NCBI GenBank assembly: GCA_002633005.1
Contig: NMRA01000074.1
Location: forward strand, 294,812-358,811
DNA: 64,000 bases
Reading direction: 5' to 3'
Source of the DNA: Phoronis australis
Lineage: Eukaryota > Animalia > Phoronida
Shown here one piece after another: positions 1 through 64,000 of this stretch (within the stretch, counting starts at the first letter, position 1; each line of letters opens with the position of its first letter). The notes beneath the pieces were generated by a model. It saw nothing but the letters and a program-made list of their open reading frames with translations, did not search any database and was not told the DNA's origin. A program made the translations under genes and the position numbers.

Positions 1-925
1 CAATCATGTTCTAGTTGTAGACACGATTAATGGCCATGCTCAGTAGATTTAAATTCCTATCAGCAAAATAACTATGTCAAGGGTGACATACGGTCGGCCT
101 TTTCAAATCATATTTCAGAACCACTGAATCATCTATCTGAACCAATAAATCCTACAAAGTCATACAAATCACATGAAAGGTTGGGACAAAAAATCGTGCA
201 GACGAGCCAGAGATCCTTCAAGTCGAGTAATTTCATCTGGATCCTATGTCGTTTTTCAAATGCATTGTGGGATGGATGTTGGCTTGTAAACATCCAATAA
301 TGTCACAGGTAACTTGCAGACGTGTAACTAATTCAAAATTTCCATTTTAGTTGGTTATATTTGACTAGCGTGATCAGACAGCGTGATCAGACAGTGCATG
401 CCTACACTATGAATCTTTTCCACCAAACGACATTCCAGTCTCACTTTTAACTTCTTATTGACGGTGGCTTTGCCGTACTCACACCAAAAAGCATGTTGCA
501 GTGGACTCATGCTTATAATTCTAAAGTGTAAGTGACAAGTGTTGTTTCCATGATGTTGCTTCACCAAGTTATCTGTGATGTCACTGCACATTGATGAGCT
601 GACAAACATCCAATTAAATGTTCTAATGCCAACAACACCATCAAGAAAAATCCCCGAATGAAGGGATTGACAAGATGCAGCAGTGAACACTATGTGCTTC
701 AGGAGATGGCTAAATAACAGCCATTTTGGAAATTAATTCGATAGGAAATAACTCAAGAATTATTACTGCAGTCTGTGAATGATCATCAAAACAGTGCGTT
801 TTACGGTTTCTTTATCAACTGTTGAATTCAAACTTCCTGGAATCCTTTGGCAAGTTTGTAGCAGAGTAAATGTCGCTCGGTGAGTGACAATTTTCAGTGT
901 ATAACATAACTGTACAATTGCTTAC

Positions 926-1010
926 GATTTTCTTGTCCTCTATCTGATGATAGCAGTCCACAATGGCAGGTAGGAGGACCCGAGCAGGAATGAATTCCGA
1001 CAAGTGTGAC
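926..1010 (-). CDS. HEATR1: HEATR1 coding exon 34 (last found in window)
   Basis: HLSEFIPARVLLPAIVDCY; donor gtaagc. Confidence 0.9.
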
Positions 1011-4000
1011 CTACAGTGCACAAAGACAGAGATCACCCACTGACTTTTCATGTTGTCATGGTTACTATGGAACCTCCCAAATGAGCTTAACATAAGTTAA
1101 AGAGTTAACTCATGAAGTTGAAGTAAACAACAGCTGAAGGATGCCAGGGAAACTACGGTATGTCCCAAATAGTTCAATTGTATTCTATGGTTTTGAAACA
1201 TAGGATAAAATCAACTGCCACTGCCAAGAATTACTGAACTTGACATTAATGCCCCGAATCAAATTTAACTATTTTAAGTAACCTGAAAAAGCATTTTTCT
1301 TATCTCTTCACAGTTCTCAGGAAAAAGTTAGAGCATAACTCTACAATCATGGCTGGAGAATCATTCTCATTGAACTGCTCAACCAACCAAATTCAGGGTC
1401 ATAGTTCACATCACTATAGTAAGACTTTCCTCACCTTACAGTCTTCAGTCTCAGGGTCAGAGATGTCTTAGAGCTGGGGTTAGCATTCTCCACAAGACTA
1501 GACAAATAGGCACTCTGCAAAAGTCCCAAGAGGAAGTGATGAACGCCCGCTGACATGACTGAACTTGAACGTGAACAAAACTAGAGAGTACCCTAGACCT
1601 CATTCCTTGCCAAAAAAGCAAGATCCCACAAAATCAGGCGAGTGGAAAACGAGTATTTCCTAAGCACGCCTAGGTGTTTTCTAGACTATCCTAGTAAAAA
1701 TGGCAGCCATTGGTATGATTGGACAGCAAGCTTGGAGAGTTGAATTGTGGAATTAATGTTTCTATTCCACAAGTGAAGATGTGCAAGCAAAGGTCATGCA
1801 GTCTACAGAACTCAGTCCAAGTCTCCACCTGATTAGCCTCATTTTTTCCAATATACATTACGAGTCATGCAATAATTTTCACAGACCCTGAAAATTTTGA
1901 AAGCTCTGTACACTAAAACCTAGTATTAAAAAGTGTAAGGCGAACAAAGCGATCGCATTTCACCAATTTCAGGTAAAAAGTACCTCATGGCAAATTAATC
2001 ACCATGAATATTTGTCCAGCACAGTATAAGAGACATGTAGAACTAAACCGTGTCTCACCACATGAACGATGTCCTTCGTGTAAGGGCTCAGGAAGTGAGG
2101 CAGACTCTCCAACACTTTCTGAAGGGTCGTGACCCCACTCACCCACAGCAGCTCATTCCTGAAAGGTTAAATAGAGCGTAAGCGACACGTTCACTGTCCA
2201 GGAGTAAAACATGGTCAGTACAAATTTTGATGAAGAGTGGTGTTTTACATTAAGACTGAACGCGAAACTGATAAGGGAACAAATGTCACATTCCGTTAAG
2301 AAGAAATTTTTTAAGGTTATAGGTGACCCTACAAAAAATGTTCAAATTTGGCTTCAGAGCATCACATCTCCGAAAAATATGCTTTATGCACTATTCTCCA
2401 AAGCGCTGTTAAACATTGTTTTTAAGATGCCTCTTTTGCATGAGGAGCTGTGAAGTATATGAATTTTACGATTTTCAGGAAAACTTGTAAGCTGCATAAA
2501 ACAAAAAAGAAACAATAATTTAGAAGTCTGTAATAGTTTTTGAGATTTCATCTGTAGTTGATGACCTATATATCATGAAATTTCCTCATATTATTGATAT
2601 TGGCCTTTTGCTGTCACTGTACCTTTCTTTTTTGCTAAATTCTACTAAAAAGAGACGTCATGTGAATCAATTCATGACAGAATGTCAAACATCAAATTCT
2701 ACAGGCTTTCAAATTTCACAAAATATCTACTTCTACCGAGTTATAATTTATAGTTCTTTTTTAGTATCTGGCAAAATGCATAGACATGACAATGTCTTAC
2801 ATAACCAAATTAATAAACAAACTACCTAAACAATAAAACAATTCACAAGAAAAATGCCAATGATTAACAAAAAATTTGCTTCACATTATCAAACACCTGC
2901 TAGGCAGGCTGTACTCAACAAGTATGGAGTGTCCACCAGACACAAGAGGGCACTAGCGTCTCTGCACACTTACCCCACCAACACATCTCCATCACTCATC
3001 AAGGTTAGTAAAGGTGGCATGAAGCGACTTAGGTAAGGTATGGCATGTGCCTTCAGACACAGGCACAGTTCAGCCAGACACAAGAGGGCACTAGCGGAGA
3101 CTGGTGGCGGCCCAGCGAGAAAGGTGTCCACCGAGACCGGGATAACCTGCCAAACAGCAAAGCGCTCAGAAAATTCACAAAGAGCATATCAAAGAGGCCT
3201 AAAAAACACTCTAAAATCTAAAATGTCTCATTAAAACAGTGTATATTTTAAGTTGTAGCAAGCGCCACCTTGTGACTTCCTGGAGAAGTGTGTGTACAAG
3301 TATAATCAGGAAAAGAAACAATTTGTACATGCAGTGTAGCTTTAAAGAAAACACCACAACTGATACACTTGAAAATAAGTGTGAATATAGAGAAAACCCC
3401 TAGTAATTCCAAATATTATGCAATCGTTATTAGACAGTGAAATGAACAAGTCATCAAAACTGTGCCTTAGGGTAACGATCAGACACAATACCACACTCAT
3501 TTACCTGAAAATAGTCTCGCAACACGAGATTGTAATGGTAACTGGTTCTCCTATGGTTTCTGGCACACCAGAAGAAGGGGGGTTGTTTGTAAATAGTACT
3601 TCACTTGAATATTCACAATTTAATGAGACATAGCATCTTTCATATAGTGTCCTTGATAAGCCCTGAACATGAACCTGGACAAACACAATAATCCAAGGAT
3701 AAAACTCCACCCCAAATAAACCATTGTCTTCACCTTCTTGAAAGTGTCCGCGTGTCCACCACTGACAGCTTTACACAATAACTTCAGGCTGTAAAGGGCG
3801 GTCTGACGATTGACAGCCAGCTCCTCAGCGTCGCCATGACTACCGTCGGCACGGGCAACGGTTACCAGGGAATCCACCAATCCCAATAACAGAACAGTCT
3901 GGAATGCATGAAGACAAAAGAAGTTAAGTGCAATGGATAAACATGTTGTTGACATTCCACACTTGAAGCAGCACGACAAGCATCAATTGTATTTAGATTG

Positions 4001-7000
4001 CATTAAGTTATTTGTTAACACAATTTTTCCGCCAAAACACAAACCCAGCCACCAATCAGTTGCTTAACGTCAACACCCACAATCACCAATTAGCTGATGA
4101 CCAGGTGATCATTAATTTCTGATGGAGAATGACAACTGCCAATTCCACTACACTGGAACCTTAGACCCATAGCCGTTATCAACATGAATCAAAACTGATA
4201 TCTTCTATCTTCTTGTTCTTGGATAATTCAATCAGACCATGAATACCATATGTACAACCACCCAATGGTAGCCATACCCACCCGATGATGGCCACACCCA
4301 CTCAACGGTGGCCACACCCACTCGATGGTGGCCCCGCCCACCTGATAGTGATTACACTGTCCACACCCGGTGCTGACATTACCCACCTCTTCTTGGCTAT
4401 ACGGCTCCCTGTGCTGGTGAAGCTTGTTGTTCAACAGTTCCATGGCCTTCCTGCGCACATTGGCCAACTCGCTCTGCATCAGTCCCGTCACCACGGTAAC
4501 AAAGACGCTGCTAGGCAACAACGAGTTGATCTGATGGCAAATTGAAAACATAGATGTAAAGTATTAAGTACACACTAACGGACGTAACATATTGATAATA
4601 AGACCTGTATGCCCACTGCCACAAATATGTTACAATAGATATCATGGCCTTAGAACAGCACTGGTAAAGACTAATTTCGCACTCAGATTTTTTTTAATAT
4701 ATAGACTGGACATTGATCCCACTGACAATAAACTGGATACTCAAATGAAGGGCGAAACTGTTGAATGACATCACATTTACCATCACCACCCTGTTAGGAG
4801 CATGCGACCTTTTCTCTGATCTACTCACATTTAGTGTCTAGTCTTAGGCCCACTGTACTATCACCTGCAACCATTTTTATGCTTTATTATAGTGTCCTAT
4901 TTCACTTGCCAAGAATAAACACACTGAATGAACTACTAGCTGTCACCATACCTTGTCTAGAACGTCGTAAGCCTTATGCAGCAGTGCCCTCCAGAACTTG
5001 GCGCTGACGTCTTGACTGTGCTGCTCAACAGTGTGTGCCACTGTGGTCACGTACTGCAGACATTTTTCCAGTATGTTCTGATAAAGAGGCTGCATCCTAC
5101 CGGTTTCCTCCTCACTCAGCTCCACAACCTGAAGATAACAACGAACTCCCAGTATTACATAAATTCTTGAAAAAAGTCGGCGAAATTCTCCTCATCAAAA
5201 ATGGACAACGTAGCAGGGCAAAATACTATAACTGAACAACTAGTTTTCATGTTTTTGGCCGTAACTTCAAAGGAGCTAGGGAGAAAATTTTGTCATCAAT
5301 CAGACAAAATTGATCATCAATCTTTTTAAAACAAACAAACACATAAACAAGCACTTGCCACAAGGTGACCCAAATTGTCATTGATATCCCAGGAAACACA
5401 CATTTTTAAAGCTCTAATGTCAAATTGTACAGTAAGTTACGTAATGAATTTTTTGCTTTAAGATAAGCCATACCCAATATCTTTAGTTAGCAATCTTAAA
5501 TTTCCAATATAAACTGAAAATGAGCTCTCATTGACAATTCCCAAATTTTCAACGGAGGAACATTTTGCTTTATAAATGAATTTTCACAAATTCAACATTT
5601 CTTGCTATGACCTTGAAAACAATGTCAAGGTCACCAAATTCAACTGATAACTTGAACTGCCCCACCTACTGATCGGTACAAAATATGGACAGAATGTGAA
5701 GTTTCCTTCTTAAATATTGTGCCAACAAAATTCTCCTAGCAAGAGTATAGCATCAACATTTCTCCAGTGGAACATTTCCTGCTGTGATTATGAGGTCATG
5801 GTAGCAAAAATCGAGTGGCATCTAAGAACGCCAGCCTATACCCCTCTCTAAAATATGAACAAAATCTAAAATATGAACAAAGTCTAAAATATGAACAAAA
5901 TCTAAAATATGAACAAAGTCTAAAATATGAACAAAATCTAAAATATGATCAAAATCTAAAATATGAACAAAATCTAAAATATGAACAAAATCTAAAACCC
6001 CTTTCAGAGATATCGAGCCAACATTTTCTCAGACAAGTCAAAACTTGATTTTTTCACTGTGACCTCGAAAAAAGAAAGGTTGCCAAAATTGAGGGCACCT
6101 GGAGTTGTCCTTCTTAAAACTGTTCAAAATATGAAAATTAAATCTAAAACTGGAAAGGTCATCAAAATCGACTGGTGCCTGGAATTACACCAACTTAATA
6201 CGAAAATATGAACATAACCCAAAAGTTTTCTTCTTGAGATATCGTGCCAATGTTGTGTGATGCAAATACATACAGAAGGTTGTGAATACTTTGTCACCAT
6301 GCATTGCACTAATACGCGACAAGACACAATATAAATATGAATCCTTCCGAAGAACTGTTGATAATACATCAACAAGCAATTTTTTTAAAATTACTAGCTA
6401 TACCCAGTCAAAAGAAAGATTTAAAATAATTCTATTATAATAATAGTATTTCTGGGTGTCCACATAGTAAGTGGATTCTAACAGGGGAAATAACTTTCGA
6501 CATTTAATACACAAGTGTCGCAACTGACTGCATTGCCAAGTCCATTAACCTTGTCCATTATCGGAGCATCTACCTATCGTTGTAATGAGTGATATAAAAT
6601 GAGTGCTAAGTAAAGTGCAAGTAATATACTTATTCTAAACCCTAGACTGCTTAACATTAAAAAAATGGTAAAAATTCTCCAATTTCGAAAACAAATAATT
6701 GCAAGAATTGACATTATTCAAAAGCATCTTACTTCATTGCTGCAAATACTCAAACCATTTCAAATGGTGTTCATCAATAAGCGTGGCATCTTCTTTGGGC
6801 AAACCATGCCAACAAAAAACTAAATTTTCTTAATAGCCAGATTATGTTGAGAAATTTGATCACGCTAAAACCCAGCTGTTCATCACACCATGTCCTTAAC
6901 TGAAGAACGTTTACCATAATCCAACATGTACTGCGCGACCCGAAATGGAATAACGTTTGAGAGTTAAAGTGGAAATTGCAGGATAATTACTTATCTCCGT

Positions 7001-10000
7001 GATTGCTTGGTCAAACTAACTTGAAACACAACAAATAAAGACAGTGTGAAAGTAGCTCGAAAGATGCCAAATGTTTTTAAGAACGAGCTTTGTGGCAAAA
7101 ATGATCAGCCACAAATCACTCAACTGTGTCCAGTAAGTATCGAGACATGGTGCTGAGAAATAACACTGCATGGTGCAGGCTACGTGAGCCCGCAAGGTGA
7201 GTCATTAGTGCAAAGGTCACCTATTTGTAGAATTTTGTTTTGTTTTCACATTATACAAGTTGTCAATGAATACAACACAGCACTTTGCTTAACGCAGATT
7301 GTATTAACATAGCGTTATTGTTTAGTTCCTGCTGTACATTAGCATAGTTAAAAGCAAGCAATTTTGCTTTTAAATCCACATTTTGTTAACAGAACCTTAA
7401 TTAAAGAACACTTGCAGTATGGAAGTGGTCTCAACATGATCCTCCCTGAAATTAAGAGAAGATTTCTAGTCTTGGAAATACATACAAGTTAGCGCAACAC
7501 GGAAGGTTGTTTTCTTGCAGAACACGTTCTCAATCAATAAGAAACTGCCAGTCCTTTCTGAATCCAGGGACCACGTCTCACATGAGCAAAGAAAACGTGC
7601 CCAGTTTCATAGCAACGAGTCGCCAGAACAAAAGAGTGTCTCTAAAGACAGAATGGTGCTTTTCTCTTACAGGTTTAGTTGAAAAAGGCAGTACCTGTCC
7701 AATGAATGTTGTGCTGGACAAAACTGAGGTGATGAAACTGGTCGTAGTGAATTTGAAGTGCCTCAGTTGTTTGGCAGTGTGCGTGGCTGGGTCGAACAAG
7801 GTGAGGCCCTCAGGTGGACTCTGCACACGTTTACCCATAGCAGGCTTGGGCTCTGAAGAAAAGTAATAATCACATGCCACTGGTATGTCAAGCAACAGGA
7901 TTCCGGCAGCTTGAAGGTATGACGATGCACACTCCTCGCAAAGATTTTGACAGGCCACTATGGGTCATGTGACTTATCGTATAATGAATTTCTCACACCA
8001 ACTTAAACGGCACCAGTCACGTGACCCATCACTGACCTGCCCTAGAATTCGCAACAGGGATGTAATGCAGCCATCTCCCCAAATGAAAGCACAGAATAAG
8101 ATCAATTTTCTCACGAAAAACAAGTACAGATGGTTTCATAGTTTCCGGCTAGCTTCTTGCCAATAGATGGAGTGCCAACACCAGGTAACTAAACAGACAC
8201 AATTTCCATTCTCACGTGACTTCCATTTTCTGTGAGTTTTACAAGTTGATAAAATTTTCATCTTCCTCTAGTTATAATAATCCACCAAAAACGTAGACAT
8301 ATTAAATAGATGTGAATTTTCGCAATTGCAGCAATTTTGAGATTTTGACAACGCAAACAATACCAATCAATGGTAACACTTTGGCTCATAATAATAGACT
8401 GCATTAATTTGAGACTTGTCTCTTCAATGTAGACCTCTGTACCACCAAAACTGCACTCCGGTACTTTAGACACTAGAGTTGCAGATTTTTCAGTAAATTT
8501 GCAGATTTTTGCATTAAGATCAAATATTGAACTTTCAGCATACTACGTTTTTGAAACTGTGTTTAGTTGATACTTTTCCCACTCAGTTACTTACTTTTGA
8601 AAAACTTTTGAAGTGACCAGCTATTTTCAGAATTCTCTATTACGTGCTTAGTGGAAATGAAATAGATGTTGGAATGCCGTGCAATTACCGACGGATAAAA
8701 GTATAAAATAGTAAAATTAGTAAAACTAAAACGACGAGCATCGGTATGTACTCAGCAGTCTGTAGCACACACTTGACAATGAGCGCATCACTCGAAACGT
8801 GGGGATATTTTGATATATTTTAGTACGCTTTGCATTTTTGACAACAGTATGTATTTAGTCGGAGATAGTCGTAATCAAATGAAGTCAGTGCTTATAGTTT
8901 AGGTCGAAGACACTGAATATTGATAGAAGAGGCTTTGAAATAATTTGTTCTGTTGCAATATTTTAAGTGAATTGAAGCAAGTTTTCAACCGAATATATAT
9001 TTTTAACTTCTAATTTAAAAATCTTCTTCCATTCCTACAATTAGCTTATCCCCAAGTGAGTAAGTAACAAAACCGTAAATAACCTGCTTCGAAGTTGCAC
9101 ATTTTTGCCTGGTTTTGCGTACTTACGTACAGCAACACAAAATACAAATCCGCATATTTGCATTCAATACACAGGTCTGCTAATGAGGAGTTTTGTTACA
9201 TCATACAAAATTTTCCATCAGTTAGCCATAAACTTTTTTCAAACCTATCTTTCATATTCCAAGCATTTTTTAAGTTTTCTATGATGACAAATAGGCGCTG
9301 ATGCACACACACATCTGTTTATGATGAGAAAAACAAGTAAACCAACCACTAATATCCTGAGGCAGACTAGCCAGGTATTCCAGCAGACGCAACACCGACT
9401 TCACTTGGACACCAGGCTCAAACTGATGACACAGCGACAGGCAGAACTCTAGGTGAGGATGCTGGAAATAAAAAAGATGAACTCTCCACCAGTTAGTTTA
9501 CAACTACTGTGCCCTATTTTTGCATAATATCTACAACACCTAGGAAATGTTGAAACCATAATATTCATCTTTCATACTATCATTTCAACTATAGAAGTTT
9601 TCAAAATAAAGTTGGACAACTTCAAACTTCAACAAACTTTCAAAACACAAATCCGTTGTCAAATACACATTTCTCTTTTACTAAAACCCAAACATCAAAT
9701 TGCCATTGACTAAAGCTCAACAAAAAATACCATTTTACTGTGATAAAAGTTTGACAAACATCTGAATAAGTCTTGCAAAATAGCCGCCAAAGTTTAACAG
9801 CACCTGTCACAGTTCTGGCAGAGTCTGTTAACTTTATTTTGAAACCTACATGCATAATTTTAATACAAATGCATCAAAGCACTAGTTGTTGCACACATGT
9901 GAATGGATAGATTTTTGGCAAATCGAGATTGCCGCAGCTCACTGAGGTACTAAGGCTACCAATATGAAATAGGTGCAATGTTATTTGCAATTGATTCATG

Positions 10001-13000
10001 GTTCTCTATGCATATTGCTTTCTCCTTAGACACAGCTTACAGAGTCAATTTTCCTACAGAAACAAAATACCTATAGTTCAAAAATCATTACCAACATTTG
10101 CTGCCAAACACACACCTTTGAATCCATACACTTGTAGTATAATTCACAAAATGAGGCTCTTATTCAAGCTGCTATAGTGAAAATAATCAACTGTTGATTT
10201 AAAACACTTACCGCCATCAAACTACTCTCTTCTAGCCTACAGNAAGTGTTGGATTTTATATTTTAACCTATTAAAAATAATTAAAAAATTATGGGTCATG
10301 GGTTGGAGAAATAAATGAAAAATATGGGCGGTGGGTACGAAATAAAAGTGCCTTCCCCCCCCTCCCATACAGATTTTGCTGGAACAGCCCTGAGGTACTA
10401 AGGCTACCAATATGAAATAGGTGCAATGTTATTTGCAATTGATTCATGGTTCTCTATGCATATTGCTTTCTCCTTAGACACAGCTTACAGAGTCAATTTT
10501 CCTACAGAAACAAAATACCTGTAGTTCAAAAATCATTACCAACATTTGCTGCCAAACACACACCTTTGAATCCATACACTTGTAGTATAATTCACAAAAT
10601 GAGGCTCTTATTCAAGCTGCTATAGTGAAAATAATCAACTGTTGATTTAAAACACTTACCGCCATCAAACTACTCTCTTCTAGCCTACAGAGATGAGAAT
10701 TATTGGATTTGCACACAGTGACAAGTTAGGTTTTAAAGCCTAGTCTCAATCAATAACAAACGGACAGTCCTTTCAAAGCCCTAAAGTCACCTCCAATTCA
10801 GCCAAGCAACAATTTGAGATCACTATTACAATAGTAAGACAATGAAATGAGAGGTTGCTTTCTGTGATGAAAGCTGTGTTTTTAGTTGCTTTTAAATTAA
10901 CTACCCCAAAACTGACTATGGTAAAATCTCACCAATTTCGGACAAAAATAATTGCCAAAATTGATCTTTTTACACTTTTCAACCGCTTCTAATATTGTTT
11001 TAAATGTCCACAGTCACTGGAAACATTGTCTGAAGGAAGCTGTGGCATAGACCTTTAAATGGTATAGCATCTATTTCATGCTACTTATCTTTATGAAAAC
11101 AATGAAAACATAAAATTTCACTTGTCTGCCATATCCTGTCCTAAATCGGTGAGATTTTTATGTAAATGAACGACGCTTGCACTTTAAACATTCCAAGTGC
11201 AAATCCAATGCCATACCGTGGCTTCCTTCCCATCATGCTCAGTGTGAAGGCCCTTGGTGACGAACACTTCTATCAATAGGACCAGGGTGACCCAGAGGAA
11301 CCTTTCACTACCCACGGTGGTGATCAGCTTGGAGAAGAGCGGTAGGCGGCGGTGATGCGGGATGTGCGGGTGGGCGTCGACGAAGACGCGGATCACCATG
11401 GAGACGATGGACTCCAGCTTCTGCGATGAGATGTTGGTGGAGTCTCGCTCACTCGCCTGACGACGAAGAAAATCAGGCTTCAAACAAATCACTTGTGACA
11501 TGCAGAAAGTAATAAGTTCAACGGGTGCACCACCAGCCATAACCAAAAGCAACCAGCATGAACCAATCCCGAATGCAATTCATTCACTGCGCATGTTAAA
11601 AGTTAATTTCATTCATAAAAATCTGGGTGGTCTTACTAAAACTGTGCATGGTGGCATTATTAAATTCAGATTGTAATGTACTAAGGATGGCCTTCAGTAA
11701 AAAATTAGAGTTTTGCACAATCATGGTGAAGTGCTTCATTAAATTTTCTTCATCATCAGGCCTGTATGAAAACAGTTTTTAACTAGCTCTAATGTGCAGG
11801 TCAAAATTCAAATTAAAAACATGGATGAAAAACGGTTAACTCTGTAGGAAGATGAACAACGAAGTCCATCATTGGCTAAAAGGAAGACACAACCTTCGAC
11901 ATTTTAGCAGACTTTCTACAAAATGGGATAATTACGGTAAAATTGCACCAATTTCAATGCAAAATTGATTGTTATAATTATCCTTTCTTCATTTTTATGG
12001 TTTTCCAACATCATTGTGAATGGTCAAAACTTTTCAAATATTTTTTTTCCGAGGACAGCAAATGTACAGAACTAAAACATGGTAAAGTATTACTTTAATG
12101 CTATATATTACGTTTTACGAAAACACGCGAAGATGAAATTCACTTGTCCGCCAGATGGCGTCGAAATTGGTGAAATTTGACTTGATATGCACATTTTTGC
12201 CAGAACTAGATAAAAAAGCCACAGAGAGTTCAAAGCCAAAACTGTCATCCCCTAACTACGCCGTTTCCCTCTAGGTAACTCTCACCAGGACGAGGGCTGG
12301 TATCACGGTCTCCACTGTGCGCGATATCACCTGGAAGCTATAGGCATCATCCTGCCGCATGACATTGGCACCCATGAATGTAAATATAGACATAACGTTG
12401 TGCAGCACGTGCTCCGGGAACATGGCCGCCGCCTGGCTGAGGAGCAAGAGGGCCTGGCGATGGGTCTGTGGGTTGTCAGACACACGGATACACTGAACGA
12501 TCACGTCAATGGTGAACTGACGCTCGCTCAGCAGGTCTGGAAGTCAAAAGAGAAAACGAAATACAATTTCTTAGAACAAATGCTAATGAAACTTATTAAG
12601 TTTTGTCAAAAACACGTAAAACAAAAACAAGCAAAAAAATAACGAAAAGAGCCAAAAATACAGTTTGCAATTTTGTACTTTTGGCTTCAATATGAAAATG
12701 AGAAATGTTTAGTGAGAAACTAAGTTCATGAGGTCAAAAGAATTGTTGCTTACACCACGTGAAAAGAAAACAGCAAAATTTTAAGAGTCTGGAATCAATT
12801 TGACCACATGCCTTAGATATAACTACAGACAAGAGAGCCAATGGAAAAACAAAGGACAGGTAGATCTTAATCGCGCAATAAAATTCATGTTTTGAGACAC
12901 TTTAGTAAGCTAACTTCAACAAAACACTCATAGTTCATATTTGAACGCAAAAACCACATGACCATAGGACCCCACTGGAATAGAATATATGGGTCCATCC

Positions 13001-16000
13001 AGTAAAACGTGGGAGAAAACAGAGAAATGTATACTCTAAGAATGTCTATAATTCATCAAAACAACAACTGTAAGGCTTTCTTTAGCTGTCCAACTATGTG
13101 TCCAGTGTCTTACTTCACTAAAATGTTTAACTATACAACCATGTTTTTACACAGTTTATACGGCAGAAACTTGCAACTAGTTGTAAGTCTCCATTTACTC
13201 GTGTTAAAATTCGTCGCAAAGTTACCCCACTTAAGTGAAACAGGCCTCTCAGGGGCAGAAGCTTATCAATATTAACTTCTCAACAACTTTGTGCATCCAT
13301 GAATAGAATACTATTCCAATGTCACAATGTAAAATGAATTCAGATCGAACTCTTAAACATTACACACTTGATCGTGAAAACTTGAAAGTACCTAACAAAC
13401 ATTTGGACTAAAGACAACTTACTTTTATCAATAGGCGTGTTATCTGGCGACAACTTTTGACAGATGACTTGGATACAAGACAGACACAACTGTTTAGTGT
13501 ACTCCACGGATGACTGATCGTTGACTTCTAAACACCTGTATTCAGCAGAGAAGAGATCATGTGTTCACCATAACCCATAACCACTGAAAGCTACTTTTTA
13601 ACACAGTATCACAGCACGTAACAACACATTGAAATTTGGGTCCCTTGCTAACAAATGTCATAAGCTTGGTTGCAGTCAAGACAATCACAAGTACATTTGT
13701 GCACGCAGCACTGTCTTGTTTTTCAGAGCCAAGCGTTGCAACTGGCGTTACCTTGAATATTACACATATTCAGACATAATGACGGTCTTCATAAGCCCCA
13801 TTAATGAACTGTGGGTAAATTAAAATCGAAGTCAGGACTGTCTTAGCTAAGACCAGACTTGTAAATCTCAATTAAACATTACCCTGCTATACAGCAAACG
13901 AAAGTCTAGCACATCGCTTCAAACCATCCCGCACTGCACAGCAACTCACCTGGAGATGAGACTAAAGAGCGCGGGCACCAGCAAGTGACCCCTCTTTAAC
14001 TTCTTCTTGGTCTGCAGTACCTCCAAAATGAGCACCAGCCTCCGCCACTCACGGCTCTCGGCCACACCCTCGGTTGGCTGCACGTCACGGGAACTCCTGT
14101 ACATTCACAAGCAACATTGAACATAACAATGCTTTGAAGACAGTAACAGTGGCTCAGATGCGCAAAACGGATAAATGACATTTGAATACAAAACCCAAGC
14201 TCTATGGCCTGCAAGTGTAAGTTCTCACTCCAACTAAATATGAATAAGCTAGTGATAATAAAATTACCAATAACAAACACAGAACAGAAGTCTTCCTGTA
14301 AAAGGCAAGTAACGCGACTAGCATTAGTGACTTCGTTAGTCACCATTACGGAATAAGTCTTGCATTATCTCCTGACCTATGACAACGATAGAATGCAACA
14401 AGTGCCACCTTTTTGATGAAAAATAAAGTAGTTCAAAATCGAACAAAAGGAGCAATCAACTAGCAATCTGAGAGTTATTGAAAAATTTGAAGGTAACACT
14501 TTTAGGTAAATGTTTTCAAATGATCATACAGACAATAAACAAAAATACTGGTTGAGTGTGATAAAGAATTCTAAAAAGTTAAAACTGCATTTTGCCCTGT
14601 TTAGCTGGCTAAGATATGTTACCTGCCAGAGAATTAAAACCACCACTAGCTGAGAAAAAAAGCTTGAGAATTTTTTGGGGTTGGCCAACCTTAAAATTGC
14701 GAATTAAAAAATGGCACATGTACACATTGCACGTGACTTGAATTGATGACAGAAATGAAACATTCTCACAGTTAGGAATATTATGAGCCAGACCAAGTTG
14801 ACAAGAGTAAAAGGACCAATAGGATTTTTGTTTTAAGCTAGCTAAACACAGCTAAATGCAACTTTAAAATGGGACACATTTGAGGCAAATTCTCTCAAAA
14901 TCTCTCAACATTTTTATAACCATAGCTGTCCTTGATTCCTGACCATGGTCAATCACTCAATCTGCCATGGAAAGTACAGCTGAACTGTGCCAACCCACCT
15001 GCGTATACGCTTGACGTCCCGCACCGTCGCCCCCTTGTCCTTTTGGTCCATCCTTTGCACCTCCACCAAGACTTGACCGGCATCCAGCGATAACTGGAAA
15101 GTCAACAGTCAACCAATCAAGATTCTACTAGAGACAGAGAGAGACAAGCTTGTCTGTTTTCGCATCATTAAGGGGTACACGGCACTATGAATGCTTACTG
15201 GTTAGTATTACAGTAAGCACTTAACACAGTGACTGGACTTTCATGACAGATTTCTTTTGTTTGGGGATTAAGGAACATTAGTAGCATGTCAGTGGTAAGA
15301 TCTGCCTGTTAGTGGCAACATTCCATCTCGTCCACTTTAGATGTTCTGCACTGTAACAACTAAACCCCGCAATGAGAATTGAATTTTTTCATTGTTTGTA
15401 CAGCAAAACTCTGCTATTACAAAGAAAAGAAATTTAAGAAATAGGGCATTGCAGCTGTTTCTTTATTGACGTGTCCAAACCTTTATTGTGTATTTAACCA
15501 GTCTGATCAACAAAGTGGAGCACCTCCACTTGTGCACATCATTCCTTATCATGGTGAAAATTGAATGGGGAAGAGTACTGTGTGATAAACCATTTGCTTA
15601 CATGGTCAAGGTGTTCATTTTCTTTCCTTTACCTAGACGCACAGTTAGAGCTGTTAGATTGGAGACTGTTGTGTATCTCCCACATGTGAAATGGCTGTTC
15701 ACACACCCAGTAGTCTTCAACATACTGAATTTGAAGACTTAAGGACTGTAAACAGACAGCAAAATACCTCGAGGGGAGACAAAACTTGCCAAGAGCACTT
15801 ACAGGGGATTCCCATTACGAGAACCAGTATTCTCCACTGAATTATAGACATCGAACTGGTTCTCAGAATCCAGGACTCCTGTACGCCACTACTGACCAAA
15901 AATACAAATTAACATAGACTTTCTCTTCCGTTTTTGTACTACTTTTAATAACAACTGTAAAACAAAAGCTGTTGTGAGGAACACAAGTCCCGGAAGGCTT

Positions 16001-19000
16001 AAACCTTCCTTACCCCTTTCAATGCTCTGCGAACAGCTTCAGCGACACGAGTATCTCCAGCATCCACCCAGACATCAAACAGGATGTGCAGCAGGTCTTG
16101 ACGCAGATTGTCAGATGGAAGAGCTTGAAAGAACTCGCGAGTGATCTGAAAACATTGTGCACAAGTTCAATAACCAAATCTGCCAGGAAACAAAGATGGC
16201 CGGTCAACTCCAAACTTTCTGAGTTTAGTACTTAACATCAGTGATGTGTTAGTTCATATTAAAACTTTGGAACTTACAATTTGTCAAGGGTCAAGTTGAG
16301 GTCAATTTCTTGGCATTAAAGCATGGGCAGATTGGGACTACCAGACTATCATGTGCATAAACTCAAATACAAACAATAACAACAAACCATCAATAGTCAT
16401 ACAAATGTAGTGGATTTTGCAGTTTTTTCGAAATAATTTATGTTCGCATGAGTGAATCTGTCTGTTCAACATCTAATTCAATGGTTTAAGTGGAGGAATC
16501 AGTAGTTGTCATAATATGGTTCAAAGTTCATGCCTATTATCACCCAATGCTTCGAGGTGGGGGCAAAATATGAAATACAAAGGACAGACAAAGCTAGCAC
16601 AATGAATATGTCGTCATTTTTTTAAAACCAGCGTTCATCATGTGGTTTCAAGTCAGGAAAATACTTCAGTAGCATCCCTTTCCTAGCACAATCTATCGAA
16701 ATGCTGGTTGCACACTTTGCCAGTGGGTGCCACGTGTATCCAAACCTGTGCTAACATTCCCATTTGTAGGTAGGTACACCCTTTCGTGATGTGGACTCTT
16801 AAGAATGTGCCGCAAGGCTAGCTGCCAACGCGAAAGTTGAATCAGTGCTCTCTAATGGACACATGCATTCACATAGCTAGGTATCCAACACGCATGCGTT
16901 TTGCCAAGCCAAGCCGGTACACTGTTTTATTTAGAATTGTCACCGTTCTCTTTTGATGTGCGACTTGAGAGTGGAGTGCACGCCCAAGTTCCCCCACTTC
17001 ATCCGGTAGGGTACACGCTATATTGGCAGCAACATGTGATTGTCAGAAGACTAATACATATGTCTAGCGTGCAGCCCCAGAAAGAAGGGCTTGACAATTT
17101 CTTTGCGATTTATGATTATTCTGTTGAAAGACGAGTTATGACCGTCATTTGGCATTGACACGATTGTTTTGGTTAGTAACTGCGTTATGAATTCACTCGT
17201 GACTAAAGTCAGTAATGTTTCCGATTGGTGAGCAAATTAATTACTTTTTTACTGTCTCAACCGGTGATCAGCAGGTCAGGCTGTGGTTAGTTTGGAAATA
17301 TACTGTTTTACAAAAGATGATACTAGTCAACGCCCATTGGTCAAGAACATGAGAGGGGTTTCCAATGAGGGCACATAATACAAGGGGCACAAAATGTGTT
17401 GTAACTAGATTGTGGTATTGTGGAATAAACAAAGATATTTAGCACAAAAGTAATTGTCTAAGACTGTTGGTTCATTTTACTCCGACTTTAAGACGTCAAC
17501 ACTATTGTACATGAACAGGTTTCATGAACAAAACACCATAACGTAGATTAGTGGTTAAACACGCCTGTGCAAGGTGGCCTTCAGTAAAAAATTAGAGTTT
17601 TGCACAATCATGATGAAGTGCGTCATTCAGTTGTTTACATCATCAGGCCTGGGTTTTAAAGAAGACTGGTGATGAAAAGGCACTGCGTCACAAATAGGGA
17701 CACTGCTACACAGACGACAAGGAATAGTTTAAACAAGGACACCGAACAGTAGCTTGTTAGTAAAAAAATAATTCAGTCTAGGCTCCGTTCCAAGAAATTG
17801 ACTTTAAAGTTCATGTATGACTTAAGTCTAAGATTTGTCTCAACCTTCGAAATTTGAAACTTCCACATCCAGTAAGATAGCCAAAATAAAGACAAAACTT
17901 AAGCAAAAACTTTAGCCTATCTTAATATCTCCATCTTGAAACAAGTCTTGGGACAAATTTAAGTTTTATCTTAAAATTGACTGAAATTTATTTGCGTTAC
18001 TGAAGTCAGTTTTCATGGAACCAGCCACTGGCCTCTTGTTTTGAGAATCAACGCAGTATTTTTAGTTGTAAATTTTAAGGTTTGGCAGGAGGCTGAACTC
18101 AGAACATCATATCTCAGAAATAACTACTTACACATACTCTATACAAGCTGTTCTCCAAAACTCTGTTAGGAATTGCTGTTTTAATGTCTCACATTTACAA
18201 GAGAGGCTATCAAAAAGGTGACTTCTATATTACATAAAACAAAATGTTTGAGACAACTGTAACGGCTTTTTCAAATTTCATCTCATATAGTTATAAAAAT
18301 GAAATTGTGGTCTTCTGATTTATACCACTGTTTTTCTATGAGTGTATCATTTTTGGTAAACTTTACTAAAATCAGAAGTCATGTGACCCAATCCATGACA
18401 GACTGGCATGAAGTTAAGACAAAATCTTCAGACTTTCCATAACTTTACAGAGCTAGTTTTTGTAGATATTTGACTAAATGCACACGGTTTCTCATTTAAA
18501 ATACTTGTGCAGAGTTCATACTATATTTTTCTTGGTTTCAAAAAGGTTTCAGAGTGAGTGAGGCACAGACCACAACCAATTAAATACCCTATCAGGGATT
18601 ACATTTAGGCTTTATCTAATTTAAAATGCATTAGGGCAGAAAAGCGTAATTTTCCCAAGACAAACTTAGGGCTGTTCCAGCAAAATCTGTGTGGGAGGTG
18701 GGGAAGGCAACTGAAATAAAAATTTATGGGTGGTTGCGTTTGATTTAAATTCAAAATAGCTGGTGGTCGTACCTCAAAAAAATTAAAATTTACAGGTCGT
18801 TGTTGTTTCATTGGGCCATAAATGTTTGATGGTGGGTAATTTTAGTAAATTTTATAAACTATCCGCACAGAATCAAAAACTGAAACAAAAATGCAACTTG
18901 CATAAAGCTCCGACTTTTTCACTCCCTCAGATCTCCTCATCGGCATGCCCATAACACCATTTAACCACAGGTGCTCGAATTTCTCGATGGCTAATAACCA

Positions 19001-22000
19001 TATATAAGAGACGTAAATGTTTTCTTAGTAATGAATGACGTTAGTGGTGATGGAGGAACAGATAAACTCAAGCGCCTGTGCAGTCAACCACAAGAACAAA
19101 AAAAAATTACGGGTGGTTGCATTTCAAACTTATAAAAAATTACAGGTGGTAGGCTGAAGAAATAAATGAAAAATATGGGTGGTGGGTGTGAAAAAAAGGT
19201 GCCTTCCCCCCTCCCATACAGATTTTACTGGAACAGCCCTTACCACCATGAATTCAAAGTAAGTTTACTTTGTTAACACCATGTTTTGTGCAATATCACT
19301 GTGACCATCAAACAAACCAATAAGAGCTTTTGCAGTACTCTGTAACTAACTTAAGCCTTGGAAAACAGAAAGATGTAGGCTCCAAAAACTCCAAAAAAAA
19401 TTATTGTTCAAAGAACTTCTCATTTTTCTTCAATAAGAAATGAATCGTTTTTGGCTCGTCTTAACAACAAAATTCAAGCAATGAACAAACCTGACTTAAT
19501 GTCGTTAGCTGCAGACTTCCCGTCAACCATCCAAGCTGTGAGGAAATCTTTAAGCTTTTAATGAACAGTCGGAATGCCTCAGAAGTCGAGACAAAAATGG
19601 CAGCAGTCTCTGCCGCAAACTTGTGCACTATACACTCAACCACAGTCTGCTGGTCAATGGTTAACACGTTTGATCCAGTGGTCAGTTCTAGTAGCCGGCC
19701 AAGCAGGGGCATTAGCGTTTCCAGAACAGGCTGAAGTGAAATATTTCAATATTTTGAACTGTTCACACCTCAGAGAGAATTTTCAATCATAAAATCCTAT
19801 GGATTAAACATGTTCATCTTCAGGTTTTTTTTACAGGACATTTTTATTATGAGTATTTTTAGTTGAATGCTCTGAATCAAGCCAAGCCAACACTGAAAGA
19901 TACTAAATACATTTATCACCTCCAAACACACGATATGTACGGTCCAATAGTAACCATATGATCTCGGACGATATCCATACCAGCAAACTTCAGGCAGTCA
20001 AACACCAGTACACATACAGCCAACATACCACACTATTCACTAAACACCAGAAGACATACAGCCAACATACCACACTATTCACTAAACACCAGTAGACATA
20101 CAGCCAACATACCACACTATTCACTAAACACCAGTAGACATACAGCCAACATACCACACTATTCACTAAACCCAACTGCCGCAACAGTGAGGCTGTAATG
20201 AAGACAGGCGTGCTGTTGTCAACAGCGACATCTAGCAGACCGTCAAAAGCCTCCAACATGGCTTCATGCTTCTGCTGTTTCTTCAGCTTCTTCTTAGTGT
20301 TAGCCTGCCTCTGACCATCATCCACGTGTCTCCTTGACTTACGGTACATTCCAGCCAGGGCCTGGGGCATGTACCCTGGATCGGCCATCAGCTCTTCTCG
20401 GCAGTGTAAGAGCTTTGCGGCTATTGGCTGGAACCGCCACAGACAACCGGCGACACTACACTTGTCATTGAGAGACTGGAGAAGACCAAGAGATGACTCG
20501 CAGATTGCACGTACAGGGCTGGTGATGGATAGTAGGAGACGGACTGTGACTGTAAAGGAGTTTCGATCTATCGTACAATGTGTTCTGTTACATGAAATCA
20601 ATGCAGCCAATCCGCATCACAGCGTGCCTCGTTTACAGCACTCACTAACATCCCATTCCATAAATAAAAGCTAATTACTGTAGTGTATACAAGTCGATTT
20701 GGGTACCGCAAACTCCGCTTACATTTTCAAAAGATCTCAGAAGTCTTCACTGTAATACGCTTCAACTGTCTGCTACTTTTTCATTCATCACTGATCACAA
20801 TGATTTCATGAGTGAACAATGCAACTGTTTTATTTTCTAAAGCACCTATAATACATATTTCAACATCAGAAATGAAAAAAATAAAGCGAGGCTAGGTGGG
20901 CACATTCCTGACACAACCAGTGCGACAACAGTAAGGACACGCGTATATTTCAATGGCCACTTTCAATTCTCAATTTGTTTTGGTGTTTCGCTTGTTAGAA
21001 TTCAGATTCTTCTGACAAAGGTGGGTTGACACTTCTAGTTGTCCACACCCATGCTGGTTATGGTGGAGTTCGAAATGTGTTTTACATCTCAATTGAACAT
21101 TGAGAATTTTTGAGCCTAGAGAGGCATTGGGCAGTGTCGCTATTAATCCTCTTCCAGTCAGTGCCAGGTCAGTCATAACCTAACAATGTCAAAACCAAAC
21201 AAAACTGATGGCCAACTCAGCTTCTAGCACTCTCAATGGGGATGGGTGAAGGAAAATTGTTGCCACATATAGTAGTAATAAAAAGTCGAAAAAATCACTT
21301 CAGGTGAAAAATAAACAAAACTTCGCAACAGAAAAATTTGCCTATTTTCAATGCTTGAAACTCATTTTTGTCCGTTATGTTCAGCCTTTGTTCTTAAATT
21401 TGACGAAGCAATACAATTTGTCAGTATTTCTATGGGAGCTTTTACAACCTATAAATGACATCAAACTACTGTCAGACTTAATGTCAGAGATACTCCAATA
21501 GATCTCCCAAGCTTTTAACTGTTCCTCAAATCTCACCTGACGTGAGCTTGTCCAAATCTCTTTTGGCAAATTTGAAGGCTTCAGACGAGATTAAATACCC
21601 AGCGATAGCCAGTGCCCTCGCTTGGAGGACAGCAGTTCCCTGCGAGGCACTGCTGCAGTGGTGAGTCCACAGGCTGGACAGAAATTTGAGACAGCAGATA
21701 GCGCTACTGAACTTGTCCTGCAAGGAACGGTGAAAATTAGTCCCAATAAAAATTGGATTTTGTAATATAAATTAAAGAAAATATTATTATTAGTGATCGG
21801 TGTTTGCTGGAATGTATTTCATTTTCTCATGGACAGCAAGGCTTCAATAACAAGAAACTAGACCTACTAATGAAAATTGTTTCCAGAACATTTTCTGTTA
21901 ACCTGTATCTTCCACAAGCATTGGGTTGCTGGCAACCATTACCTTGAGAAAATTCTCTAACAGCTGCCTGTATTTTGACGCCACCTTTTTGTGGTCATGA

Positions 22001-25000
22001 ACACTACCAGAGGTCAAGAGGTCAAACATCTTGATAAGACATGTCACACAGGCGTTGGTGTCATGGTCCCACCAGTCAGAGTCTTGCAAATGAAACATAA
22101 AGCAACATTAATTATAAAAAAGTGCCTACCATTTTACATGGTTAAGAAAACTTCACACGACTACCAGAAATTAGATCACACACTACAGAGATGGAATAAG
22201 TGCTCCATTGTAAAAAATATAAATCAGACATCAATCTAGAATTTTTCAAATTACTTTTGCACAGGGAAGTACTTCATACCTCTCCATTGAAAAATGTCAA
22301 TTTTCCTTGACCTCTTTAAGTTCCTATCCCAGAGCACAGATAACGGAATGTCCCCTTCCTGCCACCTGGTGACCATTGTGTAACATGTTTTGTCTGCTGT
22401 GGTAGGTAAGTTTCTCACCATTGCTCATACATTTACCTCTACAGGTTCAAAGGTCGGCACGCCATGTCAATGGAGTTTCTTTGAACCTCCCAATTTCTAA
22501 GCAAGCAGTTTCTCAGATAATATTACAATGTACTCAATCAAGCAAAAACAACAATACCTTCTAAAAAAATAACTACAATGTAACCAACACAAACTCTCAC
22601 CAGACAAGCTAGCATCTATCTTTAATGCGTCTACTAAGGCATGCATAACACTGGTGACTGTGTGGTAAGACATAGATCCAGTACTGATTATGGTCTGCAC
22701 GCAGGTCATCAATAGGCCATCATCGATGTTGGATGACAGCACACGGTCAGATGTATCACTGCTGCACACCTTGAATCATCACAAGAGAGGTGAAAGATCA
22801 AGTTTTACCTGTAGCAGTTGCATCTACTACTAGTTATAGTATGTAAATATCATCTTTTTCAGTGAGGCATGCAAGTAGTTTATACCGTTCAATCCGCCAT
22901 CTTTTTGATCACATCATGTGACCTAATGTATAAAAGTCTGAAAAGATTTCTGCCCCCGACTGGGACTCGAACCCAGGACCTTCAGGCTAACCGTGCAGAC
23001 GCTCTAGCCACTGAGCCATCGGGACCACTGGTCAGACACAGAAATCTAATCGGACTTAGTAGTGGGCATCTTGCCCATGATCTCCATTGTGTGTGTAAAT
23101 ATCATCTTTTTCAGTGAGGTGTGGAATATGTTTCAAGTAGTTTATCCCGTTCAAGTTATAGTAGTACTAGAAAAACTAGTGCCAGTAGAGCTAGTTCCAC
23201 TAGTAGAACTAATTCTAGTAGTTCTAGTAATATTTAAGTCAAAAACATGGTGTACCAGTAGCAACAGTGGTACTAATAAACGCTGGAGGAACAGATTGCT
23301 TTGAAATCGAACAACGCTCTGTAAGGCTTGTCAAAATCAGATACCGTAATGTGTAACCCTGTGAAAACTCCACACAATTTTTTTTCCAAAAAGGACAAGT
23401 GTTAGCAACGCTTTAGCACAGGAAAATTCAAAATAGTGCAAACAGAAAGTAGCAACCCATACGCCTCCAGCAGAAAGTTTCAACAGTAGAATAAAGTTTT
23501 TATCTCTTTCATTTGAATCTATTCAAGTACCTTACTGACCAGTTATAACTGTAAAATCAATACTGGCAGAAATACACAAAACTGACCAATGCCCTTTTAA
23601 CAAAGATACAGAAGTCTCACTGTCACACACCTTATTTTCTTTAATCAAGTCATTGACAATCTCCATCACTCTAGAGGCTGTAGAGTACCAGGCCTCATTC
23701 ACACCAACCCTTTCCAGCATACTGGCCACAGTCAATAGAACTAGCGACTGATAACGAACATTATCACGTGTATGGCTAACAAGCAGATCAACCTGGTGGA
23801 AGAAAAGAACACTGGGTACAAGAAAAGCACAAGATCAAAATGAGCAATATTTTATGATAAATATATTAAAAAATTCCTCATAACATTTTATTTAGAACAA
23901 AGTGTCTATTCTTTCATCTGTGTGCAATTAATTTGGGAACAAGTTAACAATTTTCAATACAAAATACTTTCACTATTCAAACTATTCTTTGCATTTCCCA
24001 GAGCAAGCCAAACACTAGATACAAAGAATGAAAAACCCACATTATGCAATTCAGCACTCACTGAAAACACAGTTTTGCACTATCACAAGTTGTACATCCA
24101 TCAATTATTTCTTTATAAAACTATTTCGACTCACGATTGTTTCCATCACATTACAAACCATCCAATGATAACCAAGACTGACTTCTTACATATAACGCTC
24201 TGGGGCCTGTTTCAGGAAAAGTGCCTCAAGACTTAAGACCGAAATTTGGTCTCGCGTTCCGACTTCACAATTGCTGAATCAAGTCTTAGCCAACTAATTA
24301 AGAGCACACCAGAGTCTAGAAATAATTTATAGAAATTATACCCCAGTAACTAGAAGAGACTTTGCAGTTTTGCTCAAGTGAGATTTAATTATTTTTCAGA
24401 AGCACTTGTGTGTAGCATCAGACCAAATTCCTGAGTTAAGTCTCAGGTCACTTTTCATGACTGAAACCTCTGGTGACCAACAAAGTATCACAGGTTGACA
24501 ATACTTACAAATTTGATCCTCTCCGTTTCCTTCATCCGCACTAGACCTCTGGCCATGCCTTCCACCACAACAAGGTTCAGCTGGCCAAAATTGACTCTTC
24601 CAGATTTGCCAGGTGCATGCTTCGATTTCCAGGCTACGAAGACAGGTGTAGCTTGCATTTGTCAATAGTTAAAACAATGAGCTAAAAAGGCACGCATTCA
24701 CATATTTCGGAAATGAACAGATCTTTGTTGTTGAGAAAGCACTAAATCAAGCTGCTATGCAAAAAAATGCTAAGTAAGAGTTATATGTATTAACTCAATA
24801 GGGAATTTTGGATCTCACGTTTGATCACGTCCTTCAGCAGCGGGGACCGTGCTGCCATCTGTGAGTCGAGTACAGCCTGAGCCACCACAGTCTCCATAGG
24901 TGATGTGACGAACAGAAGAGCTAGACACTCGAGCAGAACAGTGTCACTTAAATCGGAGGATTGCAGCAGGAACTGTTCGCTGCACATCAACTCGATGGCC

Positions 25001-28000
25001 AACACTTTGCACTTATTCCTGCAAGAGTAATTAGAGCGGCTATGGGCAACATTCCGGCGTTAAGTGGGATTATTACACCTTTAACTAATATGTTTCAAGG
25101 CCACACAACAACAACCACACATACTAGCCACTCCCGGTAGCTAAAGGCACCTCGTTATCAAATCAGTTACACATGCTAACAATTCGCTTACTTGTGAGTT
25201 AAACTGCCATACTTAGGAAACGGAAATCCATCCTACCATGTTGACTTCACATTTTCTGTTCTCCTCTCCAGAATAGACAAAAGATGCTCCAGGATCTCAG
25301 ATGGTGAAATAATGTCGAGAAGTGTCTGTTAAAGAGAATACTGCGTCAGTTGGTCCTAATGTTTTGTCATTCACTATTGGCAGGGGTCAGTAGAATTGTT
25401 AAACTTACCTACCAAATTAGATGCTCACAATAAATTTACGTGAATGAAGCTATTACGTTAGCCCTACACTAACATCACCAATATGACAGACACCATGGAT
25501 GAACAGAAACACAAACTGAACACTAGAAATTTCAAATTTACCAATTGTTTGTGCCATGATGCAGGAAAATGACCATTTTGTCCCAAAAAATGTTTCTTGA
25601 AAGCACGCCTTGTGCACTCGTTTGAAACATAAAAGATTGGTCGGATTAACTATGATCATATGCCAAAATGAAGCATGCATTTTTCCTGGTGCAAAATATT
25701 TTGGCACAGATTAAATGTATAAACACAAATTTTGATGAAAAGACTTGACACTACAGGCTGTTGTAACTTATCCCTAGCAACCTTAACCTCAAAAAGTAGA
25801 GCAAACTGTTCCACAGCAACTTATTCTAGGCCAAATCATTGTGTGAACACAGCAATTTTAGGATGTCATGCATGAACTGCGTCGGCATTCACACGAGTTG
25901 GGTGGAAGCTGATTACTACCCGAATATTCGTTGCGTTGATTACCCGCACTAAAAGACATGAACCTTTTCTGCTCAATATCACGCATGCACAGCAGTCTAC
26001 CTATCAATAACATGCTTTATTATTGGGTATGCAGCCTCACCAGGTGAGTACAGGTAAAGCACTGAGTATTCAGATAGGAAGCCAATTGAACCACAGTGCT
26101 GGAGAAATACAAGCAATAGGTTACCATAGCTGCAGGTTGAAAGTGATCTAGCTTGAAGTCGGTGAATGGCGAGACCAACACTAACTCGTTGTCAAAGATT
26201 CATCATCTTCCCTGAAGATGCTTCAAACATCGTGTTTGAGTTTCCTCCTAACAACGCTTATTTCAATATTTTTTTCCCGTTACTACTAACAGCCAAATAC
26301 TGAGGTCATTACCTGTTTCAACTGGACAACCCTCAGTACAACGTCCTCCACATCATCCCGCAGTCGGTCACAGAGTGCACCCTTGGCGAAACTAGCATCA
26401 TAGTCCTGAAAAGCAATTCCAACAATTAATTAGCCACCTTGTTTTTATTTCAAAGATCTTCCCTCAAACCAGGATACCTGAACTGCCTTCATTTACGTTT
26501 TCCCCAATAATGTGAAGTGAATGACAAGCACAGAAGCAAGGGATTCTTTCTACAACAGCTCAGTCCCAGCAAGGCAATTCATTTTCAAAACTTGAAACAC
26601 AGGGCATTTCATCCAGCTTGGAACATTTAAGCCGATTTACTTTAAGGAGAAATTGTGCATGGCCATGATAAATTTGTTCCTCTCAAGTTTTAGATTTTTT
26701 TATCCAAGAACTACTTGAAAACCATTACATTTCAAATTTAATATCCAAAAGAAAAGATCTTGTCTGTGAGTGAAAACATCATCCGCAACTGAAATTGTTG
26801 ACTGCAGCCAAAATGTCATCTGCAACTCAAAAAATGTCTGCTAAAGAACAAGGACATGGTTATTTCTCCATAACGTTGAAGCAATGGAAAGAACAACTTT
26901 TGAAATGGGACGTAGAACCACTGTAAATGTTCAACAAAAATTCCAAAACATCCTGTGCTCTTAAAAGCTTTGCCATACCTGTTTCTCCACAATCGTCTTA
27001 ACCAGGTGTTCAACAGCAAGACACCTGACTGACACATTGGGGTGATTTAAGCCCAATATTAGACTGGTCTGAGAGTCGGGCAGGATTTCGTGCTTGGCCG
27101 CAGACAAGGTAAGGGAGATAAAGTCATTGAGGCATGACCGTTGAACCTCTGTCGACATATCTTGCGCCGTTTCGGACATGATTTTGTCAAACACGGCAGG
27201 GTATCTGTAATGCACAAAATTAACCTAGGGTGTAGTCACGTAAAATGAATTTCTTTTGGAGAGCTTAACAAAATCTAAATTATTTCCACAGAAATGTGCG
27301 GTACAATTCCACAGACACACGGTATCACAATCTGCAATGATCAATCAATCACTCAATCAATCATCTATCTACAGCGTAACAGATCAAACAAATTAATAAT
27401 TTGCAAATCTTTATACACAATACGTGTCAATAATAATGGAACAAAAGTGTGTTGTCCCATCGAAAAGTGTCATGAATGACCTATAATGATTTGCTGCTCC
27501 AGTTACTCAGACAGCAAATTCCGTTTCCAACCAGCCATTCAGTGAGCAAGCAGATTAGCCCAAGTGGAATTCAACAACGGAAAAGCTGGAATGATCAGTT
27601 ACAACACCACCCAGGATGGGAAAACGTCATTCCATTCCAATTACATTCGTCGCATTCTTTCATTTGACTGGCTGTAACGTGGTACGATAAATTCCAATAC
27701 ACTGCAACGTTGACCAATGCTACTTAGACATCAGCTATTGCTACGCAGCATCTCACCAATTATATGCTATAGAAACCATAAAACCCAACAACGAAGTGAG
27801 CAGACGATGTCAATACATCAAAGCAGATAGGAACAAGCTAATCACATAAGAGATAAAAAAACACAGTAACGAAGCGTCAGTGATTGTATAATGAGACAAA
27901 TGCTGACAGATCAATCAACAATATCAGATCGACCCCAGGAAAACTATGTAGCCCTCCTTCGGTCCTAACGGCTTGATATCACCCTCCAGATTAGTCCATG

Positions 28001-31000
28001 TTGTTGAAGGAGTGGCAGACGACTCTTTACATACCTGCGCTCCAACACACGGACCAGTTCTTTAAAATGCATGTTCAGCTCTGCCACTGCATCGCCATCA
28101 GATGCGTGTTCTCTGCCAGATAGGTATTCCTTTACCACTGACCTTCAAATATAGTCACGGTTGCATGTTAAAACGCAAGGTAACATCAGACATTTTAGTT
28201 CATACCTGATGTCAATCAAAAGCATTGACACTGCAAAGCTTGATTCAGTCAATTTACCCTTTTGTACCAGTCTCAAGCTATACCTTGCAGGGATGTGATT
28301 TTTTGATTACGACCATTTACTAGTCTAAATTTGCTTCTTACTAGTAAGGGTAAAAGGTAGTTTCTGTTCTGGACAAGTACTGTTTGTCATAGCTTGAGAA
28401 CAAGGTCAATAGAGTGGTTTGACAGGTTAGTCAGTTAATGACTTGAAATAGGCTAGTTCAGTGACTGAACATTAGATGGGATAACAGGTGTTACACCCAC
28501 CCTTGAACTAAAAATTGTGTGACAAAATTAAGTTTCAATTGACATTTTTCGACAACATAACGACACGATGAAAAATAACCCAGGGGAAATGGCAGCAGCG
28601 TTCTCCTTTCTTGCACTGATTTTCTTTAGTGGTGTATTTCCCAGCTTTTTATACATCTTTGCAACCATGATTGCCATTGCTGTTCGGTGAGATAAACAAT
28701 TCACACTAATATGTCCAACATTTCAAATGTTTGCGAAAGAATGAAACCATGTTTTGTCCCTGTCCACTCAGCCTATCCTCCACACCGGAACTAGAAACTG
28801 GGTCAACGGAGAGGTNNNNNNNNNNNNNNNNNNNNNNNNNNNNNNNNNNNNNNNNNNNNNNNNNNNNNNNNNNNNNNNNNNNNNNNNNNNNNNNNNNNNN
28901 NNNNNNNNNNNNNNNNNNNNNNNNNNNNNNNNNNNNNNNCGCAGTCGGTCACAGAGTGCACCCTTGGCGAAACTAGCATCATAGTCCTGAAAAGCAATTC
29001 CAACAATTAATTAGCCACCTTGTTTTTATTTCAAAGATCTTCCCTCAAACCAGGATACCTGAACTGCCTTCATTTACGTTTTCCCCAATAATGTGAAGTG
29101 AATGACAAGCACAGAAGCAAGGGATTCTTTCTACAACAGCTCAGTCCCAGCAAGGCAATTCATTTTCAAAACTTGAAACACATGGCATTTCATCCAGCTT
29201 GGAACATTTAAGCCGATTTACTTTAAGGAGAAATTGTGCATGGCCATGATAAATTTGTTCCTCTCCAGTTTTAGATTTTTTATCCAAGAACTACTTGAAA
29301 ACTATTACATTTCAAATTTAATATCCAAAAGAAAAGATCTTGTCTGTGAGTGAAAACATCATCCGCAACTGAAATTGTTGACTGCAGCCAAAGTGTCATC
29401 TGCTACTCAAAAAATGTCTGCTAAAGAACAAGGACATGGTTATTTCTCCATAACGTTGAGGCAATGGAAAGAACAACTTTTGAAATGGGACGTAGAACCA
29501 CTGCAAATGTTCAACAAAAATTCCAAAACATCCTGTGCTCTTAAAAGCTTTGCCATACCTGTTTCTCCACAATCGTCTTAGCCAGGTGTTCAACAGCAAG
29601 ACACCTGACTGACACATTGGGGTGACTTAAGCCCAATATTAGACTGGTCTGAGAGTCGGGCAGGATTTCGTGCTTGGCCGCAGACAAGGTAAGGGAGATA
29701 AAGTCATTGAGGCATGACCGTTGAACCTCTGTCGACATATCTTGTGCCGTTTCGGACATGATTTTGTCAAACACGGCAGGGTATCTGTAATGCACAAAAT
29801 TAACCTAGGGTGTGGTCACGTAAAATGAATTTCTTTTGGAGAGCTTAACAAAATCTAAATTATTTCCACAGAAATGTGCGGTACAATTCCACAGACACAC
29901 TGTATCATAATCTGCAATGATCAATCAATCACTCAATCAATCATCCATCTACAGGGTAACAGATCAAACAAATTAATAATTTGCAAATCTTTACACACAA
30001 TACGTGTCAATGAATGACCTATAATGATTTGCTGCTCCAGTTACTCAGACAGCAAATTCCGTTTCCAATCAGCCATTCAGTGTGCAAGCAGATTAGCCCA
30101 AGTGGAATTCAACAACGGAAAAGCTGGAATGATCAGTTACAACACCACCCAGGATGGGAAAACGTCATTCCATTCCAATTACATTCGTCGCATTCTTTCA
30201 TTTCACTGGCTGTAACGTGGTACGATAAATTCCAATACACTACAACGTTGACCAATGCTGCTTAGACATCAGCTATTGCTACGCGGTATCTCACCAATTA
30301 TATGCTATAGAAACCATAAAACCCAACAACGAAGTGAGCAGACGATGTCAATACATCAAAGCGGATAGGAACAAGCTAATCACATAAGAGATCAAAAAAA
30401 AACACAGTAACGAAGCGTCAGTGATTGTATAATGAGACAAATGCTGACAGATCAATCAAAAATATCAGAGCGACCCCAGGAAAACTATGTAGCCCTCCTT
30501 CGGTCCTAACGGCTTGATATCACCCTCCAGATTAGTCCATGTTGTTGAAGGAGTGGCAGACGACTCTTTACATACCTGCGCTCCAACACACGGACCAATT
30601 CTTTAAAATGCATGTTCAGCTCTGCCACTGCATCGCCATCAGACGCGTGTTCTCTGCCAGATAGGTATTCCTTTACCACTGACCTTCAAATATAGTCATG
30701 ATTGCATTTTAAAACGCAAGGTAACATCAGACATTTTAGTTTATACCTGACGTCAATCAAAAGCACTGACACTGCAAAGCTTGATTCAGTCAATTTACCC
30801 TTTCGTACCAATCTCAAGCTATACCTTGCAGGGATGTGATTTTTTAATCACGACCATTTACCAGTCTAAACTTGCTTCTTACTAGTAAGGGTAAAAGGTA
30901 GTTTCTGTTCTGGACAAGTACTGTTTGTCATAGCTTGAGAACAAGGTCAATAGAGTGGTTTGACAGGTTAGTCACTTAATGACTTGAAATAGGCTAGTTC

Positions 31001-34000
31001 AGTGACTGAACATTAGATGGGATAACAGGTGTTACACCCACCCTTGAACTAAAAATTGTGTGACAAAATTAAGTTTCAATATCCATTTTCCGACAACATA
31101 ACGACACGATGAAAAATAACCCAGGGGAAATGGCAGCAGTGTTCTCCTTTCTTGCACTCATTTTCTTTAGTGGTGTATTTCCCAGCTTTTTATACATCTT
31201 TGCAACCATGATTGCCATTGAGGTTCGGTGAGATAAACAATTCACACTAATATGTCCAACATTTCAAATGTTTGCGAAAGAATGAAACCATGTTTTGTCC
31301 CTGTCCACTCAGCCTATCCTCCACACCGGAACTAGAAACTGGGTCAACGGAGAGGTGCTTTTGTGCTCTCACAACCATTAAGAGTTATACACAGAAGGTT
31401 TCCAATTAAGTTATATTAAAGTTAATACTTCAGAAAAATGCACAATTGCCTCACCTAACTACGTCCTCAGCCAGAGAAGGATCCAACACTACATCGTGTA
31501 GAAGACCCTCCAACACACTATGATACTGGGCAGGACCTCGCATCAGCCCCGCCTCCCCATCACTACTGGTCGTCATGGCGCTGGTATCCCTGACAGCAGC
31601 CGGTACCAAGGGGATAACGAATGGCCGCAGTAAAGGTCTCAGACTGTAGGTAGATGATACCTTGACCATCACCTGGACTACGGCTGGCACTTTGCAAAGG
31701 TGCTTCAAAGACCTGATAAAACAAGAAAGAGAAAACAATCCAAAATTTCGTAAAATTTCATGACGCCACAATAACTGTTTACTTCACTGTATGCATGCAC
31801 TGATTTGAGTCCATGTGCTGGTATATGAAAGTAAGTTAACTGGCAGGTGAAGTTGAATAACCATCTACAAAACTTAGTGTAAAGGTTGACAGTTGGGACA
31901 AAATACATCAAGAAATTAGCGGAGGAAATACAAAGAACAGCCAAAAGACACACGCCTACACTTAAAAATGAAGCTCACTCAGGTGCATATCTGTGCGAAA
32001 CACCTTAATCTTGAAAAATCATTCTTTGAAAATCGGCAGTTCAACTCACTAGGTGGCGTTAGTACTACCACGGTACAACTTGTAGAAATGCAAGCAATCG
32101 GGTAAACATCTGGGATTGTTTGCACACAGACGTAAACACACTGACGTAACCACACTGACAACCTGCTTTCTACCTTTATTCATTAGCGCCACCTGGTGAA
32201 CATAAGTCTCCCATTTCACTTGCCGGTGCAAACCCCGCACTTCTAACACTTTGATTTAAACACAGGATACATCCACAATCATTCACTTTTGGCTACAAGA
32301 AATTATTACTCATTTTCACTTACAATACAAATCAAAAGTACTCAGACAAAATGACCCAGAATTCCGCAATCATGACAGCTTGGTGGATGTCAAATTCATC
32401 TTGAGATCAGTTTTCCCTCACTAATTAAGAGGAATAACAGGAAAGTTCTTAATAGCTATTGCCAATCATTTTTGCTGATAACAGACTTTGCAATAGATGA
32501 ACGGTAGTTTCTCTGCCTCTGCTGATTACTTTTGTCTTGTAACATAGATGATAATGAGGCCATCTCACGAGTCTGGCACACTTGCATTACCGTTTTGGCA
32601 GTTTGTCAATGGATTGTGTCTGATATACCAACAGCAAGCACATGATGGCCTCTTCTACCAGCTGCGGAGTTATGTACTGCAAGGAACACCATGAAATAGT
32701 AAACAGCAGTAGACAATGGTGACACAGGCTTCTTAAAGGTATACTCTAAAGGTCAAACACTCCACAAATCACGATTTGGGAATTAGTGACAAGTGAATCT
32801 TTGGCGACTAGCGTTACTTGATGGGCCTGCGAAGTGGTGTGGAGGCCTTTTCTCAGAAACCACATGAAAATGCATAATTTATTTTTCTACTTGAATATTC
32901 CTTGAATATGCATTGTGTATGATATAGTACACTTTTTATACAAACTTAAGGATTAAATTCATCTTGTAACGCTTTTTACAATACCTTGGTCAACGAAGCC
33001 ACGACCGTCTCAACAAACGATGACCTCAACTTGACCCTGTTCACCAGCTGACCGAGTATCATGTAGGTTGCAGCCTTGTAGTCAATGTTCTTGGACTTAA
33101 CTCCCCTGATCAAGTACGGCAACAACTGAGACAGCACGCTCTCGTTCATCTCGTTGGCGTACTCCAATGAGCCAACAATGGTCGATGCGTAGAACGACAT
33201 GAGGACACGCAAAGGGGAGCCATAGTGGCTCGGCGTGGTCCCGTGGACCTGACAGGAAATATCACAAATAATTATAACAAGAAAAGCTGGATTGGTTTTG
33301 CTAATAGTGCACGCCGTTTTGAAGCTTGCCCACAATTTTGAATGCAACAAGAACAAGACAGGTATGATATACGTAAGAAACACAATTTAGTAAAATTCCT
33401 CGTCACTAGGATGAAGAGCAGGTAGAACTCCCGGGTGAAAACTGGTCATTAATGGCCATACAGGGGAACAAAAATTTATCAAATTACACGCATTCGGTAT
33501 GCACTGCATCATCCACGTGGGCTTAGACTTGTATTGTAACCCCTATGCTTGATTGGGTATGACCAAGGGATGAGTACATGTCGAACTGACAAGACAACTG
33601 TTGTTTCGTTGTGAGTTTGTCATATGAAATTATCAAAATAAAGCAAGGTATGTTCTATCTCAGAATCTTACCTTCAGATACAGTTTTTACTACTACTAGA
33701 ATTGGAAGGGACAGACAGCAAATGCTATTGGCATTGCAACCGCATTCAATCTCCACCTTTTTAGTCTATACAGCCTGACCAACAGTTAATTAATTTGACA
33801 ATCAATACAATGATGTCAGGAAACCGTTTGGAGACATATCTGTTGACCTTGACCTTCACCTTGTCTGTAGTATCGTTAGCACCAACTGCCAGGTTTGAGC
33901 CCGGCTTGAAACAAAAGCCTTTTCATACTCAACTACAGGTCAGGTGATGTGATTGACATCAGGCATCAAAGAAGACTGATTTTTAATTAAACCACATCAA

Positions 34001-37000
34001 TGTGCTTATATATAACAACACGATAACATACGTGCTTATGCACTCCCAAATTTCGAAAAGGTGCCTTCTATAACTTGGCATTTGATTATTATCAACTGGT
34101 GGTCCCGATCACTCAGTGGACTAGAGAATCTGCATGGTTACAAGTAAGTCGCAGGTTCGCGGCCCAGTCAGGACAGAAATCATTTCAGACAAACTGATAG
34201 GTCATGTGATGTGACAGGTCATTTGATGTGACCAACATACTGTTGTTTTTTATACGTTCCTACCTTCAGAAACTTGGGCACCATCTCACAAACGAAATGC
34301 CTGAAGGCCGGATCTTTAGCGCAGTGAGTAACTAGAGTGGATGTTGCCAAGGGGACGCCTGGTTTCTGTAACAAAACACAGGAAATGAAAAACAAAATTA
34401 ATGTTGTGATCACCAACAATTTCAAAGCCAACTATGTGAAATATTATAACGGCTAGTTGCTAGTCACGTCATCGCATCAGGTTACCATGAAGAAGCCATT
34501 TGTTCGGAGTATTTGACAAGTGCAAAATTTTAGCGTGCTACTCTTATTGTTTGTATTGCAAGAAATCGTGTAAACTGAAGAAGACTGTATCTTTCTGCCC
34601 CTCTCTCAAAGTTTTTAATAGGAATTACTACCGTGCGGAGAAATGATCTTATTATAAAAATTTGCAAAACAAACAATTGACCTATCGCAAGCTCCGCCCC
34701 CTTGCGAAAAGTTGACAAACAATAAGTTTTACACAGCAACATGTTTTGTCGGGTAAAACGACGGCTTGGAAACAAAGGTGTCTAAAAAATGCTGCGTTCT
34801 GATAAGGTCAGTTAAGCCGTCACTCAAAATCCTGGTGATAGTTCAATTGAGGATATGATTGACACTTGCAATTGCAGCAACCTCTGGCGTCACTGTTGTA
34901 TAGAATGACTGTTTTTTCTTTACATTTTTGTATGTGTACTTCCTCTAATTGATTGCATCTATACGCCACAGCTATTGTATTTGTTATTTTGTTGTTCGCC
35001 TGGATATGGAAACATAAGTGTAAAAAAGTTGACAATAACACTTCTTGTTGAAAATTAACACAATTTCGATTCAAACATTTTTGTCAGCCCACTTCAACAA
35101 TAATTCAGCGATACTTTTTGTCTGCCTTCCTTCTGGGCTTTGCCAAAACTATGCTACAAACGCGAATGAATAACACTCAACCTATGACAGTATGAAAAGC
35201 ACCAAGTCGTCAGTTGCAACTCAGGTCACAAATCCAAAGTTCAGTTTGCACACGATAAAAGGCTGTTGAGCAAGCTCTTATCAGTGTTTGGAGCACCTGT
35301 ATTTTCCTGCAGTATCTTGGGTAATGCCACTCGGCTTGTAGGAGTTGCGACTAACACCCTGCACAAATCTCAGTTCAAATTTCCAAGTTTCAGTTTACAA
35401 ATGCATTTTTTTGTGAAAAATGTACTTTCCATCAAAAACAATAAACCAAGTTCAGATGAACACACCTCATGAAGTTGGTTGCTCCATAAGGTACTCATCA
35501 CTCACACTAAAAAGAATGTTGTTACCTGGATAGGATGTATCCAGTGCCACCTGCTGGTCGGATCATCAAGCTTCAACAGCTGCACGGCGCGAACAAATAT
35601 CTTACTATCGTGGTAGGGCAGTATGCACGTGATCAGCTCATCAACGTTGAATTGGTGAATGCGGTACCTAAAGGTTTACACAGAAATGATTAAGGTTTTT
35701 AATTAACATTAAAGATGAATTTGCATGCTCCTAACTATGCTAATGTATAGCCAGAACTAAATGACAATGCTTTTTTCAAATAGCACGAGAGGAAACGGAG
35801 ACATGTCACATGACAGTGGATGTTGTCTTTATATAAGATAATCATGATTTTAACCGTTACATACTAAGAATGGTCAACAAGAAAACAATCAGAGTCGAAA
35901 ACCTGCACGTTTAAAGTACTGTCAGTCTACAGCATCAAGTACAGCTTAGGGCCATGTGACTCTGCAAACAGACATTCTTGGAAAAAAATTCAACATTTCC
36001 GAAAAAGCCACGTCCAACAAGAGACACCGGTGTGAGATTTCAATGCAATAGACAATACGCATCAAACCTGTAAATGAGCCACTCCAGGGCTTTGTGCGCT
36101 GGCTTCAACAGAAAGTAGGGCGACAGTCGGACCAGGAACTCGCCGATGGTCTCATCCAGCTGAACATTAACTTCTTGTGACTGAATGCTGCGCTCAAAGT
36201 CTTGTGCCGTCTCATTAAACAAAGACATTTCATAGCCGTGGAAGGCTTCATCAATGTTCTGTAGCTCTTCCAAACCATTAGAACCTGGGAACAACAACAG
36301 GGAACTGCTGTTTAACACAGTTTCAGCTGGTATCTTGTTTCCTTTTACGTCAATTTACCAGGCTGTAATTTTCAGCTGCCATGAGTTTTTTAGACCTCAC
36401 AGCAATTGCTTAGCTACATATTATAGTTCAGTGCTTAACTTGTTATATGACTCATAATATGAGGCTTTCTAACGATCTCAAGAAAATATCTTTGCCTACT
36501 GCAGAGTCTGTGAGTTTCCTTTCATTCTACAGGTTTTTCATGAAAATGTAGGCATCATATACATTAAGTAATTGTTTACAACTGCATAGTCACAAAAATA
36601 CATTTTATAAGCTAAAAGATCATAGTTAATTCAATCTGGTCTGTACCATGGCTCTATTGGAACCTGGTTTCACTATTCAAAGAAAATGGCACCAGACCAC
36701 ATTAACTTTGTCCAAAGTCTTGAACTTTTTGGAAAGTCCCACAAAGGCAGATAAGCTTGTCGTTCCTTGTCAGTGATGCATAATCGTCAATTATAAAATG
36801 ATGCACTGCACTGCTTCGCATGCACCAATTGCACCTACATTTGACTTGAAATATTAATGCTTTCAGAGAACCAACAAGGGTTTGAATATAGATTTTCACT
36901 CAAAAGACTTAGTTTTGCATTGTCTCAATCTACACTACATTAAACGTAAAAACACAGTTGAGAGTGGAGGAATAGCAAGGATAGTCCCAGAATACATTTA

Positions 37001-37607
37001 CCAATGGGAGCACTCCTTTCTAAAATCCCAGTTTACTCTGATCAAACAGCAGAGACAGTCTCTGTATAAGTGTTCACTTAGCAGGGTCCTCACTAAGCAC
37101 CAATTCAACAATCCACCCCATGCCACAACCCCCTACCCAATGCCACAAACACCCCACTCATTAAGTTATGTGTCAAGCAGCCAATAAAGCTGATTTGTAG
37201 CACTAATTCTAACTTTAAGAGGAATATTTTAATCACCAGAAAGGAATTTTGGGCCTGCCGAGGGAAATTTCACAAGATTTTTAATAAGGAAATGGGGCAA
37301 ATGTGGAGGCACACAGTGAGTTGCTTAGCAACTATTAATTGACAAATTACTCACAGATGCTTCTGCTGAGGACCACAATCAACACATTTTCATGTAAAAA
37401 CAAAAACGTTTGCTTTGATATCTAGTAATGAAATTTCAACAAGACACCACCTCAAAATGAATTACCTATGGAAAAAATGGTGTCTCTGTCCAAATTTGCA
37501 GCTTCCTTTGGATCAAACAGCAGAGACGGTCTACGTTTGTCTTCGCTTAACAACGACTGTGCGTGGGGAAGCGCGAGCTTTTGAAGCTGCCTAGCGAGAG
37601 AGGTCAT
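926..37607 (-). CDS. HEATR1: HEAT repeat-containing protein 1 (UTP10/BAP28), multi-exon gene, 3'-partial; 34 coding exons, ~1838 aa in window
   Basis: N-terminus MTSLARQLQKLALP..SLLFDPKEAANLDRDT, LSPYFLLKPAHKALEWLI, LHNVMSIFTFMGANVMRQDDAYSF, FVDAHPHIPHHRRLPLF, VRRKAMELLNNKL, LPHFLSPY match HEATR1; all hand-called exons have AG/GT ends and chain in phase (5514 nt counting duplicated exons once). Confidence 0.96.
1435..1514 (-). CDS. HEATR1: HEATR1 coding exon 33
   Basis: SAYLSSL...LTLRLKTVR; phase fits. Confidence 0.85.
2059..2158 (-). CDS. HEATR1: HEATR1 coding exon 32
   Basis: LQKVLESLPHFLSPY. Confidence 0.92.
2974..3146 (-). CDS. HEATR1: HEATR1 coding exon 31
   Basis: SALLCLAELCLCLKAHAIPYLSRFMP. 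Confidence 0.92.
3734..3898 (-). CDS. HEATR1: HEATR1 coding exon 30
   Basis: AVNRQTALYSLKLLCK. Confidence 0.93.
4257..4345. repeat. degenerate ~22-bp tandem repeat (ggtggccacacccactcRat)
   Basis: about 4 imperfect copies. Confidence 0.7.
4387..4530 (-). CDS. HEATR1: HEATR1 coding exon 29
   Basis: INSLLP...VRRKAMELLNNKL. Confidence 0.93.
4952..5128 (-). CDS. HEATR1: HEATR1 coding exon 28
   Basis: AKFWRALLHKAYDVLDK. Confidence 0.93.
5847..5997. repeat. 18-bp minisatellite (tctaaaatatgaacaaaa) x ~8
   Basis: seen directly; produces the spurious LKYEQN ORF. Confidence 0.95.
7695..7852 (-). CDS. HEATR1: HEATR1 coding exon 27
   Basis: LFDPATHTAKQLRHFKF. Confidence 0.92.
9347..9461 (-). CDS. HEATR1: HEATR1 coding exon 26
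   Basis: HPHLEFCLSLCHQF...YLASLPQD; donor could lie 3 nt further right. Confidence 0.85.
9943..10692. repeat. ~300-bp direct duplication (9943-10242 = 10391-10692) across a single-N join; probably two haplotypes
   Basis: near-identical copies, N at 10243. Confidence 0.85.
10244..10390. mobile_element. right end of PIF/Harbinger-type MITE (same family as 18669-19239)
   Basis: ends ...cccatacagattttgctggaacagccc|TGA. Confidence 0.75.
10920..11161. mobile_element. MITE with imperfect TIRs; related copy at 11936-12181
   Basis: ggtaaaatctcaccaattt...aaatcggtgagatttt; shared internal aaatttcacttgtc. Confidence 0.6.
11217..11456 (-). CDS. HEATR1: HEATR1 coding exon 25
   Basis: VIRVFVDAHPHIPHHRRLPLF. 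Confidence 0.93.
11689..11762 (-). ncRNA. intronic C/D-box snoRNA, paralog 1 (18S rRNA guide)
   Basis: sense strand GGCCT-g-ATGATGA...ACTCTAATTTTTT-a-CTGA-AGGCC: terminal stem, C and D boxes, 13-nt complement to 18S AAAAAATTAGAGT. Confidence 0.8.
11936..12181. mobile_element. MITE, diverged relative of 10920-11161
   Basis: cggtaaaattgcaccaatttc...gaaattggtgaaattt. Confidence 0.55.
12286..12536 (-). CDS. HEATR1: HEATR1 coding exon 24
   Basis: IVQCIRVSDNPQTHRQALLLL...RQDDAYSFQVI. Confidence 0.94.
13423..13535 (-). CDS. HEATR1: HEATR1 coding exon 23
   Basis: CLEV..SVEYTKQLCLSCIQVICQKLSPD. Confidence 0.92.
13950..14096 (-). CDS. HEATR1: HEATR1 coding exon 22
   Basis: WRRLVLILEVLQTKKKL...LVPALFSLISR. 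Confidence 0.92.
14999..15093 (-). CDS. HEATR1: HEATR1 coding exon 21
   Basis: LSLDAGQVLVEV...TVRDVKRIRR. Confidence 0.87.
16014..16145 (-). CDS. HEATR1: HEATR1 coding exon 20
   Basis: ITREFFQALPSDNLRQDLLHILFD...ALKG. Confidence 0.88.
17122..17501 (+). mobile_element. possible solo LTR
   Basis: TGTTGA...TCAACA termini, AATAAA ~75 nt from end; TSD not clean. Confidence 0.3.
17576..17649 (-). ncRNA. intronic C/D-box snoRNA, paralog 2 (18S rRNA guide)
   Basis: same 74-nt layout; identical guide, D box and stem; C box ATGATGT. Confidence 0.78.
17781..18026. mobile_element. MITE (Harbinger-like TIR); relative at 24203-24469
   Basis: ggctccgttccaagaaattgactt...aagtcagttttcatggaaccagcc. Confidence 0.6.
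18669..19239. mobile_element. PIF/Harbinger-type MITE, complete
   Basis: ~40-bp TIRs GGGCTGTTCCAG...CTGGAACAGCCC with 3-bp TTA TSD on both sides. Confidence 0.85.
19491..19730 (-). CDS. HEATR1: HEATR1 coding exon 19
   Basis: PVLETLMPLLGRLL...LQLTTLSQ. Confidence 0.87.
20000..20171. repeat. 42-bp tandem repeat x4 spanning exon-18 splice donor
   Basis: unit aaacaccagtagacatacagccaacataccacactattcact. Confidence 0.95.
20155..20549 (-). CDS. HEATR1: HEATR1 coding exon 18
   Basis: RLLLSITSPVRAI...EELMADPGYM...LGLVNSV; donor tandemly repeated (see findings). Confidence 0.85.
21537..21717 (-). CDS. HEATR1: HEATR1 coding exon 17
   Basis: LKFLSSLW...LQARAL. Confidence 0.87.
21943..22082 (-). CDS. 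HEATR1: HEATR1 coding exon 16
   Basis: DSDWWD...LIKMFDLL...ENFLK. Confidence 0.85.
22601..22769 (-). CDS. HEATR1: HEATR1 coding exon 15
   Basis: VCSSDT...ALVDALKIDASLS, donor gtgag. Confidence 0.8.
22890..23031 (-). repeat. tRNA-derived repeat (SINE-like head)
   Basis: A box TGGCTCAGTGG, B box GGTTCGAGTCC, broken anticodon stem; diverged copy at 34098-34215. Confidence 0.75.
23631..23792 (-). CDS. HEATR1: HEATR1 coding exon 14
   Basis: VDLLVSH...DLIKENK. Confidence 0.8.
24203..24469. mobile_element. MITE, relative of 17781-18026
   Basis: ctg|gggcctgtttcaggaaaagtg...cacttttcatga...|ctg; shared gacttaag...atttggtctc. Confidence 0.55.
24509..24633 (-). CDS. HEATR1: HEATR1 coding exon 13
   Basis: WKSKH...NLVVVEGMARGL...IKF, donor gtaagt. 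Confidence 0.8.
24819..25018 (-). CDS. HEATR1: HEATR1 coding exon 12
   Basis: NKCKVLAIELM...SPLLKDVIK. Confidence 0.85.
25237..25325 (-). CDS. HEATR1: HEATR1 coding exon 11
   Basis: TLLDIISPSEILEHLLSIL...W; phase fits. Confidence 0.83.
26313..26405 (-). CDS. HEATR1: HEATR1 coding exon 10
   Basis: DYDASFAKGALCDRLRDDVEDVVLRVVQLKQ; partial second copy 28940-28986 runs into gap. Confidence 0.88.
26979..27204 (-). CDS. HEATR1: HEATR1 coding exon 9 (copy B)
   Basis: near-identical to copy A (S/N and A/V differences). Confidence 0.8.
28035..28142 (-). CDS. HEATR1: HEATR1 coding exon 8 (copy B)
   Basis: near-identical to copy A. Confidence 0.8.
29559..29784 (-). CDS. HEATR1: HEATR1 coding exon 9 (copy A)
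   Basis: YPAVFD...SLILGLSHPNVSVRCLAV; duplicated at 26979-27204. Confidence 0.8.
30576..30683 (-). CDS. HEATR1: HEATR1 coding exon 8 (copy A)
   Basis: SVVKEYLS...ELVRVLERR; duplicated at 28035-28142. Confidence 0.8.
31455..31712 (-). CDS. HEATR1: HEATR1 coding exon 7
   Basis: SLKHLCKVP...LAEDVVR. Confidence 0.88.
32591..32676 (-). CDS. HEATR1: HEATR1 coding exon 6
   Basis: YITPQLVEEAIMCLLLVYQTQSIDKLPKR; phase fits neighbours. Confidence 0.88.
32985..33248 (-). CDS. HEATR1: HEATR1 coding exon 5
   Basis: VHG...SFYASTIV...DYKAATYMILGQL...LTK. Confidence 0.92.
34098..34215 (+). repeat. tRNA-derived repeat, diverged copy
   Basis: ggtcccgatcactcagtggactagag...ggttcgcggcccagtc..cagaaatcatttcagac. 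Confidence 0.65.
34264..34365 (-). CDS. HEATR1: HEATR1 coding exon 4
   Basis: KPGVPLATSTLVTHC...PKFLK. Confidence 0.92.
35526..35667 (-). CDS. HEATR1: HEATR1 coding exon 3
   Basis: YRIHQFNVDELITCILPYHDSKIFVRAVQLL...WHWIHPIQ; not in ORF track. Confidence 0.93.
36068..36284 (-). CDS. HEATR1: HEATR1 coding exon 2
   Basis: SNGLEEL...PAHKALEWLIYR; AG/GT. Confidence 0.93.
37466..37607 (-). CDS. HEATR1: HEATR1 coding exon 1 (start codon)
   Basis: MTSLARQLQ...DTIFSIG, donor gtaat; upstream acceptor ttttcag at 37667 implies a non-coding first exon further right. Confidence 0.93.
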
Positions 37608-38577
37608 CGTGGAAGGGCTCAGTCCAATGTCAAGTCCCAAGGGGTAAGTTCAGTCCAATGCAGAGCCTGAAAATAAGTGAGCCATGAACAACTGCAATGT
37701 CACCAAGTGTCCAGCCTTTGCAAGGGCATTCATTTTCAAAACAATGTTGGCACATAATAATTGACATGTAAAGGCGATTTTTTCATCTTTAAGACTCTCT
37801 AGTCTCTCCATTGAGATTTTTCCCAAACATTTTGAAGAAATGAACAAGCTTAACAAAATTTTGCCAAAATGTATTTTGAAATTAATGCCCTTACATGTAC
37901 ATGGCAGGTTGTTAGCGTAACAGGACACAGCCATTTACCCGGGTTCCCCATTTTGAGAATCAGTTTTCTCTTATGAATAACGGGCATCAAACTGATTCTC
38001 AAAATCCAGGACGCCCGTAAGTGATTATTATTGGGATGCATATAGTCACTAAGCCAACAAGCAAGAATGAATCCAATTTACACATATCAATCAATAGCAA
38101 ACTCGTACTGAATTTTGAACACTGACAAATATCTTAAAAGTGATTTTAAAGGTGGCATTGAATACAGAAATCTGGGCTGTGCTGCGTAGACACAGCATAT
38201 ACAGGAGAAAACCTAGTGTATTCAAGTGCATGGCAATCACTCACAAAGACTAGCGTGACGTTGTACTTTTGCAAGTCTCTTGTGTCTACGGAACACAGCC
38301 CTGAAAACCACCTACAGCATTGCTCAAGGAGACTGTCAAGTATACTATGCAATGTGCAACGGCTATATGTATTAACAACAGTAAAACAACACTGTGTAGG
38401 ACTACTGTAATGCCACCATTTGGTGACACATTACACTATTCACAGAAATGACGTATAAAAAATAACGAAACATTGCAAATACAATAAATGAAAAGTTAAG
38501 CCTTTAAAAACCTTTACTAAGTTGCACACTATAAGCAAGTTGTTGCAAAACATCAATCTCATTTTCATACATTTTTA

Positions 38578-38838
38578 TATGCACGCACCCAGCCTTTAGT
38601 AGGGGGGGTTCGAATTTCTGGCGATGTGGACCTTTTGCTGACAAAAAAGCGCGACAGGACTAAAAAAACGGGATACCCCCTTACCTTCAGAACTGTGAAC
38701 TGTGTGTCTGCACCTTTCTAGTGGACTTTTTGTCTCGTTTTTTCGGACTTTTTGTTTCTCTGAGGCGGACCTCTTTGTCCACTTCGCCAATTGGGGGGCT
38801 CATTCGAGCCCCCAGAGCCCACCCTAGGTGCGCACATG
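38578..38838. mobile_element. probable MITE
   Basis: imperfect TIR atgcacgcacccag / ctaggtgcgcacatg with GC-rich subterminal runs. Confidence 0.45.
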
Positions 38839-39129
38839 TTTTATACACAACTTTTTAGCTTGAAAATTTGCGTCAGTAAATATTCCATATTAGTTGTATG
38901 AAAGTCCTACACAACCATAAATGAAAAATCCCAGTATGTAACTCTCAAAAACTTTGGCTAGTATTACACCCGGCTCACACCAGTAAAAACATCACTCAAC
39001 TCCTCAATTTCTCGATTGTCAGCGTCACAAGAACTTTTTTAGCATATAAATAAGTACTTTTAATGGATCCGTTTTCATTATTACGGTCAGCAACATTTTG
39101 TAAGACAAGCCATTCCTTCCCTAAGTCAC

Positions 39130-39300
39130 AAATAACCTGACTACATCAGATGAATTTAAATCAATTTCAACTCAGATCGAGACTTAAAATCACTTTAGGA
39201 ACCATGTGCACATGCGGGCAGCTCAGCATAACTCAATCTGAACTTCATATTCAGGTATGGTGCAGTTTCTTCAAATTACGTAGAACACAATATGGCGGAA
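39130..39300. promoter_or_regulatory. candidate HEATR1 promoter / non-coding first-exon region
   Basis: E-box-like catgtgcacatgcg (~39204) and YY1-like atatggcgg (~39290) 1.6 kb upstream of ATG exon; motif-level only. Confidence 0.25.
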
Positions 39301-41619
39301 CACTAAAATTTTATTTTATGAAAATTTTCAACAAGAGTAAAGAAGAAGACAATTTTACGGGAATATTTGAACTTTATGTAGTACGACTGTCACTAATAAA
39401 CTCACGGTGAAATTTTAAAAAATTTGCCAATACAGTGACCCTTTGAAAATGACAAATAACAACTTTGGCCATATTTCTGTTCGCATTTGAGGAGACTACA
39501 GTACATCTTAAATGGCTGACTACTGTATTATTGAGCTTAAATTTACGTATCTTTATATTGTAGCGTGTCTTGGGACGGTGTGACAATTTGGACCTGCAAA
39601 TCCATGTTCATTTCCATTGTTTATGGCATAATAAAGAATGATGAGGTGTTGCTTCGGTGGTGCATGTGACAACTCAGTATTTGACCATGCTTTGGCTCTT
39701 TTCACTTTCCCTGCAGGGCATCAGTGAACCGTGGATATGGTATAAGTTTGTAGTAGAAACTTGCATGTTCTAGACATGACACACTGGCACTGGGTACGAT
39801 TACTGTCACACTCATTTTTGTGGAGCCACAAAACTTTTAATTTAAAGTGACTTTTCTCTTATTTTCTTGTTTTTGGGTGCTGAATTCACAGTTTTCACAT
39901 GTAGTACTGTGAAAGAAGGTTTAATGATGCTGACAATGTAGCCACTTATCAAAATAAGGGAAATGGTGGTTTTAGCAATTTAAATACTTCCTGTTGGCTA
40001 TATTTCCAGAACGATGTCGATTGTCTGTGCAAGTGCCACCCGCTAGACACCATCACCAAGAGGGTGTTCATGGAGACAGACCAACAAAGATTGCCGTAAC
40101 CAATACTTTGGAGGCATACAAGAGGAGGGGGCGTTATTATGACAATTATATAGTTATTATTTATAGCACTTCTACAATTAGCACATTCCAAATTCAACTC
40201 TCCTCTTTGCGGAGGTAGAAAAAAACTATATGATTGATCTAGTTTTAAAAAATTTGGGCTGCTTTCACACTTCTGAGTTGAGTAAGATGAGAGAGGAACA
40301 ACTGATCATGCTCATTTGACTTTTCAATTGTTTGACGTCTGCGATGTAACTAATTATTCGACAGCAAAAAATTATTGGTATCAGAATTATGAAAGGCAAA
40401 CTAATTTTAATGTAAAATAGTAATTTCTTGTCAACAATGTACAGCGATGGTTCAAGTAGCCTCCGAATGTGCAGCAATATGGGAAATTACCTCAGAATCA
40501 GAAAGGGCAGTGTGGGACTCTAGGAATCTCCATTTGTGAAAAGACCATCTCAAACTTTATTTAATAATAATTTTGAAATGAAAATCTTTATCCATCCAGG
40601 AAAGGATATCAGAGAAATTAAACCTGTTCATATGGACTAGATCATGCATAGTAACAAATCCCTAAGCTCTTCTCACGGTGCTCTCGCAAGATATGATCTA
40701 CAGTAACATTCAAAGCAGTAGACAAAGCAAACCTGCCTCCCTCGTCTACCGAGTGATGGATTTAACGCTTTAACATAGATGGCTTCCATGACGCCTCTAT
40801 CAAACCAGTTAATTTGGCTACTGAACAACTATTCTCAAACTTGTCACCATTCGCATGCATGTGTACATACACTGCTCATGAGACACCTTCCCCTGCATTA
40901 CCCCAATTCCTCCAAAGTAGGTATAGCTGTTGAGTTTTGCCAATTTTGTCTTTGTAGTTTAGATGCAGAGATGTGCCAATTTAAGCAGATAAAGGTAAAC
41001 TGATATGAACTCGATTCTAAGCTCCGGTGTAAATAGGGTGAAAGTAGGATTTCTTCAATGCCAAATACCAGCTATAATGCCATTGAAACAATACTGTTGA
41101 TAAGAAATGTAAATAATTCAAGAATTGGACAAGAAAATGATATCAGTGGTCAGGTTAAGCAAGAGGAAGACAATGACAGAATGACTTACAATGGACAAGC
41201 CTTTGCAAAACGCTCATTAAGAACAATGTGCGCAAAACATTTGCTTCAAGAACAAGATAAATGTAGCAGAACCTATTATTTAAACATCATCCTGCTGCTT
41301 TTAGGTGAGCGACAAAACAAGATTCTTCAAGAAGATCTCCACTCAAGAAATCATAACCTTTAGATTTAGAAGAAGTTATCACTGTAAGATCTTTCATAAG
41401 TTTTTTGATTAACGGTGGACAGACATCTCTTTTGACCAAAACCAACCCGTACATTCATGAAAGAAAAAAAGAATTTCTGAACAGGTATAAATTTGTGGAG
41501 CCTCAAAATGTTGATCACAGACTTTGTGAGGAGTGCCATTACATGCGATTTCACTAAGGTAACTTGAGTGACAACACACGCTTTGTCCTAGATGAACATC
41601 CACTAGCTACCACTTGGAA

Positions 41620-41960
41620 ATGACAAACATTTGACTTGTGTTCCCCTGTTCGGGGCTACCATTGATTTTTCTGGCATCACCCATTTGCTGTGGAATTACT
41701 GGATATCGACCGTGATACAAACCAACAAAAGCACACAGTATGGCTATAAAAAAGACGGTGTAACTGTTAGCTGTGAACACTCCGCTGTCTTTTACCACTT
41801 TGTAAGACAAAGTGGTCACATCGACTGTACAGTCACAAATGGTCGTTACAAGAGGTCGAATCTCCCACAAGGTGGACTTGAAATCCCATCAGTGTATTCT
41901 TTTTTCGCTTTGGATTCTACCCTCATTGCTGATGGAAAAACATTTATTACAGTAAAGATA
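41620..41960 (+). pseudogene. HIRAN-like domain relic of the type carried by invertebrate DNA transposons
   Basis: SPVRGYH*..W..ELLDIDRDTN / KKDGVTV..EHSAVFYHFVRQSGHIDCTVT..KRSNLPQGGLEIP; stop and frameshift. Confidence 0.6.
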
Positions 41961-44900
41961 ATGTGCCTTATGTATAAAACCCAACGGCCCCTTTAAGGGC
42001 CCATCAAAACTGAAGAGGTGCTTCAATGATACCTAACAAACTAATAAGTAAAAAGTAGATCATGTTTAATGCATAATTTTGAATAGTAATACGTAATGGC
42101 TTTATATAGTCTCGAGGTTTCACAAAATGAACAGTGTCCTACCGGGCTACATTCAGGATGCAAAATGTCTCAATCACTAAATACATGTCCTTGGACTTGC
42201 TTTATAGATATTCTCAGTATCACAAGTTTTGTACTTTTGTTTCGTTTAGATTAATTCCTGATGAGGAGTTTGCATACAGATACCTCACAGGGCTCAACAC
42301 TAACCGTTGCCCGATTGCCTGTGTGCATGTAGATTTTGCGTCGAGCAAGTGGAATTTGAAGAGTACCTCCCCGATGGGCAAATTAAAAAGCTGACCCCGA
42401 CACAAACCTACGTACTGTCGAAAAAAACCTGGTGACCGTCAAAGAAACTCCCATCTTCGAATGAGCACCATAAGGAAAATTGAACCAGTGTGATGCTGTG
42501 TGCACCGATGATGCCTGTGGTCAAGTCCTTTCAATTCCTTGAACGAGCCCTGTAGTTTCTGAACAAGTTGTCACTTGATACTGCTGATCGTCTGCACTTT
42601 GGCAAAATGCCCTAGGTGTAGTTGCTAAAAAATGACCTCAGGAAGAATCAAAGCAATATGAAAAGAAAAGAGTGCGGGGGAGGGTTCCATCATGGTAAAT
42701 TAGGTTCTCTGGCCTGCGAGACAGTAAACAAGGGATGATGTGTGATTTTTTCCAGCATTTCCCAAGTGCAGCTGGAAGCACCATGTTCGTCGGCAGATGC
42801 AAGTGATACAGGTAAGCGCAAAAGCTAATAAGTGAATGATTGACCACATATTTTGCACACTACACAGCAGTTTTAAAGGTTGGGTATTTATTCGGAGGAA
42901 TTACATGAAGTGACACAACCAGTCCTCTTTAGGAGTGGAATATGTTATGTGTCACCTCATAGAAAACTATTGTAGGTTACATTTGTTGGGCTTAGGAGAC
43001 ATCATTTCCATTATTTGGTGGATGTTACATAATTTTTTATGTGCCTTCAAAGGAAAGAAATACTTATAATGTACCTGTTTGTACCAGTGGTTATTACATC
43101 CAGATAGGTGATATGCTTATTACGCCACTGCAGATATTTGTCAAGTTTATCAAATATTGTCACATGGGAGTTGCAGCCCACAGCAATAACACTTTCTTGG
43201 CATTGGAATGATGAATAGAATAATGCATCCGAGAAAAACTGGTAAAGAATTACAAAACAAATAACACAGGAATCTCCAGTGGCACAAAAACAAAGCAGCA
43301 AATGTGACTGACAGATGTTTACGGCATTGTGCGTAAATACTGTTACTTTGCATTTCTTAATCCTTGTCAAATAAAGAATCACATTGTTAACTTTACATAT
43401 AGTAAAGAACATTTAGAACACCTGATAAATCTTGTTTAAATGTAAACTTAACAATGACATCTGTGTCGAGGAAATCCATTCAAAACAACGTTTCATAGAA
43501 AATTGGGGTATTGTGATTATTTATCAGAGTATACCACAGCTCACTCATGCAATCTACATTTTGGGCATTTGCCAAAATTCACGACTCAGAAATGGGATAT
43601 CTTTTGTTTCTAGAATTTAAGACTAATGCTAATCAAAATATTACAAGTGGTTTTGAGAAGGCCAACAACTTTTAGCTCTTCACATGTGCTATAAAGTTTT
43701 AATGACATTGAAAAAATTGTGACTTTCTAAATGAGGAGTCTATCATCTAGGAGAGTTTATTAATATTTGATTGTCTGAAATTGAAGAGATTTTGAGGTAT
43801 TACCTACTATTAGGATAGTTGATCAGTTGTCTGACCTTTCACAAACATGAGTGTAATATTTTATATACCCCTACCAAAGTTACATTATTATTGAATAGTA
43901 GTCTAAATTTTGACCTTATTCTCATCGAATTTCTCTTAACGTTAGCAAGTTTTTATGTGTCGCTTATCAATATTGTTGATTCTGATTTCCATTGGATTAC
44001 TTATATTACCTCTATGTATATGACTTTCAACCCAGATATAATGCTTCGCGGTTTGTGGGTTTGTCATTATTTCTTTGTATGTTCTGTGTATCCTTCAATA
44101 AATATATATCAACTTAAAAAGTGCATTATTTTTGCATCTTTAATGTTCTGTTTGTTTTTTCAGATTCTCACGGTTTTCTCCAACAGCGTTCTAAGAATAA
44201 ATCAGGTAAGGTTAGCTTTAAGAGTGTTGTTTTAGATGACGAAGAGAAGTGGAAGATATTCCTCGATTGCCATTCTCAAAATGGAGGTCACATGGGCGTC
44301 AACAATACTGTGACCAAAATCTCATCTAGGTTTTATTAGTTAGGTATTAAATCAGATGTGCAAAGATGGATTTCTCAGTGTGATGCGTGTCAACGTTCTG
44401 CAAGGGTGTTAACTGTAGCTCCTGAACTAAAGCCCATCAAAACCCACGAGCCCATGGAGGTCGGTGTGGATCTGATTGGGCCTCTAGCATGCAGTGACTC
44501 AGGTAATCGACACTGATCTTTTTGTCTAAATATGTTGTGGCTTTTGCAATCCCTGAAAAATCTGCATCTTGTGTTTGTAATGAGCTCAAGTCTTTCTTTC
44601 TTACCTATGGTCCCCCTGAGAGAATCCCCTACAGACCAAGGGCGTGAATTTTGCAATGATCTTAATGAAAGAATCGTTTCTCTTTTTAATGTGAAGCATT
44701 TGGTCACTTGCTTACAATCCACAGACCAACGGGCAAGATGAGAGGACCAACCAGACTCTGAAGAAAATTCTGTCCGAAATGTCCAGTGAGAGCAATACCG
44801 ACTGGGACCAGCACATTGAGACGGCTGTGTTTGGCATTAATACAGCTATTCAAAGCTCCACTCATTATTCTCCTTTTTATCTGATGTTCAATCATTCTGC

Positions 44901-45109
44901 GAGGTTTTTTCAGAGATACCACACCGAGAAACTAGTCCTGAGACAGAGGCTGGGGCAGAATCATACCGAGCTGATGGTGTTACTGAAGAAGAGGTTCAAA
45001 ACAGACTTGAGGTGACGGAGAGGGTCAAGGAAATTGTTGACGAAAATGTGTCTAGAGCTCAGATGAAGCAGAAAAAGCACTACGTGCTGAAGAAGTCAAG
45101 GGAAGCAAA

Positions 45110-47052
45110 CAGCATTTTTTCACTCAGGGTCCAAATTTAGATTTTTTATGCTATGCACTCATATTGACAAAATTCCTTCACCTCTGGCAGATTTTTGTAT
45201 GATGATCTTGTTTTAGCATTGGTATTTATGAAATTTACATATTTTAAAGTACAAAAAAATGTTGATCATGGCCAGAGTAATCCTTAATATAGCTGAAAAT
45301 AGCCAGAAATCCACTGTTATATTGTTTCACTGAAATATTGCATGTTTTCAATACACATGGCATTTAATTAAATCAAACATTTAATTGAAATTTGTTTTTT
45401 CATGAACTTAACATGTATTTCTTGTTCTTCTTCAGGTGATTGCAGGTATCTGAATTGTCGAACACAATTTTCAGGCAAATTTACAAAATGTCAATGTTAT
45501 GCAAAACACTTAAATTTGAATATGCTCCTTCTCTTACAGCCATGGTTGAAAAAGAAAAGCATCACTAGTGTTTTGAACTGTTTTTTAATTGTTCATTGTA
45601 TATAGAATTTGATTCAGAAACTACATATTAGTACCAGATGTCCTAGTGATTGGATTCCTCAATCAAACAATATCACCGTCATCTAAGAAAAACTGTGTAT
45701 TCTCCGCAGCCATATCTCAATTCCATTAAATTTTTTCCTTTGATAAAACATAATTGATACTGCAGATTGGGAATCTTGAAGCTGTCTGTGGCCCACAAAA
45801 ATATTAGACCAAGCCCTGGATTTGAATTCATCATTTAGCAAAAAATTTTTCGTATTCTCCGTAGCCCCTGTATTCTCCGTAGCCCCCAATTTATAACTTT
45901 GATTTGTTTGTACATGGTTTGAAAAAACTTGTATGTAGGTGCATTTACTAAGAAAATAGACACAAGCAAACTCTCCAACACACGAAAAATTGCAATTTAT
46001 TTATTTAAGGGTGGTTAATGAGGCAAGTTTAGCCAAAAATTAACCTTTCAACTTTTTCTTTGTATTCTGTGGGTCAAAATTTGAAATCAACTGAAAATTC
46101 TCCTAATTTAATCAGGTGAAATTCAAAAATAACTAGTTGCCATAAACAACCACAATTGAATTACTCCACAGATTAAATGACGCAATGGCTGACACCAAAC
46201 AAGACAAGGAGCGAGAAAGGAAGAGAGAGCAAATGAGGAAGTACAGGGAAAATTTGCAGCAAAACAAAAGGAAATATGCAAGATATAAGCGAAAGGACAG
46301 AGAGCGGAAGAGGAGGGACTACAAGGAATTGGTAAAGACAGTAGACCGGTCAGTGTCACCTTAGTCTCTAAAGCAAGAAAAAAGGCTGGAAGAAAGAATC
46401 ATCAAAAACGGAAAGAAAAGAGCAAAGTCAGGAAAGACTGTGAGAGTGCAAAAGCCATAAAAAAGAGAGGCTGTGAAACGAACCCAAATGTGGAGACTTC
46501 GGATTAAGCTACAGAAAACAGCTGCCACCAAAGATAATGAAACACCTGAACAATCAACAAGCTACATGTCTCGTACAGCAGAATGGAGAGCCATCAAACA
46601 TGCTAGATCCAATCTTCCTAATACTCCAATCAAATGAGCACGAATTGTGGAGAAACTTGCAGGTTAACCTCAGTGTCAACAGCATTTACCAAGTAAAGGT
46701 GCTATTGTGACACCGTTCATTAAGAAGAAACTGGCTCTGGCAGAACATTTTACTCAGTCAATTGCTGATCACATTGAAAAAGTAAAGTTTGATGGGAATT
46801 CCCAAACTATGAAAAAACACTCCTACAAGTTGCTTAAATCTGTGGGGCAAGGAAAAAACAAAACCTATCATCGTCAAAAGCAGAGCCTGAAACGCATGCT
46901 GCAAAGTAATCTTCGCATCAAGAAGAAGTGCATTAGATGGTGGACCTTGGCTACGCACAAGAAATGTCGAGACGAGTTAAATCAAGCAATCAGTCAAAGT
47001 GTTTCGGAGTTTTTTCTACTACCTAGGTTAGTTGTTATGTACCAAACAAGAA
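45110..47052 (+). mobile_element. inserted DNA-transposon fragment with decayed basic ORF (46185-47052) resembling Sola transposase N-terminus
   Basis: KRTQMWRLR..NLPNTPIK*ARIVEKL..KKCRDELNQAISQSVSEFFL..YVPNKK; flanked by 89-bp duplication of host sequence. Confidence 0.5.
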
Positions 47053-47649
47053 AGGGTCAAGGAAATTGTTGACGAACATGTGTCTAGAGCTCAGATGAAG
47101 CAGAAAAAGCACTACGTGCTGAAGAAGTCAAGGGGAGCAAAGTGTTTTGACTTCTCTGTGGGGATGGAAGTATTGGTCATTAAACATGAGGAAACAAGGT
47201 CGGAAGGGGATGTGTCTTGACGACGAATGGAAGGGTCCGTACACCATTGCAGAGCTTGGGGAACAGTCTGCGACTTTGATCGATGGGAATGGTGTACGCA
47301 TGGCCAAAAGGGTACCTGTAGTCCAACTGAAGCCTTATTTGAAGTCATCAGAGCCACGTCAAAGTTCAAAAGACCCTGAAACCACCAACTCCTTTTGTGA
47401 CTCCAAGATTCCTGTGAATCCAGAGGTAGAAAGTCCTTCATCTTTTAACTGCTCTAAGTCATCTGATGCAACAAAAACCTGTTCCTCGTGTGATCTCTGG
47501 TCCAACTTCTGCTTCAGTGCCCACAAAATCAACAGGCGTGGGAAAGCCCCCTATGGATCCATCACACCTCTCCAAACCATCCAGCGCTACCAAGCCCACC
47601 CTCAGCACTCATACTCCATCAGGTGACAAACATCCCAAAACAGGTGATT

Positions 47650-48070
47650 CGGATTGCCCACTTCAGTCCGAAGGCCCAGTGTCTCCACTTATGTCTAATC
47701 TATCTCCATCTTGTGTTGCAGGTTCTACGACAGGTGATGCTGATGATCAACACCAGTCTCCAGCAAAGTCAGTATCTGCAAAACCTGCAGATGAACATTC
47801 AAATGTTTCAGCACTTAAGAACAGAAAAGTACAGCGAGCATGCAGCAAGGCTAATCCAACTTTCATATCTAACCCCTCCAACTTATCTGTACAGTCACCA
47901 TCTGAATGCCCAGTTCCTCCACTTAAGTCTAAACCATCTCTATCTAGTGTCGCAGATTCTGCTATTGGAGATGCTGATTGCCAATACCAGTCTCTAACAA
48001 AGTCAGTATCTGTAAAAATGCACATGAACATTCAACTGTTTCGGCGTGTAAGAGGAGGAAAGTAGAGCAA
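47650..48070 (+). repeat. internal ~170-bp duplication in Ginger linker
   Basis: SEGPVSPLMSNLSPSCVAGS..KSVSAK vs SECPVPPLKSKPSLSSVADS..KSVSVK. Confidence 0.75.
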
Positions 48071-49087
48071 GGGCGTGATAAGGCTGTTCCAACTGTTTTT
48101 CCCATTTGCCAGGTGACGTCATTACCAGCTTTAACATTGGCCGAGAAGCCGACTTTACGAAAAACACTTGACCCGTCATAATCTAAGTGGTTGGATGACC
48201 GGAATTATTGACAGAGCACAATCGATCCTGTCATCTCAGTTTCCCGAATTGTCCAGTTTCCAGTCATGTGTTACACTGACTGATGGTCATTATGGTGGGT
48301 ATATGCCAGAAGAAAATTCCTGCTTTGTACAGATTCTAAACATTAGCAGAAATCACTGGGTCACTTTGGGTAACTTAAGGTTTTGAAAATCACTCAATGC
48401 TGTACAGCTGTATGACAATTTACCAGGTAACAGTGTTCCTCAGATTGTACAAAAACTTGCAGCCGCTGTTTTGTATGATTCAATTGACCCTCAAATTTCT
48501 GTTGAGGTGATGAATATCATGCGACAGAAAGGCTCTGATAACTGTGGCCTGTTTACCATTGCCAACGCATCTGCACTGTGCTTCAGGGATGATCCTCCAC
48601 GCATTGTATGGAAACATAATGAAATACGAAACAAGACATCTGCATAAATGTCTCATTAATGGGAGATTTGAAATGTTTCCACACCACTACAATGCACACA
48701 ATACAAAATTTTCCACCATAAAGTTCTCATTGGATGGATCAATATTTTGTGGGTGCCGTATGCTCAATGACAATAGATGTGAAATAGTGTGGTGTGACAC
48801 CTGCCACGGATAGTTCCACCAGGAATGTGAAAGTCTGGATGAGAATCAGTGAGCACAGGTCACTTCAGATGCATCACCAACATACAGCTGTAAGGGCTGC
48901 ACCTCTGCACCAGCGTAATTGACAGTGCACACTACTGAAAGTACCAACTCGTGCAAATCACCGTTCTTCCAAGCCACCTCAACCTCCTCTACTAATCATA
49001 ATTTAATGGTCTCTGAAGTCCATGTTTCAGATCATGATGCTCTTGTCTGTGGTTAATTCTAGCAGTTTTCATTTTCAGAATTTCATT

Positions 49088-49435
49088 TATGGTTTTCTTG
49101 AAGTCCAATTTCAAATCCTCGCGTTTTATTCAGTTTCAGATTTGTGGGATTTTATGCTTCCTTATTTTGGTGTGAATATAGGAGTTACTTGTGCACGCTT
49201 ATATAAGTATGCTGCCATCTTGGTGTTTTCATTTTGGTTTTTCTTGAAATTCAATTTCAAATCCTCCAGCTTTATTCAATTTTAGATTTTTGGGATTTTA
49301 CGCTTTCTGACTTTGGTGTGCATATACGAGTTACTTGTACACGCTTATATACGTATGCTGCCGTCTTGGTGTTTTCGTTTCGGTTTCTGTTGAAGTCCCA
49401 ATTTCAAAATCCCTTGCTTTATTCAGCTTTACAAA
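49088..49435. repeat. ~145-bp tandem repeat, ~2.4 copies
   Basis: ttttcttgaagtccaatttcaaatcc...gagttacttgt.cacgcttatat..gtatgctgcc.tcttggtgttttc repeated. Confidence 0.85.
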
Positions 49436-49815
49436 ATTAGATACTTGTGATGTTGGATGTGTGATTGTGTGAGAAAATTAAGTTTGCTATTCTATGAATG
49501 GCAAAGTTTGGATGCAGTGGCGAATGCATTTCGCAGAGCAAAGATATTTCCCGACATTTGTGTTTCAGCCTTGACCACGGGAAAAACATTTGGTCGCTCC
49601 TGTCCTTGCATGCACTAGAACAAATGCATTTCTAGGCAGTTGCTTGTCTGAACAACATCACGGGATATTTGCAATACAAATAATATGAAGTAAGTTATTG
49701 AAGTTTGACTAAGGGTATTATGGCAAATGTATTTCAAGAGACACTCCGATGCGAGAAATTACGACATGCCCTCATTGTCCTTATCTTACCACAAAATAAG
49801 CCAACACTTGAAACA

Positions 49816-50118
49816 TGTAGTAAATGTCGACATCACTCTCAGCTGTGGCGTCTCTATGTTGTGATGTCCTTTTTCTTGCAATGTTGGTCTTGGCCTGGTG
49901 CGACACCTGACGCCAGAAGTGCCCAGCAGAGGTCACACTGTCATCACGTGACCAGTCACCTCTCAAGACCATGTGACAAGATCGTCTGGGCCTTCTGGAG
50001 TTTGCGGCCGTCCTGTGCGGACGTGATGTAAGTACACTCTAGACTAAACTCTTTCACCGTGTTCAACAGGCCGAACCTGCTTGACTGTAGCAGTAGCTGC
50101 AGCCATACTAATACAACA
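49816..50118 (+). repeat. 5' LTR of element 1 (303 bp)
   Basis: TGTAGTA...TACAACA followed by PBS; first 171 bp repeated at 54258. Confidence 0.88.
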
Positions 50119-50120
50119 TT

Positions 50121-50134
50121 TGGCATAGTTGGCA
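50121..50134 (+). promoter_or_regulatory. primer-binding site, tRNA-Ser-like
   Basis: TGGCATAGTTGGCA vs TGGCGTAGTCGGCA (two CpG-type transitions), 2 nt after LTR. Confidence 0.7.
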
Positions 50135-50458
50135 CCTATTTCCCGATGTTGGAGCAGCGTGCGTGTCTTTCTGTGGTGGCGGGAAATAAGTTTTCATAAC
50201 TTGTTTTCTCGTGGCCATTTTGACAGTCACGTGCGTCACTGCTTTTGCAGTGCCTGAGTTCAGGTTAACTAGAGTATAGGCTACCAAAGCTTTTGTGGTT
50301 AGTGTAGGAATTGTATATAGGTATTTAATATTGGTTAAAATTGTACATAGTATAGTTTGTTATTCATAATTTTGTACATTAGTTAAATTGTAGAACTTTT
50401 CTAGGAATTCTAGAATAGGTCACATGACCACGTTGTTGCAAAGCCGAGTGTGTTCAAT

Positions 50459-51906
50459 ATGTCTTTTCAAGACAGGGTTCCAATTAACTTGTCTTTCCCA
50501 AGAGTTATTTAAGCTCTCGGGCATGACAGAAGATATTGCCCAAACCCTTCTGGCTTTTCGGCAAAGTCAGCCGATAACCCAGAGTAATGTTAACCACATC
50601 CATTCCGGATGGAGGTTGATGAGGAGTGCTATTTCTGGCATTGATTTCACGCAATATGGTGATGTTCAGTCCCGAGATACCTCTCCTCTGGGTAGTCCTG
50701 TACGTACCCGTTTGCCCCAGGACTTAAATGGCATTGCCCAGGCCTGTGACGGGTTAAACAAATCACTTGTTACAGTGAGAAGTACTCCACTAACCAGGAT
50801 GCTTCTTCGTCTGTGTCTGCCCCAGGTTCTGGTAGCCAAACGGCTGGTCCATCTACCTACACTCGTCCCTATAGTTTAAGGCCAAATGCCCCAAGTTAGT
50901 GTTTCTAGCGGAAAAAGGCAAGTGGGACGATTTTTTTTGGAAATTCCAGGGCTTAGCCAAGGACAATTTATGGTCCGAAGACAAGTGCGTCTCTGAACTA
51001 GGAATGTGTTTGGACGATGTTGCCTTACATTTTTTCCTTAATTTCATGAGAACGAACCCAGACTCTGGTTTCGATGATGTGGTTGCACACATGTCAGAAC
51101 ATTTTTCATCAACTGACTGCACCCAGGTCTTGCACCTTGAATTCCAATACGCCGAGCAGAAGCCGGGAGAATCTACTGAGAACTGGGCATGTAGGTTGAA
51201 CAGCTTATTTTTTTAACAGCCTTCCCGAACCCTTCGGAGCAAGAAAAAGTAGAAACTTGTATTCCGTTTCTCCCTTGGGTTACGAGATAAGGTTGTAGGT
51301 ACGCAGGTGATGAACTCATTCCCTTTGTGCCTAGCTGAGGTAGAGTCTAAAGCTGCATGGTTCGCAACGACTCACCGATTCATGGCGAATCAAAACCGTC
51401 AGTCTGTTTGGTTCGAGGGCTTACCATCGCGTAATGACGAAGCTTCTATCAACCTACTTTCGCAGCACAAAAAACATGCACCTAAATTCTCTCCAATAGC
51501 GTCCTCTCATTCAAACTCTGCAGTTGAGTCTAGGCTGCATGCTTTAGAGTCTCAGATGGCTAAGGTCAATTCTGAAATAGGAGGTCTTAAAGAAGACAAT
51601 GCCCTGATACATCGAGAACTTAAGAGTATGTTCCAGACTATGAGTTCGAATTTTAGAGGCATTACCTCAGATTTGTCGAGGGTAATACAATTGCTGGATT
51701 CTAATCCAAAACCATCTAGATCCCCTCCACTACCTAAGTCCCCCCAAACTTCCCCACAGAGACCTTCAGTAATGTGTTTTAAGTGTGGTAAGTTTGGTCA
51801 CTACCAGTCTGTGTGCCGTAGCCCGCAGTCTGCTAGAATTCGTCACACATCCTTTGGTGAGAAGTCCGATGATTTAAACGAGTTGGGACTGGACGATCAG
51901 GTCTAA
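50459..51906 (+). pseudogene. gag: gag of element 1 (frameshifted): HhH-like N-terminus, capsid-like domain, coiled coil, CCHC knuckle
   Basis: WDDFFWKFQGLA..W..LGMCL..AL.F; AEQKPGESTENWACRL; CFKCGKFGHYQSVC. Confidence 0.85.
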
Positions 51907-51915
51907 CACCAGTCC
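51873..51915 (+). promoter_or_regulatory. -1 ribosomal frameshift signal (T TTA AAC + hairpin)
   Basis: slippery heptamer in gag phase, 6-nt spacer, stem GGACTGG/CCAGTCC; -1 frame open ~70 codons. Confidence 0.7.
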
Positions 51916-52151
51916 AATCTCGTGACGCCACCAGTAGGGTATCCTCAGACTGCCCCACTAAAAAATTCAGTCCCACGGATGGTTTATTAGGTTCATTAAA
52001 TAAAAACATCAAAAGCCTATCGACTAATCTCTTAGACTGTTTTAAGAAGGGAGTTTTCCACTTCTTCTCGAAGTATTTCTGTGCACGATGAGGTGATTGA
52101 ATTACCCATTACTGATACTGATGTGATTGTAAAGCTGTTTCTAGTACCCAG

Positions 52152-53350
52152 GTGGTTGCTAATTCTGAGTCATTAGATATCGTGCACACCCTGGTTCCGG
52201 ATTCCATTTCAGGGGGGTCAAAGGTGCCCCACAACCCTGTCGTTTTGCGAGATCCACCTCCTGAGTTTGTAGACGCTCCTATGGAAACTATTAATATTCA
52301 GGAGGCATTTTCTGGTAACACCCTACACCAACAGGCTGGCCGTCTGCTTCACTGGAGGCAGAAGGTCACCCTTCCACAAAAGGTGAGGGATGCTGGTTCG
52401 CCATACCCTCGGATGTCGTGTGTGGCAAAAGCCCGCCAGCCACCTGGCCTGCCTCTAAAGGGTCAACGTTCATCTGGGGCTTCGCCGTCCGCATCCAAAG
52501 CTAAATCAGGACAAGTCCCTGATTTGGCTATAAATGCCCACTTCCATTTGGATCGCTTGTCAGTATCCTTGGCTCAGCGTCATATCACTGAGACTAGGAT
52601 GCTGACGATCGACCAAATGCTCACTGCCCAGTTGCCACGGGTTTCTCAAAGACCTGTAAGGTTGGTCGGCGGGATTGCAGTTTTCTGCGATGTGGAAAAC
52701 TGGAAGTACGTTGAGGCTTCCCGTTTACCACATGGGTGGAAAGCTGTGGTGGGGAACCACCCCAATGGGTTGGAACAACGAATCCCGGTGTTTTAGAGCG
52801 TCTCCCCCAGCTACTAAAGGAGCCCTTTGGAGCTGGCTTAGGCGAGGTCGGTCTGGAGGCCCGGGATGACTTGGCCACCCAAAAAGAGGCTCTGGAAGAA
52901 ATGGTGCGGATCTTTGCGGAGGTTCGGGCCAACTCCCCCAACCTCAAAAACAAAGTCGTGGTGATCCACATTCGTAGCTCCTCCGACAATCCACGCTTCT
53001 TTGTCTTTGACCTTCTGAAGCGCCACTGTGGTGCAGACTTGGGTTTGCATCTCCATTGTTTTGGAGGTGCGCCCGAGGATGTACTCCGGTGGACGGGGTT
53101 CTTTAGAAACTGCCACTTCGGCTTCGCCGGTCATGTGAACCAGTTTCTAAAGTACCAAAACAAGGGGTTACAAGAGGTTCCGCTGAATCGACTCCTCCTG
53201 GAGTCTGATTTACCGCACCTCGGCAAGCCCCAATGGCGCCCCAATACCTGGGGGGAAGTGGCTGTGGAGGTGGCGCAGCGTTCTCGTCGTTCCCTGCGTG
53301 ACATCCTGGCTGCTTCCACCAGGAATGCCAGGCGGCTTTACCATCTCTAA
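52152..53350 (+). pseudogene. TatD-family nuclease ORF of element 1 (domain ~52524-53350; one frameshift ~52764)
   Basis: NAHFHLD, VGNHP, GLGEVGLE, VVIHIR, HLHCFGG, FGFAG, PLNRLLLESDLPHL, EVAVEVA..STRNARRLY. Confidence 0.9.
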
Positions 53351-53627
53351 CAAAATTGTTAGAAGTGGTTTAGCATCCCGGTGTGCCTGGGTCATAACCT
53401 ATGCCCCAGGTTTTCTCCTAGTCCCTTGGGTAACTGCCCGTTATTGTAAACTCTGAGGCTGACTACGGTCTCTGGATTTGTGCCTTACCCTTGGTCCTAG
53501 AAGAATTGTGGTGTCCATTTAAGTAGTATAAGTAATTAAGTAGCATACTGGTCCATTATTTTTATATAGTAGAGTTTATTTGTTAAAACTATATAGTATA
53601 TTTTTGTTATAAGTTATGTTTCCATAC

Positions 53628-53631
<4 letters not shown>

Positions 53632-53662
<31 letters not shown>
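53632..53662. repeat. (TA)n microsatellite
   Basis: seen directly. Confidence 0.95.
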
Positions 53663-53666
<4 letters not shown>

Positions 53667-54243
53667 TATTTATATATTCAAGACTATACTTTCTACAGCA
53701 TTACGTATTAGTTGATGCTATATAGTTTATTAACTTAAGTTTTCCATAGTCTACGTATGTTATGAAAGACTATATCATTTTACATTTCACTATATCACTA
53801 CTAAAGCATTACTGAATACTCAACTTATGGCCAGTATGCTTTTCATTGTTCAGTTTTTTCTTAACTTATTAAAAAAAAATGTATATATACTCTTACCAGG
53901 TCATCACCAACAAACGGAGTGTTGTCATAATTTCCATGCCCCATGGTACTTGTGTTAGTGGGGCATATTTTTTTTTTTGTCTTTCAATCATCATGTTCCA
54001 ATATTCCGTTGGATATATGCTATGACTGAGTCTCTTTAGTTTTTGTGTTTTTTTTGGTAGGGGGGAGAATAGTTATATTTAGTAATAATCAGAAATTGGT
54101 ACTTTACTAGAGTCATTCCACATCACTTTAGTTATGGGGTCTAAGTTCTTGTTACTGATTTTTTTAGCCAAGGGTTTATGTTTAGATGTTGGGAATGACG
54201 TTCGCCATTTGCTATAAGGCTTAGGGCTCCATTCCTTTTCTTT

Positions 54244-54428
54244 AGGGAAGGGAGGAATGTAGTAAATGTCGACGTCAGTCTCAGCTGTGGCGCCTCTATG
54301 TTGTGATGTCCTTTTCATTGCAATGTTGGTCTTGGCTTGGTGCGACACCTGACACCAGAAGTGCCCAGCAGAGGTCACACTGCCATCACGTGACCAGTCA
54401 CCTCTCAAGACCATGTAACAAGATCGTC
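54244..54428 (+). repeat. PPT (agggaagggaggaa) and truncated 3' LTR of element 1 (54258-54428)
   Basis: about 9 differences in 171 bp vs 5' LTR (hand count). Confidence 0.9.
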
Positions 54429-54430
54429 AT

Positions 54431-56044
54431 AGGCGTACTGCTTATACTCATAGAAATGAGGAAGGGATAGACAGTAGGGACTGGATAACCTTAAGCACGT
54501 GGGGTAGACTGGAGGATGGTAAGGTACCTTATGGTAATTTAAGGGGTCTGGAAAGTCCAGTAGGGTCACCTGTTCAGCGGGGTAGGATTCGGTCTTGTGA
54601 AGAAGAAAGAAGTCGTCTCTCAGACGATGATAGCTCTATGGGAATTTCACCCGGAAGGAGGGGGCTTCGGTTAAGATACTCGCGAGGAGGTGAGGGGGCC
54701 CGTAGGAAGAGTCCTGAGGTGAAATTTGCCAATCGTTTTGTAGTCTCGCCAAAACGGGAGGATAATAGAGGTATTGATTATAGAGTGAGACGTAGTTCAC
54801 CCAGAGATTACTCACCTAGGAGAGAATATTACAGGAGTCCGCCGAGAAGGTGGCGTTATGTAATGGATAGGGACGAGTATGATGGGGGACATAATCCGTG
54901 GTGGTATAGGCATACTCGGGAGGAGGGCCTAGATAGGGTGGAGCGTAGAGAGTACGATAGGGATTATGATGAGGATAGATATTCTCCGCGACGCCGTTAC
55001 TATGAGCCACGGGATGACTTTAGAGAGAGAAGGGGAGGAAATAGAGGCTATAATGCCAGGGGATATAGTACACAGGTACCACCAAAAAACATAAAGTTTG
55101 ATGGGACTGGGAATTATAGAATTTTCAAGCAACTGTTTAGGAGGTGGACCGGAGCTAGAAGAATGACAGCGGGTGAGGCTTTAGACTCTTTTATGTATTG
55201 TCTAGAAGGGAAACCTTTGGATTTTGTGGGGGAACTGGGAGAACAAGTAACCCTGAATGAAGTTCTGGAGGTGTTAGACAGTTATTACGGGGATGAAGGG
55301 AGAGCATCAACAGCTAGTCAAATATTAGGAACAGCTACTCAGAGGACTGGAGAATCCATTAGGGAATGGGCCATGAGAGTAATGACTCTGTCTAGACAAG
55401 CGTTTGGGGAATTTGGTTCGGAAGAGTTAGTACATCGGGAAGCAATAACTCAGTTTTGTGTAGGTGCATTAGATGCAGAGGCAGGGGAATTTGTGCTCTT
55501 GAAGAAACCCCGGGTATTGGAGGAAGCCAAATCTATGATGGAGGATAAGCATAGGACACGGGAGAGAGTAAGACAGAAACCTGGTCGGGGGGCTAATGTG
55601 CATTCAGCTTACTTAGTGAAGGAAGATTTGCCCTTCAGGGAACAGGTTGAGGATAATTCTTATCGGATAGCTTCGGTAACAGAGGCTAAATCCAGCTCTG
55701 AGAAAATGTTAGCTCAGTTAATTAAGGCCGTAACTGAACAGACTCAGGCGATACAAAAACTTGTGCTGAAATCTCCGGGGTCGTTCAGGGGGGATAAAGA
55801 TAAGCCGTTGGTTCAGAATGGACAGAATCAAAGTAGATGGGGGTCTAAGAAAGCTTCTTCAGGAAATCAGCATAGAACAAATGAGGGGGATCGGAAGAGA
55901 GATACCTCGAGAGAGTCGAGGAAATGTTACAGGTGCCAAAAGGAGGGTCATTTTGCACGGAACTGTCCTGATAAGATTAAGAAGGAAAATCTACCGGAAA
56001 ACTCCAGAGGGACCACTGTAGGAGCCGCGCAGAAGTCCCAGTAG
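54431..56044 (+). CDS. gag: gag of element 2 (5'-truncated; RS-rich region, capsid, CCHC)
   Basis: frame open from the junction; PKNIKFDGTGNY, CLEGK.LDF, QRTGESIREWA.RV, QFCVG, CYRCQKEGHFARNC. Confidence 0.9.
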   Translation, partial: RRTAYTHRNEEGIDSRDWITLSTWGRLEDGKVPYGNLRGLESPVGSPVQRGRIRSCEEERSRLSDDDSSMGISPGRRGLRLRYSRGGEGARRKSPEVKFANRFVVSPKREDNRGIDYRVRRSSPRDYSPRREYYRSPPRRWRYVMDRDEYDGGHNPWWYRHTREEGLDRVERREYDRDYDEDRYSPRRRYYEPRDDFRERRGGNRGYNARGYSTQVPPKNIKFDGTGNYRIFKQLFRRWTGARRMTAGEALDSFMYCLEGKPLDFVGELGEQVTLNEVLEVLDSYYGDEGRASTASQILGTATQRTGESIREWAMRVMTLSRQAFGEFGSEELVHREAITQFCVGALDAEAGEFVLLKKPRVLEEAKSMMEDKHRTRERVRQKPGRGANVHSAYLVKEDLPFREQVEDNSYRIASVTEAKSSSEKMLAQLIKAVTEQTQAIQKLVLKSPGSFRGDKDKPLVQNGQNQSRWGSKKASSGNQHRTNEGDRKRDTSRESRKCYRCQKEGHFARNCPDKIKKENLPENSRGTTVGAAQKSQ

Positions 56045-56768
56045 AATCAGAAGGCTCAGAATCAGATCAGGAACTTGAAATGGATCAGAGTAGGCAATCT
56101 GATATACCTGAAACGTTTTTGATGTCAGTAGTGCAGCATTGTAAGGACATACAGCAGGGTACTGAAACGGTTCTAGATAATGACACAGTATGTGAGAACT
56201 TAGCCAGTTGTGTTGTAACCGACATGGGTAGTAGGCGTGGGTGTAATCGGTTTGCTACTCCGTTATTGGTTAACGGTGAATTTATACAGGCTATTGTAGA
56301 CTCAGGAGCTCAAACCACGGCAATATCTCGAAAATGGGCTACTAAGTTAAAGTTAGATAACTTAACATCAGGGAAAGTAGTGAAGTTGCAGACAGCTAAA
56401 GCTGGGGAGGCAATGAATGCCGAGGTATTAGATAAGGTGGTAAGGATAACTTTGGGCGAACGAGACTATGAAGCTGAATTGTGGATAATGGATCTGTCTG
56501 AGGATATGCTGCTCGGACAGGATTTCATGAGTGAATATTCTATGTATTTAGATGGGGAATCTCATGAAATGGTAGTTAAGGAAATGGGGGAGCGAATTCC
56601 AGTTTCCTGTTATAACCCTTATTGTCAAGTAGGACCAAGGGTGGCACTGTTAAGGGCCATGGATGAAGTAACCATAGAGCCAAGAACAGGACGAAATATT
56701 GTAACCAAAGCTTCATGTAGGTTACGGGAATTTATAGTTGAAGACGAACTATGTAATCAGTTACAGGT
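55996..56768 (+). CDS. pol: pol N-terminus / aspartic protease, reached by -1 frameshift at G GAA AAC
   Basis: -1 frame open from 55996 into AIVDSGAQ...MLLGQDF; GGGAC/GTCCC hairpin follows slippery site. Confidence 0.85.
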
Positions 56769-56866
56769 NAGTTAAAGTTAGATAACTTACCATCAGGGAA
56801 AGTAGTAAAGTTGCAGACAGCTAAAGCTGGGGAGGCAATAAATGCTGAGGTATTAGATAAGGTGGT

Positions 56867-57514
56867 GCAGCAGATGTATGACAAGGCAGTGCAGGAATTG
56901 ACGGGATATGAAGCAGCCCGATTAAAAAGCATGTTAATTGAGTTCAGGGATGTGTTTGCTGAAACAGAATTTGATTTAGGGACATTTTCAGCGGTAGAAC
57001 ACTGCATTGAGTTGGAGGCTGGAACGCGTCCAGTGAAACAAAAGATGCGGAGAACTCCATTAGGCTTTGAGGCTGAAGAGTGGAAACAATTGCAGGCCAT
57101 GTTAAATGCAGGGATCATAGAGCTATCCTTGTCACCATGGGCCAGTAATCCAGTTTTAATACGTAAGGCAGATAGGAAATGCCGTTATTGTGTAGATTTC
57201 CGGGCATTGAATGATAAAACTGTGAAAGATTCATGGCCTTTACCTTTAGTATCTGATTGTTTTGATTTACTTCAGGGTAATCAGTTCTTTTCGAAGTTGG
57301 ATGCGAATAGTGCGTATTATCAGATTCCAATTAAGGAACAGGATAGAGTAAAGACCGCATTTATAACTAGGTATGGTCTGTTTCAATTCCGGAGGATGGC
57401 AATGGGATTGAGTGGGGCACCATCAAGTTATTCACGGGCTATCGGTCTAGTCTTGAAAGGCATAAATTGGAATACGGCATTAGCATTCTTAGATGATATT
57501 GTGGTACTTGGGAG
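56867..57514 (+). CDS. pol: reverse transcriptase (partial, runs into gap 57515-57847)
   Basis: SPWASNPVLI, RYCVDFRALN, FSKLDANSAYYQI, KTAFIT, AFLDD. Confidence 0.95.
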
Positions 57515-57847
57515 NNNNNNNNNNNNNNNNNNNNNNNNNNNNNNNNNNNNNNNNNNNNNNNNNNNNNNNNNNNNNNNNNNNNNNNNNNNNNNNNNNNNNN
57601 NNNNNNNNNNNNNNNNNNNNNNNNNNNNNNNNNNNNNNNNNNNNNNNNNNNNNNNNNNNNNNNNNNNNNNNNNNNNNNNNNNNNNNNNNNNNNNNNNNNN
57701 NNNNNNNNNNNNNNNNNNNNNNNNNNNNNNNNNNNNNNNNNNNNNNNNNNNNNNNNNNNNNNNNNNNNNNNNNNNNNNNNNNNNNNNNNNNNNNNNNNNN
57801 NNNNNNNNNNNNNNNNNNNNNNNNNNNNNNNNNNNNNNNNNNNNNNN

Positions 57848-58358
57848 AAGAAGGCAAAGCTCTGGGAAGATCAAGCCAAGGCCATGGGGAAGACTGTCGA
57901 GCACCTTCAAGGGTGGTTCAAGTCCCTCCGAGACACTCACACCCGTCTCCACAAGAAGAAGAGCGGTGACGGCGCCCCGGAACTGACAGAGAGGGAGCAG
58001 TGGGTGAAGGCAAACTTCAGCTTCCTCAAGAGTGTGGTCCGCCATCATGCTGAACCCGTCAACAGTGTAAGTATAACAAATATTAATATTAATATTTATT
58101 TATATTAATTTTATTGTGATTACAAAGCATTGAATGTGCCTTGTATTTTTGCCTTGTATTTTAACAATCAACTGTCATAATTGCAGGTGAAGGTGACCAT
58201 TGCAGCACACAGCGGGGACCTCGAGGCTGCCTGTGCAGACATCGTGGTTGATGACGAGAGCACGCCCTCCACTGTCCCCTCCTCATCCTCACAGCGCAAG
58301 GGCAAGCGTGGCCAGGACGATGACCAGTTGCTGCAGTCACTCCAGAAGAGGGTGCTCC
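57848..58358 (+). mobile_element. foreign fragment: spliced MADF/Myb-like gene, probably Harbinger ORF1
   Basis: KAKLWEDQAKAMGKTVEHLQGWFKSLRDTHTRL..KSGDG..LTEREQWV..FSFL; intron 58067-58186; GC-rich codons unlike pol. Confidence 0.65.
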
Positions 58359-59924
58359 AATCAGGGAGGAATTAGTGCAGCAAGACAATCAGACCTAACA
58401 GACCAACAAGGGGGAACTATGTTGGAATTGGTGGAGAAACAACGTAATGATCCTGACTTAAGATTTATAATATCCTGGCTTGACGAGGGGGAGTTTCCTA
58501 GTCAGGAGGAATTGTTTAGGTCTTCTGAGAAGGCTAAAGCTTATTGGTTAAATAAGGAAAGTTTTAGCTTTCTAGAAGATGGTATTTTAGGAATGCGGGA
58601 TCATAAGAGCTCTCAAAACAAGTTGATTGTAGTTCCACGGGAGTTGGAGGAAGAAATCATGAGATTGAACCATGATTTGCCTTTGGCGGGACACCAGGAA
58701 ATGGAACGAACACGATCTAAAATTAGGCTAAAGTATTATTGGAGGGGAATGAGAGAGCGCATTCGAAAGTATGTTGAAGGTTGCATGGTGTGTAACCAAA
58801 ACAAGGGAAGAGTTCGAAAAGCTCGTACTCCAATGGTAAAATACCAAGCCGGAGCACCAATGGAAAGAGTTCACATAGACTTTTTGGGACCATTACCTAG
58901 AACGTCAAGGAGGAATGAGCATGTATTAGTGGCGGTAGACCAGTTCACTAAGTGGGTAGAATGCATTCCTTTATCAGACCAAACGGCGGAAACCACCGCT
59001 ACGGCAATGGTCGATAATATTTTTTCAAGGTATGGGTGTCCGCTTCAGCTGTTCTCTGATAGGGGCTCAAATTTTCAGAGTGCAGTGTTTAAGGAAGAAT
59101 GTAAGTTCCTCAGAATTCATCAGACACATACAACTGCCTATAGGGCAAATGGACAGGCGGAAAGGGTGAATAGGTCAATGATGAATGCAGTTCGCTGTTT
59201 TGTGGGGGAATTTCAGTGTGATTGGGATTTGTATGTACCAATGATTGCAGGAGCACTGAGAGCATGTGTGAATCGTTCGACAGGTTTAACGCCTAATATG
59301 ATGGTGTTGGGTAGAGAAGTAAATACTCCAGCGGAAGTGGCTTTCAGGGTAAGTCCGGGGGTAGGAGTCTTGGAGCCGAAAAGGTATGCTGATGAGTTGG
59401 TGGATAAGATGACACGAGCTCATGAACTTGCTCGGGAAAATTTAGGTACAGCTCAGCTTAGGGCTAAAATTGATTACGACATCAGGGTTAATCAGTTTGG
59501 TTATGCAGAGGGAGATGTTGTAAGAGTGTTTCGGGATGCTGTACCACAGGGAATGAGTAGGAAACTGTATCCACCATGGTCAGAACCGGCGATAATAGTA
59601 GCTAAGATATCGGATCGCTTATTTAAGGTAAGGTTTAAGCGATCGGTTGGCACGTATAACCATGATAAGCTGAAGAGATGTAAGGATAGGGTATGTCCTG
59701 AGTGGATTCAACGGTTAAAGGGTGATCCACTGCTATTAGCTGCTGAAAAGGTCAAAGCATTGTCTACGGGGGTACAATTGTATTGCATATGTAATCAACC
59801 TGATGATGGCTCTACAATGGTACAATGTGATGACTGTAAACAATGGTTTCATGCATTGTGTTTTGGGTTGAACCAAGAGCAGGCTATGGCTCTTCCTGAA
59901 TTCAAATGTTCATTATGTGAATGA
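58359..59924 (+). CDS. pol: integrase (HHCC-DDE) with C-terminal PHD finger
   Basis: HDLPLAGH..CMVC, HIDFLGP, SDRGSNF, NGQAERVN; YCICNQPDD..VQCDDCKQWFHALC..FKCSLC. Confidence 0.93.
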   Translation, partial: NQGGISAARQSDLTDQQGGTMLELVEKQRNDPDLRFIISWLDEGEFPSQEELFRSSEKAKAYWLNKESFSFLEDGILGMRDHKSSQNKLIVVPRELEEEIMRLNHDLPLAGHQEMERTRSKIRLKYYWRGMRERIRKYVEGCMVCNQNKGRVRKARTPMVKYQAGAPMERVHIDFLGPLPRTSRRNEHVLVAVDQFTKWVECIPLSDQTAETTATAMVDNIFSRYGCPLQLFSDRGSNFQSAVFKEECKFLRIHQTHTTAYRANGQAERVNRSMMNAVRCFVGEFQCDWDLYVPMIAGALRACVNRSTGLTPNMMVLGREVNTPAEVAFRVSPGVGVLEPKRYADELVDKMTRAHELARENLGTAQLRAKIDYDIRVNQFGYAEGDVVRVFRDAVPQGMSRKLYPPWSEPAIIVAKISDRLFKVRFKRSVGTYNHDKLKRCKDRVCPEWIQRLKGDPLLLAAEKVKALSTGVQLYCICNQPDDGSTMVQCDDCKQWFHALCFGLNQEQAMALPEFKCSLCE

Positions 59925-60163
59925 TTCACGGTGAGAACGGGATGAGTTGGGAAGAGGGATACTACTCGATGAACATATTTAGGTAAACGCCTGGGAAAGG
60001 TGTGGCTAAAACTCTTCGTCTATAAATTCAGCTTTCTCTGATTATTAAGCATGCTTGTTCACCGGAGGAGATGTTTTCTACAAATACACGAATAAGCGAA
60101 AAGCAGAAGACATTCCTTTCATCAAAATGACTGTTAAGCTGCTATTCTATTGGTTATTGTAGA

Positions 60164-61332
60164 ATGTCCAATGCACGCAGAGAGCAGTTGTGGCGCGGGG
60201 TAGCGGACAGCTTGATGGAGCTGCTGAAGGGTGACGCGGGTGCTTCAGGTAGTCAGCGCGAGGAGACGCCGCGACGGGGAAGGTCGCCCACTCGCCGGAG
60301 GAGCAGGTCACCCCGGGAGAGAGGATCCTCCAGAAGATCGAGGGAGAGATCGGGCCGAAGGCAACAACGGGGAGGTCGGCGCTGGGAGAAAACCCAGAAG
60401 AAGGACCGCAGCCAGGGGGGACCGTCGGGGAGTCATATGAAAGATCCGGCGAGGGGATGTCCTCACTGCCTTCAGGACCCCAGTGACATGGCGAAACATG
60501 TCCTGGATTGCCATTTACCTCGAGGGATCCTGCTGGGAACAGGACCGGGGGACCAGGAGCAGTCCCGGAAAAGAATGTGGTTCCTCCACGACGTGGCCAA
60601 GGTTGTGGATGAGAAGCCCAAAGATTTGATGAGACGGGTCGAAGGGTGCCCGTTCTTATCTAACCTGGAAACGCCAATGGAAGAGGAAGTTCAGCTGATC
60701 TGCCAGCACGTGGGTTTGGAGAGGCCGAGCAGTCTATCTTTGGGGAACGTGCAGAGCTTGCCTCTTCTACTGCACCCAGAGGTTTTGGAGACACTTCTGC
60801 GGTCATTCACACGGTCCCAGCTCATTAGGGTGGCTGGGAGAAGGTGGCCAGCAGGGAAATGCATCCCATACAGGTGGTTAGGAGAGTGTATGGCGGAGCA
60901 GCCCATGGAGACGTCCTACGCTGAGGTAGTTCGTGGGAAGCCGGCGTCAAAGGGTGCGTCGCGGATGAGTTCGGCAACGAGCTCATCAGGGGTTCGTCCC
61001 CTTTCCCAAGGGAAGGCTACCGGGAGCGGGGAAGCGACGGCGGTGTCCAAGGAATCTTCAGGGGCCTCTTCGTCGAGTAACTTGTCAGGGACGACGGAGA
61101 GGGGATCAAGGGAATCGCCTCATCAAAGGTTGATGAAGACCATGCGAAGTTCCCAAGGGGGTGAGTTGAACTTTCCTGATAGTAGGGATGATAGTGGTAA
61201 AGTTCTGAAATCATCTTTCTTACAGGTGGAACCTCAGGTACCAGTAGAGGTAGCGGATGCACACTTTCACTTAGATAGGGTGATTCAAAGGCATCGGATG
61301 TCATCAGAGGAAAGTGCTCTAGATGTGTATAG
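60164..61332 (+). CDS. ORF3 N-part: RS-rich, C2H2-like finger, Ser-rich linker, start of TatD domain
   Basis: CPHC-x10-H-x4-H; VADAHFHLDR; cut by N at 61333. Confidence 0.8.
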
Positions 61333-61333
61333 N

Positions 61334-62032
61334 GTTAATTAAGGCCGTAACTGAACAGACTCAGGCGATACAAAAACTTGTGCTGAAATCTCCGGGGTCG
61401 TTCAGGGGGATAAAGATAAGCCGTTGGTTCAGAATGGACAGAATCAAAGTAGATGGTCTAAGAAAGCTTCTTCAGGAAATCAGCTTAGAACAAATGAGGG
61501 TGATCGGAAGAGAGATACCTCGAGAGAGTCGAGGAAATGTTACAGGTGTCAAAAGGAGGGTCATTTTGCACGGAACTGTCCTGATAAGATGAAGAAGGAA
61601 AATCTACCGGAAAACTCCAGAGGGACCACTGTAGGAGCCGCGCAGAAGTCCCAGTAGAATCGGAAGGCTCAGAATCAGATCAAGAATTCCAGGTGTGGAA
61701 ATATGTCATGACTTTCAACGAGGGGTACCATTAGAATCCTGCCCTGTGGAGGCTGTTCAAAATGCACAAAACATCATCGGGAATGGGCAAAATTCTATAG
61801 TACAGTGGATGATGTGGTTCCTTTAGGTGCTAAGGTGAAAACAACTACGGAGGATCCAGTGGATATAATCGCATCTAGTTCTTTATGGAACAGGGATATG
61901 GAAGATAGTGAAACCTGGGGTATACAAGTAGTAACTAGGCGACAGGAGAAAATAGGTCCCGGGGGAGAGGTTGCCTTATCTAATCAGGGAGGAATTAGTG
62001 CAGCAAGACAATCAGACCGGACAGACCAATAA
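61334..62032 (+). other. misplaced pieces of element 2: duplicate gag end (61334-~61683) and RNaseH-integrase linker (~61680-62040)
   Basis: copy of 55717-56072; SRIPGVEIC..LPCGGCSKC..W..VDDVVPL, overlapping 58359-58417 at its end. Confidence 0.8.
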
Positions 62033-62405
62033 GGGGGAAATTCTATGGGAAATAGCTAGGGATTGTTTGAATAAAGCTACACCCATTCAATTGCATTCTT
62101 TCCGTGGGGGTCCTCAAGTGGTGGAAAAATGGTTAAAGACATTTCCTAACACCTACTTCTCAGTTTCAGGAGTTGGACTAGGTCACATTAGGGGGGACCG
62201 AGCTCGCGGGATACGAGCTATTCCGTCAAAGCGACTGTTGGTGGAAACGGATGCACCTTATAATCATCCAAGTGGCACTGGAATGCATCAGTCCCATTCC
62301 GTAGTAATAGGGGAATGGTGCAAGCAAATAGCGGAAGTCCGGGGAGTTAGCCTGGGTGAAATTTGCAGACTGTCGCGGGATAATCTAGCGTCCTTTATTC
62401 ATTAA
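62033..62405 (+). CDS. ORF3 C-part: C-terminal half of TatD domain
   Basis: IQLHSFRGG, W..FPNTYFSVSG, IPSKRLLVETDAPY, IAEVRGVS..SRDN. Confidence 0.85.
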
Positions 62406-62685
62406 GAAAGGGAGAAAAAGTAAGAGTAAGGGATTATGTATGGCATGGGGAGAATCACTGCTAGTAGTATTGAATTTGGATGTTAATGTCTTTATTCAAG
62501 TATTGTTTCCTGTGCTTTTTCATCAGACTCGGGGAGTCAAAGGGCTCTTTTCAGGCGATCCATAAGGGTATAATTGGGAAAAGTATGGGTATTTAGTCGT
62601 GATTCTTGTTGTTTGTCCATACATGTGTTACAGGTATGGGATGGCACCACTCCACAAGAGAAGGGGATGCATCATACCTTACATA

Positions 62686-63059
62686 CTCTTACTATGTTTC
62701 AGAACCAGCCAAGAGGACCCAGTAGAGGGTAACTGGGAAGGGGTGGCTGGGGGAACTTATACGGGATTTGAATAGGGATGGATTGGAGTATAACTGGGTA
62801 AAATTAAACATCGGAACTGCAATTTGGACTATGTTGATATTGGGTATATTAGATAGTCTGACTCTTATATCNCTCTTACTATGTTTCAGAACCAGCCAAG
62901 AGGACCCAGTAGAGGGTAACTGGGAAGGGGTGGCTGGGGGAACTTATAGGGGATTTGAATAGGGATGGCTCGGAGTACAATTGGGTAAAATTAAATATCG
63001 GAACTGCAATTTGGACTATGGTGATATTGGGTATATTAGATAGTCTGACTCTTATATCA
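62686..63059. repeat. ~186-bp duplication across single-N join (62872)
   Basis: near-identical adjacent copies. Confidence 0.85.
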
Positions 63060-63231
63060 TGGCTGAGTAAGAGAATCTTTTATGGGATGATTGGCTAGAT
63101 TATCTAGGGAAAATGTCATAGGGATAGTCCGGCTGAGGTTAATTTTTAATAAGTTTTAAACAACTGGGTTGGTACCGCAATTCCGATTAACATTACCAGG
63201 GAAAGCTCCAAAAAATAGAATGGGGAGGAAA

Positions 63232-63580
63232 TGTAGTGAGCCAGTGCGTATGTTACGTGAGGTTTAATTGGATAGTCAGGTTCGCGGGCTTCTCTGCCGT
63301 CTTGGCTGGGATTGGAGAATAGATGGAACCTGCTGGGTAACCTGATGTAACGATGACGTCACGACCTCGTGGTTCACTCGTCCTTCGCACTTGAAACTCG
63401 AGAGAGACAAGACGAACTCTGAAAAGACTCCAACGCATATCTACTATCGACTCTAGAGACTTTTCCATAACCAGTTAGGTAAGCTGTCTTATAGTTCTAG
63501 TGTATACTTGGGAACCCAATGGTCGTCCGCCTAAGCATAAAACCGGCTTGTTGTCGTACTCACCCAATCATTCCACTTCA
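63232..63580 (+). repeat. 3' LTR of element 2
   Basis: follows PPT agaatggggaggaaa; TGTAGTG...CACTTCA; no second copy to confirm the right end. Confidence 0.65.
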
Positions 63581-64000
63581 AAGTTATGATCTGAATAGGA
63601 TTTGATTTAACTCTCACAAATATATAGTATTCGTTGATTCAAACGTTTTCTTTTACTTATGCCGAGTTGTTCAACTGTGCATTGCTTTTCGGCAGCCATT
63701 TTATAATGACACCTATGGTCGTCATATGCTGCCGCCTTTTGAAAGAACAGCAAACCACACAGAAAAAGGCCAAGAAAATAGTGGAAAGTGGTATACAGCA
63801 ATTCTACTTCAACCACAAACTGCTTTACTAGTATGATATCGATTTTTAAATCGATTAAAATTGATTTAGAATTTCAGTTCTGGAAAATAAATCACGGCTG
63901 AGCCCTGGATTGTTTTATTCCAGATATACCTTACTTATTTCTGTTTGTGACCTCTTTATTTGACTTTTTGCTCTTGTTGTACTTAACACCACTTATCTTT

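Follow-up and report, generated by a model that had tools for sequence, protein, structure and literature searches.

Background

In Ty3/Gypsy retrotransposons, pol is reached from gag by a -1 frameshift at the end of gag, at a heptamer of the form X XXY YYZ followed by a spacer and a stem. The gag-onc retroviruses carry a cargo in the position of pol; they are helper-dependent, obtain their enzymes in trans and make in-frame fusions. The element described here resembles both, with a signal at the end of gag and a cargo in place of pol. Its downstream product, however, would be an accessory nuclease (putative) instead of Pol, and its fusion would be recoded, in contrast to the in-frame fusions of the gag-onc viruses.

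The bdelloid LTR retrotransposons Juno and Vesta are described as carrying ORF3s that are not env and that encode a DEDDy exonuclease and a GDSL esterase, and the non-autonomous TelKA2n as missing most of pol and retaining ORF3 (PMC5408684). These elements share with ours an enzymatic ORF3 after pol, intact catalytic residues, a nuclease among the enzymes and a pol-poor derivative that keeps ORF3. In contrast, the nuclease fold is DEDDy there and a TatD TIM barrel here, TatD does not figure in that paper, and the ORF3s are described in it as spliced, not fed by a gag frameshift (PMC5408684). The TR-GAG elements of plants are non-autonomous LTR elements with gag as their sole ORF, moved in trans (PMC8704663). 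The likeness to them lies in LTRs and gag without pol and in mobilization in trans, whereas a conserved second ORF, TatD, follows a -1 signal here. Class II (HxH) TatD nucleases include E. coli YcfH and human TATDN2 and TATDN3 (PMC10085689, PMC10711561). No paper on a TatD-carrying retrotransposon was found in the literature.

Organization of the element

Positions follow the numbering of the window, a 64,000-nt stretch of Phoronis australis DNA (contig NMRA01000074.1), in which the pol-less element occupies 49816-54428. It is a decayed Ty3/Gypsy-type element with a 5' LTR, PBS, broken gag, TatD, PPT and shortened 3' LTR. Its features and its neighbour are:

49816 to 50118, + strand: 5' LTR, about 303 bp, TGTAG...TACAACA
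50121 to 50134, + strand: PBS-like tract with TGG start, 2 nt past the LTR; the matching tRNA is presumably Ser-like
50424 to 51906, + strand: gag, broken in this copy (pieces 50424-50879, 50875-51216 and 51253-51906), with a C-terminal CCHC knuckle
51873 to 51879, + strand: in-phase slippery heptamer T TTA AAC
51886 to 51915, + strand: stem-loop separated from the heptamer by a 6-nt spacer, with arms of 7 bp at 51886-51892 and 51909-51915
51873 to 52532, + strand: linker in the -1 phase, open over 51873-52088, with four stops in 52089-52121, reopening at 52122
52202 to 52283, + strand: candidate splice acceptor, weak and ending at 52212, with an ATG in phase at 52281, a rival route to TatD
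52533 to 53350, + strand: TatD domain of the HxH class, metal ligands intact, this copy's frame interrupted near 52760
54244 to 54257, + strand: polypurine tract
54258 to 54428, + strand: truncated 3' LTR, 171 bp, 9 mismatches against the 5' LTR
54429 to 63240, + strand: neighbouring pol-bearing Gypsy element, 5' LTR missing, partly mis-assembled

The 5' LTR starts with TGTAG at 49816 and ends with TACAACA at 50118; sibling contigs have unlike flanks upstream of 49816, and one contig departs from the element just past TACAACA. TG...CA LTRs, PBS and PPT are all present and the interval contains no N, so the LTR-PBS-gag-TatD-PPT-LTR unit described in the sequence-only reading stands in its parts and its freedom from gaps, but it is not complete from LTR to LTR (171 of about 303 bp remain of the 3' LTR). 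That LTR directly adjoins the interior of another element's gag, and because it is cut there no target-site duplication can be read. An LTR divergence of 5.3% (9 mismatches in 171 bp) and the broken gag and TatD frames agree with the same reading's decayed copy with LTRs about 5% diverged.

Gag, TatD and the absence of pol

Matches of the element's gag to PNMA and zf-CCHC are weak and lie under curated cut-offs. It is 33% identical (E 6.5e-16) to the gag of a relative, L012, which matches Retrotrans_gag and Ty3_capsid and precedes PR-RT-RH-IN. By these similarities the predicted Gag is related to the Ty3/Gypsy capsid. The claim that no PR, RT, RH or IN motif is present was borne out: eight pol pieces from two related elements gave no match in the element at E<=0.05, and no Pfam pol domain was found. 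As classified from its sequence, the element is not an autonomous Ty3/Gypsy retrotransposon, since the required PR-RT-RH-IN pol is lacking. Word-index protein searches with the linker and N-terminal part of TatD (at longer lengths), gag's C-terminal portion (at near lengths) and the middle of gag (at longer lengths) returned nothing at E<=0.001, which is weak evidence.

The second gene matches TatD (PF01026, E 7.6e-19), and among solved structures YcfH (1yix, E 2e-39) is the closest to it. The metal ligands H-x-H, E, H, H and D are retained, and across the family each is conserved in 40 of 40 rows, apart from a single H column with 39; the Asp ahead of HxH is replaced by Asn in this copy. The ligands place the protein in class II, and it is a predicted nuclease. 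It shares the HxH motif and metal ligands with YcfH, TATDN2 and TATDN3, whereas the clade to which it belongs is set apart and has a long N-terminal extension. In a quick tree of matches of at least 230 aa (110 of 150), the retrotransposon-borne TatD clade separates from nine bacterial-type and six other rows (SH-aLRT 95). The element's TatD sits on a long branch (1.22), and selection on it may for this reason be relaxed.

TatD in related elements

The neighbouring element reads gag, G GAA AAC with a stem where gag and pol overlap, PR, RT, an N gap, IN-PHD, ORF3, PPT and 3' LTR, the last starting with TGTAGT near 63232. The assembly beside the pol-less element is faulty, with pieces duplicated at single Ns. 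The neighbour's ORF3 runs from 60164 and encodes a Cys/His domain followed by TatD (to 62405). TatD is the third ORF after a complete pol, or after an integrase-PHD end, in the neighbour and in both informative outside loci. TatD had been read from the sequence as apparently replacing pol; in complete relatives, however, it already lies downstream of pol or of integrase-PHD. It is an established ORF3 in a Gypsy lineage, not a new capture, and the element is probably a pol-deletion derivative. A pyrimidine tract and AG stand immediately ahead of the ORF3 ATG in all three pol-bearing relatives, and by these signals the complete relatives appear to express TatD through splicing.

The ORF3-TatD layout is common to a diverse protein family, usually with an unnamed Cys/His domain. 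An HMM of this domain (Cys/His plus NSP..HWR) detects it in 48 of the 53 relatives and also in the neighbour, L012, L022 and L024; it matches no frame of the pol-less element. An LLHWR stub in the element's linker, noticed post hoc, is matched in 3 of 1000 shuffles, and the element probably retains at most a stub of the domain. Our analysis reveals a conserved ORF3 domain of 150 residues with no Pfam or structural match: its predicted fold is confident (pLDDT 92.7), Foldseek gave no viral or PDB match at E<=0.001, the best VIA Z was 3.3, and the best Atlas value was 0.87 at low recognition, which does not in itself establish a new fold.

No capsid domain is fused to TatD among the 62 long relatives. 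Two zf-CCHC-TatD proteins considered as Gag-TatD fusions, P0114 and P0128, were rejected, since they fall on the cellular-type side of the tree without a capsid match. A knuckle is also present in P0046 and P0135, but these carry the ORF3 domain as well and gave no capsid match. A scan of viral contigs yielded 11 ordinary TatD loci (27-38% identity) and no locus with the DNA motif. Loci with that motif elsewhere were set aside as unrelated genes in 10 of 13 metagenome and 19 of 19 prokaryote-genome cases.

The end of gag and the -1 frame

T TTA AAC is the sole in-phase slippery heptamer within the last gag piece, and the GGACTGG/CCAGTCC stem, separated from it by 6 nt, is present in the MFE fold. 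The signal described in the sequence-only reading is thus in place, and a slippery site with a 7-bp stem at the end of gag had a frequency of 0.00035 among 20000 resamples. Taken by itself the fold energy does not stand out (z -0.66 over 81 nt, z -1.77 over 46 nt), and the stem is only modestly stable. The neighbour's gag/pol site is built alike, with G GAA AAC, 6 nt and a GGGAC/GTCCC stem. With an in-phase heptamer, a spacer within 5-9 nt and downstream structure, T TTA AAC and its stem have the makings of a -1 frameshift cassette and form a credible candidate recoding site.

Past the slippery site the -1 frame runs for 72 codons before its first stop, in line with the roughly 70 claimed before (chance of at least 70, 0.048). 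The claim that TatD is reached through about two further indels did not hold: the -1 frame and the N-terminal TatD ORF (52122-52793) already share one phase, interrupted solely by stops at 52089, 52098, 52113 and 52119. Over the 136 codons ahead of the first in-phase ATG all stops thus fall within one patch of 33 nt (chance 0.028), and 125 of these codons are stop-free in the TatD phase. This ATG sits within PMET, a recurrent internal motif of the ORF3 linker found in 13 of 53 relatives against 1.8 when shuffled. The candidate acceptor ending at 52212 is weaker than those of the relatives and lies 69 nt from the ATG at 52281.

Sibling copies

Across gag, junction and TatD, contigs 90-94% alike run 2-18 times deeper, depending on the run, than contigs matching this copy. 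At the junction, siblings tile 51772-52036 without a gap at depth 644 and 52130-52369 at depth 92 (vs 7.6 in X4), and one sibling contig of depth 485 crosses both joints, which bracket the 33-nt stop patch. The letters between are not known at the joints, and the first stop (52089) is just ahead of the first joint. No loose end fell in the junction among the 24 of 308 listed, and none of the contigs listed spans the entire element. No continuous -1 ORF from slippery site to TatD was seen, this copy having stops and the sibling joints unread letters. Pol loss looks family-wide, because the several-fold deeper sibling contigs run along the whole element, and the unlike LTR flanks of siblings favour several insertion sites; this coverage points away from the one-off deletion that had been named as a possible refutation.

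Among the best supported 40 of 646 sibling differences, six of seven in TatD are synonymous, as are three of four in the -1 phase over the 72 codons that follow the heptamer and three of six over the whole linker. The listed sibling indels fall at or beside this copy's gag and TatD breaks, and those within TatD are phase-neutral or at its break. The view that retention of TatD suggests its importance gains from the intact ligands and from this synonymous majority.

Proposed expression of TatD and alternative explanations

We put at about an even chance that the element belongs to a multi-copy pol-less Ty3/Gypsy family whose active members likely make Gag-TatD by -1 frameshift, with RT and integrase likely borrowed from a complete relative. 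Such a fusion is the best reading because the phase is shared and the stops are confined to 33 nt. It is favoured by a signal beyond chance, the similar gag/pol site of the neighbour, sibling coverage and the kept ligands; against it count the modest stem (z -1.77), the splicing-like ORF3 of the relatives, the linker with half of its six listed differences synonymous, the long TatD branch, the want of a continuous -1 ORF in any copy seen and of a capsid-TatD fusion among the 62 long relatives, and a search that found no autonomous partner sharing the LTR or PBS. A deletion would have taken pol together with the greater part of ORF3's N-terminal domain, leaving the ORF3 linker and TatD in the old pol phase, and a shift by a few percent of ribosomes would place TatD inside the particle at a Pol-like ratio. 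Its putative job there, proposed with low confidence, would be to act as a two-metal 3' nuclease on intermediates of reverse transcription, for example the RNA of RNA:DNA hybrids or single-stranded or abasic cDNA.

The main rival is that the pol-less family makes TatD separately from a spliced subgenomic RNA, the slippery site being a gag-pol leftover that yields only a short transframe peptide. Acceptor and ATG precede ORF3 in all three pol-bearing relatives, the element has its own candidate pair (52212 and 52281), ORF3s in LTR retrotransposons are as a rule spliced, and TelKA2n offers a precedent for keeping ORF3 with most of pol gone (PMC5408684). We nevertheless find separate splicing rather unlikely, as the element's acceptor is weaker and distant from an ATG that lies inside an internal linker motif, the codons upstream are nearly free of stops in the same phase, and differences straight after the slippery site are biased to synonymous change.

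TatD might instead be a passenger in a family spread by gag and cis-signals, persisting with the signal through inertia. Gag-only elements such as TR-GAG can transpose (PMC8704663), and the long branch and lost ORF3 N-terminal domain would fit, but the synonymous differences, complete ligands and phase-neutral or break-sited indels make this improbable. That siblings carry pol at a joint, with this copy a one-off deletion or assembly join, strikes us as very improbable: the unread joint letters, the want of a listed contig over the entire element, the small share of loose ends listed (24 of 308) and the faulty adjoining assembly leave it some room, whereas deep contigs tile the junction, no listed loose end falls in it, and the element has neither a pol remnant nor an N.

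Biological implications

The persistence of TatD and its ligands in a family devoid of pol suggests that the predicted nuclease helps the element. Little is known in general of what extra ORFs do for LTR retrotransposons. If the Gag-TatD fusion is true, a recoding signal has been repurposed for packaging an accessory enzyme, the role of the nuclease is open to direct test, and the element would be a satellite retroelement with a nuclease, instead of RT or integrase, as its second enzyme. More broadly, we tentatively propose, at somewhat less than even chance, a widespread Gypsy lineage with a catalytically intact TatD (predicted) as spliced ORF3, in which a parasitic pol-less branch rewired TatD under the gag-pol frameshift and packaged it as Gag-TatD at Pol stoichiometry. 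Long TatD proteins that lack annotation, a large group, are probably retrotransposon cargo and not cellular genes.

Structure of the TatD element

Two adjoining elements of the window are compared here:
49816-54428: the TatD element, a decayed Ty3/Gypsy-type LTR unit with gag and TatD
54429-63240: the neighbour, a Gypsy element with pol, integrase-PHD and a TatD-ending ORF3

The direct repeat of the TatD element (49816/54258) has 9 mismatches in the 171 bp compared, in agreement with the LTR divergence of about 5% given by the sequence-only reading. The 5' LTR ends at TACAACA (50118), and a TGG tract lies 2 nt past this end. The LTR-to-LTR unit that had been described is incomplete: the 3' copy lacks its final ~130 bp and at 54429 abuts the interior of the neighbour's gag. 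This join is either a deletion or an assembly join, because sibling contigs of the neighbour show other sequence 5' of 54430. The gag of the TatD element is split into three pieces and Pfam matches to it score under the cut-off; its middle piece resembles the Ty3-type gag of L012, a metagenome locus with complete gag-PR-RT-RH-IN and a TatD ORF after the integrase-PHD. The TatD domain is matched by Pfam at E 7.6e-19, and its reading frame is interrupted once, near 52760. Eight pol pieces of two relatives found no similarity in the element, as expected from its claimed pol-less state. The types of element present suggest an animal host, probably a marine invertebrate.

Sibling contigs, from other copies of the family, were compared over 49500-56500 in four DNA runs (X1-X4) from two samples of one study, possibly the source of the assembly. 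Contigs identical to the TatD element had depths of 44-47 in X2, 7.6 in X4, 8-15 in X3 and 7-8 in X1, versus 644-797, 92-136, 51-52 and 16-28, respectively, for contigs ~90-94% alike. These deeper contigs, whose depth is not copy number, and the unlike flanks 5' of 49816 in three X1 contigs indicate that the element is present as several copies. Deep sibling contigs tile the gag-TatD junction, with no loose contig end there among the 24 of 308 listed, and sibling indels (12 of 81 listed) fall at or beside breaks of the TatD element or form phase-neutral sets.

Recoding signal and linker

All parts of the signal claimed at the gag end are present. The last gag piece has no in-phase heptamer other than T TTA AAC, and the 7-bp stem 6 nt 3' of it occurs in the MFE structure, with only modest stability (z -0.66 and -1.77). 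The heptamer alone arose within the last 15 codons in 0.05 of resamples, and heptamer plus stem at the gag end in 0.00035. Most simply, the signal would be an inherited gag-pol site, because the neighbour, whose pol reads in the -1 frame relative to gag, has a similar overlap (G GAA AAC, 6 nt, GGGAC/GTCCC stem).

We predict a Gag-TatD fusion made by -1 frameshifting, a reading for which we judge the chances evenly balanced. A deletion would have taken out pol together with most of the N-domain of ORF3, leaving linker-TatD in pol phase, so that frameshifting ribosomes would carry TatD into particles. There it would most plausibly trim reverse-transcription intermediates, this substrate being a weaker guess than the fusion. 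TatD retains the ligands H-x-H, E, H, H and D, in agreement with TatD enzymes of class II. The TatDs of human and E. coli are reported to act as 3' exonucleases and AP endonucleases (PMC10085689), and TATDN2 to degrade the RNA of R-loops (PMC10711561).

The -1 route into TatD that had been proposed holds for the stretch after the slippery site, open for 72 codons where about 70 were claimed, and again into TatD, but it meets four stops inside 52089-52121. Such clustering over the 136 codons 5' of the first in-phase ATG arose in 0.028 of resamples. In one deep sibling contig two joints flank this stop patch, with unknown letters between. The main rival, that TatD is made as a separate protein by splicing, we consider rather unlikely. 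In its favour, a pyrimidine tract and an AG no more than 7 nt from the ATG of the TatD ORF occur in all three pol-bearing cases. The first in-phase ATG of the TatD element's linker sits within a PMET motif, which is found in the N-terminal parts of 13 of 53 relatives versus 1.8 in shuffles. PMET lies mostly 3' of the conserved domain in relatives and 5' of an LLHWR stub in the TatD element; in view of this reversed order, either PMET or the stub may be a chance occurrence. Synonymous labels, available for 18 of the 40 sibling differences listed (51812 to 53264, one beside the TatD break omitted), are small, selected numbers: 2/5 at the gag end, 3/4 just 3' of the slippery site, 0/2 in the later linker and 6/7 in TatD.

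Origin and relatives of the TatD ORF

The neighbour carries PR, RT, IN and PHD, then ORF3 with TatD at its end. Of 13 loci matched by a motif scan in metagenome contigs, three are of the TatD ORF3 family; the two with enough upstream sequence both have integrase-PHD immediately 5' of the TatD ORF. Searched by HMMER, the TatD C-part had 1057 matches at E<=0.001, the best 150 mostly 30-44% identical. Among these 150, 62 proteins of 420-1085 aa carry C-terminal TatD; the domain was found in all 62, with zf-CCHC in three and a C2H2 model in one, and a capsid or pol domain in none. A retrotransposon context may be inferred for the whole family, the genomic context being seen in three elements only. 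In a quick tree the TatD of the TatD element groups, on a long branch, with ORF3-type proteins, away from the bacterial-type side (SH-aLRT 95).

A conserved Cys/His and helical domain of ~150 aa (CP..C..H..H..P ... NSP..LHWR; L012:7450-7935, window ~60460-60820) lies 5' of TatD in 48 of 53 long relatives, the neighbour and the three metagenome loci, and was not found in the TatD element. Its structure model is confident, with no Pfam, Foldseek or VIA match. P0114 and P0128 are TatD proteins of cellular type whose long N-terminal tail contains zinc knuckles; they may be related to the donor from which the retrotransposons took TatD. The ORF3-type TatD P0006 (NCBI MES9884279.1) is encoded on a 4-kb MAG contig and bears the label Sedimenticola sp.; it likely stems from a retrotransposon of the host whose DNA was binned with that of a symbiont.

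Other features of the window

11184-11579, - strand: exon-like ORF
26359-30695: ~2.5-kb tandem duplication, 98-100% identical, around N gap 28816-28939
32976-33386, - strand: exon-like ORF
45018-48065: remnant like an integrase C-terminus, in which a 92-bp piece occurs in duplicate and a long open frame is rich in Ser/Pro; no Pfam match
57848-58365: unrelated fragment, apparently intron-containing, between the neighbour's N gap and integrase

The tandem duplication is probably an assembly duplication. The neighbour region is mis-assembled, since pieces of gag and of PR occur in duplicate at single Ns (56769 and 61333), and the fragment within it reflects either another insertion or faulty scaffolding. 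The exon-like ORFs resemble HEATR1/UTP10; the TatD element lies upstream of them, possibly inside an intron. By its LTR start (TGTAGT) and PPT end, which are like those of the TatD element, the neighbour's lineage is a candidate helper type for it.

No on-topic paper on TatD carried by retrotransposons or retroelements was found by title or abstract start among the matches listed, and none on TatD in gypsy LTR elements, although supplements, Repbase/Dfam or subscription papers could contain a description of either; the main text of PMC5408684, PMC13524379 and PMC12440569 does not mention TatD. The TatD element is a real feature and a new variant among non-autonomous LTR elements with an accessory ORF.

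Follow-up and report, generated by a model that had tools for sequence, protein, structure and literature searches.

A TatD-type gene, predicted to encode a nuclease, as the third open reading frame of a Ty3/Gypsy lineage present in Phoronis australis

Most Gypsy elements contain gag, pol and sometimes env only, and the enzymatic ORF3s described so far are, to our knowledge, mostly recent captures by individual families in rotifers. The window analysed here, a stretch of 64,000 nucleotides of the Phoronis australis genome, contains two Gypsy elements with TatD sequences, which raises the question of whether TatD belongs to such elements and what it might do for them. An old Gypsy branch carries a conserved extra gene of the TatD type, whose product is predicted to be a nuclease. 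We read the two copies as decayed members of a Gypsy lineage whose ORF3, following a PHD-tipped integrase and preceding the 3′ LTR, codes for a class II TatD, a predicted two-metal nuclease whose likely substrates are replication intermediates of the element itself; taken as a whole, we give this reading an even chance.

Both TatD stretches scored above the Pfam TatD_DNase cut-off of 27 (52715-53347, E 7.6e-19, 68.5 bits; 61956-62402, E 1.9e-15, 57.4 bits) in the profile check of both ORFs that an earlier note on this DNA had proposed, and all of the TatD motifs named in that note were found in the translations. The note had described two Gypsy LTR elements that each carry a TatD; the two TatDs stand, but paired LTRs were shown for element 1 only. 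Each copy is damaged, the window holds both ends of neither element, and scaffold N joins are located at 56769, 57515-57847, 61333 and 62872. Self-BLAST revealed no DNA likeness between the two elements, in agreement with the earlier view that they are not a local duplication. An Rfam search of 49000-64000 gave no match. The features are listed in Table 1.

Table 1. Features of the two TatD-bearing elements, in window coordinates.
Feature	Position	Strand	Basis
Element 1 5′ LTR (TG...CA, 303 bp)	49816..50118	+	95% match to 54258-54428; CA end 2 bases before PBS-like site
Element 1 PBS-like motif	50121..50135	+	<=3 mismatches to PBS motif
Element 1 gag, three pieces, broken	50523..51906	+	weak Pfam PNMA, zf-CCHC; lineage gag profile E 1e-22, 2.5e-19
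Element 1 ORF3, class II (HxH) TatD	52281..53350	+	Pfam TatD_DNase; tblastn with P0001 in two frames
Element 1 polypurine tract	54244..54257	+	read directly; abuts TG of 3′ LTR
Element 1 3′ LTR, shortened	54258..54428	+	95% match to 5′ LTR; ends at element 2 gag region
Element 2 gag	54429..56044	+	zf-CCHC E 1.4e-6; lineage gag profile E 1.1e-41
Element 2 aspartic protease + RT	55981..57514	+	gag-asp_proteas E 8.6e-12; RVT_1 E 7.3e-15
Element 2 integrase with C-terminal PHD finger	58356..59924	+	Pfam Integrase_H2C2, rve, PHD
Element 2 ORF3 first part	60164..61332	+	family N-domain profile E 1.1e-12
Misplaced gag + pol sequence	61334..62033	+	self-BLAST; sequencing-run contig joints
Element 2 ORF3 last part, C-terminal half of TatD	62034..62405	+	Pfam TatD_DNase E 1.9e-15
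Element 2 candidate 3′ LTR start, unpaired	63346..63501	+	begins TGTAAC; loose ends, depth

Element 1 has the layout LTR-PBS-gag-TatD-PPT-LTR, without pol. Its LTRs (49815-49986 versus 54257-54428) are 95% identical, with 9 differences in 172 nt. The PBS-like motif at 50121 is presumably of the tRNA-Ser type; ARAGORN returned no usable tRNA to support this assignment, and similar sites also lie 3′ of TatD at three related loci (L092, L095 and L107). The motif series that the earlier note placed between gag and the PPT and 3′ LTR is complete, and the LTR pair and PPT are present, but the series runs over two frames, gag is in three pieces, pol is absent and the 3′ LTR is shortened. One frameshift near 52760-52795 splits the TatD, and all six positions of HxH, bridging Glu, two His and terminal Asp are present over the two frames. 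No pol remnant was found between gag and TatD, and the family profile for the N-terminal zinc-finger/helical domain did not match the ORF3 of element 1. A homologue search with the TatD half of this element gave 1 match among longer proteins and 0 at near length. We take element 1 to be a pol-less derivative, left with gag and a shorter TatD, that autonomous relatives would mobilise. Pol-less elements with gag and TatD were also observed at L031, L069 and L146, the latter two decayed.

Element 2 has the layout gag-PR-RT-IN-PHD-ORF3(TatD), scrambled by assembly. Its 5′ LTR, PBS and 5′ end are absent from the window. The PR/RT region is interrupted by the scaffold N at 56769 and ends at the N gap 57515-57847, into which the RH region falls, and PR, RT and IN follow in Gypsy order. 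The integrase lies inside the clade of integrases with PHD and TatD (SH-aLRT 100). The first part of ORF3 comprises an Arg-rich region, a C2H2-type zinc-finger/helical domain (about 60443-60880), a linker and the TatD start with HxH; the profile that detected the N-terminal domain (E 1.1e-12) was built without the element 2 sequence. The TatD is split: DAHFHLDR runs up to the scaffold N at 61333, and the window lacks the central part of the domain, so that four of the six ligand positions are visible and the others fall in the missing stretch. The intervening segment, 61334-62033, is a 97% copy of gag 55717-56073 followed by a pol stretch that belongs between RT and integrase. Sequencing-run contigs join 57514 to 61679 and 61332 to 62034, which brings the two TatD halves together. 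The earlier placement of this TatD between integrase and PPT/3′ LTR was confirmed in part: ORF3 follows the integrase, but the TatD is split by misassembly, the LTR is unpaired, and no polypurine tract directly abutting the candidate 3′ LTR (TGTAAC, 63346) was seen. A very high-depth repeat starts near 63502.

Judged by sequence, both elements belong to Ty3/Gypsy. The best PDB match of the RT is Ty3 RT (E 3e-26), with caulimovirus-type and HIV RT behind; pol had the order PR-RT-RH-IN in all three complete relatives scanned; and both gags contain a CX2CX4HX4C knuckle, unlike the Troyka pattern among the published knuckle definitions (PMC12440569). The lineage may equal a named Gypsy clade (Mag, MolGy, CsRN1 or another).

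The earlier proposal that a Gypsy lineage stably carries TatD gained strong support from related loci, a converse test, tree congruence and dN/dS. In public contigs, IN, PHD or RT was located upstream on the same strand at 23 of 24 related TatD loci with at least 4 kb of upstream sequence. In the host-contaminated genome bin G001, TatD was present on 13/13 PHD-integrase contigs versus 1 of about 96 other integrase-bearing contigs. Many intact contigs repeat the layout gag, pol (PR-RT-RH-IN-PHD), ORF3, and related loci contain intact single-exon ORFs of 580-1100 aa. Five circular collapsed contigs contain gag, pol and TatD, with one collapsed LTR in such relatives, and the order at L059 is TatD, PPT, TG-start, PBS, gag. 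Many of the loci come from few host-associated samples and are not independent hosts, and 17 of the 99 motif-pattern loci were chance matches with neither a TatD nor a retroelement match. No ORF3 was seen in L158, L160 and L161, which end 0.8-1.4 kb past the integrase, so that a 'noTatD' label is unsafe for them. Relatives in molluscs and echinoderms are entered in public databases under host-gene names (TATDN2, YcfH or TatD).

TatD is under purifying selection and has co-diverged with the integrase. The integrase and TatD trees have 10 of 17 splits in common (random 0.3), with no conflict among well-supported splits, and dN/dS was 0.11, 0.11, 0.15, 0.22 and 0.47 in the five TatD pairs with dS <1; of the 21 pairs compared, 13 were saturated and three more had dS >=2. 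These results also bear on the idea that host TatD retrocopies were caught between elements as neutral passengers or joined to them by misassembly. The window is visibly scrambled (four N joins, and a putative junction of elements 1 and 2 at 54428), but the same gene order is found in dozens of other contigs, the single-exon ORFs are intact, co-divergence and purifying selection speak against passengers, and a sequencing-run contig unites the two halves of the element 2 TatD. We regard this explanation as very improbable.

All 60 of the 60 relatives scanned scored above the Pfam TatD_DNase cut-off. The predicted structure of the relative P0003 (pLDDT 95.5) has a TIM-barrel amidohydrolase fold, and its best matches are E. 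coli TatD, S. aureus YcfH and T. maritima TatD (E 1e-17 to 1e-16, TM 0.72-0.79). With ligand roles taken from PMC10085689, the equivalent Glu, His, His and Asp were kept in 125, 122, 123 and 121 of 127 aligned proteins, an alignment in which HxH conservation holds by construction. For the ORF3 TatD we predict two-metal nuclease activity. It is unlikely that the fold has been kept as a nucleic-acid-binding or scaffold module with incidental catalysis: some TATDN1 ligand mutants stay active, so the motif logic is loose (PMC10085689), but all ligand positions are >=95% conserved across proteins only 30-45% identical, and each of the five motif patterns was recognised in 33 of the 43 TatDs from these loci.

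In a tree calculated without host TATDN1/2/3, the element-borne TatDs group together, separate from the 18 TatDs of prokaryotes and viruses, and scallop and clam proteins named TATDN2 fall among them. The element TatDs scored far below the NCBIfam cut-offs for TatD, YcfH, YjjV and QatD; for QatD, of the Qat anti-phage system, they reached 30-69 bits versus a cut-off of 230, and this assignment was rejected. A search of viral contigs with P0001 and the motif pattern found no element-type TatD, and an alignment search gave 13 ordinary TatDs that served as outgroup.

In the full-length ORF3, TatD is preceded by an Arg-rich region and by a conserved domain of zinc-finger/helical type. The fold of this N-terminal domain was predicted with confidence (pLDDT 91). 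Pfam gave no match for it, nor did Foldseek against PDB or BFVD at E 0.001; its best VIA Z was 4.1, and Atlas gave no match >=0.9. This absence of matches does not prove that the modelled fold is new. The earlier note mentions neither this second conserved domain, nor the lack of pol in element 1, nor the scrambling of element 2.

TatD likely helps the element to process or shield its own DNA and RNA copies. As possible roles, the earlier note had suggested the handling of RT intermediates, the removal of excess cDNA and the destruction of competing elements. Cellular TatD relatives act as 3′-5′ exonucleases and as AP endonucleases (PMC10085689); TATDN2 breaks down the RNA of R-loops (PMC10711561) and acts in germ cells (PMC12709183). 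We suppose that a single capture of a cellular TatD gene gave rise to ORF3 and that its product would be a separate protein. The N-terminal domain of this protein may hold it on RNA or cDNA of the element or on chromatin, where the TatD domain could shorten 3′ ends, cleave at abasic sites or remove the RNA strand from RNA:DNA hybrids, and reverse-transcription and integration products would then be finished or cleaned up in germ-line nuclei. Each of the three complete relatives scanned has RNase H in its pol, so TatD is not simply its replacement, and because most Gypsy elements in G001 have no TatD, it is not needed for replication. In runs X5 and X6, RNA on the family of element 2 is nearly all antisense, which, like the broken state of both window copies, counts against this reading. 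G-skew was rejected as a general R-loop signature: it is strong in element 2 (0.31), but the median was 0.05 for TatD-bearing elements versus 0.09 for others (11 versus 18 integrases, p 0.19), so that the TatD-bearing elements are not more G-skewed and an R-loop role gains no support.

A tentative alternative, which we consider possible though rather improbable, is that ORF3 is a counter-defence enzyme that destroys nucleic acids liable to provoke silencing or sensing by the host, for instance antisense or small-RNA precursors, excess cDNA in the cytoplasm or hybrids at silenced loci, and thereby serves every copy in trans. It stands as a separate reading frame and has a putative targeting domain of its own, and its TatD is tightly paired with a PHD finger, a domain known to read histone marks. 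Antisense RNA to the family of element 2 exists. The pol-less elements have kept gag and TatD, but this retention may be passive, with TatD adjoining the PPT and two of these copies decayed. It is less probable still that ORF3 limits copy number or restricts competitors by degrading the cDNA of related retroelements. An ssDNA exonuclease would suit this task (PMC10085689), and family depth in the P. australis genome is modest (about 3-5 and about 20 x single-copy depth), but no exclusion is evident in G001, where about 96 other integrase-bearing contigs stand beside at least 13 TatD-bearing ones.

In the Juno and Vesta LTR retrotransposons of bdelloid rotifers, ORF3 is a DEDDy 3′-5′ exonuclease or a GDSL esterase (PMC5408684). 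As in the lineage described here, ORF3 lies after pol, encodes an enzyme rather than env and has kept its catalytic residues, and a 3′-5′ exonuclease is among the rotifer cargo; here the enzyme is a TIM-barrel TatD of unrelated fold, and 'TatD' has 0 occurrences in PMC5408684. Whereas the Juno and Vesta ORF3s are described there as family-specific, recent and repeatedly gained, here a single ORF3 is characteristic of an entire integrase clade, with which it has co-diverged; its relatives occur in two phyla, and an additional zinc-finger/helical domain is fused to it. Class II TatDs (TATDN2, TATDN3, YcfH and YjjV; PMC10085689 and PMC10711561) have the same TIM-barrel, HxH, bridging Glu, two His and terminal Asp, and TATDN2 also has a long N-terminal extension; unlike these cellular proteins, the TatDs here are single-exon, multicopy and located within retrotransposons. 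Mollusc Ty3/Gypsy elements (MolGy1-16, Mag and others) resemble ours in PR-RT-RH-IN, the CX2CX4HX4C knuckle, TG..CA LTRs and hosts, and the survey that describes them classifies by RT/RNase H, with 0 occurrences of 'PHD', 'TatD' and 'ORF' in its main text (PMC6238403). Chromoviruses also have a chromatin reader at the integrase C-terminus, a chromodomain in the account of PMC12440569, whereas here it is a PHD finger linked to an ORF3 with a predicted nuclease. In the literature searched, which comprised main texts and neither supplements nor Repbase, Dfam or GyDB, we found no description of TatD as LTR retrotransposon cargo. Enzymatic ORF3 cargo is a known kind, and TatD as that cargo appears to be new.

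These ORF3s set an annotation trap: in mollusc and echinoderm genomes they are filed as host TATDN2, YcfH or TatD genes, and in contaminated symbiont bins as bacterial hydrolases, which can distort TatD phylogenies and gene-family counts. More speculatively, and in our view doubtful, an ancient Gypsy clade across protostome and deuterostome marine invertebrates may have fixed a targeted nuclease, composed of a new zinc-finger/helical domain and TatD, as a counter-defence in trans against small-RNA silencing or nucleic-acid sensing that is valuable enough for pol-less elements to keep; many annotated invertebrate 'TATDN2' genes would then be its ORFs. A DNA-repair-type nuclease, as predicted here, held by one integrase clade through deep divergence and under selection would represent a defined case of a retrotransposon accessory enzyme.

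The Pfam TatD_DNase profile (cut-off 27 bits) matched both ORFs that the earlier note had assigned to TatD, with 68.5 bits in element 1 (52715-53347) and 57.4 bits in element 2 (61956-62402), confirming the assignment. The window DNA is animal, and the two Ty3/Gypsy elements are located approximately 12 kb upstream of an intron-rich host gene on the minus strand (355-37607, start codon at 37607), which its motifs suggest to be HEATR1/UTP10.

Positions of the two TatD-bearing elements and their parts in the window
Feature	Position	Strand	Description
Element 1	49816-54428	+	LTR-PBS-gag-TatD-PPT-LTR
Element 1 5′ LTR	starts at 49816	+	303 bp
Element 1 PBS-like site	50121	+	
Element 1 gag	between PBS-like site and TatD ORF	+	three pieces
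Element 1 TatD ORF	52281-53350	+	one frameshift near 52760-52795
Element 1 polypurine tract	between TatD ORF and 3′ LTR	+	
Element 1 3′ LTR	ends at 54428	+	cut short at the putative junction with element 2
Element 2	54429-about 63500	+	gag, protease, RT, N gap, integrase with C-terminal PHD finger, ORF3

The TatD ORF of element 1 lies between gag and the polypurine tract and 3′ LTR, as had been claimed, but it is frameshifted, and a pol profile search between gag and TatD gave no match, so that the window copy is non-autonomous. Over 172 bases, its two LTR copies show 9 differences. Read depth in sequencing run X2 was 810-1140 over the interior compared with 37-50 on single-copy pieces, a roughly twenty-fold excess that is one of depth and not of copy number. 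The TatD break was absent from deep X2 contigs and therefore looks specific to the window copy, and the even depth, with no listed piece spanning gag to TatD, suggests that pol is missing throughout the element 1 family. Gag-TatD layouts without pol or with pol deleted were also found in three related loci (L031, L069, L146).

The claim that TatD lies between integrase and 3′ LTR in element 2 held on the integrase side, where the ORF follows integrase-PHD, but the candidate 3′ LTR is unpaired and the scaffold is scrambled, with a gag repeat (97%) at 61334-61686; no 5′ LTR was found in the window. One X2 contig links 57514 to 61679 with 750 letters between them, and another links the TatD halves from 61332 to 62034; its length (1330 minus 733 and 188) implies approximately 409 letters between the halves, so both would stay in one frame. 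The X2 depth over element 2 was 135-245. A foreign piece after the N gap (57848-58355), with a weak MADF DNA-binding match (E 0.008, below the cut-off), is possibly a Harbinger-type transposon fragment inserted into pol of this copy; a contig from run X3 extends just 30 bases beyond its junction with the integrase. On the sense strand of element 2 (54429-63050), G very strongly outnumbers C, with a skew of 0.31 over integrase and 0.56 at third positions that greatly exceeds the values of relatives. G-skew gave no support for an R-loop role of TatD. Despite deep divergence, both gags (50523-50790, 54460-54580) contain a short N-terminal YG...SP(L/V)GSPV(R/Q) stretch, which a pattern search did not find in related loci.

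On minus-strand host exons the first mate falls on the plus strand, so that plus denotes minus-strand RNA. By this key, element 2 reads were almost all antisense in RNA runs X5 and X6, while element 1 reads were of mixed strand in X5 and sense throughout the interior in X7 (depth 3-9). Most RNA reads are less than 99% alike and therefore derive from other copies. Elsewhere in the window, the segments 26359-28815 and 28940-31000, on either side of an N gap, repeat each other, probably by assembly duplication. In the region 44100-48810, another retroelement has left decayed pieces of its integrase (44340-44900; 92-bp repeat at 45018/47050), and downstream of these lie weak Ulp1-type protease matches (48387-48644) and a Cys-rich end. 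The repeat at 63502-64000 (X2 depth about 78,000, plentiful RNA from both strands, many loose ends, no match in Rfam) is likely a SINE or MITE.

Starting from one distant match, the 782-aa protein P0001, 219 cluster representatives were collected (E 1e-30 or better), and a motif pattern built from them recovered 74 metagenome and 25 genome-bin loci, many from a few samples; the TatD profile matched 82/99. Integrase, PHD or RT was found upstream on the same strand in 23 of 24 TatD loci with at least 4 kb of upstream sequence (33/37 at a 2.5 kb threshold). Gag, pol and ORF3 frames are unbroken in several loci (L088, L092, L094, L099, L102), and PR, RT, RNase H, IN and PHD were all found in 3/3 scanned complete relatives. 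Five TatD-element contigs are circles with overlapping ends, as would be expected if the paired LTRs of a repeat were collapsed into one, and locus L059 reads TatD, PPT, TG, PBS, gag. That the association of TatD with these elements is an artefact is very improbable. RNase H is present in all three scanned relatives, so that TatD is not simply its substitute.

TatD-bearing contigs in symbiont bacterial bins are presumably host contamination. The 9-Mb bacterial bin G001, with 118 retroelement integrase matches among those listed, about 21 element-type TatD contigs and 2 ordinary bacterial TatDs, is heavily contaminated by animal repeats, and element ORFs are named there as bacterial hydrolases. 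In the converse test, integrases were sought in G001 irrespective of TatD (150 of 165 candidates scored, at least 118 matches). Among the matches listed, 13/13 contigs whose integrase match runs through PHD carry TatD, versus 1 of about 96 others by hand count, some of which end too early. Twenty PHD- and TatD-bearing integrases, including that of element 2, form one branch (SH-aLRT 100). The exception, L143/L159, lies on a neighbouring branch of integrases and combines the absence of PHD with a diverged TatD that has intact motifs, so TatD may predate PHD. G001 also contains another, diverged set of TatD ORFs of the element type (L143, L121, L145, L125), about 500-590 aa long, in which a short N-domain immediately adjoins TatD; this set may represent an earlier step in the history of the lineage. 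Another related protein, P0110, combines a sulfatase with half of an element-type TatD and is probably a gene model fused with an inserted element.

Integrase and TatD trees of 20 elements had 10/17 splits in common, compared with a mean of 0.32 and a maximum of 4 in 2000 random comparisons. Each of the 7 well-supported splits in either tree recurred in the other, and a Mantel test gave rho 0.64 (p 0.0001). This congruence shows vertical inheritance and is not evidence of function. Among 21 TatD pairs at ≥60% identity, 13 were saturated; dN/dS was 0.11, 0.11, 0.15, 0.22 and 0.47 in the five pairs with dS <1, and 0.07 for integrase in the single pair measurable for both. Locus context, the G001 contrast, tree congruence and low dN/dS thus bear out the proposal that a Gypsy lineage stably carries TatD. 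Both window TatDs fall inside a 48-row branch (SH-aLRT 95) that excludes 18 prokaryotic and viral TatDs, on separate, weakly placed long branches of a tree built without host TATDN1/2/3. The named relatives, from bivalves, gastropods, sea urchins and one sea star, are known here from their protein records, in which they are labelled TATDN2, YcfH-like, YabD-like or TatD.

The nearest known counterpart is the ORF3 of the rotifer Juno and Vesta elements, a DEDDy exonuclease; the accessible part of PMC5408684, which describes it, does not mention TatD. Full-text searches of mainly open-access papers returned none that describes TatD as cargo of an LTR element; a Repbase entry for a TatD-bearing Gypsy may exist. 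The accessible parts of PMC6238403 (PHD, TatD or ORF) and PMC12440569 (PHD and nuclease) contain no mention of these, and PMC6962438 names TATDN2 in a legend only.

A structural model of the family TatD (pLDDT 95.5) matched TatD proteins of known structure. The bridging Glu, two His and terminal Asp, with roles as given in the accessible part of PMC10085689, are kept in 125, 122, 123 and 121 of 127 proteins (from 155, picked for the HxH motif); a non-catalytic module is an improbable reading. An N-terminal C2H2-type zinc-finger/helical domain was common to 104 of the proteins gathered at that stage, and its profile, built without element 2, matches ORF3 of element 2 (E 1.1e-12) and gave no match in element 1. 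Its predicted fold is confident (pLDDT 91), and no match was found in Pfam, PDB or BFVD. Counter-defence by ORF3 in trans is possible but rather unlikely, and control of competitors or copy number has only a small probability. TatD ORF3 is a selected, lineage-fixed protein with intact ligands. By analogy with TATDN1/3 (PMC10085689) and TATDN2 (PMC10711561; PMC12709183), as far as the accessible parts of these papers describe them, there is about an even chance that ORF3 would be made as a separate protein, a predicted nuclease tethered by its N-terminal domain, whose TatD domain would trim or clean cDNA ends, abasic sites or RNA:DNA hybrids belonging to the element itself.

Follow-up and report, generated by a model that had tools for sequence, protein, structure and literature searches.

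A probable TatD nuclease cargo and an undescribed Cys2His2/LLHW domain in ORF3 of a Ty3/gypsy retrotransposon of Phoronis australis

Background

A stretch of 64,000 nt from the genome of the phoronid Phoronis australis (contig NMRA01000074.1, positions 294,812–358,811; hereafter named the window) contains an LTR retrotransposon, element 2, in which a third open reading frame (ORF3) follows pol at the position of env. Two parts of this frame are present in the window, one on each side of an assembly join. The locus therefore raises the question of whether both parts belong to one gene, what this gene encodes and how its message is formed. According to the passages of PMC5408684 drawn on here, the ORF3s of LTR elements are typically made from spliced messages. 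An initial annotation, made from the sequence alone, had read the interval 60140–62405 as one protein with an Arg/Ser-rich N-terminus, a C2H2 finger and a TatD domain, expressed by splicing directly before its ATG. Here we follow up that reading with profile and structure searches and with RNA reads.

Organization of element 2

A Pfam scan and ORF reading over the 64-kb window gave the order gag-PR-RT-IN-PHD-ORF3-PPT-LTR for element 2, all of it on the forward strand. The gag gene (54419–56044) encodes a PNMA-like capsid region and a CCHC knuckle. It is followed by the first part of pol (55981–57514), which comprises the protease (PF13975) and the first part of the reverse transcriptase (PF00078) and is crossed by a single-N join at 56769. 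The integrase part of pol (58356–59924; H2C2 and rve in Pfam, with a C-terminal PHD finger) ends with the stop codon at 59922–59924. This succession of gag with a CCHC knuckle, protease, reverse transcriptase and integrase, as matched in Pfam, is that of the Ty3/gypsy elements. Downstream of ORF3 there is a polypurine tract (63222–63231) and a 3' LTR (63232–63500, the 3' end being approximate), which begins with TGTAGT and contains a donor-like AG/GTAAGC at 63479. No second copy of this LTR was found in the 64-kb window; gag adjoins the truncated 3' LTR of another element (element 1), and the 5' LTR and leader of element 2 lie outside the window.

The rest of the reverse transcriptase and the RNase H are absent from the window, and the interval where they are expected (57515–58355) consists of a gap of 333 N (57515–57847) followed by a foreign fragment, which resembles a MADF domain with a weak E-value of 0.038. 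This MADF/Myb-SANT-like fragment inside pol (57848–58355) includes an intron-like GT..AG stretch (58068–58188), and diverged copies of it are transcribed in two of the RNA runs described below (X1 and X2). Single-N joins are present in the window at 10243, 56769, 61333 and 62872. The N gap and the joins, including 26359–30695, are flanked by near-identical duplications, as is typical of scaffold joins, and structure across them is unreliable; from these duplications we infer that the joins are contig boundaries. Two further features of the window lie upstream of both elements. Fragments resembling by eye an integrase, a Ulp1-type protease and a PHD finger (44695–48900) form a set that is presumably the one found in Ginger-type transposons, and a tRNA-like match (22951–23026), whose anticodon is not determinable, is possibly a SINE or a pseudogene.

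ORF3 is a non-env third gene

As initially placed, ORF3 comes after pol. Its ATG, at 60164, is separated from the end of the pol stop (59924) by a spacer (59925–60163) that includes five upstream ATGs. The N-part of ORF3 stays open for 389 codons up to the join (60164–61332, forward strand). It contains an Arg/Ser-rich basic stretch at residues 26–95 (60239–60448; 46% Arg plus Ser, net charge +17) and a Ser-rich low-complexity linker (60899–61198) followed by the start of TatD, so that the three segments initially described (the RS-rich N-terminus, the linker and TatD) are all present. The earlier reading that ORF3 has neither a signal peptide nor a transmembrane helix also holds. The highest hydropathy values over 19 residues are 0.8 and 0.6, from which we conclude that there is no transmembrane helix; the leader is not hydrophobic and no env family of Pfam is matched. 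The signal peptide and membrane anchor of an env glycoprotein are thus missing from the parts present, and the lost middle corresponds to TatD in the relatives. This indicates that ORF3 is a non-env third gene.

A conserved Cys2His2/LLHW domain

A domain of ~130 residues (60455–60850, forward strand) precedes the linker. The Cys/His motif reported for this region is present, but its spacing is CPHC-x9-H-x4-H and not x10. The two Cys and two His are invariant in all eight aligned rows, four of which are close sea-urchin relatives, and this conservation points to a four-ligand Cys2His2 site. The LLHW motif of the domain reads LLHP in the window copy.

A word-indexed protein search with the ORF3 N-part recovered none of 7992 candidates. 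An exhaustive search of 1.84 billion proteins with the 389-aa N-part gave three matches, with E-values from 3e-5 to 3e-4; two of these proteins have a C-terminal TatD. A profile of the shared domain identified nine proteins among the 7992 scored candidates, seven of which also carry TatD; for the six domain proteins outside the profile inputs the fusion was present in five. Those with a species name belong to Ostrea, Saccostrea and Lytechinus. When the window row was omitted from the profile, the window domain was still recovered, with an iE of 1.7e-14. The nine proteins show three arrangements: the domain alone (no TatD in two of nine relatives), a single domain with TatD, and two domains with a TatD in which ligands have been lost.

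No Pfam family was matched by the window row of the domain, and the best E-value, 0.36, was seen in one of the four rows scanned. Structure prediction, which had been proposed as a check, was run from eight sequences and gave an all-helical model with no strands (pLDDT 75.6, pTM 0.73) and no clear fold match. Foldseek returned no PDB or BFVD match at E<=0.001, a result that does not establish a new fold, and VIA found no Z>=5 among 48,161 chains; its best match, a death-like domain (Z 4.2, rmsd 3.9, 81 aligned), is within the noise for helical bundles. The classical C2H2 finger has 12 residues between the second Cys and the first His. A finger of that type was ruled out here by the spacing of 9, the lack of a C2H2 match in Pfam and the strandless model, and the "C2H2 finger" of the initial annotation, taken in the classical sense, is thus backed neither by Pfam nor by the predicted structure. 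Its conserved ligands suggest that the domain is likely a zinc-binding module of a non-classical type. It is an undescribed domain, with no earlier Pfam family or clear PDB counterpart.

The TatD domain

The ORF3 N-part ends 25 residues into TatD (61256–61332), past the class II HxH motif DAHFH. The C-part (62040–62405, forward strand) consists of the last 121 TatD residues, with a PF01026 match of 57.4 bits against a cut-off of 27 (E=2e-15). DAHFH (HxH), LHSF (beta-6 His) and ETD (Asp) are all intact. The distance between the HxH and the beta-6 His is 157–164 residues in four relatives versus 41 in the window; hence, ~116–123 residues of TatD are missing at 61333, and these hold GxHP, GExG (beta-4 Glu) and the beta-5 His. 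The loss of the middle of the domain at this join had been recognized before: GExG is indeed gone, together with GxHP and the beta-5 His, but the HxH pair is still there. Of the six metal ligands, four fall in the parts of TatD that the window contains, and these four are intact. All six are kept in P0001, P0029, P0030, L001 and element 1.

The HxH motif marks class II TatDs in the parts of PMC10085689 cited here, and its presence assigns the ORF3 TatD to this class. In the same source the class II enzymes are two-metal 3'-exonucleases or AP endonucleases, the 3'-exonuclease acting on ssDNA, and PMC10711561 describes degradation of the RNA of R-loops by TATDN2. The ORF3 TatD likely works as a two-metal 3'-5' exonuclease. 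When the TatD family profile was compared with known structures, YcfH was the best match (E 6.5e-24), followed by TATDN3 (2e-9) and TATDN1 (6e-6). ORF3 shares with the class II TatDs YcfH, TATDN2 and TATDN3 the PF01026 and TIGR00010 matches and the HxH, LHSF and ETD motifs. Unlike the cellular class II TatDs, it is retrotransposon-encoded, and it scores under every NCBIfam cut-off.

A tree of the TatD C-part with 14 rows separated 11 animal element-type rows from 3 bacterial rows with a split of 98/93; these three were the only comparison rows (no cellular animal TatD or TATDN2), and P0026, L002, L004 and the TatD-less proteins were excluded. The window rows are on long branches, and their placement is unsure. 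Identity to the TatD parts of Lytechinus is ~34–36%. Scans of viral contigs revealed no relative, whether the query was the integrase, the TatD C-part or an alignment of 3 rows, and neither did a first metagenome scan.

Oyster-type proteins, element 1 and other relatives

Five oyster-type relatives from Ostrea edulis and Saccostrea echinata (P0004/P0018, P0005, P0025, P0026 and P0027) have the same changed TatD ligands: several metal ligands are missing, including changes at the beta-4 Glu and the beta-5 His, which indicates that the TatD fold can persist without catalysis. Four of the five hold the domain twice, their branches are short, and they cluster with Magallana gigas models labelled VPS13D. 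The oyster-type proteins are possibly a domesticated pseudo-nuclease.

Element 1 (49816–54428 of the window) consists of gag and a frameshifted TatD with all six ligands, and has no pol. Its 3' LTR is cut at 54428, where the gag of element 2 begins, and it carries a donor-like GTAAGT at 50028 and one strong acceptor-like AG at 52211. The initial annotation had likened the LLLHP segment of ORF3 to an RLLHW of element 1 and considered that both elements express the same cargo. RLLHW does occur in element 1, and the lone LLHWR motif near 52345 may be what is left of the domain; the domain profile has no match in element 1. Both elements do carry TatD, but their C-parts are only 28% identical and element 1 has no detectable domain, so that "the same cargo" holds only loosely.

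Among the other relatives, L001 has the domain and a TatD with six ligands; L001, L003 and L004 represent another family in animal-like records. L003 shows a degraded gag-like ORF upstream of the TatD C-part and no pol, like element 1. The P0001 cluster (12 members) combines an Arg/Ser stretch, a coiled coil and an intact TatD, and the Cys2His2/LLHW domain is absent. The N-terminal modules of the TatD cargo thus appear to be swappable.

The two parts of ORF3 are of one gene type

After the N at 61333, which is likely a contig join, the window continues with a duplicate of the gag C-terminus (61334–61686; 97% identical to 55717–56073) and a piece of pol from upstream of the integrase (61687–62039), and only then with the TatD C-part. 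The duplicate and the pol piece in front of the C-part indicate that the second contig derives from an internally deleted sister copy, of which 61334–62039 lies outside ORF3. The single span 60140–62405 proposed for ORF3 therefore has to be revised in this stretch, but the N- and C-parts that it connected are those of one gene type.

RNA reads were taken from three raw runs (X1–X3) with the same species label and from one study, of which 18–19% each was read. Across the three runs, 24 reads continue past 61332 into sequence other than the gag duplicate, outside the examined stretch; 18 reads, also from three runs, have loose ends before 62034–62036, and eight join the end of the pol piece at 62039 to the integrase region at 58420. 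The reads thus leave the window at both edges of the break. No read or contig bridging the two halves was found. As a separate observation, five reads (X2 2, X3 3) join the pol linker at 61962 to the middle of the integrase at 59145, so that a further deleted copy seems to be transcribed.

Each half of ORF3 is linked inside its own contig to gag or pol of the family of element 2. The domain and TatD lie side by side in two of five fetched loci. No pol was found near the homologues in any of four animal-like loci of 1.5–6.1 kb each, so linkage to pol was seen only in the window. From the homologues that carry both parts in one chain, the adjoining loci and the reads leaving at the break, we conclude that the N- and C-parts are one gene, as had been assumed.

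Codon positions of the differences between the reads and the window were then counted, from positions only and for the best-supported 40 rows per table (147 and 25 more rows exist). For the ORF3 N-part, third codon positions account for 16 of the 20 listed differences (p=2.5e-5) and for 9 of the 11 that fall in codons 1–60, the earliest being in codon 2. This excess from codon 2 onwards supports the ATG and the frame and indicates that ORF3 is under purifying selection from its ATG. No bias was seen in the integrase used as control (10 of 24 listed) or in the TatD C-part (3 of 9), which fits decaying window copies, and the evidence of selection is therefore limited here to the N-part.

Expression of ORF3

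The AG that had been noted directly before the ATG lies at 60161–60162, at the end of a T-rich tract with TAG (60141–60162, forward strand), a candidate splice acceptor from which a spliced exon would begin at 60163, 1 nt before ATG 60164. The tract has 13 pyrimidines in 20 positions and a T at -3, and the next AG is >18 nt upstream. These three criteria, which are crude and were chosen post hoc after the site had been seen, are satisfied by 171 of the 4079 AGs in the window (4.2%) and, among the 16 AGs in 59925–60170, only by this one, which makes it the best acceptor-like site in the spacer; in 20,000 shuffles such a site fell within 6 nt of the ATG in 0.8% (p ~0.008). Splicing at 60161–60162 would drop the five upstream ATGs, and the TAG is also the stop of an upstream ORF of 11 codons. 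Both elements have a donor-like GTAAG in the LTR, 212 nt from its start in element 1 and 247 nt from its start in element 2.

The predicted splicing into 60163 was not seen in the RNA. No joint or loose end at 60163 was present among the rows listed for the three runs (all but 3 and 1 rows of the two tables), which are shallow here (depth ~0–6). Six reads of X2 cover 60169, with a depth of 3.8 before the site and 5.6 after it; X1 and X3 barely cover the region. A discontinuity was observed at 59987, where 12 reads (X1 8, X2 4) start fitting the window; their upstream part lies outside 57848–62680, and they carry alleles of their own. The letters of the window before 59987 are TAA, and the nearest AG ends at 59982. 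The majority of the reads at the beginning of the spacer do not run on from the pol end of the window, as indicated by variant alleles at 59994 (in 8 of 10 reads and in 5 of 6) and by the loose ends at 59987 (8 and 4). With the letters of the window copy, an RNA joined at 59987 would include three upstream ORFs, all short. The site may be another acceptor in expressed copies or a breakpoint in the DNA.

An internal promoter at the TATAAA of 60021 was also considered. This sequence is not kept in the reads (9 of 10 differ at 60022 and 11 of 12 at 60026), and such a promoter is therefore disfavoured.

Reads from both halves of ORF3 were found in the RNA runs, so both are transcribed. First mates are nearly all on the forward strand over pol, the spacer, ORF3 and the 3' UTR. 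With the commonest stranded protocol, first mates on this strand correspond to antisense RNA. As strand control, the MADF-like piece, which is coded on the forward strand, was inspected: its first mates are also on the forward strand, with no splice joint and with a dip in depth over the intron-like stretch.

Discussion

ORF3 is the third gene of a Ty3/gypsy element, split in this draft assembly, and we consider it probable that it represents an active, separately expressed nuclease cargo. The basic Arg/Ser stretch and the Cys2His2/LLHW domain would bring TatD to nucleic acid. The ORF3 message would be separate from that of gag-pol and probably arises by splicing, with a donor close to the element's 5' end and an acceptor that might be either the AG at 60161–60162 or the junction at 59987. 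Its product, a soluble basic protein, could act on products of reverse transcription, trimming or clearing single-stranded cDNA or, in RNA:DNA hybrids, the RNA strand; this would finish the intermediates or hide them from host surveillance. A role in reverse transcription is suggested because in the rotifer elements Juno and Vesta this slot is occupied by a 3'-5' exonuclease of unrelated fold, as if by convergence; by this analogy we only tentatively propose single-stranded cDNA or hybrid RNA as the substrate, a choice that falls short of an even chance.

Other explanations concern how the message arises. An env-type subgenomic RNA spliced exactly into the AG at 60161–60162, with removal of the five upstream ATGs, agrees with the rank of this site among the spacer AGs, its position 1 nt before the ATG, the shuffle result and the donor-like GTAAG in the LTRs of both elements. 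This exact site is nevertheless rather doubtful, since no junction at 60163 is listed in three runs and no step in depth is seen there, although a minor or tissue-specific isoform is compatible with the depth of ~0–6 in the 18–19% of the runs read. We place a similarly limited credence in 59987 as a DNA difference, either because of an insertion or because a derivative that is non-autonomous and carries ORF3 has its breakpoint there, in which case ORF3 RNA would come from derivative copies and not from splicing. The own alleles of the reads breaking at 59987, the lack of an AG before the site, the internally deleted copies (61334–62405, and the 61962–59145 joint of five reads) and element 1, with gag and TatD and no pol, argue for it, but an insertion in a full-length copy predicts pol-side loose ends at 59986, and there are none among the rows listed. 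Finally, the reads might be antisense transcripts of silencing loci and thus uninformative on ORF3 expression. First mates lie almost solely on the forward strand and the library protocol is unspecified; the same direction in the MADF-like piece, with its intron-like dip, fits a sense-first library and argues weakly against this possibility, which we likewise regard with some scepticism.

The function may also differ from that proposed. In an unlikely alternative, ORF3 is a counter-silencing or binding factor in which the N-terminal domain does the work, while TatD either has small-RNA precursors of the host as its target or only binds nucleic acid. The occurrence of the domain without TatD in two of nine relatives, and its doubling in oyster-type proteins with a ligand-poor TatD, point in this direction, and dead DEDD nucleases serve piRNA biogenesis according to the passages cited from Rodriguez et al. 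(PMC5408684). On the other side, no ligand within the window's parts of TatD has changed, and the full set of six is retained in five relatives. That ORF3 is a passenger fragment of a host gene or a chimera of the assembly, and does nothing for the element, is highly improbable. Joins do interrupt the region, and its halves lie on different contigs, but each half is tied to pol or gag of the family, the third-position bias is present and the same fusion occurs in bivalves and sea urchins, so that this explanation is largely refuted. The nuclease cargo reading can be extended to an old Gypsy clade of marine invertebrates with a counter-defence nuclease, in which a zinc-binding helical domain would aim TatD, made from its own spliced message, at reverse transcription intermediates or silencing RNAs, and from which oysters would have domesticated a dead, domain-duplicated host version, possibly acting against the same elements; as a whole, this scenario is speculative and quite unlikely.

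The analysis defines a new protein domain, and natural intact relatives allow an assay of the nuclease. It also suggests that some gene models of bivalves and sea urchins listed as 'uncharacterized' or TatD-like may be transposon cargo. A literature search of titles and abstracts, with Repbase, subscription journals and supplements outside its scope, gave no report of TatD cargo in retrotransposons, and none was found in the portions of PMC6962438 and PMC13524379 available to us.

The slot of an enzymatic non-env ORF3 is itself already known, and the new part is the TatD cargo together with the domain. In the sections of PMC5408684 considered here, the LTR retrotransposons Juno and Vesta of bdelloid rotifers carry as ORF3 a DEDDy 3'-5' exonuclease whose activity and purpose are undemonstrated. 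Element 2 resembles them in being Ty3/gypsy-like, with an enzymatic non-env ORF3 after pol, no transmembrane helix and kept catalytic residues (four of six ligands seen here), and shares with them, in the same sections, a proposed auxiliary role in replication and a presumed spliced message. It differs from Juno and Vesta in its TatD TIM barrel in place of the DEDDy fold, its long N-terminal extension with the undescribed domain, and its relatives in bivalves and sea urchins. With the env of errantiviruses, as presented in parts of PMC13524379 and PMC5408684, ORF3 has in common its location between pol and the 3' LTR, an ATG of its own and an acceptor-like site. Unlike that env, it has no transmembrane helix, hydrophobic leader or env match in Pfam, it encodes a nuclease and not a fusogen, and no splice junction into its acceptor-like site was seen in the three shallow RNA runs. 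If kept under selection, the ORF3 TatD would be the second unrelated 3'-5' nuclease fold in the env slot, and two such folds would suggest that replication of LTR elements or their evasion of the host poses a common need that is otherwise unmet.
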